Positions 1 through 64,000 of a stretch of 64,000 nucleotides of DNA are shown in pieces; the first letter of the stretch is position 1; the number at the start of each line of letters is the position of its first letter. The translations under genes and the position numbers were made by a program. Below the pieces are notes generated by a model. It saw only the letters and a list, made by a program, of their open reading frames with translations, did no database searches and was not told the DNA's origin. Source of the stretch: a virus; the IMG/VR virus record IMGVR_UViG_3300045988_180880, positions 96,001 to 160,000 of that record; one strand, 5' to 3'.

Positions 1-193
1 CTTTCATTTTATCATAATCCCAGTGTATTCCGAAAGGTTTAGACATCATCATATTACTAATAACTAAATCAGTAAGAGGACAATCTGGTAAATCTTCCGG
101 TTCAAAATCGAAATCATCTTCTTGTTCGTCAAAATTAATATTTCCTTCCTCCCCATCATAGAGAGGAAAGTCATTATCATCTTCTTTTTTCAT
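1..193 (-). CDS. hypothetical acidic protein, 5' part only (gene runs off the window start)
   Basis: ATG at 193..191 on the minus strand opens a stop-free frame to position 1 (MKKEDDNDFPLYDGEEGNINFDEQEDDFDFEPEDLPDCPL...). Truncated, so absent from the ORF track. Confidence 0.5.
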   Translation of the reverse strand, partial: MKKEDDNDFPLYDGEEGNINFDEQEDDFDFEPEDLPDCPLTDLVISNMMMSKPFGIHWDYDKMK

Positions 194-205
194 AATTTTT
201 TTATT

Positions 206-754
206 TTATTTAACCTCATTAATTAGAAAATCAAGCTTTCTCGGCTGCGTATTAAGCATATAATTTATAATATAACTCACTCCAAAACGATCGATCATAT
301 CATCTTTTGTTTTTGATAATATATTTTCTATAAAATCAGGAAAACTTATAGAAATTTTATCGGTTAATTCATAAGCTCCTTGAATTGTTCTATAGTAATA
401 TATCTCAGATTCAGAAGAAATTCCATTAAAGTTGTATAAATCACTTTTTAAAAATTTATTAACAAATTCCACTCCAATTCTTTTATAATTATCTCCATGA
501 GTAATTGTATAAAATAATTTCTCTCTTTTAGCTTCAAACCTATAACCTCTTAGGGAATCTTGAGAATTAATTAATTTTAGAATTTTCTCAAAATTTGGAA
601 GTTTTGAAGTATTTGATCTATATTTTTCTCGATAAAGATATGCTAATCTAGATATATAACCTTGATATCTACCATCTGCTAAAGACATATATAACCATTC
701 GTCACTAAATCCAATTGAAACTGAATGGGTATCACTAATTATTATCTTTGTCAT
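206..754 (-). CDS. hypothetical protein
   Basis: Track ORF 206..790 begins at a TTG. The first ATG (MTKIIISDTH...) is at 754. No recognisable motif. Confidence 0.55.
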   Translation of the reverse strand: MTKIIISDTHSVSIGFSDEWLYMSLADGRYQGYISRLAYLYREKYRSNTSKLPNFEKILKLINSQDSLRGYRFEAKREKLFYTITHGDNYKRIGVEFVNKFLKSDLYNFNGISSESEIYYYRTIQGAYELTDKISISFPDFIENILSKTKDDMIDRFGVSYIINYMLNTQPRKLDFLINEVK

Positions 755-821
755 AAAATAATGAAACCCCACCCTGGAAATGAAAATCAAAACCAGGATG
801 AGGTGTAGTATATTATGTTTA

Positions 822-2441
822 TTAACCTTCTACTTTAGTTTCGGAAATATTATCATCAATGATTGTACAATCAATTAAGAGAATCATTGACGCTGCTGAA
901 ATAGAATTTTCAAGAGCTACTCGAAGAGATTTAGAACTATCTAAGATCCCCTCCTCAAGTAAATTACCATACTTTCGAGTCTTAGCATTATATCCAATTC
1001 CTGGTTTAGATGATTTAACCTTTTCTAGAACTACTTCTCCAGAAACTCCTGAATTGTCTGCAATTGTTTTAAGAATTACTGGAAGACTTGAGAATACAAT
1101 TTCTGCACCCTCTACTTCATCTCCAACTAAAGATTTCCAGAATGTCTTATCTTTCTTCACTTCTAATGATCCTTTGTAATAGATATAACCACTTCCTAAA
1201 GAACATCCTTCAGCAATAGCACTTTTAGATGCTAGAATAGAATCTTCAATAGTTTGTTTAAGGTTCTGTTTTTCAGTTTCAGAAGCTCCTCCAGCTCTCA
1301 CTACTGCAATACCTCCACTAAGATTTGCTACTCGTTTCGCAAATTTAGTTTTATCATAATCTGATATTCCAGGATCTGTAAGTTTGGTGCTAAGAATTTC
1401 TACCCTTTCAGCAATCTCTTTAGAATCACCACCACCTTCATAGATAATACATGAATCTCTAGAAATTACAACTTTCTTAGCTACTCCAAGATCCTCTTTT
1501 GTTGCTTGTGTGACTGATAATCCGTTCTCAGGAGAAATATATTTACCGCCAGTTAAAATTGAAATATCTGCCATAATATTTTTCCTTGAATCTCCGAAAT
1601 CAATACCTTTTACAACACAACATCTAATTGCACCTTGAAGAGTATTCATAACAAGAGTTGTATTTACTACTTCATCAATATCATCTACTATAAATAAGAA
1701 TGGGCGTCCAGTAGGTACAAGCTGTTCCATTAACGGAAGAATTTGCTGTACACTAGATAATCTTTCTCCTACTACAATTACATAAGGATCTTCCATTACA
1801 CAAGTTCCATCAGTAGGATTTGTAACATACTGTGGAGAAGCCCAACCACGATCGAGTTTCATTCCAGTAGTTACATCAATAGTAGTTTCAAGACCACTAG
1901 AAAAATCAGCTGTAATAATACCAAGCATTCCAACTTTCTCCATACATTCAACTACCAGATTTCCAATGGCCGGATCATTATTGGCTGAAATAGTTGCCAC
2001 TTTTCTGATCTTTTCCATATCATCATTTACTGGAATTGAATTATTTTTGATATACTCAGCCATCCATTTTCCGGCCTTAAGCATACCAGATTTCACCTCA
2101 TTTACATTAGCTCCAGTTCGTAATGCTTTTTGTCCTTTTTCACACATTTCTTTGATTAATAGTGAAGTTGAACTTGTACCGTCACCTGCTAATCTTTCTG
2201 TTTGAGCGGCAGCATTTTTTACAAAGATAGCTCCTGTATTCTGAAGTTGATTCTTAAATGAAATCGACTTAGCAACAGTAGCTCCATCTCTTGACACCTC
2301 TGGACCTGTAAATCCTGAAATACATACGGCTTTACCTGACGGGCCGAGTGTTTTCTTAATTGCCTCTACTGATTTTTTTACACCTTCAATAATTTCGGCC
2401 TGAGTTTCAAAGCCGTGATTAATAATTTTTCCTTCTGACAT
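822..2441 (-). CDS. groEL: GroEL-type chaperonin (Cpn60)
   Basis: 539-aa ORF with full-length Cpn60 architecture. It has the ATP-site motif LAGDGTSSTSLL (GDGTTT-type) and VVRAGGASE. No C-terminal GGM tail. Confidence 0.93.
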   Translation of the reverse strand: MSEGKIINHGFETQAEIIEGVKKSVEAIKKTLGPSGKAVCISGFTGPEVSRDGATVAKSISFKNQLQNTGAIFVKNAAAQTERLAGDGTSSTSLLIKEMCEKGQKALRTGANVNEVKSGMLKAGKWMAEYIKNNSIPVNDDMEKIRKVATISANNDPAIGNLVVECMEKVGMLGIITADFSSGLETTIDVTTGMKLDRGWASPQYVTNPTDGTCVMEDPYVIVVGERLSSVQQILPLMEQLVPTGRPFLFIVDDIDEVVNTTLVMNTLQGAIRCCVVKGIDFGDSRKNIMADISILTGGKYISPENGLSVTQATKEDLGVAKKVVISRDSCIIYEGGGDSKEIAERVEILSTKLTDPGISDYDKTKFAKRVANLSGGIAVVRAGGASETEKQNLKQTIEDSILASKSAIAEGCSLGSGYIYYKGSLEVKKDKTFWKSLVGDEVEGAEIVFSSLPVILKTIADNSGVSGEVVLEKVKSSKPGIGYNAKTRKYGNLLEEGILDSSKSLRVALENSISAASMILLIDCTIIDDNISETKVEG

Positions 2442-2453
2442 GTTTCGTTTTAA

Positions 2454-2708
2454 TTAAAGTACTACAATAATTTCATTTAAAGTTATAACACGATATTCTG
2501 TTCCATCTTGAGTAAATGATTTTCCTGTGTTTGGATAAATCAAGATAGTATCACCAGGTTTTAATACTCCCTCGCTAACTTCTTCACCTACTCCAATAAC
2601 CTCAGCTTTTTCACATTCACTCGCAGGAACAACAAAATTTCCTATCTTTTGAGTCATAGTATCTTTTTTATCTACTATGACTAATACTTTAGATTGAATT
2701 ACTTTCAT
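2454..2708 (-). CDS. groES: GroES-like co-chaperonin (Cpn10)
   Basis: 84 aa, immediately upstream of groEL. Cpn10-like pattern: VLVIVDKK..IGNFVVP...AEVIGVGEE...LKPGDTILI...DGTEYRVI..NEIIVVL. Confidence 0.8.
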   Translation of the reverse strand: MKVIQSKVLVIVDKKDTMTQKIGNFVVPASECEKAEVIGVGEEVSEGVLKPGDTILIYPNTGKSFTQDGTEYRVITLNEIIVVL

Positions 2709-2737
2709 TTTTATTAATTTTATTTTAAATTTTTACT

Positions 2738-2753
2738 CATATATAAGAAAATC
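2738..2753 (-). promoter_or_regulatory. promoter-like motif (gattttCTTATATATG class) upstream of groES
   Basis: The reverse complement reads gattttcttatatatg about 30 nt upstream of the groES ATG. The same motif recurs upstream of many genes in this window. Confidence 0.5.
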
Positions 2754-2902
2754 ACCCTTAGAAATCACCCTTTTTATTGATTTGGAGAAGAAAAAAGAGC
2801 CCAACCCACTATAATCACTACAGGAGGTTGGGATTAATTTTATTATGAATTTATTAAATTTATTGCCTATTAACCAATTGGAGTTAATAGAAGAAATGAA
2901 AT

Positions 2903-4384
2903 TTATTTTTGCTCTTGTTGTTTGTAATATTCTTCAAGTTTATCAGGATATTTTTCTTTAAAGTCTGAAAATTTAAACCAATATGAATTATTATATAAGG
3001 ATTCAGTATTTAATTTTTTATCTTTATTTAAGATTCTCCATACATTCTGGTGAAATAACCCATCTTCTCTAACATTTCCAATACTTTTATATATTTTTAT
3101 AATCTCATGATTCCGATTAGTTCTTATTATTTCATTTCTAAATAACTTAACAACTAACTTTGGTAAATTATTTGTTTCTTTATTAAGATAGTATTCATCT
3201 AATTTATCTGGATATTCCCATTCATCTAGGCTAGTCCAATAATAATCAAAGTATTTACCTATAGCAGAATAAGATGTCCTTGTTTTATTACGATTTACTG
3301 CAGCAGATACTGAAGATTCAGAAAATCCATCTTTTATAACATCTTTTACTGAATCATAGATTTTATATATTAAATAGTCTTTATCATGACAAATAATCTT
3401 TTTACTTCTCTTAGTTTCTCTAGGAATATATTTTATTATATTAGAAATTGCTCCTTTTTCATAAAATTTTTGAATACTATTCGAATATAAATTAATAGCA
3501 TCGTTGTAATACATCCAGTAATATTCTCCATATAATGTTTTATTCTCTATACTCCTTCTAAGATACTCTGGATTAAATCCATCTATTTTAATAGAGGATA
3601 TTGTATTATATATTTTACAAACATTGAAGTTTTTATCAAAACATACTATCTTTGTTCCGGAATCATTATATTCTAATACAGTATTTCTTTCTAAAGGTGT
3701 TAAATTTAATTTTGGTAGATCTTTTAATGAATAAAATTCATTTAATTTTTCTGGATAATTAATTTTAAAATCTTCTAATAAAGAAAATTTATATCCTCTA
3801 GAAGTATTGTAATCTCCTTTTACAGTACTACTAACAGAAGTGTGATTAAAACCATCCATTTCAGTTTCTGAAATACTACTATATACTCTATAAACTTTAT
3901 TATTTAAATCATGACAAACAACAGGATATGAGATAGAACGTATATATTTTTCTCTTAACTCAGCAGAAAGGGTAATATTATATTTCTCTATTACTAATTT
4001 TCGCTCGGATGTATATACTGAATTTACATTAATCATACAAAATAGAGCAGATAATATTTTATTATTATCTGATTGAATTCTATATAATAAAACGTGTGCT
4101 ATTATATGTTCTAAAGCAGAAAGAAGTACGTAATTATAGTTCTCATCTTCACCTGACATACACCTAGGTAAAATATGATGTTTCTCTGTATAAAATTCGA
4201 TTTTTCCTCGTTTTAATCCTCTCTGAAGGGCTTGATCTATTAATTTACAGTAATCTTCTAGATATTCCTCTTCAGTTCTCCCATCTAGAATCATCTCATT
4301 AAAATCTTTTTCATCTAGGTAACTACTATACTTCATCCCTGGATTTTCGATAGATTTTATACCTTCTATTGGTTTAGATTTCAT
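2903..4384 (-). CDS. free-standing HNH homing endonuclease with four C-terminal DNA-binding repeats
   Basis: HNH core is EKHHILPRCMSGEDENYNYVLLSALEHIIAH. It is followed by four copies of a roughly 35-aa module (V/I-CHD..N..-YRVY.S..E...DGF....VS..V), like the NUMOD-type modules of phage HEGs. The gene has its own promoter and a long leader. Confidence 0.8.
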   Translation of the reverse strand: MKSKPIEGIKSIENPGMKYSSYLDEKDFNEMILDGRTEEEYLEDYCKLIDQALQRGLKRGKIEFYTEKHHILPRCMSGEDENYNYVLLSALEHIIAHVLLYRIQSDNNKILSALFCMINVNSVYTSERKLVIEKYNITLSAELREKYIRSISYPVVCHDLNNKVYRVYSSISETEMDGFNHTSVSSTVKGDYNTSRGYKFSLLEDFKINYPEKLNEFYSLKDLPKLNLTPLERNTVLEYNDSGTKIVCFDKNFNVCKIYNTISSIKIDGFNPEYLRRSIENKTLYGEYYWMYYNDAINLYSNSIQKFYEKGAISNIIKYIPRETKRSKKIICHDKDYLIYKIYDSVKDVIKDGFSESSVSAAVNRNKTRTSYSAIGKYFDYYWTSLDEWEYPDKLDEYYLNKETNNLPKLVVKLFRNEIIRTNRNHEIIKIYKSIGNVREDGLFHQNVWRILNKDKKLNTESLYNNSYWFKFSDFKEKYPDKLEEYYKQQEQK

Positions 4385-4562
4385 AATTAAAAAATATTTA
4401 AAATAATTATAAACCTCATAAGAATTTTACTAAAGGGAAATTTCAGGTCAATAAAGTTTGCAACCTTTACTAATCTTACTTTTTCCCTATTCTTATGAAA
4501 TCTAAATAAAAAGAACACTAGATTAATTTATAATTTTATTTATAAATTTTTCTAATGTTCTT

Positions 4563-4600
4563 CATATATTAGGTTTTAATCTTCCTTAAAACGCAAAAAT
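4563..4600 (-). promoter_or_regulatory. promoter (TTTTTGCG ... AAACCTAATATATG class) for the HNH gene
   Basis: The reverse complement reads tttttgcgttttaaggaagattaaaacctaatatatg. It is nearly identical to the element at 51723..51759 and related to those at 31174..31211, 21093..21132 and 50058..50095. Confidence 0.55.
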
Positions 4601-4605
4601 TCACT

Positions 4606-5160
4606 TTAAGGTCTATTAAATGGAGTTGGTCCAGAAACAGTCTGTCGTATATTAATATTGTTTCCTTGTTGTAGCCCACTTCCATGTTTGTATATACTCT
4701 GTTGAGCTTGATTATATTGAATATTATAGTTATTAATCATTAAATCTATATCTGCCTCAGAAAAACATCTTTTCTCTTGAATCATTCTTATATCGTCATA
4801 TACTTTCTTTGGTAAACTTCTAAATCTACCATTCTGAAGTCTTATATTATAATCAATTATATTTGTTTCTCCACGTCGATTTTTCGTAATTGTTGATATT
4901 CCTAGGTTGTTAGGGTTGGGTTTCTCACCACCCTTAGAGCGTGTTATAATAAAATCTACCACATCAACCTTATGGCTAGACCCAGCTATATAAGACATAT
5001 CTAATACTTCTTGACTATATGCTCCAATTTTTAACTGAGACAATATAAATACTAACTTTCCCATTGCAGTTAACTCTGTAAGCTTATCATAAATATCTCC
5101 GAAAGATTTATACATAGATCCATCCTCTCCACCGTGAGCGTTTTTAAATCCCGCATCATA
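4606..5160 (-). CDS. DnaB/gp41-like replicative helicase, exon 3
   Basis: Begins YDAGFKNAHGG... Joined to exon 2 it restores a Walker-B-like segment, YKILFID|YDAGF. The ATG of track ORF 4606..5163 is the last 3 nt of the intron. Confidence 0.8.
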   Translation of the reverse strand, partial: YDAGFKNAHGGEDGSMYKSFGDIYDKLTELTAMGKLVFILSQLKIGAYSQEVLDMSYIAGSSHKVDVVDFIITRSKGGEKPNPNNLGISTITKNRRGETNIIDYNIRLQNGRFRSLPKKVYDDIRMIQEKRCFSEADIDLMINNYNIQYNQAQQSIYKHGSGLQQGNNINIRQTVSGPTPFNRP

Positions 5161-5336
5161 CATTACTAAATTTAATATGGTATTAAATTATTAGACTATA
5201 TCATCTATTTTTCATAGTTATACATTTAGTCGTTGAACAAGTAACTAATATTCCTTGATGCTGATTTATGTCTTACATTTTCCAGCATTTTAGTATAATT
5301 TTCTTAAATTTTATTATTTAAGCGACTAAGCAATTA
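5161..5336 (-). ncRNA. ORF-less group I intron (176 nt), DnaB-like helicase intron 2
   Basis: RNA sense: 5' exon ...CGAU pairs with GUCG (U.G at the splice site). P2 is CUUAAAU/AUUUAAG. P is AAAAUGCUGGAAAAU and Q is AAAUCAGCAUC. R is GUUCAACGACUAAAU and S is AGAUGAUAUAGUC. The intron ends ...UAAUG (omega-G). Confidence 0.8.
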
Positions 5337-5549
5337 ATCGATAAACAGGATTTTATAATCTTTGGTTTTCATGAATTCTATATATTTATCTACTGAAATT
5401 TTTCCAGCTGGTAGTATAGTTATACTAAGATTATCTCCAATCATTTGACACATACTATTGTATATAGGTCCTATGTTTTGAGATACTTCATTAAATGACA
5501 ATCCTGTAAATTGAGCTCCTAATCTGATAATCATTATAAATTTAATTTT
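5337..5549 (-). CDS. DnaB/gp41-like replicative helicase, exon 2
   Basis: 71 codons (KIKFIMIIRLGAQ...KDYKILFID) lying between the two introns. In frame with exons 1 and 3 only after splicing. Confidence 0.75.
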
Positions 5550-5714
5550 CATTAAACTATTAGACTATATCATCTATATTTTTATAGTTCTATATTTAGT
5601 CGTTGAACTCTATCTCTTAGATAAAAGATAGAGATGCTAATTCTATTTTATTCTAATAGTTCTAGCATTTTAATAGAATTTTCATAGATTCTTATATCTA
5701 TGCTTCATTCGTTT
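5550..5714 (-). ncRNA. ORF-less group I intron (about 165 nt), DnaB-like helicase intron 1
   Basis: Same family. P1 is CUUU/GAAG, P2 is CAUAGAU/AUCUAUG. P is AAAAUGCUAGAAC, R is GUUCAACGACUAAAU, S is AGAUGAUAUAGUC, and it ends UUUAAUG. The 5' splice site could alternatively lie 15 nt upstream (after 5730), but P1 pairing favours 5715/5714. Confidence 0.7.
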
Positions 5715-6404
5715 AAAGTCTTTCATTTTAAGATCTCCAAGAGCTAAATAATGTACTTTATAACCTTGTAAACTCATGTTCAATGCCTCCTGCATGGATA
5801 AAAGAGACTTTCCAACTCCTGGAGGCATTGCGATAAGTCCGAGTTGTCCAAATTCATAAGCTCCGCATGAAAAGCAATTATTTATCCATTCAAATTTACT
5901 AGGTACACCACCTTCTGCCTGTTCAGCGATGATTGAATTAATATCTATTTGTGTAAATCCAATCTCACTAAAATTATCTAGATCAGCAGTAGTTTTAACA
6001 TTTATATTTTTCACAAACTTAACATATTCTTCTGGATTTTGAGAATAGAGTCTGTTTGCTTTTTGAAGATTAACTGAATATATTACATCAGTTAAAATCT
6101 TTCTGGCTGGTTCAATTTGACTTTTTGTATATTTTTTCCATTTTATAATTTCATTCATCACCTCTTGAGTCTCTTGTGGAGTTTTCTGAGATCTAAATAA
6201 GATACTCCTAAATAAAGGCTCATCTATATTTTCTAGAGGATAAGTCTTTATAGCATCCACGAGTTGAGAGACCATACCATTTCCGGCTGTTTGTGGATTA
6301 GTCTGAAAATAATATTGAAGATCTAATATATTATTTTTAGCATCCTGAAATAAATATTGATTAAAACAGCTAAAAATCAAATCAAATACACTACCATTAT
6401 CCAT
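5715..6404 (-). CDS. DnaB/gp41-like replicative helicase, exon 1
   Basis: N-terminal domain plus Walker A (IAMPPGVGKSLL) and a ...VHYLALGDL segment of SLEM type. The track ORF runs into the intron and stops there. Confidence 0.8.
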
Positions 6405-6413
6405 ACTATATTT

Positions 6414-7511
6414 TTAAAGATTTTCTTCATTAATAACTATATCTTGAATATCACAATACTTATAGTAGTTATGTAATAGTTCATCTCTTTGTTCGAATCC
6501 TTTTGTATATACCGGGATTCTTTTCGGTATTTTAGGTTTTAGTGCAAGAACGTTCATATTAGTTCCTCTTGCTGTTCGTCCTAGTTGTTGAAGAACCGAT
6601 CCAGCGTTGATATTAGAAACTAGTAATATATTTTCTAATCCAGGAAGGTCTAGTGCTCTAAATCCTGCGGCGGTACTAGGAATTATATCTACCATTCCAT
6701 TTTTAATATATTCGCATGATTGTTGAAGATCTAGGTTTGTTTTATTTCCAGACAAGTCATAATAAATATATCCTTCGCCGCAAATTAAGAGCACTCTAAA
6801 TACTCCAATAAAAAAGTTATCTATCCAAGTTGAAATAATATTATTTAAATTATTTATTGGGATATATAATTTAGGATATTTTTTTGCTATCTTTACAATC
6901 AATTCACATACTCCAGGATCAACCCAAATTTTTGACATTATTGTATTATAGACATTATTATCCTCATTAAAATCCTCTTCTGTAAATTTAATATTATTTA
7001 AAGCGATAGTATTTATGTGGATACTATTTATTTTCAGACTAGTAGGCATTCTATAAACTAATGCTGGTCCGAAATATTTAATTAAGTCCTTGTTTCTTAC
7101 TACTGTTTCCGTAATTCCCTGTGCAAATGTGATCATAACTCCTGAATCTCGATCTGCAGTTCCAGAAAATCCGTACATAACTTCAGCATTCACTAGTCTA
7201 TCATATATCCATTCACCAGAAGGATTAATAGTATATTCTACTTCATCTACTAGAACCCAATCGAATTTCTTAAGTTTCTCTTCCTCTAAAATACATAGGT
7301 CTGGATCTTTTATTTTCTTTTGATTTAGAAATCCTGAAGTAATTATACATCCAAGATCTCCATCTATTGATGTAGGTAATTTACCACCAAATCTAGACTC
7401 GTATCTTTTTACAATTTCATCTTTCGCTTTTTTTCCTGGAGTTATAACTAATACTTTTTTTCCAAGTTCATTATGTGCATAGTTTATAAGAGTTGCTATA
7501 GTTTCAGTTTT
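6414..7511 (-). CDS. SF2 (DEAD/DExH-like) DNA helicase, exon 2
   Basis: Begins K-TETIATL..., completing Walker A. Other motifs: VLVITPGKK, LVDEVEY (motif II), FSGTADR (III), QQLGRTARG (VI). Confidence 0.8.
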   Translation of the reverse strand, partial: KTETIATLINYAHNELGKKVLVITPGKKAKDEIVKRYESRFGGKLPTSIDGDLGCIITSGFLNQKKIKDPDLCILEEEKLKKFDWVLVDEVEYTINPSGEWIYDRLVNAEVMYGFSGTADRDSGVMITFAQGITETVVRNKDLIKYFGPALVYRMPTSLKINSIHINTIALNNIKFTEEDFNEDNNVYNTIMSKIWVDPGVCELIVKIAKKYPKLYIPINNLNNIISTWIDNFFIGVFRVLLICGEGYIYYDLSGNKTNLDLQQSCEYIKNGMVDIIPSTAAGFRALDLPGLENILLVSNINAGSVLQQLGRTARGTNMNVLALKPKIPKRIPVYTKGFEQRDELLHNYYKYCDIQDIVINEENL

Positions 7512-8539
7512 CATTTTGTTATCTCATAAGTTTTTTATCTTATAATTCTTATTTTATTTAAATAAGATCGGCATATATATTCTTCTAATTAATAGAAGTA
7601 GGACACTCATGGGAAGATTATCTCACCTCCTATGCTCTACACTACAAAATTTATATTTGTAGATCGGTATTAGATTTAACCCATCCTTCACCGAATTTGT
7701 CCTATAATAAAATTAAGTATTTTTACTTAACTCGGCAAATTTTTTATATTTTCTCTCTAAATAAACAGTTGCATTTTTATATAATAAATTTCCTACACCA
7801 ACGGCTTTACTACATTCACTAACTATTTGATAATTATTAATTCCTTTCTTAGATGATCTCGTTGATAATAATTTTCCAAACTTATTTTTAAAAATATCCT
7901 GAATTTTAGATAGAAATTCTTTTGTTCCTAAAATATCTATCCTTAATTTATTTCTACTAGTATTCGTAATACTTCCGTCTCCATCTATATATCCCCTAAT
8001 AAATGAATATACTAAATCATTATTAGAAAATATTTTTAATGATGGGAATACTAATATTAACGACTTATTAGGTACACAACCTAATTCAATTAATCTATCG
8101 TGAAAATGTTTGTCGGTTATTATACATCTACATCTAAAATACTCTTTATTATTTATAGAAGCCGCTTTACTTACCGTTATAGATCTTTTATTTTTAAGGA
8201 ATTTATTAAATTTCTCTAAATGTTCTTTATCACTAGCTTTTAATGATAACTCTACTGAATTATTATATTTACTATTAACAAATCCATCTGCATATAAAAA
8301 TCCTAACCAATAGGCTTTTTCATCAGAATCTATATTATCAAATACTGTATTATCAAAATATAATTCTTCTTTTGGAATTGTTAATTTATATTTTTTTAAA
8401 TAATTATATAAAGTACTTTTAGAAACATTTAATTCTTTAAGAAGATCTTTACATCTATAACCTTTTTCAATCAAAGAAGTAAGATCTTCTATTTTTAACT
8501 GTTTTGATTTTGTCATGTTATTTAGATTTAAAATTATTT
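7512..8539 (-). mobile_element. intron (probable group I, 1028 nt) carrying a LAGLIDADG homing endonuclease gene, inserted in the Walker A codons of the SF2 helicase
   Basis: Exon 1 ends ...TNTGYG(GGU) and exon 2 starts AAA ACU (KT), restoring GYGKT. A stop follows 2 codons into the intron. The 3' 200 nt contain many stable hairpins (for example CUACAAA/UUUGUAG, CUUCUA/UAGAAG, UAGGACA/UGUCCUA). The core differs from the mini-intron family. Confidence 0.65.
7713..8516 (-). CDS. LAGLIDADG homing endonuclease (double-motif) with N-terminal HTH
   Basis: Two LAGLIDADG motifs: AYWLGFLYADGFV and SFIRGYIDGDGSI. N-terminal HTH: LKELNVSKSTLYNYLKKY. Confidence 0.9.
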   Translation of the reverse strand: MTKSKQLKIEDLTSLIEKGYRCKDLLKELNVSKSTLYNYLKKYKLTIPKEELYFDNTVFDNIDSDEKAYWLGFLYADGFVNSKYNNSVELSLKASDKEHLEKFNKFLKNKRSITVSKAASINNKEYFRCRCIITDKHFHDRLIELGCVPNKSLILVFPSLKIFSNNDLVYSFIRGYIDGDGSITNTSRNKLRIDILGTKEFLSKIQDIFKNKFGKLLSTRSSKKGINNYQIVSECSKAVGVGNLLYKNATVYLERKYKKFAELSKNT

Positions 8540-8947
8540 ACCATATCCTGTATTAGTTTGAATAATCGCTCTCTTATATTTTAACACATGCAACATATCT
8601 TCATTTTGATAATCTCTGAGATTTGGAAATGGATAGGTTCGATAATAATCTGCAAATATTGTTCTAAGAATTGTATTATAATCTGTATCACTTAAGATAG
8701 GTTTAAATACATTAGCAATATAAGCTGCCCATCCCATTCCTAAGATAAAAGTATATATTCCTTTCTTAGGTCCGCATGATCTAGGGTTATCATAAAGTTT
8801 TGCTATTTCTTCAGTTGTATTCCAAGATTTCAACCAAGGGGAATACTTAGTTACTTTTCTTTTAAATTCTAAAAGACATTTTACACTAGGGTCATCAGTT
8901 TTTATTACTATTTTATTTATAGTATTATCTATCGATGCTGTTATCAT
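8540..8947 (-). CDS. SF2 DNA helicase, exon 1
   Basis: 136 codons ending ...IIQTNTGYG. The Walker A lysine-threonine is supplied by exon 2. Confidence 0.75.
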
Positions 8948-8948
8948 T

Positions 8949-9875
8949 TTATTTAATCCATTGTAAATTATTTCCAGCCCTAAGTTTTCGTTTCATACAT
9001 TCTTCTGGATCTTCTCCATTAGATTTTATGATATTAATAGGGCAATAATCTATTCTTTTTCTTATTTTTTTAGCTACACCCATAGATTTTTCAGTATCAT
9101 CTAAGTAACATAAGATTTTTTCTGGAACGTACTCACTAAGAAAATCTAATTGATAATCTGATATAGAACTTCCCAAAACTGCAAAAGGTATATAATCAGG
9201 TGCCATAATTAAAGCAGCTATAGCATCATATACCCCTTCCACTACTATTATTTTTCTTAGACCTTGACCATGATCTATTACATAAGGAGGCTTTGCTGAT
9301 ATTTGTGGGAAAAGATATCTAATTTTTGTCTTTCCAGAAAATCTAATCTGGTAATAAAATACTTCCCCATGATATTTAAATGGCATTACTACATTTCCAT
9401 CAACAAATTTAAAGTCTAGGAGTTTATAGATGTCGTTCATAAAAGGATGTCTACTCATTAGATAATCATAGCCTCTTTGATCAAAATTATCAAATTCATT
9501 CCAGTATTTATCTAATGTCCATATAGGATCTTCTGTAAGTTTAACTACATTTGGATGACCTGAATATCCATAATACAATGACATAAAATCAGGTACTTTA
9601 AATGATGTATCAACTTCATCAGACACATGTATATAGGCTCGATTACATACAAAACAAGTACCAACAGTTAAGTCAGTTTTTATATATAATTTATGTTTTG
9701 TATGTCCAGAATCTCTACAAAATGGACAATGAATAATATAGTGTCCTGTTGAATTTGCATGAGGTTCTACTTCTTCCATACTAGATACTCCATAAAAATC
9801 TTTAAGAAGTTCTTCGAAGTTACAAAACACTAATACACGTCCATCTTTTAATTTTACTTCTTTATAGTCTACCAT
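8949..9875 (-). CDS. DNA primase (zinc finger + TOPRIM)
   Basis: CxxC...CxxC zinc finger (HCPFCRDSGHTKHKLYIKTDLTVGTCFVCN). TOPRIM motifs IIVVEGVYDAIAA and YLDDTEKS. Confidence 0.8.
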   Translation of the reverse strand: MVDYKEVKLKDGRVLVFCNFEELLKDFYGVSSMEEVEPHANSTGHYIIHCPFCRDSGHTKHKLYIKTDLTVGTCFVCNRAYIHVSDEVDTSFKVPDFMSLYYGYSGHPNVVKLTEDPIWTLDKYWNEFDNFDQRGYDYLMSRHPFMNDIYKLLDFKFVDGNVVMPFKYHGEVFYYQIRFSGKTKIRYLFPQISAKPPYVIDHGQGLRKIIVVEGVYDAIAALIMAPDYIPFAVLGSSISDYQLDFLSEYVPEKILCYLDDTEKSMGVAKKIRKRIDYCPINIIKSNGEDPEECMKRKLRAGNNLQWIK

Positions 9876-9880
9876 AATTT

Positions 9881-10633
9881 TTATAATGAAACTGACATGA
9901 TAAAATACTTTCCTTTCTCAGTCCATCTTCTTTGATTGTGAGGTTTTCCATCCTTCCCAACAATCATTACATCTTTTGTTAATCCAAGAGTATCGTAAGG
10001 AGATCTTAGGAACCATTTATTACCTTGATGATATATAATATTCTTTGCTTCTAGAATACTATAAATATCTTTGCTAGACTTACATAAATTTAATCCTTTC
10101 GTAATTTCAGTCATAGTATATAGACTTTCTGAGGTAGAAAGAACCAGATTTGCAAAGGTTACTAAATCCTTTTGGGAATCTAATATATTCTTAAGGTAAA
10201 TATTTTCGTTATTAGATTCAATTAATTTTTGTTGAATATCCATATAAGCTCTTTCAAACGATTCTCTAGATTGATCAATAATAGAATATCCATTAATCAT
10301 TATTTCCTTTATTCTATCATTACACCAAATAGAGAACATAGGATTTAACCATCTAGCGAATTCTAGGGCTACGTTTTCATGTAGCCAAGTTCCCTGAAAT
10401 TTTGGCACACCTCCTTGAATTTTTACAATTAAATCCGTTATGGGAATTCCCATAACGCTTTCTAATGCTTTCAGAAATTCTTTTGTAGATTTCTGTCTAT
10501 ACCAATCAGCAAATAGCTTCCCAAAAGGTTTAGCCATTTCAGTTGCATTAATCATTGTTCCCTTACCATCTCCTCTTAATGAAAAATTAATTTCATTGTT
10601 ATCAAATTTAAAGATAAAACTTCTATCTTCCAT
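9881..10633 (-). CDS. KilA-N / KilAC (antirepressor-like) DNA-binding protein
   Basis: KilA-N-like segment: GTMINATEMAKPFGK...FQGTWLHENVALEFARWLNPMF. C-terminal KilAC-like segment. The first ATG is at 10633; the track start at 10693 is a TTG. Confidence 0.7.
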   Translation of the reverse strand: MEDRSFIFKFDNNEINFSLRGDGKGTMINATEMAKPFGKLFADWYRQKSTKEFLKALESVMGIPITDLIVKIQGGVPKFQGTWLHENVALEFARWLNPMFSIWCNDRIKEIMINGYSIIDQSRESFERAYMDIQQKLIESNNENIYLKNILDSQKDLVTFANLVLSTSESLYTMTEITKGLNLCKSSKDIYSILEAKNIIYHQGNKWFLRSPYDTLGLTKDVMIVGKDGKPHNQRRWTEKGKYFIMSVSL

Positions 10634-10711
10634 GATATTTATACTCTTGAAATAAAAATGGAATCCCTTAGATAAAATTCTATGAGATTCCAATAGTTTA
10701 TAATACTTTAT

Positions 10712-11131
10712 TTATTTTTTTTCCTCTTTAGTTTCAGGTACTGATTTTTCTTTCTCTTTTTCAGCCGGTTTTGTTGGAGTTGCTGCCGGTTTTTTATCTA
10801 CTGGCTGCGGTTCTTTTTCTTTTTCCTTATTACAAACACAAGGATCTTGATTACACTTCGGACATTCTTTTGGTGCAAAACGTTCAATAGCTTCATCAAG
10901 GGATTGAACTACAAAACCTACTGATCCTGATACTCCTGCACACATATTTATTTCAAATGGTCCTGATACAATTAATGCTAGTTCATTGTAATCATAAGAA
11001 CTTACTAGTAAACTTAGAAATTCATTACTAGGCATAATATCACCAGAAACAGAATGTGCTGGGATAGTAATTCGTTGAGTACCTGATAAAGGTAAATTAA
11101 TTTGTGATTTTGTTCCGTTATAAACTCTCAT
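10712..11131 (-). CDS. hypothetical protein with Cys cluster and K/E/P-rich tail
   Basis: 139-aa ORF. Contains CPKCNQDPCVCN, then a low-complexity KEKEKEPQPVDKKPAATPTKPAEKEKEK tail. Confidence 0.55.
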   Translation of the reverse strand: MRVYNGTKSQINLPLSGTQRITIPAHSVSGDIMPSNEFLSLLVSSYDYNELALIVSGPFEINMCAGVSGSVGFVVQSLDEAIERFAPKECPKCNQDPCVCNKEKEKEPQPVDKKPAATPTKPAEKEKEKSVPETKEEKK

Positions 11132-11194
11132 AATTTTTATTTATTAATGTTTTCTATTTTATTTTCCGGGGTACACAACTAACTCCGGATTTTC

Positions 11195-12439
11195 TCAATT
11201 ATTAGGGTTTGAGTTCTCAAGGACTGTGTTTTTATCATCGGGCTCTTCTATAAATACTGGAAGATCAATTTTAGGAAGTGCACAAAGAAAATGTTTAGAT
11301 TCAGTTTTTTGAGAATTTTTCTTTTTAAAGAATCTTTTCTTTTTTTCTTCGATTACTCTATGCACTAAAATTCCAGAGATTAGTTTTCCCGTATTTACTA
11401 TATGAATATTCCATCCATCAGTTTCCGGAAATTTCATTCGAAGAGCTGATAAAACTTGATACCTTACTATAGCATATTTAGATTGAAGAGTAGCATCTTT
11501 CGGAAATTCTGTAACCTCCAAAAGATCATCCACAAACATTTCTAATTCCGTTCTTAATTTCGGATCAACTCCATCAACAATATTTACTGGAGAACCTAGA
11601 TTTATATTAATATCTTCTAAAGGAAATAAATACTCAGGAGAATCTACACTTAAAACTAGATTCTTATTAAATATTAATGAAGTATCCACAACTTTCTTAA
11701 GTGGTTTATGAAGTCTAGACACATTCTTTTTAAGGGAAAATTTACTAGAACATTCAGATCCAATTATATTATCCTTTATATACAACATTGATTCTTTAGA
11801 TAAAATCAAATCACGTCCAGATAAAAATATAACAGAACAATAGTTTCCAGCAAAACCAAGAAGATAAGGAATGGTAAAGCTAGATATTACAGATGCTGAG
11901 TTAATATATCCGCCGAAAGGATTAAAGCCAAGTAAATCTATTGCATTTTCCTTACAGTAATTAACAATATCATAATTAAAATTCAAAGGACATAAATCAA
12001 GAGAGACGAATTTAATTTTCTCTTCAATAGCTTTTTCTATGGCTTTGAGATCTTCGGCGGTCTTTGGATTCTTTACCCCAAACTCTCCAATTATTTTATA
12101 TTCCCTAAGTTGTTTAATAGTTTCTTTAATAGTTTCCAGATTTTTAAGAACTACTTCAGAATCTATCAATAACAAGTCGACTTTCTTTCTTCCAAGTTCA
12201 AGAAGATGCCCAAGGAGTGCTCTTTCAGGATTATCTAAAAAATCAATAGAAGTGATTAAGCTACTTTCTGAAAAACTCTTTATAAATTCAGAAATCAAAA
12301 AATCATTATTAGCTGAGATAGATGTATGAAAATAATCAAAAGAGTATTCATCTTCAGGATCTACCCACGGTTTAATGGTCATATTCGAAGTATCTAACCC
12401 TACCCCTTGTACTTTAAATTTTGTTGATGTTGTTGTCAT
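11195..12439 (-). CDS. hypothetical protein; N-terminal half weakly aldo/keto-reductase (TIM-barrel)-like
   Basis: Pattern ALLGHLLELGRKKVDLLLIDS...IIGEFGVKN...NYCKENAIDLLGFNPFGG resembles AKR strands. The catalytic tetrad is not evident. Confidence 0.4.
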   Translation of the reverse strand: MTTTSTKFKVQGVGLDTSNMTIKPWVDPEDEYSFDYFHTSISANNDFLISEFIKSFSESSLITSIDFLDNPERALLGHLLELGRKKVDLLLIDSEVVLKNLETIKETIKQLREYKIIGEFGVKNPKTAEDLKAIEKAIEEKIKFVSLDLCPLNFNYDIVNYCKENAIDLLGFNPFGGYINSASVISSFTIPYLLGFAGNYCSVIFLSGRDLILSKESMLYIKDNIIGSECSSKFSLKKNVSRLHKPLKKVVDTSLIFNKNLVLSVDSPEYLFPLEDININLGSPVNIVDGVDPKLRTELEMFVDDLLEVTEFPKDATLQSKYAIVRYQVLSALRMKFPETDGWNIHIVNTGKLISGILVHRVIEEKKKRFFKKKNSQKTESKHFLCALPKIDLPVFIEEPDDKNTVLENSNPNN

Positions 12440-13440
12440 AAAATAGATATATTAATTATGTTATTAGATAATGTTTCATTTTTCTCAGGGAGCCAAGAGA
12501 TATTAATTATTGGTTCTTTTTCAGAATTTAAATTAATACTGTTCTTAAGAAATACTGAATCCTTAAATACTTTACAAGCTCCAAGTAATTCTAAGAAAAT
12601 AGAAAATACAAATCTCATATAATTCTTATTTCTTAGAAGAATTAATTTTATTATAGTATAATCTTGATAACTTATTTCTTTTAGATTTACTGGCTCTTCT
12701 GTTTTAGTATCAATAACTTTAAATATTGATTTTGTATCATAACCTTGAGTATTGAAAAACTTAACACAATTAGGAGAATTATCTAATTTTAATCTTTTTG
12801 TTTTTCTATTTGAATTAAGATTAAGAATATTATATCTACTAAAATGTTGTTTATCGTAAGGAACGATTTCAGGGAAAAGAATTTTATAATTATTAATCTC
12901 TATATTATTCTTTCCTGATACTATTCTATATTTCTCTGATAGATTTACTATTTTTATACCAGTCAAATTCGGAATAGATATAATTTTTGGATATCCTGGT
13001 ACCCAATCTAAAAACCATATATCATTTCGATTCGGGAGATCTAGTTTACTTAGGACTTTCTTGAATTCTAAGTAATCATGAGAATAGGTAGCTAAATGGT
13101 AAATACTATCAATCAAAAATAGTTGTAAATATCTATCACTAAGAATATAATCATAAAAAGATTTTATATTCTTTATAATAGTTTTAATTAATTCTTGTTT
13201 TTCTGTCTTCTTTGTAATAGAGTTACTACATATTCTACAAGGAAGATAATAAAAATCTTTAATTAATGTAGATAATGGACCTCTATATTTATTACATCTG
13301 AAGCAAAAATTATCAAGATCTTTTTGATGTGTTAACTCAATTTCACAATACTCTTGATAACTTAAAAAATGCTCTTCGGATAGATGTTTTTCAAATTCTA
13401 TTGGATCATTACTTTTGAATCCACACCAAATACATTCCAT
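12436..13440 (-). CDS. hypothetical protein with N-terminal C2H2-like zinc finger
   Basis: MECIWCGFKSNDPIEFEKHLSEEH, plus further CxxC pairs (CFRCN, CRIC). Confidence 0.55.
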   Translation of the reverse strand: MECIWCGFKSNDPIEFEKHLSEEHFLSYQEYCEIELTHQKDLDNFCFRCNKYRGPLSTLIKDFYYLPCRICSNSITKKTEKQELIKTIIKNIKSFYDYILSDRYLQLFLIDSIYHLATYSHDYLEFKKVLSKLDLPNRNDIWFLDWVPGYPKIISIPNLTGIKIVNLSEKYRIVSGKNNIEINNYKILFPEIVPYDKQHFSRYNILNLNSNRKTKRLKLDNSPNCVKFFNTQGYDTKSIFKVIDTKTEEPVNLKEISYQDYTIIKLILLRNKNYMRFVFSIFLELLGACKVFKDSVFLKNSINLNSEKEPIINISWLPEKNETLSNNIINISIL

Positions 13441-13959
13441 TTATTTTAAATTATATAATCCTGTATCAATAAATTGTTGCTTTAAATCATTTGCTAAAAT
13501 TTGCATATCTGGATGAGCATCTTTAGCACACCTTAATGAAAAGAATCCAGCTTTTTCAGGAGTATCTTCAGAAGGAATATATGTAAAATCCTCAATGTAA
13601 CCAGTCATACATAGTTCGGTTTTTATATCATTTGGAAGTAATCCTCTAGCTTCTTCTGGTTTTAGTTTTTCTCCTTCGTCAGTAGAAGTTGCATATAAAT
13701 AATCGATCTCTGTATTCCTCCATGATCTATCAAAAGTTGCAATAGTTCTATCCCATACTGTAAGATCTTCCCATAATTCCTGCCCATCTATGTCATGAAT
13801 ATAACTTCGAGATAATCCTGTTTGAGAATCTATAGTTGATGCAATATCTTCTCTAACTCTATATATCCACTGAGGAAGAATAAAGGTAAGTTCCCCTCCA
13901 AATCTATCTTTTGAATAATTTACATAACGTTGAGATTCTTGAAGAAATGAAAACGCTCT
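13441..13959 (-). CDS. thyX: flavin-dependent thymidylate synthase ThyX, exon 2
   Basis: Begins RAFSFLQESQRY. Joined to exon 1 (...ELVRH) it gives the ThyX signature RHRxxSxxxxSxRY. Confidence 0.85.
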   Translation of the reverse strand, partial: RAFSFLQESQRYVNYSKDRFGGELTFILPQWIYRVREDIASTIDSQTGLSRSYIHDIDGQELWEDLTVWDRTIATFDRSWRNTEIDYLYATSTDEGEKLKPEEARGLLPNDIKTELCMTGYIEDFTYIPSEDTPEKAGFFSLRCAKDAHPDMQILANDLKQQFIDTGLYNLK

Positions 13960-14156
13960 CATTACTTATTTCTTTTTCAAGAAAAATTGGACTATATCAT
14001 CATCTTTTATTATCAATAAGATGTCTAGTACTTATTAGTCTCTGAACCATTCAATTCTATTGATTGATTTGGATGCTGGTTAGTATAATCTAATACTTTT
14101 CAGCAATTCTCTAGATTATTCTTGTAGTGTCTCCACTACTTGGCACAAAACGTTCT
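13960..14156 (-). ncRNA. ORF-less group I intron (197 nt) in thyX
   Basis: RNA sense: 5' exon GGCAU pairs with GUGCC (U.G wobble at the splice site). P2 is GUAGUG-GAGA-CACUAC (GNRA loop). P is UUGCUGAAAAG and Q is AACCAGCAUCC. R is GGUUCAGAGACUAAU and S is AGAUGAUGAUAUAGUCC. It ends UAAUG. Confidence 0.8.
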
Positions 14157-14597
14157 ATGCCGAACAAGTTCATGAGATATGCCTCTACTACAGATCCATC
14201 TAGTTGTGACTCTGTGATAATGGTTTTCAGTAGGTTCACACCAATATTTTTTCATAACTCCTTCTAGATTATGTTGATAAATAATTCTTAGATCTGTAGT
14301 AATCTCATAAGTTCCAGTTACTGAGTTATGATACCATCTAGTGTAAGGAGCAGTTTTGAAAAAGATCTCCAAGTAGTATCTATCCTCTTCTGGGATACTG
14401 AGATATACAGTTCCTGAGTTAAAAACCGCCCAATGACCTCTAGAAAAAAGCATATTGTCAAACCTTTCCCATGAATCTTCTGTGATTTTATCTTCAGATT
14501 TATAAGCCAATCTTCCAATTTTCTCTACATGTTTCATTAATCCATCCACCCCAGGTTGTTGAGGGAGAATGGATACACTTGATTTTACGATTTTCAT
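14157..14597 (-). CDS. thyX: ThyX, exon 1
   Basis: 147 codons ending ...GISHELVRH, interrupted inside the RHR motif. Confidence 0.85.
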
Positions 14598-14702
14598 ATT
14601 GTTTTTTATTGTTTAATGATTACATCTATAAGTTCTTCAAGGTTCTAGAAGAGCAAAAAGAAGACCTAACACCTATTTCTAAGTGCTAAGTCTTCTGAGT
14701 TT

Positions 14703-14930
14703 TTAACCTTGGTTATTACTCAATTCTGTTGTTACTTTTTGAATTTTCTCCTTAATAATTTTCTTGTAATGATAGTCAGGGAATCTCATACTTGTAATCT
14801 GAGTACCTCCCTTTTTTGTAGTGGATATAACAGCAACTGGTTCCATATATCTTGTCATTACATCGATACATTGTTTGTAAACACCAATTAATTTCTTCTT
14901 TGCCTGTTTTTCTTTTCTACTCAATTTCAT
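14703..14930 (-). CDS. hypothetical small basic protein
   Basis: 75-aa ORF flanked by promoter-like and terminator-like elements. Confidence 0.5.
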   Translation of the reverse strand: MKLSRKEKQAKKKLIGVYKQCIDVMTRYMEPVAVISTTKKGGTQITSMRFPDYHYKKIIKEKIQKVTTELSNNQG

Positions 14931-15008
14931 TTTTACAAATTTTTTAAGTTATTATTACATTTATAAGATTTTTAAAGGTTTTTGAAGGAAAGAAAAAGAG
15001 AGGGAATT

Positions 15009-15719
15009 TTATTTTCCCTCCCTAGTGTCCATAATTCGCTTTCTAAGATCTTCTGTTAATTTAGAATACCCAAGTTTTTCTTCTAATTCAGTTACTTCTT
15101 TTTCTATTTCATTTAACATTTCATCTGTCCTTTCTTTATTTTCAAAAAGTAATATAAGTTTTCTCACCTCTCGTATTTCATCTACAATTTTACGATACAC
15201 ATTAAAAACAAGTCCTTGAAAAATTTTATCTCTCAATAAATTTAATCTATGATAAGCTCTTGCTCTTGACAATGTTTCTTTTTTATTGGCATTCATAAAA
15301 TCCTCAACCTGTTTTATTTCATCCAAATAAGATAATAATTGTTCTTTAGATTTTGTTTTATATTTATCTTTTTTCCCAATTTTTTGCTCTATAGAAGTAA
15401 TCTGTTTATTTAATTTTCTTCTATTAATATCTTCTATTTCTTTTTGATTTTCAATATCTTTTGAATAGCTTTGAATCATTTTATTTATCACTTTTTCTTG
15501 CTCTTCAATATCTTTTTCTTCACTAATATGAATGTTATCTTTAGAAGTAATATGCCAACCTCCACAGCATGTACAATAATAAGCTCTAGTAGGTTTCTTA
15601 TTTCCTGTAAAATCCTCTGAGTTGAATTCTATAAATCTATCAGCTTCATCTTTACTTTCAAATAACATCTTAGCTCTATTAGCTAATGGACAATAAATTC
15701 TATTCTTTTTTGGTTTCAT
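15009..15719 (-). CDS. hypothetical protein (N-terminal Cys4 knuckle + coiled coil)
   Basis: YCPLANRA...YYCTCCGGWHITS, followed by a long K/E-rich heptad-like region. Confidence 0.55.
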   Translation of the reverse strand: MKPKKNRIYCPLANRAKMLFESKDEADRFIEFNSEDFTGNKKPTRAYYCTCCGGWHITSKDNIHISEEKDIEEQEKVINKMIQSYSKDIENQKEIEDINRRKLNKQITSIEQKIGKKDKYKTKSKEQLLSYLDEIKQVEDFMNANKKETLSRARAYHRLNLLRDKIFQGLVFNVYRKIVDEIREVRKLILLFENKERTDEMLNEIEKEVTELEEKLGYSKLTEDLRKRIMDTREGK

Positions 15720-15744
15720 AATATTTTAATTTATATGTTTTCAT

Positions 15745-15759
15745 CATTAATAAGGCTTT
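15745..15759 (-). promoter_or_regulatory. promoter-like motif AAAGCCTTATTAATG (minus strand)
   Basis: The reverse complement reads aaagccttattaatg about 25 nt upstream of the 15719 start. Identical 15-mers lie at 26575 and 38219 (+), and a near-identical copy (one mismatch, aaagccttattagtg) lies at 32209 (-). Confidence 0.5.
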
Positions 15760-15767
15760 TAGATTTT

Positions 15768-15787
15768 CCTTGAGATTCTTATATATG
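15768..15787 (+). promoter_or_regulatory. promoter-like motif CCTTGAGATTCTTATATATG
   Basis: An identical 20-mer lies at 38717..38736 and a near-identical one at 18850..18869, each 20-50 nt upstream of a start codon. Confidence 0.55.
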
Positions 15788-15835
15788 ATATAAAAATAAT
15801 AATAAAATAAAATAAATTTAAAACAAGAAAAAATT

Positions 15836-16882
15836 ATGGATCCTTTATTTGGAATGATTTTTTATTTTAGTATAGCTATAACAATTAGCTTTATTTGTAG
15901 TGTTCTTGAAGCAACATTATTAAGCACACCGACTTCATTTATTCAGTCTAAAATCGATTCTGGTTCTAAGGCAGCAATAAAATTTATGAAGCTGAAGAAT
16001 GAAAGGGTAGATGATGCTATTTCTGCTATTCTAACACTAAATACTGCTGCTCATGCAGTAGGTACGAGTTTAGCTAGTATAGAGGCAGTTGAGATTTTTG
16101 GGATGAAAAATTTTGCAATTATTTCTGGAATAATGACTTTTTTGATATTAGTACTTAGTGAATTAATACCAAAATCACTCGGAGCACATTATTGGAAAAG
16201 AATGACCTCAATTACAGCTAATATATTAACTTGGATGATTTATATAACATATCCTATAGTTTGGATGTCAAGATATATAATGGCTATATTCTCACCAAAA
16301 ACAGAAGAAGCTACTATATCTCGAGAAGAAATATCTAGTATGGCAACAATCGGAGAGCGAGAGAAGATATTTACAGGAAGAGAAAGTAAAATAATTAAAA
16401 ATCTACTTGCTCTTGATAAATTAACTGTTGGAAATATAATGACTCCTAGAACTGTTGTAAAATCTTTTGATGCTAATACTTTTCTTAAGGATTTTCCAGA
16501 TGAATTTGAATTTTCTAGAATACCAATATGGGAAGATACTGAAGATAATATAGTCGGAATAGCATATAAGTCAGATATATATCAAAATTATGATGTTTAT
16601 CAACCAGGATTAACAATAAAACATACAGATTATGATTCTGATATTATATTTATTCCAGATTCATCTAGTGTTAATGTATTGTTCGAAAAATTTCTTAAAA
16701 CTAAACAACACTTAGCAATAGTAGTAGATGAGTATGGAACATTTGTTGGAGTAGCTAGTTTCGAAGATGTTATAGAAAATTTACTCGGAATAGAAATAGT
16801 AGATGAGACTGATACTGTAGAAGATTTACAAAAATTAGCAAAAGAAAAATGGGAAGAACGAAAAAGATCTATGAATGGTTAA
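15836..16882 (+). CDS. CNNM/CorC-type membrane protein (DUF21 transmembrane domain + CBS pair)
   Basis: Four N-terminal hydrophobic helices with the DUF21 pattern (EATLLST...ISAILTLNTAAHAVG...SELIPKSLG). A CBS pair follows (VGNIMTPRTVV... / LAIVVDEYGTFVGVASFEDVIENLLG). No CorC_HlyC C-terminal domain. Confidence 0.8.
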   Translation: MDPLFGMIFYFSIAITISFICSVLEATLLSTPTSFIQSKIDSGSKAAIKFMKLKNERVDDAISAILTLNTAAHAVGTSLASIEAVEIFGMKNFAIISGIMTFLILVLSELIPKSLGAHYWKRMTSITANILTWMIYITYPIVWMSRYIMAIFSPKTEEATISREEISSMATIGEREKIFTGRESKIIKNLLALDKLTVGNIMTPRTVVKSFDANTFLKDFPDEFEFSRIPIWEDTEDNIVGIAYKSDIYQNYDVYQPGLTIKHTDYDSDIIFIPDSSSVNVLFEKFLKTKQHLAIVVDEYGTFVGVASFEDVIENLLGIEIVDETDTVEDLQKLAKEKWEERKRSMNG

Positions 16883-17403
16883 AGGATATATTATGGATAA
16901 TAAATCGCCAGAAAGATAAGGATTATATTAAAATCAATGAAAAGATTAATATCATCAAGAAAAATATATCAACTGGAGAGATTGATTTTTATCCACAAAT
17001 AACCTATAGGATTGGTACTAAAGTTAAAGTATATATTCCTATAAATGATGCTTGGATGTTTGATTGTGCTGAATTTATTGGGACAGTACTTGGATCTTAT
17101 ATTTCTAGTAAGAAAGAAGCAATGTCTGATAACGATATAACGTACTTAATTTATGCAGAGTATTATGAAGTTGCTGGACGTCGTAAATACTTGAATAAAG
17201 TTTTTCAGATTAGTTCTCAAGATTGTACAATTTGTGGAATCAATGAAGAAAAGAAGAAAAAAGGAATATATACAATAAAAGATATGTATAATGATATAAA
17301 AACATTTTGTAATAATAGTTGCATTTTATCTGATGAATGTAGCGAAGATTGTCCATTCTACCATTATGAAGCAAATAAAACTAGGAAGAAACATTTATCC
17401 TGA
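16849..17403 (+). CDS. hypothetical protein with C-terminal Cys4 motif
   Basis: 184-aa ORF with C-terminus CNNSCILSDECSEDCPFYHYE. Confidence 0.5.
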   Translation: MGRTKKIYEWLKDILWIINRQKDKDYIKINEKINIIKKNISTGEIDFYPQITYRIGTKVKVYIPINDAWMFDCAEFIGTVLGSYISSKKEAMSDNDITYLIYAEYYEVAGRRKYLNKVFQISSQDCTICGINEEKKKKGIYTIKDMYNDIKTFCNNSCILSDECSEDCPFYHYEANKTRKKHLS

Positions 17404-17650
17404 TATTGAGTTATCTGAAGTTGATAAGTTCTTATTTCAGTATGGAATAAAAATGGGATTCTTATTTGATGATGGAGTAGAATTCTTTATTCCAGATCAT
17501 ATAATGACCAAAAATTATCCAGGGGACTTATCATTTTATCGGGAAGGTTTTAATAATCCAGATCTAATATTTGTAATATCTTTTGGAGAATTATTATTTC
17601 TGGATGGGGTTACAGAAAAAGAATTATTTAAAATACCAATATATGATTAG
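17333..17650 (+). CDS. hypothetical protein
   Basis: ORF of 105 aa. An alternative ATG at 17366 would reduce the overlap with the upstream gene. Confidence 0.45.
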   Translation: MNVAKIVHSTIMKQIKLGRNIYPDIELSEVDKFLFQYGIKMGFLFDDGVEFFIPDHIMTKNYPGDLSFYREGFNNPDLIFVISFGELLFLDGVTEKELFKIPIYD

Positions 17651-18269
17651 TAAATGGTTTGAAGTTAGTGTTGATTTATTTAATATAATTTTTGATACTT
17701 ACTGGAAAAATAAAAAATCTTGGACATATGATAATATTATAGAAATTCAAAATCCAAGATCTATCCTAAGTGATCAACCATCTGAAAGATTATACTTAGG
17801 ATATAAAATAAATATAGAAGATTACAAAAATGTTTTCACTAATTTTCTTAAGATACATACTATAGAAGCTCTTAAGGAATCAGGTTGTACAGTTCCTAAT
17901 ACTTACATGTCTATATGTATGATAACTAGTTTAGGACCTGATATTATACCTCTTCAACATGTGGATAAGCACTATAAGATTGTACTAGATACATGTTATG
18001 GAGAAGATCCACATCATCAACTTGAGAGTTTTTTACAAAGACCATTAACATCTTGGTATGTAAAAGAGAATGATAAATATATAATTGGAGGAGAGTATCC
18101 AGTAGAAGATAGGTTTATAAGATTTAGGTTAATTGATTATACATCATGGAAAGAAATGATTGAAAAATATCAAAAAGAAGATGTATTATCCTATCTTTAT
18201 CCAGAAGATGATATTCCTAAAAAATTATTAATGTTATCAGATCAGAATCCCTCAAAGCCTTATATGTGA
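17643..18269 (+). CDS. hypothetical protein
   Basis: The track ORF starts at a TTG (17583). The ATG at 17643 overlaps the upstream stop (ATATGATTAG). Confidence 0.5.
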   Translation: MISKWFEVSVDLFNIIFDTYWKNKKSWTYDNIIEIQNPRSILSDQPSERLYLGYKINIEDYKNVFTNFLKIHTIEALKESGCTVPNTYMSICMITSLGPDIIPLQHVDKHYKIVLDTCYGEDPHHQLESFLQRPLTSWYVKENDKYIIGGEYPVEDRFIRFRLIDYTSWKEMIEKYQKEDVLSYLYPEDDIPKKLLMLSDQNPSKPYM

Positions 18270-18294
18270 AAAGATAATAGATCATAAGTGAAAT

Positions 18295-18322
18295 GTCTAC
18301 TCGAAGAAAAACTCGGGTAGAC
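18295..18322 (+). terminator. intrinsic terminator hairpin
   Basis: gtctactcga-agaaaaac-tcgggtagac followed by tttttatt. Confidence 0.6.
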
Positions 18323-18345
18323 TTTTTATTTAAAAAAATAAGAAT

Positions 18346-18828
18346 ATGGAAAAAATTATTAGAAAAATTAAATTACAATTAAAGGCAACAATAACTAGGT
18401 TTATTTGTTGGTTAAGTTATGGAATGGGGTGTTATAGAAGTGTATCAAATACCCTAGAGATTTATAGAAGTTATACATTCGACAACTTAAAAAAAGAATT
18501 AAATATATTACTGGAGATATATAGCCTTACCGAACTTGATTGTGAATATCTTAAGAAAATAGTATCTGTTAGGGCGTCTTCTGGAATTCTTAGATTATTG
18601 GAAATGCATGAAAATAAGAAAATGCAAATAACCTATAATCATCTAGAATTAAAGAAGATGATTGAAGACACTTTGGGTATAAAAATTGAAGAGATGGATT
18701 GGGGTGAATATAGATATCAACAGAAACTAAGACCATTGTTTTTATGGAATATAGGAAATGGTGAGAACGAAATAAAAAGAAAGCTTGAATTGTATAACAT
18801 AGTATTATTAGTAATGGAGGAAGACTAA
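18346..18828 (+). CDS. hypothetical protein
   Basis: 160-aa ORF with no recognisable motif. Confidence 0.5.
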   Translation: MEKIIRKIKLQLKATITRFICWLSYGMGCYRSVSNTLEIYRSYTFDNLKKELNILLEIYSLTELDCEYLKKIVSVRASSGILRLLEMHENKKMQITYNHLELKKMIEDTLGIKIEEMDWGEYRYQQKLRPLFLWNIGNGENEIKRKLELYNIVLLVMEED

Positions 18829-18849
18829 GGTTTTCCTCTTCATTTTTCT

Positions 18850-18869
18850 CCTTGAAATTCTTATATATG
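18850..18869 (+). promoter_or_regulatory. promoter-like motif CCTTGAAATTCTTATATATG
   Basis: One mismatch from the 20-mers at 15768 and 38717. Confidence 0.5.
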
Positions 18870-18887
18870 AAATTTAAATTAAAAAAT

Positions 18888-19142
18888 ATGAAAAAGAAAT
18901 TATTAACATTATTAGCGTTAACAACATTATTGTTAGTAAGTTGTGAATCCGTTGAAAAGGTCGAAGATGTTAGTTCTTCAACAACAGTAACAATTAATCT
19001 TCCTAAAGGCGAAAAGTTTATAGATCTTAAACCAAATAACAACTCTTTAATAACTTCTGATACTTTAGGAAATATTAATGTATATTTATATTCCCCTACC
19101 AATAAAAATTTAATATTAATTTATAAAATAAAACAACAATGA
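18888..19142 (+). CDS. putative lipoprotein
   Basis: MKKKLLTLLALTTLLLVSCES is a signal peptide with a lipobox Cys. The start is moved to the ATG at 18888, downstream of the promoter motif. Confidence 0.6.
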   Translation: MKKKLLTLLALTTLLLVSCESVEKVEDVSSSTTVTINLPKGEKFIDLKPNNNSLITSDTLGNINVYLYSPTNKNLILIYKIKQQ

Positions 19143-19426
19143 AAAAGAGAACATTAATCTTCTGGGGAATTATAATTGTAGCTATAGCATATATAACGTT
19201 TGTATTTATTTTCCCAGAAAACAAAAGAACTATATTATTTGGAGGAACTATGGAAATTAAAGTAGAACCTGGCCAAAAAGTAATGATAGCTACGTTTAAA
19301 GGAAATAATTTATTTTATATGACTGAACCTATGGACTCTGGATATATACCTAAAACTAAAATCCTCCATGAAAAATCCGGCCGTGGTATAATCGAGTCTA
19401 AAGTTAAATTTGTAGAAAGAAGATGA
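19139..19426 (+). CDS. small membrane-anchored protein
   Basis: N-terminal TM segment (TLIFWGIIIVAIAYITFVFIF). ATGA overlap with the upstream gene. Confidence 0.55.
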   Translation: MKKRTLIFWGIIIVAIAYITFVFIFPENKRTILFGGTMEIKVEPGQKVMIATFKGNNLFYMTEPMDSGYIPKTKILHEKSGRGIIESKVKFVERR

Positions 19427-19827
19427 TGACGAGGTATAATAGTAGAAATCGAGTATTTAGTATAACTCTCTCCCAAGAAATAATGGAAAATTACTTAGAG
19501 AAACGTGGATATCAAATTTCTACGTTATCACAAATAGCTAAGGATTTTGGATATTCGGCCGGAAAACTTATGGAGGAGTTAAACCTATTTTCTAGTACGT
19601 TTGATTATAAAGTAGCATACCTCCAAGAAGAAAAAGAAAAAGTATATCAGAAGTTTATAAAAATTATAGAAGAACGAAGAGACAAAGAAGATACTAAATA
19701 TTCTTCTGGAGGAAAATGGTTTTGGTATAATTGTGCAGAACTTGATCTCCTTAGTTATATAGTAGACCTCAAAGCAAGAGCAATTATGAAGTCTGAATTT
19801 ATAGAACGTATTATAAATCATGATTGA
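19423..19827 (+). CDS. hypothetical protein
   Basis: 134-aa ORF, translationally coupled by an ATGA overlap. Confidence 0.5.
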   Translation: MMTRYNSRNRVFSITLSQEIMENYLEKRGYQISTLSQIAKDFGYSAGKLMEELNLFSSTFDYKVAYLQEEKEKVYQKFIKIIEERRDKEDTKYSSGGKWFWYNCAELDLLSYIVDLKARAIMKSEFIERIINHD

Positions 19828-19889
19828 AATTATAGAATTACTAACAAAACTAGAGTGTGAAATTGATTTATTAATTAAATTATTAGGAT

Positions 19890-20816
19890 ATGAACAGAAA
19901 TAAAAAAGCGTTAGTTATCTTTCATAGGGTAGATTTTGATGGAACATCCAGTATGTGTATAGCAGTAAAATCACTATACGATGAAGGGTACCAAGTAGAT
20001 AAAACCGGATATAATTATGGAGATGAAATTCCAGAAATGTATGTAGATAAGAATGGAAGACCCTATGACCTGATCTGTATGGTTGATATAAGTTTCCCTC
20101 CTGAAATTATGTTACAGGTTTGGGAACACTATGGAGATAACTTTATATTCATAGATCATCATGTATCATCCATCGAAAGTTCTATACAAAATAACTACAC
20201 CGGAATTAAAGGTATTCGTGAGATTGGACCAGCTGCTTGTGAATTAACTTGGAGATTTTTCTGTCCAGGTCAAGATATTCCAGAATTTATTCGACTTCTT
20301 GGAGTATATGATACTTGGAGAAAAGATGAAGTTGGAGAGGATGATTGGCAAGATGTAATACTTCCTTTACAGAGTGGTTTGAAATTTAAATATGGCTTAA
20401 ATCCTGATACGTGGCTCTATGAATTTCCTAATCTATGTTTCTGGGAAGATAGATTGACAGAAGTAATAGAACTTGGAACTATTCTTAAACAAAATCAGGA
20501 TAAAATTAATAAAGGAGTAGTTAAATCATTCTCATTTCCCGTTACTGTTGCTGGAAAATATAGAGGAGTTTGTGTAATAGGAACTGCATTTTCAAGTACA
20601 GTCTTTAATTCTGTCTTAAATGATTATGATATTTATATAGTATGTAATCGAAGAGATAAAGGAGTATATAGTATATCAATGTATAAAGAACCTGATCGAA
20701 TTCCAGAATTTAGTTGTGCTGGATATAGAGGCATTATTTTTGGACATAAAAGTGCTGGAGGTGGTACTTTAAACTTTGAACAATTCAAGACTTTAATAGA
20801 GGATTGTGAAATTTAA
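19890..20816 (+). CDS. DHH-DHHA1 family phosphoesterase (NrnA/RecJ-like nano-RNase or phosphodiesterase)
   Basis: DHH motifs: IFHRVDFDGTSS (I), MVDISFPP (II), FIFIDHHVSS (III, DHH). DHHA1-type motif FGHKSAGGG near the C-terminus. Confidence 0.75.
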   Translation: MNRNKKALVIFHRVDFDGTSSMCIAVKSLYDEGYQVDKTGYNYGDEIPEMYVDKNGRPYDLICMVDISFPPEIMLQVWEHYGDNFIFIDHHVSSIESSIQNNYTGIKGIREIGPAACELTWRFFCPGQDIPEFIRLLGVYDTWRKDEVGEDDWQDVILPLQSGLKFKYGLNPDTWLYEFPNLCFWEDRLTEVIELGTILKQNQDKINKGVVKSFSFPVTVAGKYRGVCVIGTAFSSTVFNSVLNDYDIYIVCNRRDKGVYSISMYKEPDRIPEFSCAGYRGIIFGHKSAGGGTLNFEQFKTLIEDCEI

Positions 20817-20826
20817 AACTTATAAG

Positions 20827-20851
20827 AACCAAGGATTTTATTTCCTTGGTT
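20827..20851 (+). terminator. intrinsic terminator hairpin
   Basis: aaccaagga-ttttatt-tccttggtt followed by tcttttttc. Confidence 0.65.
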
Positions 20852-20877
20852 TCTTTTTTCTTGATACATTTTTATGA

Positions 20878-21160
20878 GGACTAAGGAACCCTTTATCATA
20901 CCTTCCGTTCACCACTAAAGGGTTCACTCCAGGGCCCTACGGGCTCTAGATTGAATAAACTATATAGGGAATAAATAGATTATAAGAATTCGATCTCCTC
21001 CCAAAGGGAGATCGAATATATTAAGTGGAACTTTTTTAATCGAAAATAGATTTACTTTATATATGGTCAAATATGTCCTATTTAAATGACAATTTTGCGC
21101 TTCTACTAACTTTAAATCCTTACAATTGAATGAAGATTATAAAGGGTATCCCTAGTCTTC
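20878..21160 (+). other. non-coding, hairpin-rich element bounded by inverted repeats (copy L), upstream of the helicase-like gene
   Basis: 5' ggactaaggaaccc (20878..20891) against 3' gggtatccctagtc (21144..21157). Internal hairpins lie at 20887..20924, 20931..20947 and 20989..21016. Homologous to 50034..50512 on the opposite strand. Confidence 0.6.
21093..21132 (+). promoter_or_regulatory. promoter (TTTTGCG ... TTACAATTGAATG) of helicase-like gene L
   Basis: ttttgcgcttctactaactttaaatccttacaattgaatg aligns with the R-copy sequence ttttgctcttctattaacctcaaattctaattaatg and with the TTTTTGCG promoter class. Confidence 0.45.
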
Positions 21161-21232
21161 GATTTTATGTAACTGGATTCTGTATTAAAAAGAATCTATA
21201 AATAATAAATTAATTAAAAACTTTATAAAATT

Positions 21233-23260
21233 ATGACTAAAGATAAAATTATTGTACCTAGAGGAATTAGGTATATAGGAGAGTGGAAAGATTTCTGCTT
21301 TTCTAATTTTCTAAGTAAATGTATTATTAATAAACAATTACCTGGATGTGGTTTTACTGAATACTGTATTAATGGTCCTGAGAATGTAATACTTTGTTCT
21401 CCTAGAAAAATGCTTTTAAAGAATAAATATGATCAACATAAAAATGATATTTATTTAGTAATTAATGAGATGGATAAAGATCCAGATGTGGATAAGGATA
21501 TTAGTAAGGATATTAAAAATCCTAATTTAGATGAAGATTATCAAGAAAAGAAAGATAATTCTGAGATCTATGAAAGATTATATAGAGAAATTGATACTTA
21601 TACCTATCAAAGATATCTAAATAATCAACCAGCTAAGATTCTAGTAACATATGATTCATATAGAATCGTTAAAGATATTCTTGAAAAAATTAGAATATTT
21701 GATAGGTTTATGACTATAGTAGATGAGTTTCAGAGTATTTTACACGATTCTAGATTTAAAAGCAATACTGAAATGGGATTTTTGGAATATCTTAAACAAT
21801 CCCCAACAGCATACTTTGTATCAGCTACTCCTATGATGGATGAATATCTAGAAATGTTAGATGAATTTAAGGATCTCCCATATTATGAATTAGATTGGTA
21901 TAGTTCAGATTCTAGTAGAGTAATCAAACCTTCATTAAAAGTACTTACAATGAAATCAGTAGGTACAAAAGCAGAAGAAGTAATTCAATCCTATCTATCA
22001 GGAGATTTTGAAGAAGTTGTTGTTCTTAGAGATAGTGTACCTACTAGAGTAATATCAGACGAAGCAGTATTTTATGTAAACAGTGTTAATCATATTATAT
22101 CTATCATCAAGAAAAATGAATTAACTCCAGAACAATGTAATATATTATGTAGCAATACTCCAGAAAATCTAAAGAGAATACAAAAGAAATTAGGAAAAGG
22201 TTTTACTATAGGAGAAGTACCTCTTAAAGGAGTTAAACCTAGGATGTTTACCTTTTGTACTAGAACGGTTTACTTAGGAGCAGATTTTTATAGTTTATGT
22301 GCACGTAGTTTTATATTCTCAGATTCTAATTCAGACTGTTTAGCAGTTGATATTGCAGAAGATCTTCCACAGATACTAGGTAGACAAAGGTTGTTTAGTA
22401 ATCCTTGGAACAATTCAGCAACTTTTTATTATCGTACTACAGCAGATTATAGAGAAATGAAAGAGTCTGATTTTCAGAAAATTTTAAATAAGAAAACAGA
22501 AACTACAGAAAACTTATTATCAGTATATAATAAAGGAACTGATGAAGAAAGATATGATTTAGCGAAAAATTATTTATATGTAGCTAAGTCAGCAAGTTAT
22601 AAAGATAATTATGTAGCAGTAAATAAAATAATTACCAGTACAGGTAATATTATTTTAAAACCTGTTATTAATCAGCTTGTAAAAGTTAATGAGATTCGAG
22701 CATTTAAAATTCAGCAAATTGATTATAAAGATAGATTTAGTGTATTTAGTAGTGTACACTCTAAACTTACTCCTGATGATATAGTAAATAGGGATGTAAC
22801 TAGATTTTTCTGTATTTATGATACTTATACTACAATTCATGATAAACTTAAAATGTTATGTGAATATCCTGTTTCTAGAGAAGTGATAGATATAGTTCTT
22901 GGACAAATAGCAGATTCTGATGAAGTTAAGTCTTATTATCTGTCATTAGGTCCTACTAAACTTAAAGCGTTATCATACAATTCTCATAAAATAAAGAAAG
23001 AGCTTGGAATAGTAACATTTAGTCCAGAATTACTTAATAATACAATTCATCAAAACTTTAATCCAGGAGAGAAATATACACTATCTAATCTTAAAGCAAA
23101 ACTAGGAGATTTATATTCTAGTATTTCTTATACTGCAGTGCCAAAAGCTAATGATATTTTAAATTACTTTGAGGTAAAAGAATATAAATCTACTGAGGTT
23201 GTAGATGGGGAAAAGAAAAGAGTAAGAGGATATGAACTATTAAAAAGAAAGGATAATTAA
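21233..23260 (+). CDS. SF2 helicase-like protein with atypical motif I and a C-terminal domain shared with the next gene (paralog L)
   Basis: Motifs: QLPGCGFTEY (motif I position, no Lys), IVDEFQS (II), VSATPM (III), FCTRTVYLGADF (V), QILGRQRL (VI). About 70% aa identity by eye to 47922..49964. Confidence 0.7.
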   Translation: MTKDKIIVPRGIRYIGEWKDFCFSNFLSKCIINKQLPGCGFTEYCINGPENVILCSPRKMLLKNKYDQHKNDIYLVINEMDKDPDVDKDISKDIKNPNLDEDYQEKKDNSEIYERLYREIDTYTYQRYLNNQPAKILVTYDSYRIVKDILEKIRIFDRFMTIVDEFQSILHDSRFKSNTEMGFLEYLKQSPTAYFVSATPMMDEYLEMLDEFKDLPYYELDWYSSDSSRVIKPSLKVLTMKSVGTKAEEVIQSYLSGDFEEVVVLRDSVPTRVISDEAVFYVNSVNHIISIIKKNELTPEQCNILCSNTPENLKRIQKKLGKGFTIGEVPLKGVKPRMFTFCTRTVYLGADFYSLCARSFIFSDSNSDCLAVDIAEDLPQILGRQRLFSNPWNNSATFYYRTTADYREMKESDFQKILNKKTETTENLLSVYNKGTDEERYDLAKNYLYVAKSASYKDNYVAVNKIITSTGNIILKPVINQLVKVNEIRAFKIQQIDYKDRFSVFSSVHSKLTPDDIVNRDVTRFFCIYDTYTTIHDKLKMLCEYPVSREVIDIVLGQIADSDEVKSYYLSLGPTKLKALSYNSHKIKKELGIVTFSPELLNNTIHQNFNPGEKYTLSNLKAKLGDLYSSISYTAVPKANDILNYFEVKEYKSTEVVDGEKKRVRGYELLKRKDN

Positions 23261-23262
23261 TT

Positions 23263-24294
23263 ATGATATATTTGATTAAGAGTGCAGGTTATGATGAGAA
23301 TGAAAATTTAATTCATCTTCTCAAAATAGGTTATACAGAGGATAATAATAGAGATAGAAGATTTATGTCTTACAAACTTCATAATCCTACTTGTAAAATT
23401 TTATATGAAATTCCCAGTCTTTCAGAAGATATAGAAAAGAGAATTCAATATAAGTTTAGAGATTATAAGTATAAAGAATATGGAAATGAGTGGTTTTATT
23501 ATAATGATGATGTAATAAATTTCTTTAGGGATATAGATAAAGTAGATTTGGAATCTCTTCCAAAGTCTCCTATGAGTGAAAAGAGGGATTATAAGAGATT
23601 TAGAAAAATGGTTAAAGAATTTGTTCCTTGGATTATTGCTGATATAAAGGATAGAAATGAATATGTAAAGAAGATAATAGATGAATTAGGTAGTAATTTA
23701 AATTCTATTCAGGATATATTAGATTATGTGATAAAGGATTACGGAGAGGATTCTATCTCTAAGTATCTTGAAGTTACTAAGAAAAAAGAGATGAAAGTGT
23801 ATAGTGAAGATTCAAAGATTAATAGTGAAATAATAAAGTTTATTAATACTTATGAAACTCTTACTACTATCTATGATAAACTTAAAATGTTATGTGAATA
23901 TCCAGTCTCTAAGGAAGTTATTCAGATAGTATTAGATCAAATAGCAGATAGTGATGAGATTAAGTCTTATTATTTGCTTTTAGGTCCTGATAGGTTGAAA
24001 AAATTACATTATAATATTACAAATATTAGAAGAGAATTAGGTATTGTAACCTTTAGTCCTGAATTATTAAATAATACTATTCATCAAAATTTTAATCCAG
24101 GTGAGAAGTATACATTAGCTAATTTAAAGGCTAAACTTGGAGATCTATACTCTTCTATTTCTTATACTGCAGTTCCTAAGGCCAATGATATTTTAGAGTA
24201 TTTCGAAGTAAAAGAGGTTCAAAATACTATGTTAGTAGATGGAGTAAAGAAGCGAATTCGTAGTTATGAATTATTAAAAAGAAAGGATAATTAA
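23263..24294 (+). CDS. T5orf172 (GIY-YIG-related) domain protein carrying the same C-terminal domain as the helicase-like protein
   Basis: N-terminus IYLIKSAG...LLKIGYTEDNNRDRRF...NEWFYYN matches the T5orf172 pattern. The last roughly 150 aa (TTIYDKLKMLCEYPVSKEVIQIVLDQIADSDE...YELLKRKDN) nearly repeat the C-terminus of 21233..23260. Confidence 0.7.
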   Translation: MIYLIKSAGYDENENLIHLLKIGYTEDNNRDRRFMSYKLHNPTCKILYEIPSLSEDIEKRIQYKFRDYKYKEYGNEWFYYNDDVINFFRDIDKVDLESLPKSPMSEKRDYKRFRKMVKEFVPWIIADIKDRNEYVKKIIDELGSNLNSIQDILDYVIKDYGEDSISKYLEVTKKKEMKVYSEDSKINSEIIKFINTYETLTTIYDKLKMLCEYPVSKEVIQIVLDQIADSDEIKSYYLLLGPDRLKKLHYNITNIRRELGIVTFSPELLNNTIHQNFNPGEKYTLANLKAKLGDLYSSISYTAVPKANDILEYFEVKEVQNTMLVDGVKKRIRSYELLKRKDN

Positions 24295-24296
24295 TT

Positions 24297-24767
24297 ATGA
24301 AGTTAGGTAAATTAATTTCTAAAGCAATATCTTGTATAGATTCTTATATTAATCCACCAACAGAAAAAGAATTAAAAGATAAGCATAAGACTGAGTTTTA
24401 TGTCTATATATCCCAATTTCCTGGATTTATGGCAATGAATATATTAGATGAAATTGAGGAACTCGAAATGGATATTTTATCAGAGGATTATTATAATATA
24501 AGAGCTGGAAAAACGTGGAAGGTTCTTATATTATATCAAGGAACTTCAGATTGTTTGGGAAATATAAATAAAGTTCTAAAAGAAGATTTGGAATATTTTA
24601 GGAAACGAGTGATAAAATTAAATGAAACGTACTTAAATGGGGAAGTTTCAAGTATGGAAAATTATGATAGAAAAATACTTAGATGGTGTTTTCAATCAGA
24701 AGATCCAGAATTTAGTAGTAAATTTTTTAAATATTTAAATAAGTTGTTAAATGGTAATAAAACGTAA
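24297..24767 (+). CDS. hypothetical protein
   Basis: 156-aa ORF. A truncated, stop-containing homolog lies at 47722..47919 (-). Confidence 0.55.
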   Translation: MKLGKLISKAISCIDSYINPPTEKELKDKHKTEFYVYISQFPGFMAMNILDEIEELEMDILSEDYYNIRAGKTWKVLILYQGTSDCLGNINKVLKEDLEYFRKRVIKLNETYLNGEVSSMENYDRKILRWCFQSEDPEFSSKFFKYLNKLLNGNKT

Positions 24768-25254
24768 ATTATTCTCTAAAGAAGTAGAGAGAAAGAAATC
24801 TGATAAAGGATGGGATGCTGCTTTAGGAGCTGGTATTGGTGCTACAGCTGGAGTTGCTGGTAAAATGAAGCTTGAGAAGATTAATTCAATTAAGAAATTA
24901 AAAAATGCTACTAATGCTAGAATAAATAAAGTTCATGACTATCGAACTGAGAAAGTAGAAACAGAGATGCAAAGGAGAATTAATGCTTCTGTTGATCCTT
25001 TTGAAAAATCTGTAATAGATGAGGTTAGAAGAGGTAAACATGATATAATTAATAATAGCCGTAAAAATATGATAGAAACAGTTGGAAAGAAGAAACGAAA
25101 GCTAAAAATTGCGACAGCTGCTATCCCAATTGCTGGAGCTATTATTGGTGCAGTTTATGGTCGTGATAATAATCTCAAGAAACAAAGAGATAAAATAGAA
25201 GATGCTGCAGGAGATAGAGTTGCAGATATTGTTAGAGGAAAGAAAGAAAAATAA
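24751..25254 (+). CDS. glycine-zipper membrane protein
   Basis: AALGAGIGATAGVAG and IATAAIPIAGAIIGAVYG segments. The C-terminal 50 aa are homologous to 46747..47013 (-). Confidence 0.55.
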   Translation: MVIKRKLFSKEVERKKSDKGWDAALGAGIGATAGVAGKMKLEKINSIKKLKNATNARINKVHDYRTEKVETEMQRRINASVDPFEKSVIDEVRRGKHDIINNSRKNMIETVGKKKRKLKIATAAIPIAGAIIGAVYGRDNNLKKQRDKIEDAAGDRVADIVRGKKEK

Positions 25255-25273
25255 ATATAAAAATTAAATTATT

Positions 25274-25831
25274 ATGTCAACAAGAAGTACTATTTCAGTT
25301 AAGATACCTACTGAAATGATTGGAAAGGTATACGAGAACATTCATGGACATCAAGTTTATCTAGGAGGAGAGTATATGGTTATTTACTGTCACTTTGACG
25401 GTTATTTAGATGGTGTTGGAGAGATTTTGCAGTGTTATTATGATTCATTTGAGAAAGCTTTTGAGTTAATTCTAGGTGGTGATATCAGTTCCATCGCAGA
25501 GTCTCTTGAGGGTTGTGACTATTATGTTCGAAGAGGTGAGAGTTGGGAGAATAGCAAACCAGCTTTTTCAGATAAACCACCTAAGAGAGTTGAAGAGTAT
25601 TTATATATCTTCGAATCAGGAAAGTGGTATGTTTATAATGGGTATAATTGTAATGGACCGCTGGAGGATTATCTCAGCCCGGAAATCTCTTCAAAAGATG
25701 ACATGATTTCGTTACCTAAGAATTTTTGTTATTATTTACATGGTTATTTATCTGGGCTGTCATCTACCCAGCGAGAAGATAAAGGACTTGATTCTATAAT
25801 TAAAACATTGGAGGGTTATTTAGATGTTTAG
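25274..25831 (+). CDS. hypothetical protein
   Basis: 185-aa ORF with no motif recognised. Confidence 0.5.
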   Translation: MSTRSTISVKIPTEMIGKVYENIHGHQVYLGGEYMVIYCHFDGYLDGVGEILQCYYDSFEKAFELILGGDISSIAESLEGCDYYVRRGESWENSKPAFSDKPPKRVEEYLYIFESGKWYVYNGYNCNGPLEDYLSPEISSKDDMISLPKNFCYYLHGYLSGLSSTQREDKGLDSIIKTLEGYLDV

Positions 25832-26201
25832 AGTAATTATTTGTGGTTCTAGAGAATTTGATGATTACGATCTTCTTAAGGAGAAGTGTGATCTTATTTT
25901 ATCAAGAAAAGCAGCAGACCCAACGGAAAAGATTGTGATTGTTAGTGGATGTGCTAGAGGTGCTGATAGACTTGGAGAAAAATATGCTGAAGAAAAAGGT
26001 TATGAAGTTTTGCGTTATCCAGCTGATTGGGATAGATATGGAAAAAGTGCTGGGTATAGGAGAAATAAACAAATGGCAGAAGTGGCTAATGCATGTATAG
26101 CTTTCTTTAGTTCGGTTGCAGAGAATAAAGGAACTAAGAATATGGTATCTCTTGCAAGGAATATGAATCTTCTTGTAAGGGAGGTAAAAGAAGAGGATTA
26201 A
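25824..26201 (+). CDS. YspA/DUF2493-type SLOG (Rossmannoid) protein
   Basis: VIICGSREFDDY...IVSGCARGADRLGEKYAEEKG...ADWDRYGKSAGYRRNKQM matches the DUF2493 pattern common in phages. Confidence 0.65.
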   Translation: MFRVIICGSREFDDYDLLKEKCDLILSRKAADPTEKIVIVSGCARGADRLGEKYAEEKGYEVLRYPADWDRYGKSAGYRRNKQMAEVANACIAFFSSVAENKGTKNMVSLARNMNLLVREVKEED

Positions 26202-26241
26202 AAGCCTTATATATGTAATAAAAATAAATGTGAGAAATAAT

Positions 26242-26478
26242 ATGAAAACAGTAAAAGTAATTGTAGGTACCTCTGTAATTATTGGAGGTATATATTTAAT
26301 ATATAAAGCAGTTAAGAAGACGAATAGTGTAATAGATGGTGTTTCAGAAGTAAAAAATAAGATGAACACTTTTATACAAGATCAAGCAATTAACTGGATG
26401 AAAGATATTAATAAGAACTTAGAAACAAAAATAAAGGAAAAAGAAGACAAGTTACTAAACGATAAAGAAAAGAATTAA
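26242..26478 (+). CDS. small membrane protein
   Basis: N-terminal TM segment (VKVIVGTSVIIGGIYLIYKAV). The first ATG is at 26242; the track start is a GTG. Confidence 0.5.
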   Translation: MKTVKVIVGTSVIIGGIYLIYKAVKKTNSVIDGVSEVKNKMNTFIQDQAINWMKDINKNLETKIKEKEDKLLNDKEKN

Positions 26479-26574
26479 CGGGTTCTTTTAAGTTTGTAAT
26501 ATTGTTGTACCCTATTTAGTCCATCGGTCTGTGAAGATAGATGGATTTTATTTTTCTTCCTTTTTGAGTCCTTT

Positions 26575-26589
26575 AAAGCCTTATTAATG
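26575..26589 (+). promoter_or_regulatory. promoter-like motif AAAGCCTTATTAATG
   Basis: An exact copy of the 15-mer at 38219..38233. It is followed by a leader hairpin, ctccttaagcta...tagcttagggag, plus a T-run. Confidence 0.45.
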
Positions 26590-26667
26590 TAGAGAAAGAA
26601 ACTCCTTAAGCTAACAATGAAATAGCTTAGGGAGATTTTTTATTAATAAACTTAAAAGAGAATAAAA

Positions 26668-27080
26668 ATGGAAACAGGAGAAATTACAAGACAAGCAAAA
26701 CAAAGCTTAACTATCTTTAAAAAAAACAACTTCATGAATGTCAGTGTAGAGAGAATCGATTAAAAGAATATTATGAAAAGAAGTGGCTGACAAAGAAAGA
26801 GTTTTTAAAGAAAATAAGAAAGCAGAGAAAGAAAAGAGCAGAATTTGCAGAAAAGTATCTCACTAAATATAATGAATTTAAGAATCTTGGAGAAAAGATG
26901 TCACTAGAGCAAGAAAATTATGCTAGGGATGCAGATATAATAGTAAGTAGTTGGTTTATAATAACTCACCAATCATTACCTAAATTATTTATCTTAGCTG
27001 GAATGGTATCTGTTATAATGAAGAAAATAACTAAAGATTTTTGGTTATTGAGTGAGAAGAAAAAAGAGAGGGAAATTTAA
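26668..27080 (+). CDS. hypothetical membrane protein readable only with a -1 shift at an A8 run (26719..26726)
   Basis: The ATG at 26668 opens 31 codons in one frame. The -1 frame is open from 26721 to 27080 but has no ATG before 26898. The frames overlap on UUU AAA AAA AAC. Confidence 0.35.
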
Positions 27081-27088
27081 TCCCTCTC
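27066..27088. terminator. bidirectional terminator hairpin between convergent genes
   Basis: gagaggga-aatttaa-tccctctc, with an A-run upstream and a T-run downstream. Confidence 0.65.
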
Positions 27089-27099
27089 CATTTATTTTT

Positions 27100-30000
27100 T
27101 TATTTAAAGCTTACAACTGGGAACTTAGCCGCGTCATAAGATAAACAGTAATCACCTTCTGGACCAGCTACAGCATCTTGACATACCATAACTACTTGAC
27201 TTTCATTTTTAGTGCCACAAACTGAAGCAGGATCAGCTGGATTAATCTTTACTCCAGCATGAACTAAATTATTAAAGTTAACAGTAATCTTACCGTCACC
27301 AAACAAGTTATTAGCATTAACCTCTTCTTCAGTCTTATTAGTATAATCTTCGCAAATCAAGAAACCTTGCCATGGAGCTCTAGTTTCCCATTGATCTACA
27401 GTACAGTTATTAATATTAACAACTACACCAGAAGCATTAGACTTATTACTTAATCTAAGAGTATTACTGATCTTTTCGAAATAACAGTTATTCAATGTAA
27501 TAATAGCATTGTCTTGAGTACCGAATACTAAGATAGCATTATTACTGAATTCACCTTGGAATTTACAATTATCGAACAAGATATTTTTCGGAAGTACAGA
27601 ATTGCTTGCTAGACCAATCTCAATACCGTTATAAACTTCAGATGCATCAAATACCATATCTTTGAATACGATAAATTCAGCATTATTTACGCTTATTACA
27701 GTATTTCCATTAGCTTTCGGGAATGAACCTGAAATATTTAGATCTTTGGCTTCTACATCACCAGCATTCAATTTAAGTCTAGCATTATCACTTACTTTAA
27801 TTGATTTTAATGAGATAGACTTACCAACGATTTCAGCATTTTCATTAATAGATCCTGATACGATATAATCCTTAGAAGAATCTTTCAATTCACCAGCAGA
27901 ACCGTCAACACTTACAACTTCAGTATTTGTTTTAGTAAGAACATCAACTTTACTTTGAAGAATTTGAACTGTTGCATTCAAAGCTTCAAGAGTATTGCTA
28001 AGACCAGCTACATCTTCTAAGTATGCAATTTTATGAGCTTCTTCTCCTAATTGACCAGCTTCTTGTACAGTTGGACGTACATCTTTCGGAGTATTGATAT
28101 TAATCGGAGAAACAGGAGTACCAAGATCTACTATTCCCCAACGATTAAGTTGAACAAGATTATTTCCTCCGCCCAATAACATATCACCCTTAGCTAACTC
28201 AACAGCTTTACGATTAGGTAATTGTTCAGAAGGAATATCTTTATATTTTACCTGTCCTTCAATCTCCTCTTTTGTTGCATATGGGGTTAAATCTACGGGA
28301 GGAATAGCAGCAATAGCTTCTTTAATCTTACCATCTACTTGAGCTTCATTTTGGAAACCTAGATCGTTTTCAAGTTCAGATACTTTAGTAGGAACATTAC
28401 CGATCTTTTCTTCAAGTTCAGAAACTTTAGTATCAGTAGCACTCATATAAGCTTCAAGATCAGATTGAGATGCCTTAAGATTAATATTATCTTGAAGTTC
28501 GGCTGCTTTAGTTTCTAAATCTTCTGAAAGAGCAATTCCTTTAGAACCATTAAATAGAGGACGAGGTTCAGATCCAACTAAGTTAAGATCCATACCAGCA
28601 GAACCAACCTCTACTTTATCATCAGCACTTACTTTTGCCAGGTTAAATCCAGCAACACCTTCTGCATTAACACCACTCAAAGAATCACCATTAGCAAGTT
28701 CGATAGTCTTAGAACCATCTTCGAGAACTTTATAAGAAATCAATCCTTCTTTTGCAGCTTCAATATCTTCGGTAAGAGCAATTTCCTTAGTATCATTATA
28801 AGTAGGACGATCTGCAGAACCATTAAGATTCAATTCAACCCCAGGAGCACCAAAATCAGCTTTATCCCATTTAGACAACATTACTAGATTATGACCTTCT
28901 CCCTTAGTATCGATACCAGAAATATTGTCATAATTAGAAAGTTGAATTGTTTTACGACCTTCACCAAATTCTTGATACTTAACAACACCTTCAAGATCAG
29001 CAGAAATACCATCAACCTTTTCAGTAATAGCATCAACAGCAATCTTATCAGCCTTAGAATCAAGACCTTCGTTAACTGTAGCAAAACGATTATCAACACT
29101 TTCTGCATCAGCCTTAGTAGCTAATTGTTCAGTAATCGCATCAACTGCTATCTTATCCGCTTTTTGATCAAGTGCTGAATTTATATTTTCTACTGCACTA
29201 TCAACATCTGCCTTATCAGCTTTAGTTTCAAGAGCAGCCTTAACTTCTTCTATCTGTGCCGAACTAGATTCAACATCACTCAGGTACGCAATCTTATGAG
29301 CTTCTTCACCAGACTGACCTGCTTCTTGTACAGTTGGACGTACATCTTTCGGAGTATTGATATTAAATGGGACGCTAGAAGAACCAAAATCAGCTACACC
29401 CCAACGATTAAGCTGAACGAGACTAGATGTACCACCTTCTAAGTTACCACCTAAAATAACATCACCATTCTTAAGAACAATAGCTTTACGTTCTGGGAGA
29501 TTAGAGTCAGCTACATCTTCATATTTAACAGCTTTCTTATTAATAGCATCGATAGAAGAAGCAAGATTTTCATTAACTGTTACTAGGTTAGCAGCAACTT
29601 CTTGAACATTCTTCTTAATTTCATTGATACCTTCTACTTTAATACCTGCTTCAGATACACTCAAGTAAGATTCACTGGAAGGATCTAATTTAATAGAGAA
29701 TCCATTTTCAATCAATTCAATACCATTACCAGCTACGTAAGTATCAACCAAAGAGCTAAGATCAACTACTGAAGTTTGTTCTCCTTCAGAAGTGTTAAAT
29801 ACAAAGGTCAATGATTTATCTTCTGCAGAGTACTCAACAGATTTCAAGAATTGGTCTGCAGGAATATTAATAGTACCAGCAATTTTATCACCTACTTGAA
29901 GTTCATAAGTTAAGTCATCTTTCTTAACTAATGCAATAGTTTCCATATTGCCATGAACATCTTCAAGAAGGGCAATTTGTTTGGAATCGTTATAAGTAGG

Positions 30001-30741
30001 TCTTTCAGCAGAACCGTTTAAGTTGATTTCTACTGAACTAGAACCTAGATCTACTTTATTCCACTTAGAAACCATAGCAATATTCACAGCACTACCATCA
30101 GTAGTTTTTCCGCAAATATTATCATGATTGTTTAGGAAAATAGTCTTACGTCCAGGATTTTGTTCAGTTGCTGTATCTTCATATTTAACAGCTTTTTCAA
30201 GTTCTGGACGTATCTCATTATTGAGTCCTCCGTTTATGGTGCTGAAACCGTCTGCAACATTCTTATTGATATTATTAACAGCTTCAACAAGATTATTGTT
30301 TACAGTTGCAATATCAGCTGCATTTTTTTCAATTTTTCCTTCAAGTTCAGTGAGATCAGCACCTTCACCGTTTACTTTTTCAGCTAATTCATCAATAGCT
30401 GCTTGAAGTTTAGCATCGCCTTCTTCACGATTAGTTACTTCAGCTGCAATACCATTATTAATAGTTTCGATAGCCTGAACAAGATTATTATTCAGAGTTT
30501 CGATAGAAGAAGCTACATTTTCGTTGATTTGATTTACCATTCCATCAACACGAGAAGCTTCTGATTCAATTTTTTCAGATAACTTAGCGTCACCTTCTTC
30601 ACGGGCACTAGCTTCTTCAGTTACCTTATTTTCTAGAGCAGAGAGTTGTTCTTGGATATCACCTGGAACTTCTCCACCACCTGTAGACGCGATATCGTAT
30701 ACAACTCCGTCAACACTAATCTTAGAGATTTTTTCGCTCAT
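27100..30741 (-). CDS. tail fibre / receptor-binding protein (coiled coil + five ~80-aa repeats + C-terminal beta-helix)
   Basis: 1213 aa. The N-terminus has coiled-coil repeats (EEGDAKL twice). Five copies of VKY(E/K)D...RK(T/A)I.L.N.D...L...(W).K(V/A)D(L/F)G...V..N(L/I)N(G/T)...RPT... follow. The C-terminus has NxxF/NNC-rich beta-helix-like repeats (ILFDNCKF, ITLNNCYF, VVNINNCTV). Confidence 0.8.
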   Translation of the reverse strand: MSEKISKISVDGVVYDIASTGGGEVPGDIQEQLSALENKVTEEASAREEGDAKLSEKIESEASRVDGMVNQINENVASSIETLNNNLVQAIETINNGIAAEVTNREEGDAKLQAAIDELAEKVNGEGADLTELEGKIEKNAADIATVNNNLVEAVNNINKNVADGFSTINGGLNNEIRPELEKAVKYEDTATEQNPGRKTIFLNNHDNICGKTTDGSAVNIAMVSKWNKVDLGSSSVEINLNGSAERPTYNDSKQIALLEDVHGNMETIALVKKDDLTYELQVGDKIAGTINIPADQFLKSVEYSAEDKSLTFVFNTSEGEQTSVVDLSSLVDTYVAGNGIELIENGFSIKLDPSSESYLSVSEAGIKVEGINEIKKNVQEVAANLVTVNENLASSIDAINKKAVKYEDVADSNLPERKAIVLKNGDVILGGNLEGGTSSLVQLNRWGVADFGSSSVPFNINTPKDVRPTVQEAGQSGEEAHKIAYLSDVESSSAQIEEVKAALETKADKADVDSAVENINSALDQKADKIAVDAITEQLATKADAESVDNRFATVNEGLDSKADKIAVDAITEKVDGISADLEGVVKYQEFGEGRKTIQLSNYDNISGIDTKGEGHNLVMLSKWDKADFGAPGVELNLNGSADRPTYNDTKEIALTEDIEAAKEGLISYKVLEDGSKTIELANGDSLSGVNAEGVAGFNLAKVSADDKVEVGSAGMDLNLVGSEPRPLFNGSKGIALSEDLETKAAELQDNINLKASQSDLEAYMSATDTKVSELEEKIGNVPTKVSELENDLGFQNEAQVDGKIKEAIAAIPPVDLTPYATKEEIEGQVKYKDIPSEQLPNRKAVELAKGDMLLGGGNNLVQLNRWGIVDLGTPVSPININTPKDVRPTVQEAGQLGEEAHKIAYLEDVAGLSNTLEALNATVQILQSKVDVLTKTNTEVVSVDGSAGELKDSSKDYIVSGSINENAEIVGKSISLKSIKVSDNARLKLNAGDVEAKDLNISGSFPKANGNTVISVNNAEFIVFKDMVFDASEVYNGIEIGLASNSVLPKNILFDNCKFQGEFSNNAILVFGTQDNAIITLNNCYFEKISNTLRLSNKSNASGVVVNINNCTVDQWETRAPWQGFLICEDYTNKTEEEVNANNLFGDGKITVNFNNLVHAGVKINPADPASVCGTKNESQVVMVCQDAVAGPEGDYCLSYDAAKFPVVSFK
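28021..28160 (-). repeat. intragenic direct repeat in the tail fibre gene (partner 29284..29423)
   Basis: About 140 bp at roughly 90% identity by eye. It includes an identical run, cttcttgtacagttggacgtacatctttcggagtattgatatta. Confidence 0.75.
29284..29423 (-). repeat. intragenic direct repeat in the tail fibre gene (partner 28021..28160)
   Basis: See partner. Encodes ...PTVQEAGQ(S/L)GEEAHKIAYL(S/E)DV. Confidence 0.75.
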
Positions 30742-30782
30742 AATTTATTCTTTCTTTTAATTAAACGTTTAATAAAATTTTC

Positions 30783-31076
30783 TTAATCATTTACAAGACC
30801 TAGGGTAGAATCTTTGTAAGTTACTGTTTCATCGTAGATCATCAATGTATCTGGGGATTTGAAACTTGCATGATAACTATTAGGAAGGTATAATACTCCA
30901 TTCTTGACATAAATTTTATTATTTTTGTCTTGAGTATCTGGATCTGTACCATTTACTTCCTGAATAGTTTTGCAATAGATTTCATAAATCAGCGGAAGAT
31001 TGTAACCTATATCCCCGAACGCATTGTAATCACTTCCAGGGTTGAATCCACAACCACAGTTGCAAAAATCATTCAT
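30783..31076 (-). CDS. hypothetical protein upstream of the tail fibre (possible fibre accessory protein)
   Basis: 97-aa ORF, co-oriented with and adjacent to the fibre gene. The role is inferred from position only. Confidence 0.45.
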   Translation of the reverse strand: MNDFCNCGCGFNPGSDYNAFGDIGYNLPLIYEIYCKTIQEVNGTDPDTQDKNNKIYVKNGVLYLPNSYHASFKSPDTLMIYDETVTYKDSTLGLVND

Positions 31077-31173
31077 AATATTTTAATAATTATTATATAT
31101 TAAATAAACACTACACACTTCTTAGGAAAAACAAAAGAACAACTACAAAATTTCTTTTATAATTGTTCTATGT

Positions 31174-31211
31174 CATGTATTAGGGTTTAGGTTTCCTAGG
31201 AGCGCAAAAAC
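31174..31211 (-). promoter_or_regulatory. promoter (TTTTTGCG ... CCCTAATACATG class) of the fibre operon
   Basis: The reverse complement reads gtttttgcgctcctaggaaacctaaaccctaatacatg. Confidence 0.5.
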
Positions 31212-31240
31212 ATCATTTGGAGAAAGAAAAAAGAAGGGAA

Positions 31241-32185
31241 TTAACCCTCCTTTATTTTTACATTTACGTTTCCAGTTAAAATGAAATAATCTATATCTAT
31301 ATTCCAACAAAGACCATAATGTTCTATTACATCACTTAATTCAATATAAGTATGATAACCAAGATTATATATAGACCTTATTTCTTTTACTGTACGAGTT
31401 GCAATATCACCTAATGTTTTCATATTCTTATGTTGAATATCATAATCTACTAAAGTATTAAGTGCTCTACGAGAAAGATTTAAGTCTCTTATACTAGTTT
31501 TTAATAATCTCATTCTCTTTTCTTGCTCTTCACTTAAAGTAACATCAATATTTTCTACATTTTTGATTCTCTTAAGTTCAGCTAATTCTATGTCTTTGGT
31601 CATGTTCTCTTTTGTTAACTTTTCAAGTTTTTCGAGAACTAGTTTATTGTTATCATATAAAAATTTTATATTATCATTAATATATTTAGTAAAATCACTT
31701 TTTGTCAAACCATAAGAATCTGCTAATTTCTTAATTTCATCAACATTCTTTTCTCCTTTTCCTTTATTAATAGAGTTAAGAAAAGTTAAGTATTTCCATA
31801 AAATTTCATTGATGCGGTGAAAATCTGAGTTATCATTATAGTAATGAATATTGTCTATTAAAGATGCAATAATTAATTCTTTGCAGTGTGAGTATCTTCT
31901 ATATCCAATTCTTATAATTCTTGTAACATCTTCTACTTCTTTGATCTCTTTTTTCATTTTTTCGATCTTTTCATCTAGCTGGCGTTCTAATTCTCCTAAA
32001 TCAGTTGTCTTTTTAGATAAACTGCTTTCCAATAAATCAATCAGAGTTTTCTTATCTACATATGTCATATTTTTAATAACTCTGATAGTAATTAAACCAG
32101 ATTTACCCCAGTTTGTAATAGTTTGTGTACTTACTTTTGCTAACTTTGCAGCATCAGTTCTTGTAATCCATTTTTCTTTTTTCAT
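31241..32185 (-). CDS. putative transcription regulator: N-terminal HTH + coiled coil + C-terminal RNA polymerase alpha-CTD-like (HhH) domain
   Basis: N-terminus WITRTDAAKLAKVSTQTITNWGKSGLI is an HTH. The C-terminus, IRDLNLSRRALNTLVDYDIQHKNMKTLGDIATRTVKEIRSIYNLGYHTYIELSDVIEHYGL, aligns with E. coli alpha-CTD ([56 protein letters not shown]). Confidence 0.6.
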   Translation of the reverse strand: MKKEKWITRTDAAKLAKVSTQTITNWGKSGLITIRVIKNMTYVDKKTLIDLLESSLSKKTTDLGELERQLDEKIEKMKKEIKEVEDVTRIIRIGYRRYSHCKELIIASLIDNIHYYNDNSDFHRINEILWKYLTFLNSINKGKGEKNVDEIKKLADSYGLTKSDFTKYINDNIKFLYDNNKLVLEKLEKLTKENMTKDIELAELKRIKNVENIDVTLSEEQEKRMRLLKTSIRDLNLSRRALNTLVDYDIQHKNMKTLGDIATRTVKEIRSIYNLGYHTYIELSDVIEHYGLCWNIDIDYFILTGNVNVKIKEG

Positions 32186-32208
32186 CTTCTTTTAAATTTT
32201 AATTTATA

Positions 32209-32223
32209 CACTAATAAGGCTTT
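32209..32223 (-). promoter_or_regulatory. promoter-like motif (AAAGCCTTATTAGTG on the minus strand)
   Basis: Reverse complement of cactaataaggcttt, about 25 nt upstream of the 32185 start. Confidence 0.45.
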
Positions 32224-32270
32224 GAAGAAGAGCCTATTTTCCTTATAAATGATTATGAAATATTTTTATT

Positions 32271-33257
32271 ATGAAAAGAATAAAACAAGTAATTAGAAAA
32301 AATCTACCTGAGACTAATAGTAGTTCGTCTCACTCTGTAGTAATCTGTGTTGATCCTAATTCATTGGTTGATACACTTCCTATGGATTCAGAGGGAGTTA
32401 TACATGTTCCTAGAAGATCTGAATCATTTGGTTGGGAGTATGAAAAATATAATGATCCAATGACTAAACTTCAGTATGTATGTGGTATAATTTGGAAATA
32501 TAAGAGTAATCGGAAGAAAGTAAAACTCTTAAAAGAAATTGTCCTAGGATATACTGGAGCAAAGGATATAGTATTTGACTGGGAAGAAAACAGGTCAAGT
32601 GATGATATTGTTGAAGAGGATGAGGATTATTACTGGGATTCTGGTGCTCCTGAGATAGATCATAATAGTTATGATATATTTCCTGAAATTATGGAATCAG
32701 CTAGATCAATTAAGAATTTTATATTTAATTCAAGATCTTGGCTATATTTAGGAAATGATAATTCAGATGCTCCAGAGGGTTTCTATGAAGAAGAAACTGA
32801 TGACCCAGAAATTATCGTTAGTGTTGATTATGGAGGAGATATAGGTAGAGTTGATTTTGAATATAATAAATCAGTAGGTTGTGATATAGAGAATTATCTG
32901 AAAAACGAATCTTTAATTTCAGATATAGTTTATAATATCAAAACCAAAAAATTTGAAAAAAATCTTGGAATGGAAAAGTGGAGAGGATTTCATAGTGATA
33001 ATCAGCTTACTTTTAGACCTATTTCTCTTAGTGATAGAAAATTATATTGGATTAGTGAAAGTCTGGAAAAAGAGATTATAAATAAAACAATAATAAAAGG
33101 TGATGGTAAAAAACAAAAATCAACCTTACTATACTCACTTTCTACAAATGAAAATGAAATCTTTAAAGAGTTAATAAAAGATACTCAGACTTGGGGATCT
33201 CATTGGATTAGTTTACCGTATACAGTAATGACAAAAGAGTTCGGAAAAGTACTATGA
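32271..33257 (+). CDS. hypothetical protein
   Basis: 328 aa. N-terminus NLPETNSSSSHSVVI, with an acidic central region. First gene of a tightly overlapping operon. Confidence 0.55.
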   Translation: MKRIKQVIRKNLPETNSSSSHSVVICVDPNSLVDTLPMDSEGVIHVPRRSESFGWEYEKYNDPMTKLQYVCGIIWKYKSNRKKVKLLKEIVLGYTGAKDIVFDWEENRSSDDIVEEDEDYYWDSGAPEIDHNSYDIFPEIMESARSIKNFIFNSRSWLYLGNDNSDAPEGFYEEETDDPEIIVSVDYGGDIGRVDFEYNKSVGCDIENYLKNESLISDIVYNIKTKKFEKNLGMEKWRGFHSDNQLTFRPISLSDRKLYWISESLEKEIINKTIIKGDGKKQKSTLLYSLSTNENEIFKELIKDTQTWGSHWISLPYTVMTKEFGKVL

Positions 33258-34198
33258 TAACAGATGAATATTCTTATATAAACGGAAATTATTATGTTAC
33301 TCTTAATAATTTATCAGGTACAAAAACTTATCGAGCATTAAGAAGAGGAGAGGAGCTTATTTCAAAGTTTCCTGATTCTATAGACTTGAAAATAACAAAT
33401 AAGTGTTCTATAGGATGTCCATTTTGTCATGAATCTAGTATCTCTGAAGGAAAGTCTTTTGACCTACAGAAAACTATTGATGTTTTATCTCAGCTTCCTA
33501 AAGTTGGAATAGAATTAGCTATTGGAGGTGGAGATGTAACTGAAGATTCTGTTATAGATGATTGTGCTGTTTTATGTAAGTGGGCAGATGATAATGGATT
33601 TGTTCCAAGACTTACCATAAATTTTAGGTCTCTAAATACTGAAGAGAAGCGTAAGAAATTTCATGATAAACTTGATATGGTAAAAGTATTTGGAGTAAGT
33701 ATTGATAGGTTTGATAAAAAGTTAATAAATACTTTAGAAGACGAATATACTACATATTTTAAAACAAAAGTATATCATATCATTGCCGGAATATTTCCCC
33801 CAGAAGATCTCCAAGAACTGATAACGTCTGGAAGACAAGTATTAATTCTTGGTTATAAAAATTGGGGAAGAGCTCTCGGCAATCCACCCAAGTATGATCT
33901 TAAGGAGTGGGAAAAGACTTTAAAGAGAATTTTGTATACTCGACAAAATAATCTATCAGCTACTATAGGATTTGATAATTTAGCGATAGAACAGCTTGGA
34001 GTACGTGATTGTATAACAGAGGCTGATTGGAAGAGAATGTATATGGGAGATGAATTTACTCATACTATGTACGTTGACGCAGTTTCAGAAATATTTGCAC
34101 CTACTTCTAGAGATTCATTTAGAGTTTCTTGGAATGATATGAAAATTTTAGAATTTTTTAATACTTATAAAAATGATAAAGTTAATAACAAAGAGTAG
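33254..34198 (+). CDS. radical SAM enzyme (substrate unknown)
   Basis: CX3CX2C cluster motif in KITNKCSIGCPFCHESS. GGE-like ELAIGGGDV segment. ATGA overlap with the upstream gene. Confidence 0.75.
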   Translation: MITDEYSYINGNYYVTLNNLSGTKTYRALRRGEELISKFPDSIDLKITNKCSIGCPFCHESSISEGKSFDLQKTIDVLSQLPKVGIELAIGGGDVTEDSVIDDCAVLCKWADDNGFVPRLTINFRSLNTEEKRKKFHDKLDMVKVFGVSIDRFDKKLINTLEDEYTTYFKTKVYHIIAGIFPPEDLQELITSGRQVLILGYKNWGRALGNPPKYDLKEWEKTLKRILYTRQNNLSATIGFDNLAIEQLGVRDCITEADWKRMYMGDEFTHTMYVDAVSEIFAPTSRDSFRVSWNDMKILEFFNTYKNDKVNNKE

Positions 34199-34808
34199 AT
34201 ATTATAAAATTCTTGGAAAGGAAATTTATAAAGACTATGTAAAATATTCTAAAGTAGTATTTCCTGAAGAGAGATGGAGTAAGTTTCTTAGTATCTCAGA
34301 GTCTTCATGTATATATTTTCTTTTGGAAGAGGAAAATAAAGTTTTTGTATATATTCCTTCCCTCGAAGTATTATTAATTCCAGGAATGTATAAAAATTCA
34401 GATGACTTATATAATAAAATTTTAGCTTCAGAAACAACATTAAGTAATTGGAAGGTAAGTTTAATAAAAGAACTGAAACCCTCTGAACATAAGCAAGATT
34501 ATATTTTGAATACTTTTAAAATAGGGAACTTTCAATGTCTTCTTGATAGAAGTACTTCTGAAATTGTGTATACTTCTGGGAAATATAGGTTGATTAATTC
34601 TGATTTTCCTGAAGATTCAATGGATTTTTCGTTAACTAATAATCTTGGAGATCCAGATGCTTATTGGAAAAGTACATATTTAGCATTTCCAGAGAAATCA
34701 GAGATAATGTTATCAGATAAACCTAAATTACAACTAATTGAAGATTTAATTGCAATTATATTAAATGAAAACGGAAGAAATTATCAAAGAACTGATAGCA
34801 AGAGTTAA
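34173..34808 (+). CDS. hypothetical protein
   Basis: 211-aa ORF that overlaps both neighbours. Confidence 0.5.
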   Translation: MIKLITKSRYYKILGKEIYKDYVKYSKVVFPEERWSKFLSISESSCIYFLLEEENKVFVYIPSLEVLLIPGMYKNSDDLYNKILASETTLSNWKVSLIKELKPSEHKQDYILNTFKIGNFQCLLDRSTSEIVYTSGKYRLINSDFPEDSMDFSLTNNLGDPDAYWKSTYLAFPEKSEIMLSDKPKLQLIEDLIAIILNENGRNYQRTDSKS

Positions 34809-35178
34809 TAGTACTCTTAGTTATTATGAGAAAGATTATGTCAGTGTTAAGAGAACTCCATATGCTGAGCGAGAGAGATGTGTTAGCTTTGAACAATACA
34901 TAGAAGCTAGGTTTAATTATGAGTGTTCTAAGATTCCAGAATTATATGATGCAGTAATAGCAACAGACGGACATTTATTTTCTTGTACAGAATTAATTGA
35001 TCCTGATACAGCAAAAAGAAGGTTTACTACTGCATCAGTTGTTCTTGTAGATCCAAAAACGCTGATAGGAGCAAACGAAAATCTTATTAATGAGATATAC
35101 AGGATTCATGATTATCTTGGAGGATCTTGTATAAAATTCAATAATGTTAAGAAAAAAATTAAGTTTACAATTGAGTAA
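34765..35178 (+). CDS. hypothetical protein
   Basis: 137-aa ORF. Confidence 0.5.
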   Translation: MKTEEIIKELIARVNSTLSYYEKDYVSVKRTPYAERERCVSFEQYIEARFNYECSKIPELYDAVIATDGHLFSCTELIDPDTAKRRFTTASVVLVDPKTLIGANENLINEIYRIHDYLGGSCIKFNNVKKKIKFTIE

Positions 35179-35190
35179 AAGAGAAAAATT

Positions 35191-36786
35191 ATGAAGAAAA
35201 ATTCTTGGAGATTAACAAGTGATTTGATAGCTTATTTTCCGTGTGACTTATCAGTTTCAGCAGGGAAGCGTGTTTTTTTAGCCTCTCCTGAAAAAAAGTC
35301 TTATAAAGCGGCAGTACAAAAGAATATCGAATCTGCTTTTGATGAAGTGATTATTGAATCTAATTCATTTAAATTAAAAGTATCTAATGATCTTAGTGTT
35401 TATGTAAAGTGTGATGAATTTCCTGATCCAGAACAATATTACTTAGTTTGTAATATGTATCGGACAGCTTTTGGAGTTCCTATGATTGGCAATATAATTA
35501 CTCAGGTTAAGAGTGATAAAGCTAATTTTGGAGACACAGTATTTGAAGCAGTATTTTCAGAAGATTCTCAAGAAAGTGTTTATTTTATGACACCTGAAAT
35601 GGCGGAATATAAAAGTGCTTTCGAAGAGATGAAGCGTAGAATGAATTGTACTTTAAATAAAAAAGTAAAGAAGTGGATTCCTGGTGGAAGATATGATACA
35701 TTAACAAATACGTATTATTATCTTGGAGAATTTAAGAGTAGAAAAAAGAACGAGTTAAATTCTGATTTTCTTGGAGATTCTTCAATGGTTCCAGCGTATC
35801 TATATGTTTCTGAACTTGGAGATGAGAAAAAAATCTCTGACATTCTAAAAACCAGAAAAATTGGTTCTGGACCGGAAGATATTCAGATTATGTACTCTCT
35901 TCCAAGCGCTGTAGATTCTGGAAATGTTTTGGAGAATGATATAACTTGTCTGAAAGATTATCAAAAGTATATCTTTGATAATTCAATGAAGGAATATACA
36001 ATTACTTCAGATTATGGATTTTCTAGTTATTCAAATCCTAAATATATTCTTGATATTCTTTCATTGAAATCAAGTGAATCAGATTCTTATGCAGATCTTA
36101 TTCCTGAATCTGTTTCTGAAATGATTAAGAATATGTTACATGAAGTTGTATTATGTTCTTGGGATTTGAATAAGAATAGAGAAGACATTTATATTGGTGA
36201 AGGAAATAATAATGATAAGAATGCAGAAAACTTAGTAAGGAGATTTTATCAAGATTTTAAAGATGGAAATGCAATGAGAAATTTGTATTATAGAAAACTC
36301 TTTATAGATCTTGGAATAAATATAAATGAAATAGCAGTAGAGGTAGTAAGTCAAGGTAATCCAGAAAGTTTAATACTATCTGGAATTGAGAATTATGTAT
36401 CTTTAGGAAGTATTTATTTTAAAAATCACTTTACAGATGCTTCCAGAAAGATTAGTAGACAAAGAATTAAATCAACAAATTATACTCTAGAGGTAGTTAA
36501 ATTATCTGATTTATTCTCTGCTACACCTAATTTATTATTGGATATTAAAGATTTGATAGAAAACGCTAGAAATAATTTTGGATTAGGTGTAAGAACTTTT
36601 TATGATACTAATACCGGTACTAAAAAATCTCCGAAAATATATACAACAATTGAAGTAGATATCTTAGACTTGATTAAGTACTATGGAGGTATTAAAAATA
36701 TTCCAGAAGTTATTGTAAATGAAATTATATCAAGTAAATTTTGGAATCTTCAAGTGTTAATTGATAAAGAAGGAGTATTAGAGTGA
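35191..36786 (+). CDS. hypothetical protein (531 aa)
   Basis: Long uninterrupted ORF with no motif recognised. Confidence 0.6.
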
Positions 36787-36787
36787 T

Positions 36788-37069
36788 ATGGCTAAGCAAG
36801 AGAATTTATCATTTACAGGAGAAGTTGTTGAAGAGCTCGGGAATTCTATGTTTTCAGTAGAATTAGATTCTATGGAGCATCAAGTATTATGTACTATATC
36901 AGGTAAAATTAGAAAAAATTATATAAGAATTCTAGCAGGAGATAAAGTGAAAATTGAAGTAAGTCCTTATGATTTAACAAAAGGACGGATTGTTACTAGA
37001 TTATCTCTTATAGAAAATAGTGATAACAAAAATAGTAGTAATAACAAAAAGAAATCAAAAAAGAAATGA
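36788..37069 (+). CDS. infA: translation initiation factor IF-1 homolog with Asn/Lys-rich C-terminal tail
   Basis: [68 protein letters not shown] aligns along its full length with E. coli InfA ([70 protein letters not shown]). It has an extra tail, [21 protein letters not shown]. Confidence 0.88.
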
Positions 37070-37785
37070 TTAAGTACAACGTAACAAACAGTATGATCGG
37101 TAATATTTATCCGATTTTTTTGAGTAATAACAAACTAGTCGAAGATCCATCATACTATCTGTACAGAATTGTGAGTCCTAGTTTAAGTCCAGATCTTATT
37201 CCATATATATCATTGGAAAAGATTAGTGAAAGAACAAAAATTGGAAATCCAAAAGAATTCTGTGATAGTCAAAAGAAAAAAGCTATTCGTGAACATTTAG
37301 ATGTTATTTCTATGTGTCTTGGTAGTCGTGAAGGTCTTGAAGAAAAGGCAGTTGAGTTCTTGCAAGGAATTCTGTGGAGAGATAAACCAGTAATTGATAA
37401 TGGTTTTCCTGGATTTCCGTTGATTGAAATGGAGAATGGTAATAATATCCAGAAATCAGTAATTATTGGTCTTAGAGATACAATGAGATGGAAGTATTAT
37501 AAATTGTATCCTGGAAATTATGTTGATATTCTCTGGACTGCTAAGACTTATGCAGTATTTAAACTTTGTGGTGAAAAAGGAAAAGAGGAAGTTTGGATTG
37601 AACCGGTCGGATTATATAGTAATACAGATCCGAATATGAAAAATCCTCTTCCAGTAAATCTTGAATCTTTAGACTATCCTACCGATAGATGGTCTATTAC
37701 AAAGGGTAAACTTTCTGGATTGAATCGAGCATTGAAAAAGCTTGAATGGGAAAGTTTTAATAGAAAAGAAATTTGCGTAGATTAA
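37066..37785 (+). CDS. hypothetical protein
   Basis: 239-aa ORF with an ATGA overlap with infA. Confidence 0.5.
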
Positions 37786-38198
37786 TTATCATAATAGTTC
37801 TAGTCCTTGGTTGGAGTGTTTATAGCCCCTCCAAGGACTTAGATTCTACTCCATTAGCTACATTTTATTATGCTAGATCGGGAAGCATTACAGCAGATGG
37901 AAGTAAAGTTCATCCTGAAAAAGTTAAAACAGGTGAACATAGATGGATTGCAGTCTCTAGAGATCTCAGAAGGAGTGGGAAATTTAACTTTGGAGATACA
38001 GTTCTAATCCAGTCTAAGAAATGTTCAGGTTTAAATGGTGAATGGATAGTAAAAGATCTTATGGGTTCTAAGCATACAAATAGAATTGATTTCTTACTGC
38101 ACCATGAAGAGATTGATTCTTTGAAATTTTGGATGCCACATAGAGTAGAAATAGTAAATAAAAAAGATAGTCTTAATCCTTTGGAAACATTGGATTGA
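37773..38198 (+). CDS. secreted 3D/RlpA-like double-psi beta-barrel protein (lytic transglycosylase-like)
   Basis: TTG start. Hydrophobic N-terminus [35 protein letters not shown]...WIAVSRDL...GDTVLIQ...WIVKDLMGSKHTNRIDFLL resembles a 3D domain. Confidence 0.55.
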   Translation: MRRLIIIIVLVLGWSVYSPSKDLDSTPLATFYYARSGSITADGSKVHPEKVKTGEHRWIAVSRDLRRSGKFNFGDTVLIQSKKCSGLNGEWIVKDLMGSKHTNRIDFLLHHEEIDSLKFWMPHRVEIVNKKDSLNPLETLD

Positions 38199-38218
38199 GG
38201 CTCTTTATTTTTCCCGTG

Positions 38219-38233
38219 AAAGCCTTATTAATG
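38219..38233 (+). promoter_or_regulatory. promoter-like motif AAAGCCTTATTAATG
   Basis: An exact repeat of 26575..26589, 25 nt upstream of the 38259 start. Confidence 0.5.
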
Positions 38234-38258
38234 AAAAGAATAAATAAAAATAAAGATT

Positions 38259-38693
38259 ATGAAAAAATTAACAAAAGAAGAAGCAGCAGAATTAAATGAA
38301 TTATTCGAAACTAGTAATTTTAAACCAGAAATGAGTGGTCTTAGTTTATATACAACACTAACTCAGATAAATTCAAAGACAATTAAACCAGGAGAAAATA
38401 ACCTTAGATTAATATCTATTCAAGGAACTGAGAAAATTTCGAAAATGATTGGTAGATTTATTACGAAGAAAAATAAAAAGCTAATTAAGATTACAGCTTA
38501 TTCAAAAAGTGGAAAAGTTCTTAAGGAGTTTGATTTTAATTGTTCTACCTTATATATAGAGAAAGGAAGACAGTCAAAAGATATAGATGAAATTACTGGA
38601 GAGATTGGATTTATACCTTTAGTAGGAGATGTATTTGTTCCAAGGTCTCATTATATTGGATTTAAAGTACTATATGATAAAGAGGGGATTTAA
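38259..38693 (+). CDS. hypothetical protein
   Basis: 144-aa ORF bracketed by a promoter motif and a terminator. Confidence 0.55.
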   Translation: MKKLTKEEAAELNELFETSNFKPEMSGLSLYTTLTQINSKTIKPGENNLRLISIQGTEKISKMIGRFITKKNKKLIKITAYSKSGKVLKEFDFNCSTLYIEKGRQSKDIDEITGEIGFIPLVGDVFVPRSHYIGFKVLYDKEGI

Positions 38694-38703
38694 TTTCCCT
38701 CTC
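38681..38703 (+). terminator. intrinsic terminator hairpin
   Basis: agagggga-tttaatt-tccctct followed by cttttttc. Confidence 0.65.
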
Positions 38704-38716
38704 TTTTTTCTTTCTC

Positions 38717-38736
38717 CCTTGAGATTCTTATATATG
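38717..38736 (+). promoter_or_regulatory. promoter-like motif CCTTGAGATTCTTATATATG
   Basis: Identical to 15768..15787. Confidence 0.55.
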
Positions 38737-38761
38737 ATGTATAATATTAACAAAATAAATT

Positions 38762-39205
38762 ATGGTAACAAAACAAGTAACAGGAATAGTAGTGGATAAA
38801 TCTATTGAGGATATTGATAGCATAATCCATGAATGTACTGAGAAATTATCAACCAATGATATAATTTCTAAAAGTCAAGTAATTTCAATGCTTCGAAAAA
38901 TTAGATCTTTTGAAATTCCGGATGAAGTATTTGATAATCAATCTTCAGCTGAATATTATGCCAAAGAATTACTTAAGATTGGTTTTCTAGAGAATGTTAA
39001 ACAAATATTTAGAACAATTCTTAATAAACCTAATTTTTCTACTCTCGATCTTAGTAATATCCGAATGGAAATGGAATTCTCATGTTTTAAGATTAATTCA
39101 CTTGGAAAAATTTTGAAAGAACGAGGAATTAATATATGGGGTGGTTCTTATCCTGCCATAAAAATTGATTTTATTTCTGAAAATGGTGATTATATAGTTA
39201 AATAA
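38762..39205 (+). CDS. hypothetical protein
   Basis: 147-aa ORF. Confidence 0.5.
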   Translation: MVTKQVTGIVVDKSIEDIDSIIHECTEKLSTNDIISKSQVISMLRKIRSFEIPDEVFDNQSSAEYYAKELLKIGFLENVKQIFRTILNKPNFSTLDLSNIRMEMEFSCFKINSLGKILKERGINIWGGSYPAIKIDFISENGDYIVK

Positions 39206-39217
39206 ATTTATTATATT

Positions 39218-39952
39218 ATGATTATTGAAGTATTAGCACAGAAATATCGCTGTGGTTGTGAGAAAGGAATGGCTGATTTAGTTATCCCTGGAATCTTGGT
39301 AAAACTTAATGCAGTAATAGAATGGGATTTTTGCAGATTTCCAGAAGAGATTAAACACGAGAAAAAAGATCCGGCCGACGAAAACTCAGAAGAAATTGAA
39401 GTAAGAACTGAGCTTAGAGATTTCTTAGGTGAAGATCCTGAATTAAAACCTGGAAATTATTTCTTATATAAAGGTCAAGTGATAGCAGTTGATTCGGCCG
39501 ATAGATTAATTCTCGTGGTTTCTGAAACTGGTTATGGAGCTCTTGATCGAATATATGAGGAAAACTTCAAGACGGAATTCGAAATGATCTTTAATGATTA
39601 TGAGATTGAAGATGTTAAATGGGAGGTAAATGATACAGGAGAAGTTCCAACTGAATATGATGAAACCTATAAAGTACCATACAACCTCTATAATATCTGG
39701 AAAGAGAGGTTTGTCTCAGGTAGAGGATTTCTTTCCCCAGGATTATGTTTGAAAGTAGTAATGAATTCAGACAGTTTCATTATGCCTCTTGAGTTTTATA
39801 TGCTTGATTGGTCGATAAGGTATAAATCATCTCAACTTGAACCGGATGAAGTAGAGTATGCAACAAAACAACTTTTATCCTGGTTTTATGATAATTATAA
39901 AAGAGTTAAACCATTAGAAAGGAGAAAAGATGAACAAGAAGAGATCAATTGA
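39218..39952 (+). CDS. hypothetical protein
   Basis: 244-aa ORF. Contains two CGGCCG motifs (39372 and 39495). Confidence 0.5.
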   Translation: MIIEVLAQKYRCGCEKGMADLVIPGILVKLNAVIEWDFCRFPEEIKHEKKDPADENSEEIEVRTELRDFLGEDPELKPGNYFLYKGQVIAVDSADRLILVVSETGYGALDRIYEENFKTEFEMIFNDYEIEDVKWEVNDTGEVPTEYDETYKVPYNLYNIWKERFVSGRGFLSPGLCLKVVMNSDSFIMPLEFYMLDWSIRYKSSQLEPDEVEYATKQLLSWFYDNYKRVKPLERRKDEQEEIN

Positions 39953-40379
39953 TTTTATATTAATAATTTTCATCTTAGGATTATTATTGATTTTTGGAGG
40001 ATGTAGTAAATCTCCTGAGAGAAGAAAAACTTGGACAACTACTTCAGATTCACTTCCAAAGAAACCAACACAAGGACAAATTTTTCGTGATCGAGATAAT
40101 AATTCTTGGGCTTATAATGCAGCACTTGGAGCATGGGTATTGGGTTCTGGAGGATATAGATATTACCCTGAAACAAATTCTTATACAGATGGATCAGGAA
40201 AAACAGTGATTCCACCTAGATCTATAAGTTCAGGTATTTCAGAAGGAGTAAAAGCTAGAGTGTCTCCTAAAAAGAAAGTAGTTTTAACAAAAGAACCACA
40301 AATTAAAGAGACATCAAAAAAGAAGTATACTAGGAAGAAATCTAGAGCTCATAGGATACATAGAATGCGCAGAAGATAA
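39930..40379 (+). CDS. putative lipoprotein with basic C-terminus
   Basis: FILIIFILGLLLIFGGCSKS is a signal peptide with a lipobox. AGGAG-like sequence upstream (aaaggagaaaag ATG). Confidence 0.6.
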   Translation: MNKKRSIDFILIIFILGLLLIFGGCSKSPERRKTWTTTSDSLPKKPTQGQIFRDRDNNSWAYNAALGAWVLGSGGYRYYPETNSYTDGSGKTVIPPRSISSGISEGVKARVSPKKKVVLTKEPQIKETSKKKYTRKKSRAHRIHRMRRR

Positions 40380-40435
40380 TAATAAAAAAGTCCTCAAGGA
40401 TAGTAAAATATTCTTGGGGATTTAATTTTACAAAG

Positions 40436-40906
40436 ATGAAAGTATATTTAGTACGTAAATTTTATTCTTTCGGACAACCTAAGTTCATTATTTACTTCTA
40501 TGCAAAATGTGGAGATCTAAAACATGTTAATCTAGATCTTATAAAAAATAATGAAGATATTGATAATTATTTCAAATCTTATTATGGAGAACTTAATGAT
40601 ACTATTCAGATTGCAATATCACTTATTTCCTCTCCTTATAAAAGACTTGGGAAATCTATTAGATTCTCGGAATCATATAATGTGAGGTCGGAACGAACAG
40701 GACAGCATTTTGAAGACTATAATAGTTCTTATGTTAAGGTTATAGATATTCCTTCTGAAATTCTTTTAGAGAAATTTAAAGCAAAGAATTTATCTCCAGA
40801 ACACATACAAATTTTTGCTAAGAAGAATCAATTTAAATTATTAAAATATATGAGATATAAATGGATAGAGAAGAATGGATTAGAAATTATGGATCCAAAG
40901 GATTGA
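40436..40906 (+). CDS. hypothetical protein
   Basis: 156-aa ORF. Confidence 0.5.
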   Translation: MKVYLVRKFYSFGQPKFIIYFYAKCGDLKHVNLDLIKNNEDIDNYFKSYYGELNDTIQIAISLISSPYKRLGKSIRFSESYNVRSERTGQHFEDYNSSYVKVIDIPSEILLEKFKAKNLSPEHIQIFAKKNQFKLLKYMRYKWIEKNGLEIMDPKD

Positions 40907-41436
40907 AAGGTGATATCTTAGTTAGAGTTTCTTATACTGACAATAATGAAGAATATTGGGTATCTAAATTTTTAGAAATCAAGAATCTTCCAGTTTATAA
41001 TTTAGCTCTTGTCGATAAAGAATTAATTTCTGAGAAAAATTTCAAGGATGAGCTGGAACTAAGAAATATTGACGATTATCTGAAGGAAAAGTATAAGGAT
41101 TGTCTAAAAACAGAATCTGTATATTTTCTAATTGATCCTGGAACAAAATTTCTGAAAAAGCGCACATCTGATAAAGGCTTGTGCTTATTCTATGAAGTTA
41201 AATTTGATTCTGAAATAAATTTGAGAGATCTTGACAATACTAGGATAATATCAGAAAATATTAGAATTTCTAAGAATAAACTCAAAGATTTTACAACGGA
41301 TTTAATGTTTGAGCTTGCGGGAGAGGCTGGTTTATTTTATGATAAGGATTATTCTCCAAGTTTATGCACTAAATTATGTTATTTTAATATTCTTAATATA
41401 TTTAGATGCTTAGAAGAAACTCTGGATCTAGTATAA
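40861..41436 (+). CDS. hypothetical protein
   Basis: 191-aa ORF. Confidence 0.5.
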   Translation: MDREEWIRNYGSKGLKGDILVRVSYTDNNEEYWVSKFLEIKNLPVYNLALVDKELISEKNFKDELELRNIDDYLKEKYKDCLKTESVYFLIDPGTKFLKKRTSDKGLCLFYEVKFDSEINLRDLDNTRIISENIRISKNKLKDFTTDLMFELAGEAGLFYDKDYSPSLCTKLCYFNILNIFRCLEETLDLV

Positions 41437-41532
41437 AATTTTTAAGTAAAAGGGAATAAATTTTCCCTTTTATTTTTCTCCTTAAGATAACCGACAAATC
41501 CTTATTAATGTAACAATAAAACATTGATAATT

Positions 41533-42513
41533 ATGAAAACAAACATTTATGAAAGAAAATTAAATTATGGAGAACAAGAAGCCATATTTAATAAGATGGT
41601 TGAAAAGACCGAAAAATATGTGATAGATAATAATATAAGAGCATTAATTCTTGGTATCTCAGGAGGAGCAGATAGTACTCTTATGGCTGCTGTATGTAAT
41701 GAAGTTAGAAATAGATCTGGAATTCCTTTTTACGGATATTCACTTCCAATAAAGAATAAACCAGATGAACTTACTTCGTCTGATCTAACAGGAAATGCTT
41801 TTTGTGTTAAAACTTTTTATAGAGAAGTTGCACAGTATGATTTCTATAAAAGTTATATAGAAAATCTCTATAACTACGATTATTGTGATAATGATCGAGA
41901 TATTCTTTGTGATTTATCTGGAAAAAGTATATCCGAGATAGAGGGGATGATGCCAGAACAAACAAAAATAGCCAACGGAAATATTATGGCACGTCTTAGA
42001 ATGATGTACCTATATAATCAAGCTGGTATTAAGAAAGGTATTGTAATTGATACTGATAACTTAACTGAACATTATCTTGGATTTTGGACTATTCACGGAG
42101 ATGAAGGAGATTTTAATCCTATGGGTGGTCTCTGGAAAACAGAAGTATACTCTATTCTTAAGTGGTTACATGCGAAGTATTATTCAGAATCTTATTTAGA
42201 TACTGAAATCATAAATAAAAATTCGTACAATAAGATGGTAGCTCTAGAGAAAGCTATTAATATTACACCCACTGATGGTAATGGAATTTCTAGTTCTGAT
42301 CTTGAACAAATTGGAGGAAAGGATTATACTGAAGTAGATAAAATTTTGATTCCTTTGATTTGTAAAGGTTCGGGAGCTATTTCAGAATTATCTAAAATTC
42401 ATGGGATGGATACTGTAATGAAGATTTGGAATAGAGTTCAAGGATCAGAATTTAAAAGAAGAACTTCCAGAGTAATAAAAGTGTCACGAGAAGAATTATT
42501 TGAAGGATTATGA
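41533..42513 (+). CDS. nadE: NH3-dependent NAD+ synthetase (PP-loop ATPase)
   Basis: PP-loop ALILGISGGADSTL. NadE core ANGNIMARLRMMYLYNQA...VIDTDNLTEHYLGFWTIHGDEGDFNPMGGLWKTEVYSILKWL. The first ATG is at 41533. Confidence 0.88.
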   Translation: MKTNIYERKLNYGEQEAIFNKMVEKTEKYVIDNNIRALILGISGGADSTLMAAVCNEVRNRSGIPFYGYSLPIKNKPDELTSSDLTGNAFCVKTFYREVAQYDFYKSYIENLYNYDYCDNDRDILCDLSGKSISEIEGMMPEQTKIANGNIMARLRMMYLYNQAGIKKGIVIDTDNLTEHYLGFWTIHGDEGDFNPMGGLWKTEVYSILKWLHAKYYSESYLDTEIINKNSYNKMVALEKAINITPTDGNGISSSDLEQIGGKDYTEVDKILIPLICKGSGAISELSKIHGMDTVMKIWNRVQGSEFKRRTSRVIKVSREELFEGL

Positions 42514-43031
42514 TAGAATTCAAAAGAGATCCAAGATTTTTCAGAGCAGTCATTAGAAGAGAAAAAGAAGATGAAGATCCAGCTTTTAGTTATTTTATGA
42601 TGGAAGATACTTTTACTAATATAAAAGATAAATATGATATTAGTAGGATTGAGAAATTTCAAATAACTAGAAAAAATTATGTAGTCTTTGGATTAATAAC
42701 TGATCTTGAAAATATTACAGAAGATGATCTAATTTCTGAAACAAAATGCACAATTAATAGTTCTTACATTCATTCGCTATACTTTAAAGAATATCAATAT
42801 ATTGAAAAAGATGATCTCAAGGAAATAACTATTAAGATTTCTGCCGAGTATATTGGAGATTTAATGTTTTCTGCTAATGATTATGTTAATGAATATCATT
42901 GGGAAATTTGTTTGAGAGATGAAAAGATATTTAGAGATAATGAAGATATAATAAGAACAATTTTAAAATCAGAATTAAATTATGGAAGAAAAAGAAAAAA
43001 GTCTATTACTGATAATAGACCCACAGTATGA
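42510..43031 (+). CDS. hypothetical protein translationally coupled between nadE and pncA
   Basis: 173 aa. ATGA overlap with nadE and a 50-nt overlap with pncA. No motif recognised. Confidence 0.5.
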   Translation: MIEFKRDPRFFRAVIRREKEDEDPAFSYFMMEDTFTNIKDKYDISRIEKFQITRKNYVVFGLITDLENITEDDLISETKCTINSSYIHSLYFKEYQYIEKDDLKEITIKISAEYIGDLMFSANDYVNEYHWEICLRDEKIFRDNEDIIRTILKSELNYGRKRKKSITDNRPTV

Positions 43032-43743
43032 TTTTTGTAACCCCAAAGGAACTCTCTATGTTCCTGGAGCAGAGAAAGCAACGAAAGAATTGTGTAAATG
43101 GATATCTGGGAAACGAAAAATCTTGGAAAAAATCATAGTTACACAAGATACTCATATGTCTTATCATATTGGGCATTCTATGTATTGGGAACAAACTCCT
43201 GAAGCATTTACAACTATTACTTCAGGGATGGTAAAATCGGGAAAATATACTCCAGCTTTTTATAATAAAGAAAATACTATCGCCTACCTTGAAGAATTAG
43301 AGAAGACAGGAAAAGTTCATACTATTTGGCCTGAACATTGTATCGCTGGTTCTTGGGGATGGAGTTTGCCCAAAAATCTAGTTGAGGAATTAAATTTATG
43401 GTCCCTCAGTAATCATGGCGCCGAATATGAGCTAATTCAGAAGGGAAGAAATCCACACTTAGAGATGTTTTCTGCCTTTTCTTATGCAAACGGCGCTAAA
43501 AAATCTGAGGGATATGAATTCCTAGATAAAATTGCTAGAGAAGATTATACCAAAGTTTATATAGCTGGTTTTGCAAAGGATTATTGTGTAGCAGAGTCGG
43601 TGAAAGATATGATGAAGGAACAAAGATTATCAGGAAAATTAGTGTTCCTAAATAAATGTATGGCTTCGATTGATAAAAATTCTGAATCTTTGAAAGTATA
43701 TGAAGATGCTGTTAAAGATTTCGGTGCGATAATCGAAGAATAA
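42982..43743 (+). CDS. pncA: nicotinamidase / isochorismatase-family hydrolase
   Basis: LLLIIDPQYDFCNPKGTLYVPGA (catalytic Asp region). WPEHCIAGSWGW (nicotinamidase-type WPxHC). YIAGFAKDYCVAES (catalytic Cys). Confidence 0.8.
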   Translation: MEEKEKSLLLIIDPQYDFCNPKGTLYVPGAEKATKELCKWISGKRKILEKIIVTQDTHMSYHIGHSMYWEQTPEAFTTITSGMVKSGKYTPAFYNKENTIAYLEELEKTGKVHTIWPEHCIAGSWGWSLPKNLVEELNLWSLSNHGAEYELIQKGRNPHLEMFSAFSYANGAKKSEGYEFLDKIAREDYTKVYIAGFAKDYCVAESVKDMMKEQRLSGKLVFLNKCMASIDKNSESLKVYEDAVKDFGAIIEE

Positions 43744-43760
43744 AGGAAGAATAAAAAAAA

Positions 43761-43800
43761 GATAGGTCTTGACCAATTAAAAGTCAAGTTAAATCCTATC
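43761..43800. terminator. long bidirectional terminator hairpin (paralog at 50540..50580)
   Basis: gataggtcttgac-caattaaaa-gtcaagttaaatcctatc, flanked by A8 upstream and a T-run downstream. Confidence 0.65.
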
Positions 43801-43813
43801 TTTTTATTTTTTT

Positions 43814-45976
43814 TTATTCGCCGATAATATCAAGTATTTTCACATAATTCTTTGATATATCTTCAAATAATATTTTTTCTTTTACTTCTATATCTGGATC
43901 ATCCGGTAATATTTCTACAACTTCAGCACCTCTAGATTCATAATGTTGCTTAATGATATCATAAGATGAGTATTTTTCTTGTTTAGAGAAAAAGTTAACT
44001 ATTGCTTTCTGTAAGGAATAATTATCTTTATTATTAACTGGAAGTCCGGAAGTCTCACAATCTAAGAGAATCATTTCTCTATTTTCGATATCAATCATCA
44101 TTGCTGCTATCGAATCAGTCTTAGATGTAACGGGAACTGTTAATTCAACCTTTTGCGGATGCCAAGTTTTATCACCTTCCTGTAATTTTTCTCTAGTACA
44201 ATACCCCAACCATACAGGAAGAGTATCCATTCCTCGACCTTTATAATTGCAAACATCCATCACCACATATTTATATCCATTCTTTTTGCACTTATCTAGA
44301 TCAACGTCTACATACTCTGCACAATCTCCTGGACGGTTTAATACATCACCAGAATGAACAGCAACATTAGAATTAAGTGAAGTATTCCATCCTATATTGC
44401 TAATATCATCATTAGACTTATATAAGAATGCATGAAGATCTAAGTCTTCATCTCTATCTTTCTGAATCCAATGAACAAAAAACCTAACAATATTTCCAGA
44501 GATTTTATATCTTGTTCCTTTGGGGATAGATACATTTTGATTTCTCATACCCTTCGGAATAGGTATTCTCTTAATTTCTGGATCGATATATACAATCTCG
44601 TTTACTAAATCTTTCTCAGTAATTCTAGAATCTATGTTGAGAAATATTTTTCGAATTATATTATCTTTTATAGTTTCTAAGAATCCAGGGTTAATTGGTT
44701 TTAATCCATCTAGTATATATAAACCTTTTCCAGGAATATTTACCACTCTAGGAGTACTTTCTGATTGATCTCTTATATCGTAGTAGCTAAGAATTTCTAA
44801 GAGTGTTTTATTTTTCATCCCTGAAGTATTTATAAAGATATCCATTATATCAGATTCTTTACCTTCTTCAAGAGCTCTTCTTAAGAGAGAATCAAATTTT
44901 CTAATAAATTCCCCTGGATGAGTAGAAATAAATTTAGCTATTTCTAGAATATCTTTACCAGTATCATACATATTCTGTACTTGAGAATTAAATGTACGAT
45001 ATTCTTTTGATAAACCCTTACTCTTAAGTTTTACAAAGAAATCAGCACACTCAGGATAATTTACTACATATTCCTTCGGATGTACACGTTCTGATAGTAA
45101 TATCCAATGTCCATAGAAAAGTTTTGCATCTCGTATACAGTTTTCTACTCCTTTAGCCTCAATTATTTTTTCTATTCTTCCACAAATTTCTCTACGTTTT
45201 GATCTAGGAAGAGTATCTAATTTTCTCCATTCAGAATTATCAGTTTTTTTATTAGACCAAGAGCTAACTTGTATTTTCTTTGGAACATGTGGAAGACTTG
45301 GATCAGCTCCCATTAAGTACAAACTATATCTCAGAACATCATTAATCTCGGCAATTTTATATTCCGGCCGATGTTTAGCTACTATACACATTGTTTCTTT
45401 AAATGGTATACGTTCTGGGATGCTAAGTTCTGGATAATTCTCTAAGAACCATGCCAACTCTTCCCTAGTTTCTCCTGTTAGTGAATTTCCGGCCGACATC
45501 ATTTGCCGAGGAATATCCATAAATTCAGAAGGAGTCATAATCTTAAGCTGTCGATCTGGCTCTTCATCAATTATTTCCTTCTCTTCTTTAGTTGTCCAAG
45601 GATTATCTCTTAGAAATCCTTCAAGATCACCAGAATAAACTCTTTTTTGATCTAACCACAATTCCGATTTATCCTTAGAAATTACTTGTTCTGGAAATCC
45701 TGGATACAAAGGTTTAAACTTTTCCCCAGAATGATACAATTCGTGGATGTATGGAAGTAGATTTGTATGGAGATTTTCCATATCACTAATCGTCATCCTA
45801 CATATTACTTCGGGAGAAAGAAAATATCTATATCTCTTTAATTCTTGAAGAAGTGAGATTAATACTCTCTTACTCTTTTCCTCCATGTTTCTAGGATCTA
45901 CTAACTCCTTGCTCTCTACTAATACGCATCCTCTATGAAATGCAATAATTTCCTTGTTTAATTTCATTTCTGCCAT
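43814..45976 (-). CDS. large protein with C-terminal TerD-like beta-sandwich domain
   Basis: 720 aa. Residues around 490-600, VRFFVHWIQKDRDEDLDLHAFLY...VAVHSGDVLNRPGDCAEYVDVDLDKCKKNGYKYVVMDVCNY, fit the TerD pattern (DLDL...HSGD...E.i.vdL). The N-terminal 480 aa are unrecognised. Confidence 0.55.
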   Translation of the reverse strand: MAEMKLNKEIIAFHRGCVLVESKELVDPRNMEEKSKRVLISLLQELKRYRYFLSPEVICRMTISDMENLHTNLLPYIHELYHSGEKFKPLYPGFPEQVISKDKSELWLDQKRVYSGDLEGFLRDNPWTTKEEKEIIDEEPDRQLKIMTPSEFMDIPRQMMSAGNSLTGETREELAWFLENYPELSIPERIPFKETMCIVAKHRPEYKIAEINDVLRYSLYLMGADPSLPHVPKKIQVSSWSNKKTDNSEWRKLDTLPRSKRREICGRIEKIIEAKGVENCIRDAKLFYGHWILLSERVHPKEYVVNYPECADFFVKLKSKGLSKEYRTFNSQVQNMYDTGKDILEIAKFISTHPGEFIRKFDSLLRRALEEGKESDIMDIFINTSGMKNKTLLEILSYYDIRDQSESTPRVVNIPGKGLYILDGLKPINPGFLETIKDNIIRKIFLNIDSRITEKDLVNEIVYIDPEIKRIPIPKGMRNQNVSIPKGTRYKISGNIVRFFVHWIQKDRDEDLDLHAFLYKSNDDISNIGWNTSLNSNVAVHSGDVLNRPGDCAEYVDVDLDKCKKNGYKYVVMDVCNYKGRGMDTLPVWLGYCTREKLQEGDKTWHPQKVELTVPVTSKTDSIAAMMIDIENREMILLDCETSGLPVNNKDNYSLQKAIVNFFSKQEKYSSYDIIKQHYESRGAEVVEILPDDPDIEVKEKILFEDISKNYVKILDIIGE

Positions 45977-45995
45977 ATTTTTTTTGGTTTATAAA

Positions 45996-46307
45996 TTAAA
46001 TTTTCATCCACTTTTTTGCTCTCTCGAATTGTTTTATGAGATCATCTATCCAAGTACTAGCCGTACAATCTTTCTCAACTAATATCCATGAACTTGGAAT
46101 GTCTGCTGAGTGATTCATAATAATAGAAAAACTAGTATCTTTTCTATCTTTCCCATCACCATCTAAGAAAAGTATTACCCCAAAAACACTCCCAAAGAAA
46201 TATATCCTTGGAAGATGAGGTTGTTTTGATAGGTCCAGTTTATCATAATGATTTTTCCATGATCTATCTTTCAAATCATTTTTAATTAATTCATTTATTT
46301 CATCCAT
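45996..46307 (-). CDS. hypothetical protein
   Basis: 103-aa ORF. Confidence 0.5.
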   Translation of the reverse strand: MDEINELIKNDLKDRSWKNHYDKLDLSKQPHLPRIYFFGSVFGVILFLDGDGKDRKDTSFSIIMNHSADIPSSWILVEKDCTASTWIDDLIKQFERAKKWMKI

Positions 46308-46333
46308 TTTTCTATTTGTTTATTTTTCTACAC

Positions 46334-46738
46334 TTATAAGAGTTTCTCGCCTTCTACAGTTATGGTCCTATGTTTCTTTTGTAGTTCGTCAAGTAATTTT
46401 CTTTTTAGTGTTCCAGGGAGAGGAATTTGTGGAAACAGCAACGTCTCACTTCTATGTTTCCAAAGCCACTCATCTATCTCTTCGAAGGATTGCTCAAAGA
46501 CTTCAAAAACTGGTTGCTCATCATAAAACCATTCATCTAAGAATTCAACTTTAAAATCATATAGTCTAAGGTGAAGTCTAAGTTCGTCTAATTCTGAACC
46601 CTCTCGTGTAGATATTATTTCTCCAAGAGGATTATGAAGACGATATTGATTTTTTCGTTTTTCTAAGTCTCCGGTATATCCAATTTTTACAACCTTCCTT
46701 ATTCCTTTCCATGCGCCAGATCCAAATAAATATAACAT
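46334..46738 (-). CDS. T5orf172 (GIY-YIG-related) domain protein (module R)
   Basis: MLYLFGSGAW...VVKIGYTGDLEKRKNQY...LDEWFYDE matches the T5orf172 pattern. It lacks the long C-terminal domain of 23263..24294. Confidence 0.65.
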   Translation of the reverse strand: MLYLFGSGAWKGIRKVVKIGYTGDLEKRKNQYRLHNPLGEIISTREGSELDELRLHLRLYDFKVEFLDEWFYDEQPVFEVFEQSFEEIDEWLWKHRSETLLFPQIPLPGTLKRKLLDELQKKHRTITVEGEKLL

Positions 46739-46746
46739 TTTATAAT

Positions 46747-47013
46747 TTACTCCTTTTTCTTCTTACCTTTAATAATTCCAGCAACCCTATCTCCTGCCAC
46801 ATCCTCTATCTTATTCCGCTGCTTCTTAAGGTTATTTTGATATCCATAGGTTGCACCAAGAATAGCTCCTGCAATCGGAATGGCAGCTGCTGCAATTTCA
46901 TCATGGGATAAATATGTAAAATCATCAAGTGACCTATGTGTACCATAGGTAGTCAATGTTTCAGCACTTGCCATTCTTGCTTTCTTTGCAGCTTCTTCTA
47001 CTGTCTGTTTCAT
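46747..47013 (-). CDS. glycine-zipper membrane protein (paralog of the 24751..25254 C-terminus)
   Basis: IAAAAIPIAGAILGATYGYQNNLKKQRNKIEDVAGDRVAGIIKGKKKKE compares with IATAAIPIAGAIIGAVYGRDNNLKKQRDKIEDAAGDRVADIVRGKKEK. Confidence 0.6.
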   Translation of the reverse strand: MKQTVEEAAKKARMASAETLTTYGTHRSLDDFTYLSHDEIAAAAIPIAGAILGATYGYQNNLKKQRNKIEDVAGDRVAGIIKGKKKKE

Positions 47014-47348
47014 AACTTATTCGGATTTGTTTTACAATAATTTTCATTCTCTTTCAGTTTTAAAATATTATTCAAATGTTCGTCTGAAAGCAGATGCTTA
47101 TTACTAAAATTACCCAACATTATACGAGGTTCAATATTTTCATCTCTCATAAATTTCTGTAGTTCGTATATATGAAAAAGCAAACCTTCACAATCTACTG
47201 CGTAGTATTCAACGCCATCGTCATTGTTGGCAGATACTTCATAACCAATCCATCCACCGTTACCCATATAAGTATTTATCTCAATATTACGGCAAAAGCC
47301 ATAACTGATAAGTAATAGCCTTAGTACATCTTTCCCACTCATACACAT
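47010..47348 (-). CDS. hypothetical protein
   Basis: 112-aa ORF with overlapping start/stop codons on both neighbours. Confidence 0.5.
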   Translation of the reverse strand: MCMSGKDVLRLLLISYGFCRNIEINTYMGNGGWIGYEVSANNDDGVEYYAVDCEGLLFHIYELQKFMRDENIEPRIMLGNFSNKHLLSDEHLNNILKLKENENYCKTNPNKL

Positions 47349-47509
47349 TTCGATTTATCAATTTGTCCTATACGCTGTCTTTCAAATCCCTCTATCTGTG
47401 CGTCAGTAAGGTTGTTCAGCCATTCATCAGCATACTTTCTGTACTTGGCATGATTGCATTTATAAAACTCCAATCTAAGCCATTCAATAGTTATGTCCTT
47501 TTGTTCCAT
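47339..47509 (-). CDS. hypothetical small protein (56 aa; below the ORF-track cutoff)
   Basis: ATG at 47509: MEQKDITIEWLRLEFYKCNHAKYRKYADEWLNNLTDAQIEGFERQRIGQIDKSKCV. The start abuts the upstream stop (TGAttATG). The stop overlaps the next start (ATGTGTATGA). Confidence 0.5.
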   Translation of the reverse strand: MEQKDITIEWLRLEFYKCNHAKYRKYADEWLNNLTDAQIEGFERQRIGQIDKSKCV

Positions 47510-47511
47510 AA

Positions 47512-47703
47512 TCATCTGGTTATAGTAGTTCTTTTATTAAATAAAACCATAAGTATCAAGGCAAAGGCGACTTTCAATAATCGCTTTTTACCAACAATTA
47601 CAATGTTGTCTTTGGTTATTCCACTATCAGTTGTTATGCTGTACCATTTACTATATGGTGGTAAGCACCTATAAATATGAATTTTAGAAAATGTATATTT
47701 CAT
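47512..47703 (-). CDS. hypothetical small membrane protein
   Basis: 63 aa. Preceded by a canonical Shine-Dalgarno (ataggaggtaattATG). C-terminal hydrophobic segment LLKVAFALILMVLF. Confidence 0.5.
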   Translation of the reverse strand: MKYTFSKIHIYRCLPPYSKWYSITTDSGITKDNIVIVGKKRLLKVAFALILMVLFNKRTTITR

Positions 47704-47721
47704 AATTACCTCCTATGTGTT

Positions 47722-47919
47722 TTATGGTTCTTGTTCATTCAACATAATTTTATCTCCTTCTCTTTTAAGGCTTATATCAATTGCCATAAATTCAGGAAAT
47801 TGAGATATATAAACATAAAACTCAGTCTTACGTTTATCCTTTAATTGTTTTTCTGTTGGTGGATTCTTATATTAATCCACACAAGATATTGCTTTAGAAA
47901 TTAATTTACCTAATTCCAT
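47722..47919 (-). pseudogene. truncated, stop-interrupted homolog of 24297..24767
   Basis: MELGKLISKAISCVD-TAA-YKNPPTEKQLKDKRKTEFYVYISQFPEFMA... compares with MKLGKLISKAISCIDSYINPPTEKELKDKHKTEFYVYISQFPGFMA... There is an in-frame TAA at codon 16 and the sequence ends after 65 codons. It is preceded by aaggaggtg. Confidence 0.6.
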
Positions 47920-47921
47920 AA

Positions 47922-49964
47922 TTAACACACCTCCTTTCTACTTAATAGTTCATAACCCTTTGTTTGTTTCTTTTTTCCAGTAGTCTCATCTAAAATAGAT
48001 ATATAAATTAATTTAACCTCAAAATAACTTTCTAAATCTTTTGCTTTAGGGGTTTTATCATAATTAATACTAGAATACAAATATCCTAACTTATCTTTTA
48101 TTCCAGATAATATTAATTTATCCCCTACTTTAAATTCATTATAGATAGTAGCTTCTAATAATTCATCTGAAAAAGTAATTATTCCTAAAGCTTTTTTTAT
48201 TTTAGTAATATGATAACCCATACCCTTTAATCTTTGAGGACCCAATGTAATATAGTAAGATTTAACCTCATCTGAATCAGATATCTGCCCTAATACTATA
48301 TCAATAGCGTCTTCAGACAAACCATATTCACAAATAAGTTTTAATTTATCATACATAGTAGTTAAACTAGTATATACCTTTAAAAAATTTGATACCTCCT
48401 GATTCACTATATCATCTCTGGTTAACATATTATGTACCGTACTAAACACTGTAAATCTATCTTTATAGTCTATCTGTTGTATTTTAAAAGCTCTAATCTC
48501 ATTTACTAGTACTAGATTATTAGGAACTGGTTTAAGAATAATATTTCCTTCAGAAGTATGAATCTTATTTACTGCTACATAATCATCCTTATAATTAGAA
48601 GCTTTGGCATCTTTCTGATACTTCTTAGCTAATGCAAATTTATCTTTTATAGAAATAGCAATATTATAAGTTCTTAATAAACTTTCTGTCATTTCTTGTT
48701 TAGTTTTTATTATTTTCTGAAAATCTTCAGCCTTCATTTCTCTATAATTAGCAGTAGATCTATAATAAAAAGTGGCTGAATTTTTCCAAGGATTATCAAA
48801 TAATCTTTGCCTTCCTAATATCTGGGGCAAATCTTCTGATATATCTACAGCCAAGGAATCTATATTACTATCACTGAATATAAATGATCTAGCACATAAA
48901 CTATAAAAGTCAGCTCCAAGATATACAGTTCTTGTACAAAAAGTAAACATTTTAGGTTTTACTCCCTTTAACGGTACTTCACCTATCTTAAAAGACTTAC
49001 CTAACCTCCTTTGAATTTTCTTTAAATTATCTTCTGTGTATGAACATAAGATATTACATTGCTCTGAGGTAAGATTATTCTTTTTAATGATAGATGTAAT
49101 ATGATTAACACTATTAACATAGAATACAGCCTCATCTGATACTACTCTAGTAGGAATTCCATTTCTAAGAACTACTATACTTTCAAACTCTCCTGAAAGA
49201 TACTTTTGAATTACTTCAGAAGCTTTTTCACCAACAGATCTCATTACAAAGACATCTAAATCTGGTTGAATAACTCTACTAGGATCCGCAGATCCCCAAT
49301 CTAATTCATAATATGGGAGATCCTTAAATTCATCTAACATTTCTAAATATTCATCCATCATAGGAGTTGCACTAACAAAGTATGCTGTTGGAGATTGTTT
49401 AAGATATTCTAGAAATTTTAATTCAGTATCACTCTTAAATCTAGAATCATGAAGAATACTTTGAAATTCATCTACTATTGTATAAAATGTATAAAATCTA
49501 TCTAATTTCTCTAGGATATCTTTTACTATTCTATATGAATCATAAGTAACAAGGATTTTACAAGGTAATCCATTAATACTCCTAGATATACAGTATTCCT
49601 CTATTTCTCTATATAATCTTTTATAGATATCTGAATTATCTAATGATTCTGAATCAATTGATAAGTCTGCTAAAATATTTTTATCAATCTTAGATAAGTC
49701 TTTATCAATATTAGACTCCTTATCCATTTCATTTACGACCAGATAAACATCAAATTCATGTTGATCCTTTTTATTCTTAAGTAGCATCTTTCTGGGACTA
49801 CATAAAATAATATTTTCATTACTCCTAATACAATATTCAGTAAAACCACATCCAGGTAATTGTTTATTAATAATACATTTACTTGGAAATTTATTAAAAT
49901 TAAATTCATTCCATTCTGAAATAAATCTAATTCCAGATGGTACTATTATCTTCTCTCTAATCAT
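47922..49964 (-). CDS. SF2 helicase-like protein with atypical motif I (paralog R)
   Basis: Same motifs as 21233..23260 (QLPGCGFTEY, IVDEFQS, VSATPM, QILGRQRL). The C-terminal domain is more diverged. Confidence 0.7.
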   Translation of the reverse strand: MIREKIIVPSGIRFISEWNEFNFNKFPSKCIINKQLPGCGFTEYCIRSNENIILCSPRKMLLKNKKDQHEFDVYLVVNEMDKESNIDKDLSKIDKNILADLSIDSESLDNSDIYKRLYREIEEYCISRSINGLPCKILVTYDSYRIVKDILEKLDRFYTFYTIVDEFQSILHDSRFKSDTELKFLEYLKQSPTAYFVSATPMMDEYLEMLDEFKDLPYYELDWGSADPSRVIQPDLDVFVMRSVGEKASEVIQKYLSGEFESIVVLRNGIPTRVVSDEAVFYVNSVNHITSIIKKNNLTSEQCNILCSYTEDNLKKIQRRLGKSFKIGEVPLKGVKPKMFTFCTRTVYLGADFYSLCARSFIFSDSNIDSLAVDISEDLPQILGRQRLFDNPWKNSATFYYRSTANYREMKAEDFQKIIKTKQEMTESLLRTYNIAISIKDKFALAKKYQKDAKASNYKDDYVAVNKIHTSEGNIILKPVPNNLVLVNEIRAFKIQQIDYKDRFTVFSTVHNMLTRDDIVNQEVSNFLKVYTSLTTMYDKLKLICEYGLSEDAIDIVLGQISDSDEVKSYYITLGPQRLKGMGYHITKIKKALGIITFSDELLEATIYNEFKVGDKLILSGIKDKLGYLYSSINYDKTPKAKDLESYFEVKLIYISILDETTGKKKQTKGYELLSRKEVC

Positions 49965-50033
49965 ATTTAAATTATATTTTTATTGTTACAAAATAATATT
50001 TAAACTCAATACAGAGTTCAGTTAGTTAAAATT

Positions 50034-50512
50034 GAAGACTAAGGATACCCTTAACTTCATTAATTAGAATTTGAGGTTAATAGAAGAGCAAAATACAACT
50101 TTACTAATACATTTTCACCTACATGTAGTATATAAATTTAATTCGGATAGAAAAGTTGTAGTGGTTCTTCTATAAGAGCGAACATAGTGAGAGACTCACC
50201 TCCCGAAGGGAGGAGGTGATGTCGTCTCTTATAGGAGGTTCACGATAAATAGAAAATAATAGATTAATTATTATATATCTATTATATGGAAATGAACCTT
50301 AAAAGAGTACCGTCCACCCGCTCCCTGTAAGGGGAGCGAGGACTCTCACTAACGTTCGTACTTTTTAAGAACCATTAAATAATTATATTTTCTATTCAAT
50401 TCTAACTAATATTTATTTAATTCTTTTTTATTCTCTATATATCTTTTCAGTTTCTTGAAGGCCCGAATGAACATAGTGAATGAAGGATATAGATTCTGGT
50501 ATCCCTAGTCTT
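50034..50512 (-). other. non-coding, hairpin-rich element bounded by inverted repeats (copy R), upstream of the helicase-like gene
   Basis: gaagactaaggataccc (50034..50050) against ggtatccctagtctt (50498..50512). A long-range helix joins 50162..50193 with 50343..50374 and encloses hairpins at 50196..50219 and 50319..50338. Confidence 0.6.
50058..50095 (-). promoter_or_regulatory. promoter of helicase-like gene R
   Basis: The reverse complement reads attttgctcttctattaacctcaaattctaattaatg, homologous to 21093..21132. Confidence 0.45.
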
Positions 50513-50539
50513 TGAAAAAATATTACAAAAAATATAAAA

Positions 50540-50580
50540 GATAGGTTTTGACTAATTTTAAAGTCAAATTAAATCCTATC
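50540..50580. terminator. long terminator hairpin (paralog of 43761..43800)
   Basis: gataggttttgac-taattttaaa-gtcaaattaaatcctatc followed by ttttatatttttt. Confidence 0.6.
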
Positions 50581-50594
50581 TTTTATATTTTTTA

Positions 50595-51443
50595 TTATAT
50601 GAAATTTAATCTTTTCTGATAAATATTAAATACAAGATTTGATACATTATCTAAATATAATTTCTCTAATGACATTTGTTTAAGTTTATTATATGGAGTA
50701 CCAGATATTTTATTAGAGAATTTATATAATTGTTTTAAATTTATAGTTAATGATCTTTTTAGAAAGAATTCATTAAGTCCAATAAAATTTATAATAATAT
50801 CTATAAATTCTAATACTTTTTTATTATCTCTTATAAAATTTCCAATAATTGTTTTTGAATAGTTTATTGGAATTTCTACCATAGGTAAATTATTAGTTCT
50901 AAAATAGTTTATTATATTATTAGTTATTTTATTAAACAAGTTTATATAAGGAATTGTGTGTTCATCATTACTTCCAAATTCATAATATCTATGAATAATT
51001 ATTCCATAAACACGCTCTACATAGATATCTCTTGCTTTATCATAGATTATTTTTGCTTTATGATATTTAGAATCTATTTCTACGGCTATTCCTAAATAAG
51101 GAAAGAAATAATCTAGTAAAAAGTATCTTGTATTTCTGATACTATCATCCAATCTAACAGAGAAAGAATTTAAAATATTATTCCATAAACTTGTATTCTC
51201 AATTATTATTGGAAATTCCTCAATATAATTATAATATCCTTTAATATTGTAATTATTATCAATAAGATTTTTAAAATTAATAGAATAACTACTCTTATCG
51301 TTTAAAATTGCTTTTTCACGATTAAATACTACATCTATTAATTTATTATTGATTTTTACTTTTCTTGGAACAAAATACATTCCTATATAAGCTGTATAAA
51401 ATTTATCTCTTATTACGTAATTTCTAATCAAATTTAAATCCAT
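50595..51443 (-). CDS. free-standing endonuclease-like protein with DUF559/Vsr-like PD-(D/E)xK domain
   Basis: LLDYFFPYLGIAVEIDSKYHKAKIIYDKARDIYVERVYGIIIHRY fits the DUF559 pattern (DF...vE.D..yH....D..Rd..l...G..v.R.). Confidence 0.6.
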   Translation of the reverse strand: MDLNLIRNYVIRDKFYTAYIGMYFVPRKVKINNKLIDVVFNREKAILNDKSSYSINFKNLIDNNYNIKGYYNYIEEFPIIIENTSLWNNILNSFSVRLDDSIRNTRYFLLDYFFPYLGIAVEIDSKYHKAKIIYDKARDIYVERVYGIIIHRYYEFGSNDEHTIPYINLFNKITNNIINYFRTNNLPMVEIPINYSKTIIGNFIRDNKKVLEFIDIIINFIGLNEFFLKRSLTINLKQLYKFSNKISGTPYNKLKQMSLEKLYLDNVSNLVFNIYQKRLNFI

Positions 51444-51722
51444 ATTACATATTTGTTATTTATGTCAAAAGGTTAAAAAAACAAAGTAGCAAGAGTCTCT
51501 CAACCTCCTACTACCTCTACCTAATATTGCCTTAAAGCCTTGTCCGAATACTCGACCCTTATCTTTATCGACTTCTTATCTGTTAACCATATACAACAAG
51601 GTAGCTACTTAGGATCTAGAATATTAGTAAGTAGCAATCTAATATTAATAAGATTCTGCAGTTAATCTTATATCCCTATCATATATAAGAATTTCCCAGT
51701 TTCTCAGACGGTTAAAAATAAG

Positions 51723-51759
51723 TTTTTGCGTTTTCTATAGAGTAAAAACCTTATATATG
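51723..51759 (+). promoter_or_regulatory. promoter (TTTTTGCG ... AAAACCTTATATATG) of the rusA-like gene
   Basis: tttttgcgttttctatagagtaaaaaccttatatatg. About 65 nt including the downstream aagaa..attagaaaaatt.tataaa are shared with the HNH-gene promoter (4540..4600, minus). Confidence 0.55.
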
Positions 51760-51856
51760 CAAGAAAAATATTAGAAAAATTTTATAAAGTAAAATTTATG
51801 AATTGATTTTAATATTTTTCTTTTTGTTTATCCATTAATTTATATTAAAATCTATT

Positions 51857-52135
51857 ATGAGCAATAAAAAAGAAATTAAGGTAGTAGTACAAATTAAAAA
51901 AAGATTTGTCAGTGTTAACTCTCTGTATAAAGCAAGAATTATGTATGTAGGAGGTAGACCAGTCCCCAGTACTTATAAAAATCCGAGAGCAGTAGAAATT
52001 GAGAGAGAAATTAGAGATCAACTCAGGGCAATCGATTTTTCTGATTATCTAGAATGGCTCCGAACCACCCCCGGATTCAAACTTCATATTCAATTTATCT
52101 TTAAGAAAAATATAACTAACTCTGATACATCCAAT
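51857..52135 (+). CDS. rusA: RusA-like Holliday junction resolvase, exon 1
   Basis: FVSVNSLYKAR (RusA PSxN-type motif) ... NSDTSN. The track ORF stops 1 codon into the intron. Confidence 0.7.
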
Positions 52136-52371
52136 TAAAAAGTAGTTGCCTAAATGATACTATGTTGTTTAGGAAAATCTTATTAAAATGCTGGAAAATT
52201 ACATCACATATATTTTCCGCCCATAATATAAAGGGAGGTTATAAAAAGTGATGGAGAATAAATCAGCAGAAATTATACTAAGATATAATTTTTCAACGAC
52301 TAAATATAAGACTAAGGGGAAGTTCCTTAGATGATATAGTCTATTTTTATATTAAATATATAGATATTCAG
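52136..52371 (+). ncRNA. ORF-less group I intron (236 nt) in the rusA-like gene
   Basis: P1 is CAAU (52132..52135) with GUUG (52145..52148), U.G at the splice site. P2 is CCUAAA/UUUAGG. P is aaaatgctggaaaat and Q is aaatcagcag. R is ttcaacgactaaat (52292..52305) and S is agatgatatagtc (52329..52341). Omega-G is at 52371. Confidence 0.75.
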
Positions 52372-52974
52372 TACTATAAGAATATAGAGGATATTTGGAC
52401 CAGATTTGTTAAAGAGGATCTGGGTATTGAGAGATATGACGACAATCTTCATGTTGAGATTTCTGCAGTTAAAAGTATTATCCCTAAATCTACTTCAGAA
52501 TATGCATGTTTATACTTAACTGAATCTACTTTTAACGTAAGACTTGATCAAGAAGACAAACCTAAACGTATTTTCTTGGGAGGTACTTGTGGTGGATCGG
52601 CCTGGAGAGATGAATTAATTCCAGAACTTGATAGACTCGGATTTGAATATTTTAATCCCGTTGTACCTGATTGGACTCCTGAATGTATAGAAAAAGAAAA
52701 CATCGAAAAATCCGAACTTTGTAATACACATCTCTATATCATAACCCCGGAGATGAGTGGTGTATATAGTATAGCAGAGATGGTTAATTCAGTTTGGGAA
52801 TGTTTATCAAAGGGATCTGGTTTTGTATGGATTGGAATTCTCGAAAGTGAATCTTGGGAACCTCATCAACTCAAATCACTTCAAGCAACTCTCGATCTAA
52901 TTAACAATATCGCCGATGGAAATAGTAGAATTAGAGCAAAGCTTATAAAAGAATCTAAAGAAATATTAACGTGA
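52372..52974 (+). CDS. rusA: RusA-like exon 2 continuing without a stop into a nucleoside 2-deoxyribosyltransferase-like domain
   Basis: The spliced junction DTSN|YYKNIEDIW matches E. coli RusA DLDNLQKAAFDAL, and ...YDDNLHVEISAVK...LYLTE matches LDDAQVV..VVK...LTITE. The frame then continues (STFNVRLDQEDKPKRIFLGGTCGGSAWRDEL...YSIAEM) with no in-frame ATG; the track uses the TTG at 52576. Confidence 0.6.
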   Translation, partial: YYKNIEDIWTRFVKEDLGIERYDDNLHVEISAVKSIIPKSTSEYACLYLTESTFNVRLDQEDKPKRIFLGGTCGGSAWRDELIPELDRLGFEYFNPVVPDWTPECIEKENIEKSELCNTHLYIITPEMSGVYSIAEMVNSVWECLSKGSGFVWIGILESESWEPHQLKSLQATLDLINNIADGNSRIRAKLIKESKEILT

Positions 52975-53921
52975 TGAGAGTAAAAAGAAATAATATTGTA
53001 GCAGTAAGAGTTTTTACTGGCAGAGATTTAATTGAAAAACTATACTCTGAAGGTTGGGAAGTAGAACAACGAGAATATGGATTACTTTCTGGAGTAAAAA
53101 AGTTATCAAAAGGAGCAATTAATGCTATTAGTGATTTAGGAGATAATTTAATAGTAAAGCCGATTAGTAGGTCGAAAATGGGAAAGAAAATTATCGATAA
53201 AACGCAAGATTCTATTGAAGATTCGTTAGATAAAAGAATTAAATTGGATAGAGAGATTAAGGAATTAGATAAATCCATTAAAGATCTATCTTTATCTAAT
53301 GAAGATTCAGCAAAATCTATCAAAAATAATTTAAAAAATGAAGCTGCTAAAAATAAAGCATATATACTTGAAGATAAAAGCAATACTTCAGGAAAATCTT
53401 TTGAAAATGGAACTATTGATATAAGAAATCCAGAAATAAAGAAAGCTGTTAGAAAAAAGCTTAAATTCGATGGTCGAAAAGATATGGAACATTTTAATAA
53501 TAGTAATGATTTAATTTTATTTAAAGAATCTTCAGGTAATCCAGCTTTAGCTCATGAGATTGGACATGTAATAAATAGAAATTCTAAAGGAAAGGCCGCA
53601 AAAATAGATAGAGAGGCTGAAAATATAATAGAAGAATTTCATAAACCAGCAGATTCTCCAGGAGGAAGAGATAATTCTAAAGGTCTGTGGAAATCAGTAA
53701 AAAGATTTTTCAAAGGTAAGAAAGTAGTAAATAATGAAAAGAATGCCTCTGAAAATGCTATTAAGCTATTGAAGGAATCTGGAGCAAGTGAGAATGAACT
53801 GAAACTTGCAAAAGAGAGTTTAGATAAATCCCTGGAGAGTTACAAAGAAGAACATAAAATGTATTATAAGTCTCCATTTATTAATAAACTTCAATCATTT
53901 AGGAAAAATAAGGAGAAATAA
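52971..53921 (+). CDS. putative zinc metallopeptidase (HExxH) with coiled-coil N-terminal half
   Basis: ALAHEIGHVINR is an HExxH motif. The first half is K/E-rich and predicted helical. Confidence 0.45.
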   Translation: MMRVKRNNIVAVRVFTGRDLIEKLYSEGWEVEQREYGLLSGVKKLSKGAINAISDLGDNLIVKPISRSKMGKKIIDKTQDSIEDSLDKRIKLDREIKELDKSIKDLSLSNEDSAKSIKNNLKNEAAKNKAYILEDKSNTSGKSFENGTIDIRNPEIKKAVRKKLKFDGRKDMEHFNNSNDLILFKESSGNPALAHEIGHVINRNSKGKAAKIDREAENIIEEFHKPADSPGGRDNSKGLWKSVKRFFKGKKVVNNEKNASENAIKLLKESGASENELKLAKESLDKSLESYKEEHKMYYKSPFINKLQSFRKNKEK

Positions 53922-53923
53922 TC

Positions 53924-54538
53924 ATGTTTGGTTGGAAAAGAAAGAAGGAAAAGGATCTAATGTATCAATCTTTGGAAGAGGAAATTAGATTCATCGGAAA
54001 AGATCTTGGAATTTATAACTATGGAGACTATAAGGTAGAAACATCTTATAAAGAAGCTACTGAGTTTGAAGATTTATTAAAGGAAGTTAGACATAAATTT
54101 TTCTATCTTGAAGAAAAATATAAAAACTATGAATTAAGTATATCACTTAGATCTTATTCATCCGCTAATCTTGTAGATTTAGATGAAATAGAGAATCGAA
54201 TTTTGAAAGATCATGAAGCAAGAGATATTTTTCTAGACTATATTGGGAGATATAAAAATAATGAGTTAAAATTAATGGATATAAATTTTAACTTACTATA
54301 TGATTTATCTATGAGATATGCTTATGATGTATTAAGGGCGTTAAACAGAATTGCAGAATCTGATTCAGATAAACTAATATTGTCAGATTGGGAAGAAAAT
54401 TTATCTCGTGTTGTAAAAAAACCTTATTATTATTCAAGTAATTATAGTGCAGAGGATCTTATGCCATATCTAGGACCTTACTTCATTGATCAAGAAGCAA
54501 GAGATTCGTTATATGAGTTTATTAGATGTAGAAGATAA
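53924..54538 (+). CDS. hypothetical protein
   Basis: 204-aa ORF with aaggag upstream of the ATG. Confidence 0.5.
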   Translation: MFGWKRKKEKDLMYQSLEEEIRFIGKDLGIYNYGDYKVETSYKEATEFEDLLKEVRHKFFYLEEKYKNYELSISLRSYSSANLVDLDEIENRILKDHEARDIFLDYIGRYKNNELKLMDINFNLLYDLSMRYAYDVLRALNRIAESDSDKLILSDWEENLSRVVKKPYYYSSNYSAEDLMPYLGPYFIDQEARDSLYEFIRCRR

Positions 54539-54543
54539 TAATA

Positions 54544-54933
54544 ATGAGTAATTCTAGAAATTATACAATATCTTTAGAGAAAAAATTAGGGATATTTAAT
54601 CATAAGTTATTTTATTTAAAAGATTATGTAAAAAGACTTGAAAGATTAGTAGAGAATTTAGATAATGTAACTTTTCATACTATTCCGGAAACCGGTAGGG
54701 AAGTGGATGAAGTTGTTGAAAAAATTAAAAATGAAAATCTGAATAGAGATATTATATATTCTCATATAATTAATAATGATTTTAACTTCGATCAAGAAAC
54801 TCTGAATAAGTGTGGTTATAATTTTATTAGAAGTATAGAATATTTAATCGAATTAATTAATGAAAAAGATAATTTATTTCTATGTTGTAATAGAGATAAT
54901 AAATTTTATACTAATCATTATCTTTATAGATAA
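54544..54933 (+). CDS. hypothetical protein
   Basis: 129-aa ORF. Confidence 0.5.
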   Translation: MSNSRNYTISLEKKLGIFNHKLFYLKDYVKRLERLVENLDNVTFHTIPETGREVDEVVEKIKNENLNRDIIYSHIINNDFNFDQETLNKCGYNFIRSIEYLIELINEKDNLFLCCNRDNKFYTNHYLYR

Positions 54934-55036
54934 TCTTTCAGATATTATATATAATGAGGAATATCAAAAAGCTTTAAAACTAGAAAATATAGAGCCAAAT
55001 CTAAATCAATGGACTAAATTTTTATACAGAAATTAG
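54860..55036 (+). CDS. small membrane protein, holin candidate (58 aa; below the ORF-track cutoff)
   Basis: ATG at 54860: MKKIIYFYVVIEIINFILIIIFIDNLSDIIYNEEYQKALKLENIEPNLNQWTKFLYRN. The otherwise 'non-coding' 54934..55036 has no stops in this frame. It lies directly upstream of the amidase. Confidence 0.4.
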   Translation: MKKIIYFYVVIEIINFILIIIFIDNLSDIIYNEEYQKALKLENIEPNLNQWTKFLYRN

Positions 55037-55132
55037 TATGTTTTACGTGTCCCAGAAGCTGTAAGACTCGTACTCAGTCTAGGACATGGAACAGCAGGAG
55101 ATTTTAAACCAGAAGAATAAATAAAATAGATT

Positions 55133-55732
55133 ATGACAAAAATATTATTAATACCAGCGCATCATAAAACTACTCCAGGAAAAAGAAGTCCTGATGGGAT
55201 TTTACGAGAGTATTCTTATTCTCGAGAAATTATTAGTGAGATGATAGAAAGATTGGGAGGCTTAGGATATGAAGCTATTAATCCTATACCTGAAACAGAA
55301 AAAGAATTATCTCTTAGTGAACAATGTAGAATAATTAATAAAATCTACGATGAATGTTCTGGGGATTGCTTCTGTATTTCGCCTCACTTAAATGCAGCAG
55401 GAAATGGTTCTGAATGGATGAATGCTAAAGGATGGAGTGCGTTTATTTATAGAGGAGCTGGACAGAAAACAAAAGAACTTGCTGGATGTTTAACGAAAGC
55501 GGCTGAAAAAGAAGGGATTAGAGTGCGTTATGAGTATCCTGGAGTTCCTTATTGGACTAGTGGATTTTATATTTGTAAGAACACTAAACCAAGTACAGTT
55601 TTGACAGAAAATCTCTTCCAAGATAACCGCGAAGATGTGGATTTCTTGTTATCAACCGAAGGAAAAGAAGCAATAGTTAATCTTCATGTCCAAGGAATTT
55701 TAGATTATATAAGTAAAATAAAAGAACAATGA
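55133..55732 (+). CDS. N-acetylmuramoyl-L-alanine amidase (Amidase_3-type endolysin)
   Basis: ILLIPAHHKTTPGKRSP...REYSYSREI...CISPHLNAAGNG...TENLFQDN fits the Zn-amidase_3 pattern (H...E...H). Confidence 0.75.
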   Translation: MTKILLIPAHHKTTPGKRSPDGILREYSYSREIISEMIERLGGLGYEAINPIPETEKELSLSEQCRIINKIYDECSGDCFCISPHLNAAGNGSEWMNAKGWSAFIYRGAGQKTKELAGCLTKAAEKEGIRVRYEYPGVPYWTSGFYICKNTKPSTVLTENLFQDNREDVDFLLSTEGKEAIVNLHVQGILDYISKIKEQ

Positions 55733-56739
55733 AATTATATAGTAAAACAGATTACATTGAGTATAAAACAAATCCACAGCCAGGAGATTACTTGGGGAAA
55801 ATCTTATCTGAATGTTTTGAAAATTTTTTAGAATCAGATAAGGAAGTTAGAGTATCAATCTTAGAAAATATACTTAAATACAAACTAACCCTAGAAGATA
55901 TGACTGAGGATTATCAAGCATGTTCAGTAGTATTATCTAAAAATTTTGATGAGATAACATATTCTTGGATAGCTGAACAGTTTGGATATACTCTCATCTC
56001 AAATCCTAGAAAAATCACAACGCCTGGAACACTTCTTGGATTTGAACTAGATATTGCTCATGGAAATTTACTGCCTGAAGAGAGTTATACTGGGGAATAC
56101 CTAAGTTGTGCCTATGAATCTTTAAGACGTAGGTTAATTATGAACTCTATAGGATGGGGTTGTACAGTGAGCAAGGAATTAGAGGATGCTAAGAAATGTA
56201 TGGAAAAGCGAATGAAAGTTTTTGAGAGATATTTTAGTGGGAATATTAAGTTTCCAGTATTTTCTCAACCTTTTATGAACTCTTCTTGGGATCCTGACTT
56301 CTATGGATTTTGTTATGGAGATGGAACTTACGGCGAATGGAACTACTCTTGGGCCGGCTTTATCGGGAGAGAATATCATGATTGGACAAGAGAAGATCAG
56401 ATTTATTTCTCATGTCTCTACGAAGCCACTGATCAATATTTGGAACATCATTTAAATATGCTCCCGACAATGATACGGCCCGAACTTTTATACTTCGCCG
56501 ATCTAAGTCTCTATTGTGGATGTTCTGGAATATGGGCATTTATGAATAGAGATATTTCTGGAGATGAAAAGAACTCCGAATTAAATAAACTTTACACCAG
56601 ATTAACAGCTCTAGGAAAAATTGAAGGAGCTGGAATGGAAGTATATAAAGAAATGGCAGAATCTTTAGGAAAACATGCTGCCAATTATTATGACCTAGAT
56701 GAGATACAGGAAATAATAGGTTATAGAATTTATTTGTAA
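55729..56739 (+). CDS. hypothetical protein
   Basis: 336-aa ORF with an ATGA overlap with the amidase gene. Confidence 0.55.
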   Translation: MKLYSKTDYIEYKTNPQPGDYLGKILSECFENFLESDKEVRVSILENILKYKLTLEDMTEDYQACSVVLSKNFDEITYSWIAEQFGYTLISNPRKITTPGTLLGFELDIAHGNLLPEESYTGEYLSCAYESLRRRLIMNSIGWGCTVSKELEDAKKCMEKRMKVFERYFSGNIKFPVFSQPFMNSSWDPDFYGFCYGDGTYGEWNYSWAGFIGREYHDWTREDQIYFSCLYEATDQYLEHHLNMLPTMIRPELLYFADLSLYCGCSGIWAFMNRDISGDEKNSELNKLYTRLTALGKIEGAGMEVYKEMAESLGKHAANYYDLDEIQEIIGYRIYL

Positions 56740-56761
56740 TAATTTAAAAACGTTTTTGATT

Positions 56762-57208
56762 ATGATTAATGATGCATTATTAAGTGGATCTGCCGCAGAT
56801 GGTGGACCCCAAGCTGGTCTTCCTGTTACGGAAGTAGTTAAAAGTCTTGATATTAAGAAGGATGCTACTATTCCTCAACCTCTTCCGACTGATGAAGAGA
56901 TTAATATCAAGGAATCAGAAAGTATTAAATTTGTAGTTGGTGAGTCTCTTGAAATGAAAATCGGGGAAGTTAAGTTTTTAGAACTTCGTCAGGAGCCATT
57001 TATTTCAAATCTCCCTTATGTAACTTATGAATCTAGTAATCTTAGGGTAGCTAGATTTATTGAAGATGGAGTTATTCTTGTTTGTTGTCCTGGAACAGTT
57101 AAAGTAACTGCAACAACTAGTGAAGATGTTAATAATCCACTAGTAGCTACTCTTACAATTACAGTAGTTGATCCTAATGCTCCTAAAGCAAGAAAGGGAA
57201 AAAAGTAA
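56762..57208 (+). CDS. Ig-like (Big_2-type) domain protein
   Basis: The C-terminal 90 aa (VGESLEMKIGE...VTYESSNLRVARFIEDGVILVCCPGTVKVTATTSED...ATLTITVV) resemble bacterial Ig-like group 2 domains. Confidence 0.55.
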   Translation: MINDALLSGSAADGGPQAGLPVTEVVKSLDIKKDATIPQPLPTDEEINIKESESIKFVVGESLEMKIGEVKFLELRQEPFISNLPYVTYESSNLRVARFIEDGVILVCCPGTVKVTATTSEDVNNPLVATLTITVVDPNAPKARKGKK

Positions 57209-57221
57209 AGTAGAACGTTAT

Positions 57222-57259
57222 AACCAAGCAGGAGGACTTATAAATCTTCTTGTTTGGTT
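57222..57259 (+). terminator. intrinsic terminator hairpin
   Basis: aaccaagcagga...tcttgtttggtt followed by tttgatttttg. Confidence 0.55.
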
Positions 57260-57278
57260 TTTGATTTTTGTAGAATAG

Positions 57279-57881
57279 ATGGCAAAAAAGAAAGAAAATA
57301 ATATAAATCACTTAGAGACATTTTACTTCTCAGATATTCCAACTCAACCTTATCCGGTGTATTCAATATCAGAATCTGGAAACTTATACTCTCTGAAAAA
57401 TATAGTATATCCAGGAAAATCAGCTAAAAAATTTACTCGTGCAAAACAATTAAAATGGAGATCTCAACAAGCTAGATTAGTAGATTTCTTAATAAACATA
57501 GATTATTTTTATCCATTAACTGTTTATAGGGAATTTCTAGTACCTATTCAAAATTCTCTTAGACTTCCTGGCATTTCTGGAGGTTTTTTCTTATTGGATT
57601 TTTATTTTTATGAATTATCCTTAGCATTAGAGTTGGATTCTGACTATCATAATCTAGACGCCGATAACCTTAGGGACGAATACTTGGAACAGCTTGGAAT
57701 AGAAGTCTTCAGAATATATAACTTAGAGAAAATTACAACACAGAAGGGTAAGTTTAAAGAATTTATAGCTCTTCTCAAATCTAAAGTTCCTGTTCAAAAT
57801 CCACGTCCCTTTGATTTCCTCGGCGACTTAAGAAAAAGAGAACAGGGAGGAGATAGTTCAGGGTTATGGAAAATCGATTAA
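57279..57881 (+). CDS. free-standing endonuclease-like protein with DUF559/Vsr-like PD-(D/E)xK domain
   Basis: FFLLDFYFYELSLALELDSDYHNLDADNLRDEYLEQLGIEVFRIYNLE is a strong DUF559-type pattern. Confidence 0.65.
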   Translation: MAKKKENNINHLETFYFSDIPTQPYPVYSISESGNLYSLKNIVYPGKSAKKFTRAKQLKWRSQQARLVDFLINIDYFYPLTVYREFLVPIQNSLRLPGISGGFFLLDFYFYELSLALELDSDYHNLDADNLRDEYLEQLGIEVFRIYNLEKITTQKGKFKEFIALLKSKVPVQNPRPFDFLGDLRKREQGGDSSGLWKID

Positions 57882-57957
57882 ACGCTTCCTAGTACCCTCG
57901 AGAATCTTATTATTGATAGTATATAATAAAATAGAAACTTTATTAAATTAACAGATC

Positions 57958-58539
57958 ATGAAAATTCAAAGAGGAGTAAACCCAGAAAGTAGAATGATAC
58001 AAATTACAGTTACTACACCATTATTAGCTGAATATTATAACAATTTTAGTGGTATGATTCGGAATAATAGTAGTAGTATTTCTGAGGGGGTTAATGTTGA
58101 AAGAGTAAACACCGATTCAGCTATGGTATCTTTTCCACTTCCATCAGATTCTCAAATGATAAATCATGGAGATAAAGCATTAGTTTCTATGCCTCCAGAG
58201 GTTGTAGATAAATTAAATGATGTAATAAATAAGTTTGTTAATTGTGGACTTCGGAAAACATTAAAAACAGTAGAATTCCTTCCACTTAACAACTATGAAT
58301 TATCAGGACTTCAGGAAGATATTAAATCTGCAATAGAGAATAAACGAAACTTTTGCATTCTCAGAGATTATAAAGAGTATCAAAAAATGTCGGAGGAGAG
58401 AAAGTATCAATTTACCCAAAAACTAATCAAATACGGTACCTCAGAATATGCAGATGTAGCTCTTCTAATTAATTCTGGAAAAATGGATGAACTTAGAAGA
58501 TGGTTAGATCCGCAGTTGAGTTATTGTGAATGGATTTAA
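57958..58539 (+). CDS. hypothetical protein
   Basis: 193-aa ORF. Confidence 0.5.
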   Translation: MKIQRGVNPESRMIQITVTTPLLAEYYNNFSGMIRNNSSSISEGVNVERVNTDSAMVSFPLPSDSQMINHGDKALVSMPPEVVDKLNDVINKFVNCGLRKTLKTVEFLPLNNYELSGLQEDIKSAIENKRNFCILRDYKEYQKMSEERKYQFTQKLIKYGTSEYADVALLINSGKMDELRRWLDPQLSYCEWI

Positions 58540-58557
58540 ATGATTATTAACTCTATA

Positions 58558-58590
58558 GTGTTTCCTCCAGGTTTTATATCAGAGGAACAC
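58558..58590 (+). terminator. intrinsic terminator hairpin
   Basis: gtgtttcctc-caggttttatatca-gaggaacac followed by ttttttattt. Confidence 0.6.
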
Positions 58591-58618
58591 TTTTTTATTT
58601 AATGATTTATTATAATAT

Positions 58619-59194
58619 ATGGAACAAATTAGTAATAATGTAATGGTACTGAATGTAGGAGATCAGATTCCTCCAGGTACCGAGGATGCACTAAAAATAC
58701 TATTGTTAGGTAGTATTGACTTAGGTCCTACAGGCGAGATGAATTGGCAGTCCAAATTTGTAGCTGGATTAGCTAATGCAGTAGATCCACAAAAAGGATT
58801 AATGAATCTATTTACAAAATATAATTACATAATTCTTAATAACTGGTATTCCCCACAAAACAAAGAAGCTAGTATTTTTAATCAAGAAATGGCTAATAAG
58901 TTTCAGTGGGAAAGAATGGCAATGGCTGCTGCAGACTGCATCTTTATAAACTTCTTGGGGAGATCTCAGAGTCCTATTCCTCTTTATCAGTTGGGATATT
59001 TAAATAATTCATCTAAACTTATCGTAAGATGTCCAGAGAATTATAAATACTATTCTTTAGTTAGAATGGCTTGTGATGCTAGTTCAGTTCCTCTAGTTGG
59101 TAGTAAGATGGGAACTGTAAATCAAATTCTTAGTCTTATGTTTAGTTTTATCCCTAAATTTCAAGAAGTAGGAAAAAATACATTACCAGAATAA
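58619..59194 (+). CDS. nucleoside 2-deoxyribosyltransferase-like (Rossmannoid) protein
   Basis: KILLLGSIDLG...NWQSKFVAGL...WERMAMAAADCIFINFLGRSQSPIPLYQLGYL resembles the NDT-like/DUF4406 layout. Weak call. Confidence 0.4.
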   Translation: MEQISNNVMVLNVGDQIPPGTEDALKILLLGSIDLGPTGEMNWQSKFVAGLANAVDPQKGLMNLFTKYNYIILNNWYSPQNKEASIFNQEMANKFQWERMAMAAADCIFINFLGRSQSPIPLYQLGYLNNSSKLIVRCPENYKYYSLVRMACDASSVPLVGSKMGTVNQILSLMFSFIPKFQEVGKNTLPE

Positions 59195-59200
59195 AAAAAA

Positions 59201-60421
59201 ATGAAAACACTTATTATTTTAAAGGGATTAGCAAAAAGTGAAAAGCTTGAATGGGTTAAATCTCAAGGTCTAGAAAATTTCTTTCTAGATTATTCTATTT
59301 TCAAGAGATTATATAGTATGCCTGAGTTAGATCGAGATAAAACAACTGATATCTTGGGAAGAACGAATATTAATCTCATCTTTAAGTCATGGTTTGAAGC
59401 AATTAATAATAAGCTCGAATCTGGATGTCTAGTTGTTATCGATTATGATCAGGAGAAAACAAAGATTTTGGAAGATATGGGTATGATTTATGGTTATACT
59501 TGTTTCTATAAAATCTTTAATATCCCTCACGACTATACATCAAATCCAGAAAAATATAGTCCAGTAGGGTTTAAAAAGAAGACGAAAGAAGAATTAGAGG
59601 CAGAAGTTATTACATTTTTAAATCTTCAGCTTGGATATACAAAGAAAATTGGAGGATACTCTGATGTTATGGATTACTGGAAGAAGAAAGAAGTAATTCT
59701 AGATATTCCAAGAAAAGAGACGATGTATTTTTTCTCTGATCTTCATTCCAATTATTCTCTCTATCAAAAAATTAATCTCCCTTCTGGAACAATAAGAGTA
59801 CATTTGGGAGATTATATTGATGGTCCAGAAGAAGGTGGATCTAGAAAACTTATAGAAATGATTTTTAAGAATGCATCATACTATAATATATTCTTAGAGG
59901 GAAATCATGAACGTAGACTTAGAAAATTTTTATTCTGGAGATGGGCTGCAAGTAGTAACTCAGGAGGAAGTAGAGCTATTATTGCCGAAATGCTTTATAA
60001 CTCACTTCCAACAGATTTTTTAACAACAACAGCTGACGAATTTAGATCTTTAACTCCAGGAGAAGCATTGACATGGTTAAATAGATTAAATGATATCTTG
60101 AAAACCCATATAATTATTAAAAAAGATGATACTGTTTTTTATTGTACACACGCTGGAATTAAATATCTTGAACAACTTAGTCCTAAATTTATAGGAAATG
60201 TTATCTATGGAAATCGAGATATGGATATTTATGATAAATGTTTCTCAAAAACTATATGGAAACCTACAGGAAGATGGTCGGTTCATGCTCATTGTAAGTA
60301 TCCAGATGGCGTTGATTTCCTTAAATATGATGGAGTAGTTAATCTAGATCCATCATGTGAAAAAGAAATAGTTTATATGGAAAATAACATTAAAAATTTT
60401 TTACCATGCATCGTACAGTAA
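59201..60421 (+). CDS. calcineurin-like metallophosphoesterase with N-terminal kinase-like domain (Pnkp-like layout)
   Basis: Metallophosphoesterase motifs FFSDLHSN, HLGDYIDGPEEG, LEGNHERR and CTHAG. The N-terminal 170 aa start TLIILKGLAKSEK, a degenerate P-loop. Confidence 0.65.
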   Translation: MKTLIILKGLAKSEKLEWVKSQGLENFFLDYSIFKRLYSMPELDRDKTTDILGRTNINLIFKSWFEAINNKLESGCLVVIDYDQEKTKILEDMGMIYGYTCFYKIFNIPHDYTSNPEKYSPVGFKKKTKEELEAEVITFLNLQLGYTKKIGGYSDVMDYWKKKEVILDIPRKETMYFFSDLHSNYSLYQKINLPSGTIRVHLGDYIDGPEEGGSRKLIEMIFKNASYYNIFLEGNHERRLRKFLFWRWAASSNSGGSRAIIAEMLYNSLPTDFLTTTADEFRSLTPGEALTWLNRLNDILKTHIIIKKDDTVFYCTHAGIKYLEQLSPKFIGNVIYGNRDMDIYDKCFSKTIWKPTGRWSVHAHCKYPDGVDFLKYDGVVNLDPSCEKEIVYMENNIKNFLPCIVQ

Positions 60422-61116
60422 TATTAACAGTAAAAAGTAAAGACTTAGGAAAAGTATTAAGTTCTTTAGAGATGAATAAAGACTTCGAAGAGAATACTAC
60501 ATTAACTCTTAGTATTGATATTGAAGATACAAAGAAAAATTATCAAGTTCTTTGTGGATCTCCTGAAGTTTTGGAATGGGACTTTATTGAGGAAGATAAA
60601 TCAGAGGATGATGAAGTCGTACAGGAAACAAAAGATAATTACAAAAAGTCAGTAAATCCTGTAACTGATATAGAAGAAGCGATAAAAACTGTTAAGGAGA
60701 GTCTTAATAAGGAAAAGTCTTTATGGCCTGATAATATATATTCAGTTGCCGTAAATACAGGAAAAACTCTTGGGTATCTTGAAGAATATATTAAAACTTA
60801 TGACGACATAATTGAATTTATCTTAATATCTTGGAGATTATCAAAAAAATTTCCCAAGTATTCAGTAGATTTTGTTCAAGAATATATCCTCCCAGCAATT
60901 ATCCAAAATCAAACAGATATTTCAGAAGTATCAAGCTTAGATCGAAAAATTCCTCTCCTAATTACATCTTATTATTCTGGAGTTAAAACAACAAAAGAAG
61001 TACTTAAAGATGTGATTAGAAAAGTTCAAGAATCATGGGAGATTATGAAAGAAACTGAAGATGTAGTTTCTTTAGTTACATTATTGTTTAGTGGTAAAAA
61101 AATAGTAATGTCATGA
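60406..61116 (+). CDS. hypothetical protein
   Basis: 236-aa ORF. Confidence 0.5.
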   Translation: MHRTVILTVKSKDLGKVLSSLEMNKDFEENTTLTLSIDIEDTKKNYQVLCGSPEVLEWDFIEEDKSEDDEVVQETKDNYKKSVNPVTDIEEAIKTVKESLNKEKSLWPDNIYSVAVNTGKTLGYLEEYIKTYDDIIEFILISWRLSKKFPKYSVDFVQEYILPAIIQNQTDISEVSSLDRKIPLLITSYYSGVKTTKEVLKDVIRKVQESWEIMKETEDVVSLVTLLFSGKKIVMS

Positions 61117-61607
61117 CGGAAGAAATACTTAAAGATATAAAAACTAGTTTAGGTTTAGATGATGTTGATGAAGCTATTCCTTATATCAATCAATGTATTC
61201 AAGCTAGAGATAGGATTTTATCAGACGAATATTCTGATTTTAAACCAGGAAGCTTAGTTCTTGATACTAGAGATAATGAAATTGGTTTTGTAATTGGACC
61301 AATCAATATGTATGGAGATATTAATACGGATAGTTTTGTTAAATTATCACACAATGCTAAAGTAAGTAAAGAAAATACTACAATGTTAGTAGTAACTCGA
61401 GTAATTGGAGGTTTAGAGAATGAAAGGCGTTCTAATTTTAGAGTTAGATACGTTAAACGAAATTACCTAACACCATTAAAGATAGAGGAGAATAATCTCA
61501 ACTATTCAACTAATAGTGTATCAGATCTTGATACTTTTTGTGGAAGTCAGTGTATTATGGAATGTACATCTGAGTGTAAATTATATAAATATAGAAGGAA
61601 AAAGTAA
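61113..61607 (+). CDS. hypothetical protein with C-terminal Cys4 motif
   Basis: C-terminus FCGSQCIMECTSECKLYKYRRKK. Compare the C-terminus of 16849..17403. Confidence 0.5.
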   Translation: MTEEILKDIKTSLGLDDVDEAIPYINQCIQARDRILSDEYSDFKPGSLVLDTRDNEIGFVIGPINMYGDINTDSFVKLSHNAKVSKENTTMLVVTRVIGGLENERRSNFRVRYVKRNYLTPLKIEENNLNYSTNSVSDLDTFCGSQCIMECTSECKLYKYRRKK

Positions 61608-61621
61608 TTAAAAAACAATGA

Positions 61622-61647
61622 ATACTAGGAGGGAAACCTCTTAGTAT
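61622..61647 (+). terminator. intrinsic terminator hairpin
   Basis: atactaggagg-gaaa-cctcttagtat followed by tttttatc. Confidence 0.6.
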
Positions 61648-61663
61648 TTTTTATCAAAGAATT

Positions 61664-62836
61664 ATGAGTAAAAAATGGTTACATGGAGCTATACCTGCTC
61701 TACTAATTCATGGCTGTATAGGAACTGTTTATTGTTGGTCCTTGTTGTATGATTATATAAAAGAATCTATTACTGGTAATTGTACTTGGGCATTTTCCTT
61801 AGCCATATTTTTCTTAGGGATTTCTGCAGCTTTTTTCGGTCCCTTAGTAGAAAAGAATGTAAAGAAAGCTGCAACTATAAGTTCTATCCTCTTTGGTTCG
61901 GGAATGATCTTATCTGGAGTAGCATGTTATATAAATTCTATGCCACTTCTTTATCTTAGTTATGGAGCAATTATGGGTACTGGAGTTGGAATTGGATATA
62001 TCACTCCAGTAAAAACTCTAATGATGTGGTTCAAGAATAATAAAGGTCTTGCTACTGGACTTGCTATTATGGGATTTGGATTAGCGAAAGTAATAGCAAC
62101 ACCTCTTCTTAATTGGAGTATAGAAAGATGTGGAATATACTGTACTTTCTTCTCTTTTGGGGTTTGGTATACTTTGATTATGTTACTTGCTGCAATACTT
62201 CTTAAAAAACCAATAGAAGAAGGAAAAATAGAGAATACATCAAGACCCAAATTTAAATCACTTAAGGAATGGTTTGATAGGAAAAAACAACTCCTAAATC
62301 TACCAGCAATTACTACTATATGGTTGATTTTTTATTTAAATATCTCTTCTGGATTAGCAATTATAAGTTATGAGAAATATTACTATGAAACAGCTGGAAT
62401 TGGAATAGTTCTAGGATTAGTATTTTCAGCTATTTTTAATTCTCTAGGTCGTTTTGGAGTTGCTTGGTGGTCTGATTATTTTAAAAATCGTGGAAAACTT
62501 TTTGGAATAATCTTAACATTCTCTGTTCTTTCGGGAATTACAGCTTTTATGGCTCCAGGTTTTATTCCAGTAGCTGTACTTTTATGTAATGCTGGGTATG
62601 GGGCAATGTTTTCAATAATGCCTTCTGTTCTAGCTGATAGGTATGGAATGAAAGACGTATCTGAGATTCATGGATTAATACTTAGTGCTTGGGCTTTTGC
62701 TGGTCTTTCTGGAAATCAGTTTGCTAATCTTTTAGTAGGTATTCCAGAGAGTTCATATAAAACATTAATTCTTGGAAGTGTTGGGTTATATTGTATTGCT
62801 CTATCTTTAAGTGCTAAATTGTGGAATAAAGACTAA
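61664..62836 (+). CDS. MFS transporter (oxalate/formate antiporter-like family by N-terminal pattern)
   Basis: 390 aa with about 12 hydrophobic helices in a 6+6 arrangement and a central basic loop (KKPIEEGKIENTSRPKFKSLKEWFDRKKQ). The N-terminus WLHGAIPALLIHGCIGTVYCWSLL is typical of OFA-type MFS proteins. Confidence 0.7.
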   Translation: MSKKWLHGAIPALLIHGCIGTVYCWSLLYDYIKESITGNCTWAFSLAIFFLGISAAFFGPLVEKNVKKAATISSILFGSGMILSGVACYINSMPLLYLSYGAIMGTGVGIGYITPVKTLMMWFKNNKGLATGLAIMGFGLAKVIATPLLNWSIERCGIYCTFFSFGVWYTLIMLLAAILLKKPIEEGKIENTSRPKFKSLKEWFDRKKQLLNLPAITTIWLIFYLNISSGLAIISYEKYYYETAGIGIVLGLVFSAIFNSLGRFGVAWWSDYFKNRGKLFGIILTFSVLSGITAFMAPGFIPVAVLLCNAGYGAMFSIMPSVLADRYGMKDVSEIHGLILSAWAFAGLSGNQFANLLVGIPESSYKTLILGSVGLYCIALSLSAKLWNKD

Positions 62837-62869
62837 AAACCTTATATATGATATAATAAATAAGAAGTT

Positions 62870-63109
62870 ATGAAAAGTAATAGAGCGTTTGAAATTTTAT
62901 CTACATTAAGCTATGAACCGTGTTATTGTGAAGTAGATGAATCTATAATTGATTATAGTAATGCAGTTAGAGCAGTAGAAGAGGCTGAAAATGAAGTAAT
63001 AGATCTGCTTAAGGAAAGTATATTAGCGAAATTTCAAAATGGGTCTACAAAAGATACTATAAAGATTATACTTGAAGAAACTATAAAAGAGTTTAAGGAT
63101 GAAAAGTAA
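62870..63109 (+). CDS. hypothetical protein
   Basis: 79-aa ORF downstream of an aaaaaccttatatatg promoter motif. Confidence 0.5.
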   Translation: MKSNRAFEILSTLSYEPCYCEVDESIIDYSNAVRAVEEAENEVIDLLKESILAKFQNGSTKDTIKIILEETIKEFKDEK

Positions 63110-63767
63110 AGAAGGAGATAAATATTTAGGAAAACACCTGAATAGTATAAATGACTTATTAGAAGAAGGTCATGATCCGAAAGTTAGAGATTTGGTAGTT
63201 TATGAAGATGCAAAAATACTATCTGATATTTCTTATTTTGAGGGTTATGATGCTGGGGTGTCGGATGAAAGAAATAAGGAAGATTATGAAGTATGGATGG
63301 TCGAGTTATTCAAGAAAATCGCTGTAGATGGATTACCAAAAGAATATAAAGGCGGCCATTCTAAGATATGTGTTTGTTTTGTTCCGGCCGTTAATGGAGA
63401 ACTTGACAGATATGTTATTGGATACTATAATTATAAAAAGAAAGGTTGGATGACTTGTTTATGTGAAGGATGTCAAGAATGTTTCCGGCCGACTCATTAT
63501 CTAGAACTTCCGGCCGCTCATAAAATCAGAAAAGAATATGATGTAACTGGGCAAACTAGATCAACAAATTCATTTCCTGAAGTTCCTGATGGTGTATATC
63601 AAGGAAAATTCGGTGGACATGTTGGAATGATAGAGTATTTAGGAAAGGTCTATAACTTCACATTCTTAAAAGGTATCGTTCAAGAAAATATTCCAAAAAC
63701 AATAACAGTAATAGATGGATATGGATGGACTCTACTAAAAGATGGACCGATTGTACCAACCGTTTGA
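63099..63767 (+). CDS. hypothetical Cys-rich protein
   Basis: 222-aa ORF. Contains three CCGGCCG motifs (63384, 63485, 63510). Confidence 0.5.
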   Translation: MKSKEGDKYLGKHLNSINDLLEEGHDPKVRDLVVYEDAKILSDISYFEGYDAGVSDERNKEDYEVWMVELFKKIAVDGLPKEYKGGHSKICVCFVPAVNGELDRYVIGYYNYKKKGWMTCLCEGCQECFRPTHYLELPAAHKIRKEYDVTGQTRSTNSFPEVPDGVYQGKFGGHVGMIEYLGKVYNFTFLKGIVQENIPKTITVIDGYGWTLLKDGPIVPTV

Positions 63768-63795
63768 AACTATAACAAATTAAAAATAAAAAATT

Positions 63796-64000
63796 ATGAA
63801 GAAAGAAAAATCAGAAGAAAAAGAAACATTAGAAGTTAACAAATTAATAACTAAGAAAGAAAAAATCAAGGATAATATTGTAGATATTATCGATATTGAT
63901 GACGAAGAGACAGAGGAGTTTAAATTCTCTGGTGGAAAATTGGTAATAGATGACTCACTGAATGTAATTGGAAAGTGGGAATCTAAGAATTATACATCAT
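63796..64000 (+). CDS. hypothetical protein, 5' part only (runs off the window end)
   Basis: The ATG at 63796 opens a stop-free frame to the end of the window (MKKEKSEEKETLEVNKLITKKEKIKDNIVDIIDIDDEETEEFKFSGGKLVIDD...). Confidence 0.5.
   Translation, partial: MKKEKSEEKETLEVNKLITKKEKIKDNIVDIIDIDDEETEEFKFSGGKLVIDDSLNVIGKWESKNYTS

Follow-up and report, generated by a model that had tools for sequence, protein, structure and literature searches.

A nested inverted-repeat element with a predicted four-way-junction domain precedes a family of helicase-like genes in large human-gut phages

The locus described here comprises about 478 nt of strongly self-complementary sequence in front of a phage gene. 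The window, i.e. the whole stretch of 64,000 nucleotides analysed (IMG/VR virus record IMGVR_UViG_3300045988_180880, positions 96,001 to 160,000), is phage-like DNA with a G+C content of about 30%. It contains a diverged inverted duplication (21215-25250 versus 46754-49982, 70-89% identity), and each copy of the duplication begins with a helicase-like gene. The stretch in question, copy R of the element, follows a terminator-like hairpin belonging to the upstream gene (50520-50600) and precedes the start codon of one of these genes (49964). The initial annotation had set it beside a shorter homologous copy L, and this copy was indeed found in front of the other paralogue. The genes and the two copies are as follows.

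47922..49964, minus strand: helicase-like gene R (680 aa), downstream of copy R, with SF2-type motifs recognized by eye
21233..23260, plus strand: helicase-like gene L (675 aa), whose protein is 70% identical to that of gene R
50034..50512, minus strand: copy R of the element, about 478 nt, read in the sense of the helicase gene; R-type homologues of 465-513 nt occur in phage contigs
20876..21160, plus strand: copy L of the element, about 285 nt, at the same position before the other helicase paralogue

The motifs seen by eye in helicase-like protein R are PGCGFTE, VDEFQ, SAT, and GRQR. Neither the single sequence nor a profile gave a significant match in Pfam, PHROGs, NCBIfam, or the PDB sequences. 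One source names a relative of the protein "ATP-dependent RNA helicase", and tblastn returned distant matches only (23-32% identity), annotated as "DEAD-like helicase" or hypothetical. Two short faecal scaffolds resembling small replicons also appeared in the tblastn search and were set aside as unverified linear fragments. The AlphaFold model (mean pLDDT 46) was too poor for a fold search. The family comprises more than 4,300 matches, all of them labelled gut "Bacteriophage sp.", on contigs that reach about 405 kb. No homologue was found in GTDB genomes, and thus the protein gives no clue to the host. A scan for tRNAs and tmRNA found none.

All features of copy R that had been listed in the initial annotation were recovered at their coordinates upon rechecking. 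Together with the parts recognized in this work, they are given below; all lie on the minus strand.

50520..50600, minus strand: terminator-like inverted repeat of the upstream gene, then TTGTAAT-N9 (50513-50528) directly before the P1 5' arm
50498..50512, minus strand: P1 5' arm (outer repeat), AAGACTAGGGATACC in gene sense, sequence conserved in 26 of 26 variants
50469..50479, minus strand: second exact copy of the box core, TCACTATGTTC in gene sense, not conserved across variants
50161..50375, minus strand: inner GC-rich domain, 215 nt, predicted four-way junction
50367-50374/50162-50169, minus strand: closing stem of the predicted junction, 8 bp, inner domain
50301-50366, minus strand: left arm of the predicted junction, inner domain
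50343..50358, minus strand: left box CGAACGTTAGTGAGAG, in the left-arm internal loop, one strand of the long helix of the initial annotation
50237-50298, minus strand: central AT-rich hairpin of the predicted junction, inner domain
50170-50234, minus strand: right arm of the predicted junction, inner domain
50179..50194, minus strand: right box TCTCTCACTATGTTCG, in the right-arm internal loop, nearly invariant in 31 variants
50095..50159, minus strand: helix Pc, ACAACTTT/AAAGTTGT, enclosing a roughly 43-nt AT-rich loop with a TATATA motif
50058..50093, minus strand: module C, a conserved block TTTTGCTCTTCTATTAACCTCAAATT plus the promoter-like core CTAATTAATG (50058-50067)
50034..50050, minus strand: P1 3' arm (outer repeat), GGGTATCCTTAGTCTTC, among the most conserved parts of the element
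50003..50019, minus strand: hairpin with conserved loop CUGUAUU, between element and start codon

As evident from this layout, the element consists of nested inverted repeats around what looks like the helicase gene's own promoter box. The outer repeat of copy R (50035-50049/50498-50512) comprises 15 nt with 14 Watson-Crick pairs and one G-T, the latter being a G-U in the gene-sense (minus) strand, in agreement with the boundary repeats described before. The outer repeat recurs in copy L, where it extends to about 30 bp, and module C is likewise present there, with its core at 21119-21128. The 215-nt domain is replaced in copy L by a single hairpin (20989-21016).

Inside copy R, the hairpins tcacctcc/ggaggtga (50196-50219) and cgctccc/gggagcg (50319-50338) are exact. 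They had been described as enclosed by one long helix between 50162-50193 and 50343-50374. These segments do pair, but not continuously: 8 bp (TGGTTCTT/AAGAACCA) and 15 bp with one bulge (CGAACGTTAGTGAGAG/CTCTCACTATGTTCG) are separated by an unpaired block of 8x9 nt. The further claim of a "third copy" of gaacatagtga turned out to be loosely worded. The window contains just two exact copies of GAACATAGTGA, at 50180-50190 and 50469-50479, and the partner is an imperfect reverse complement.

Folding strength was compared with dinucleotide-shuffled controls. The minus-strand RNA of 50030-50516 folded at -147.4 kcal/mol versus -93.7 ± 6.5 for the shuffles, a clearly better fold (z -8.3), and the plus strand of the same stretch gave z -7.9. 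The two strands of copy L reached z -6.3 and -4.0. In a scan of the whole window, 50101-50400 was the most extreme of 425 overlapping 300-nt stretches (z -11.1), and copy L ranked 7th (z -4.6). Neither of the two outcomes that the initial annotation had named as refuting was observed: the fold surpasses the shuffled controls, and the domain is not missing from relatives with the long form of the element (below). The earlier judgement that the region is unlikely to be a neutral spacer is supported.

Relatives were collected with a 16-mer from the P1 3' arm (32 homologous loci on IMG/VR contigs of 17-378 kb), by a protein-anchored search (53 further loci), and by a box-based scan that yielded 33 human-gut metagenome loci, of which 29 had an element that could be used. 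After removal of near-duplicates, 26 distinct full variants (from 62 loci) and 31 inner-domain variants were available. The element precedes every helicase-like paralogue found in human-gut phage contigs of 200-400 kb. Large contigs carry three such paralogues with an element before each, and in several contigs the three gene-plus-element units of a genome are 113-136 kb apart.

The variants fall into an L-type of about 283 nt and an R-type of 465-513 nt. Common to all are P1, a 5' region with a small GC hairpin and the motif TGAATAAGATATATAGGGA, a variable middle, Pc, module C, the P1 3' arm, and the CUGUAUU hairpin. Module C is highly conserved (consensus TTTTGCTCTTCTA.TAAC.T.AAA..CT.A....TG). 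The variable middle is a single GC hairpin in the L-type and an AT-rich stretch plus the 215-nt domain in the R-type. This multi-helix GC-rich domain, put at roughly 210 nt in the initial annotation, proved to be a conserved unit that is kept across relatives with compensatory changes, and it was present in every R-type element found, including all close relatives of the gene R helicase. Its parts are mosaic: three unrelated types of left arm, two or three of right arm, and at least 14 of Pc are freely combined. The left box is confined to left arms of "type a", and types b and c, i.e. 14 of the 31 variants, have unrelated sequence instead. Between copies L and R, the conserved blocks of the element are less divergent than the adjacent coding sequence.

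Copies L and R gave no blastn match among 50,697 phage records. Searching the whole window against Rfam 15 at gathering thresholds was equally without result, and with E-values up to 10 the best scores for the two copies were 17-23 bits versus thresholds of 37-76. The literature searched held no description of the element. Its family matches no catalogued RNA family, and its architecture, nested repeats around a promoter-like box with exchangeable modules and a predicted four-way-junction insert, is not catalogued. The kind of object is a known one: a structured control region, a processing stalk, or a palindromic viral site.

Alignment of the variants indicated that stems are preserved by compensatory changes and that loops vary. 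For the inner domain, the conserved fold is a predicted four-way junction: its closing stem measures 8 bp, and its three arms are the left arm, the central AT-rich hairpin, and the right arm. On the alignment of the 31 distinct variants (A6), 92.4% of the cells of this junction were paired, and ten pairs (90 cells) had changed on both sides. The covariation score was 0.191 compared with at most 0.105 when the partners were slid, and none of 500 shuffles reached it. Thus, the helices are kept by compensatory substitutions, as is generally expected of structured RNA. The long box-to-box helix of the initial annotation did not emerge as the conserved pairing: 80.8% of its cells were paired, two-sided changes were absent, and it was broken in 14 of 31 variants, because the box is missing from left arms of types b and c. 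Competing with this helix are the local stems AAAAAGTAC/GTACTCTTTT and CTATAAGAG/CTCTTATAG, which do covary (AAAAAGUAC/GUACUCUUUU versus AAAAAGUAUC/GAUAUCUUUUU and CUAUAAGAG/CUCUUAUAG versus CUAAAUAAG/CUUAUUUAG). The right box shows only C/U and G/A changes among the 31 variants.

A switch-like alternative pairing via the copy at 50469-50479 had also been proposed. This copy is absent or different in most variants, and two mutually exclusive conserved pairings of the riboswitch or attenuator kind were not found. The UUCG loop assigned to the hairpin at 50196-50219 is present in copy R but not conserved, being flipped to CGAA in several relatives. The initial annotation was therefore right in outline about the nested helices, the conserved fold differs from the one it drew, and the switch is unsupported.

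Outside the inner domain, Pc provides a case of changing sequence with constant pairing. Its arms occur in 14 different sequences, and each of them complements its own partner; Watson-Crick runs averaged 8.1 with the own partner versus 5.3 with the partners of other variants, and the loop length stays at 40-44 nt in most variants. Arms that are hypervariable yet complementary cannot be protein sites. P1 is about 30 bp long with a bulge in the L-type and 15-17 bp with weak extensions in the R-type; substrates of RNase III present about two turns of double-stranded RNA. Its pair positions 3 and 9 toggle among A-U, G-U, and A-C in the 26 variants. In its inner part, the sequence differs between subfamilies and the pairing is retained, with matched insertions. 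Sense-strand G-U pairs occur as a run of three in variant L071 and number two or more in L086 and L089. The 5' arm is usually one base short compared with the 3' arm (GGA-ACC versus GGTATCC). Such a bulge is tolerated by a helix and not by a duplicated protein site, which favours a helix. Taken as they appear in the alignment, the hypervariable but complementary Pc arms and the re-paired inner P1 argue for base pairing in a single-stranded state. The stem of the CUGUAUU hairpin varies as well and stays paired (GGATTC/GAATC, AACTC/GAGTT, ACTGGATT/AATCCAGT), with wobbles in the sense strand only. Two further pairings were considered and are not claimed: one of the right box with the helicase start region, inconsistent across paralogues when inspected by eye, and a helix of the motif UAGGGA with UCCUUA/CUCUA of module C, for which covariation was suggestive but which is short and shifts register between variants.

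We then asked the variants for a strand-specific signature, i.e. retention of G-U, avoidance of A-C, and greater stability of the sense strand. None was seen, and all counts were balanced. Of 26 variants, 14 had a sense strand more stable than the antisense strand (mean difference -2 kcal), and G-U versus A-C cells numbered 54/41, 63/59 for P1, and 51/59 for the arms. The hairpin stems are almost perfectly Watson-Crick. Moreover, parts of the element occur in flipped form. The hairpin of variant L072 is the exact reverse complement of that of L069, loop included, and the rest of the element is near-identical; TTCG and CGAA loops alternate among variants. Variant L093 carries the entire 215-nt domain in inverted orientation between GTGGTTCT and AGAACCAC; when reverse-complemented, the domain aligns with its closest relatives. 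A flipped inner domain was found in none of the 29 metagenome loci, and a search of viral contigs for the flipped junction gave 0 matches. From the absence of flips among the metagenome loci, we deduced that flips of the L093 type are rare fixed events rather than switching. The flipped hairpins and loops show that the loop sequence is not critical. Flips combined with near-perfect Watson-Crick stems fit the expected product of template switching at quasi-palindromes. The element is thus a cautionary case of strong folding and covariation without a strand signal and with flipped hairpins, and annotators should hesitate before calling regions with these properties RNA.

The best conserved block of the element, module C, matches a motif that is promoter-like by its position at phage gene starts. 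This motif, CC.T.AAA..-CTTATATATG, recurs in the window and in related loci 20-60 nt before many open reading frames and also at divergent gene pairs. For the core of copy R, CTAATTAATG, the full motif score was 8.1 versus a 99.97th percentile of 4.5 for the window. The upstream flank, scored alone, fell at the 99.9th percentile. The flank model had been trained on the 12 nt upstream of 53 exact-core sites, none from elements, and with it module C of 25 variants lay at a median 99.7th percentile. The same core precedes another open reading frame (position 226, minus strand). The helicase promoter is therefore probably located inside the element, at 50058-50067; this call is motif-based, and other promoter classes may exist besides. 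The P1 3' arm begins 7 nt after the core and so would form the 5' end of the helicase mRNA, and with the box at this place the 210-nt domain and most of the element would be upstream of the predicted transcript start. A second box stands directly before the P1 5' arm; it is near-consensus (CTTATTTATG) in 5 of 26 variants and weak in copy R. A sigma-70 consensus scan gave chance-level hits only. No intrinsic terminator, defined as a GC-rich hairpin with an immediate T-run, was detected in the scan of 49800-50800, including the space between element and gene; the A- and T-runs of the left arm are 5-6 nt away from the stem. A third occurrence of GAAGACTAAGG, at 18820, lies in the terminator hairpin of another gene and overlaps the stop codon of that gene. 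It was dropped, and nine-mer matches in this check were at chance level.

Considering the sequence evidence as a whole, we tentatively regard copy R as a control region of the helicase-like gene that acts at the RNA level, a reading that we rank first but to which we give rather less than an even chance. P1 joins a segment about 450 nt upstream to 17 nt lying after the promoter-like box, over 15-30 bp. Transcripts from upstream would carry both P1 arms; they could start at the variable promoter-like box before the 5' arm or read through the upstream terminator, and would fold into P1 and the junction domain. P1 would then place in a duplex the very bases with which transcripts from the internal promoter begin as a free 5' end. 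A duplex of this kind, 15-30 bp long, might mark the upstream-derived RNA for processing of the RNase III type or mask the leader. Alternatively, a short upstream RNA might act in trans by pairing to the helicase mRNA at its 5' end. In the upstream-derived RNA, the 215-nt domain would serve as a stable, exchangeable structural module.

Control at the RNA level is favoured by the fold far beyond shuffles and by long-range and local helices kept through two-strand changes; pairing across 250-450 nt is natural for RNA and hard for duplex DNA. Further support comes from the five variants with a near-consensus promoter core exactly at the 5' arm, from the placement of the internal box, which makes the 3' arm the predicted mRNA 5' end, from the sense-only wobbles of the CUGUAUU hairpin, and from the lack of a terminator between element and gene. 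The same reading is weakened by the missing strand signal, by stems that are nearly perfectly Watson-Crick, and by the flipped hairpins, loops, and domain. It is also weakened by copy R itself, where the box preceding the 5' arm matches poorly and a terminator-like hairpin is found immediately upstream; transcription through the 215-nt domain is therefore putative. RNase III processing stalks are known from the early-mRNA sites of phage T7 and from the stems flanking 16S and 23S rRNA precursors. By analogy, the element might resemble them in that a long-range duplex of 15-30 bp would enclose structured RNA between an upstream transcription unit and a downstream message of a phage. Unlike the T7 sites, the enclosed segment holds a promoter-like box, and both transcription of the upstream arm and cleavage are putative. 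GOLLD and ROOL, large ornate RNAs specified by phage or prophage DNA, measure hundreds of nucleotides and contain many helices; their function is unknown (PMC12286853). The element is likewise long, many-helixed, and phage-encoded; it differs from them in being tied to one gene family, in its mosaic make-up and tolerance of flips, and in having neither strand bias nor an Rfam match.

Several of these observations can also be read at the level of DNA, with the nested palindromes acting as a folded single strand or as protein sites, which we rank second, as possible but less likely. In one form, the adjacent SF2 helicase-like protein may use the element as a site of replication or loading, with inverted boxes on either side of an AT-rich centre; in another, it would provide operators over the transcript start and upstream of it that loop the promoter. 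In favour are the equal folding of both strands, the balance between G-T and A-C mismatches, an outer repeat and a right box that are conserved as sequence and do not covary, the position of most of the element upstream of the predicted promoter, and the persistence of flipped hairpins and one flipped domain among relatives. The inner domain also has the shape of a near-palindrome, in which two inverted modules of roughly 85 nt surround an AT-rich centre of 35-60 nt. However, arms that are 250-450 bp apart cannot extrude from duplex DNA, and protein sites do not explain Pc arms and an inner P1 that change and stay complementary. An origin-like layout, i.e. an AT-rich region flanked by inverted sites, is compatible with the R-type but absent from the L-type, as copy L has no AT-centred palindrome. 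The presence of three units per genome at the wide spacing noted above would suit a role as DNA, but the two copies in the window are just 27 kb apart, the genes near the element look accessory (DHH phosphoesterase, SLOG, T5orf172, PvuRts1I-like), Toprim-like and Helicase_C genes lie elsewhere in the window, at 6-10 kb, and the GC skew merely follows gene direction. In herpes simplex virus oriS and oriL, palindromic boxes flank an AT-rich centre, formation of a single-strand hairpin matters for function, and the origin-binding protein UL9 is an SF2 helicase. The combination of palindromic boxes around an AT-rich centre with a virus-encoded SF2-type helicase might be analogous, but homology to UL9 was not detected, the gene context is not one of replication, and copy L does not share the AT-centred layout. 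A further reading, which appears unlikely, is that each element is a dedicated loading or replication site for its adjacent helicase-like protein, in the form of folded single-stranded DNA or through an RNA made from it. A gut phage of roughly 400 kb would then possess three matched pairs of helicase and folded site, about a third of a genome apart and exchangeable as units, reminiscent of the multiple origin-plus-initiator pairs of archaeal chromosomes or of UL9 with oriS.

The remaining alternatives assign a smaller role to selection or a larger one to rearrangement. The element could be a largely non-adaptive palindromic mosaic at a recombination-prone module boundary, where template switching creates, corrects, and flips quasi-palindromes and only the promoter block and the leader hairpin are functional. 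Shuffled left arms, right arms, and Pc cassettes, the exact flip of a hairpin with its loop, the TTCG/CGAA flips, the clean domain flip, and near-perfect Watson-Crick stems without strand bias all agree with this. Such a mosaic is nonetheless improbable as the main explanation, given that 31 variants, from two of the three paralogue lineages, retain the architecture, the arm lengths, the constant 40-44-nt loop of Pc, and a nearly invariant right box, and that the conserved blocks have diverged less between L and R than the neighbouring coding sequence. Inversion of the promoter is an idea suggested by the conserved inverted repeats of 15-17 bp that bound a segment of 250-450 bp, with a motif-inferred promoter by the gene-proximal repeat and facing outward. 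Known invertible promoter segments are fimS of E. coli and the invertons of Bacteroides, in which short conserved inverted repeats likewise bound a few hundred base pairs with an outward-facing promoter near the gene, predicted only in the present case. The outer repeats would be recombinase sites, and a 450-bp flip would turn the internal promoter away from the helicase gene. In contrast to those systems, all of about 91 assembled instances (62 loci plus 29 metagenome loci) show the whole element in a single orientation, the search for flipped junctions was fruitless, and the repeats are imperfect, with mismatches and a bulge. A Pfam scan of 39 open reading frames of the window revealed no recombinase, the only relevant match being an HTH_7 domain fused to a LAGLIDADG domain. 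A switch of this type is consequently very unlikely. About as unlikely is a relic of nested miniature transposable elements, in which the outer repeats would represent one element and the 215-nt domain a second one inserted into it. Terminal inverted repeats, a size of 280-480 bp, and strong self-folding would fit, as would an inner domain bounded by its own repeat, (A)GTGGTTCT/AGAACCAC(T), and found in either orientation. Bacterial miniature inverted-repeat elements and REP/BIME mosaics, e.g. Correia elements, affect neighbouring promoters or mRNAs, and they share with our element terminal inverted repeats, mosaic inverted palindromic units, and strong folding. In contrast to these, the element is not dispersed: all copies reside at one conserved position upstream of one gene family, and neither the rest of the window nor about 1 Mb of DNA from related phages yielded another. 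Target-site duplications are absent, and both flanks are conserved together with the element. A dispersed MITE was also rejected for the inner domain, which occurs only upstream of the helicase gene.

The carriers of the element are uncultured phages with very large genomes that abound in the human gut. A conserved, structured element of 280-480 nt at three helicase-like paralogues offers a handle on the control or use of an unannotated gene family. Should it act as DNA, it may mark loading or origin sites in this class of phage genomes. Should it act as RNA, it would be a large, modular, and uncatalogued phage RNA with a four-way-junction domain.

The element that precedes the helicase-like gene belongs, together with this gene and small ORFs, to a larger duplicated module of 3.7-4.4 kb. 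Its two copies form a diverged inverted duplication, 70-89% identical, at 21215-25250 (+) and 46754-49982 (-) of the window. They lie ~27 kb apart, whereas in related contigs three copies are separated by 73-210 kb. For the helicase-like protein of block R (47922-49964, -), a confident structural model was obtained for the C-terminal ~80 residues only (~600-679, pLDDT 77-90). In the model these residues fold into a pair of helices and, after them, a beta hairpin, possibly a small nucleic-acid-binding domain.

Insertions occur in or beside the helicase-like genes. In block L, a T5orf172-domain ORF (23263-24294, +) is inserted 3' of the helicase gene; block R is without such an ORF. The inserted ORF carries a 300-nt duplicate of the helicase 3' end, 74% identical (repeats at 22787-23086 and 23821-24120), and it looks like an insertion of the homing-endonuclease type. 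A second, smaller T5orf172/MUG113 ORF was found at 46334-46738. Among the homologous loci of related gut-phage contigs, L061-L068, L082, L084, L108 and L109 contain an insertion of ~1 kb within the helicase homologue gene, as evident from match spans of 2.96-3.05 kb instead of the usual ~2.0 kb. Candidates for this insert are an intron, an intein and an endonuclease gene.

The relatives also differ in the orientation of palindromic units. In L093 (2526-2752) the 215-nt domain, the GC-rich interior of copy R, is exactly flipped over its entire length, a 28-nt hairpin is exactly flipped, loop included, in L072 compared with L069, and the 4-nt loop (within window 50204-50211) is flipped between TTCG and CGAA in several relatives. 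Such exact flips are signs of template-switch inversions. Furthermore, L068, L093 and L096 have an additional insert of 13-15 nt right behind the 3' arm of P1, the outer repeat pairing of the element. It includes a third GGATAC(C) copy, which could pair locally with the P1 3' arm and replace the distant 5' arm.

The motif CC.T.AAA..-CTTAT(A/T)(A/T)ATG recurs 20-60 nt upstream of ORF starts in the window. The motif is similar to the -7 box of Bacteroidota (TAnnTTTG) and probably represents the main promoter class of the phage.

Occurrences of the promoter-like motif in the window
15778, 18259, 18860, 26206, 26580, 38224, 38727, 41501, 51750, 62841 (+)
2747, 14632, 14967, 15754, 46340, 51689 (-)

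In the folding scan of the whole window, the second most extreme stretch (41701-42000, z -8.2) falls within an NAD-synthase-like ORF (41524-42513). The third (4351-4650, z -6.6) is intergenic and AT-rich with nested inverted repeats. Two terminator-like sequences, 27057-27084 and 38685-38712, are 96% identical in inverted orientation, 11.6 kb apart.

Other genes of the window include the following.

822-2441, Cpn60-type chaperonin
6414-7514, Helicase_C-like gene
7713-8516 (-), LAGLIDADG + HTH_7 ORF, between the Helicase_C-like and Toprim-like genes
8949-9875, Toprim-like gene

The Helicase_C-like and Toprim-like genes may constitute the real replication module, and the LAGLIDADG + HTH_7 ORF is likely a homing endonuclease.
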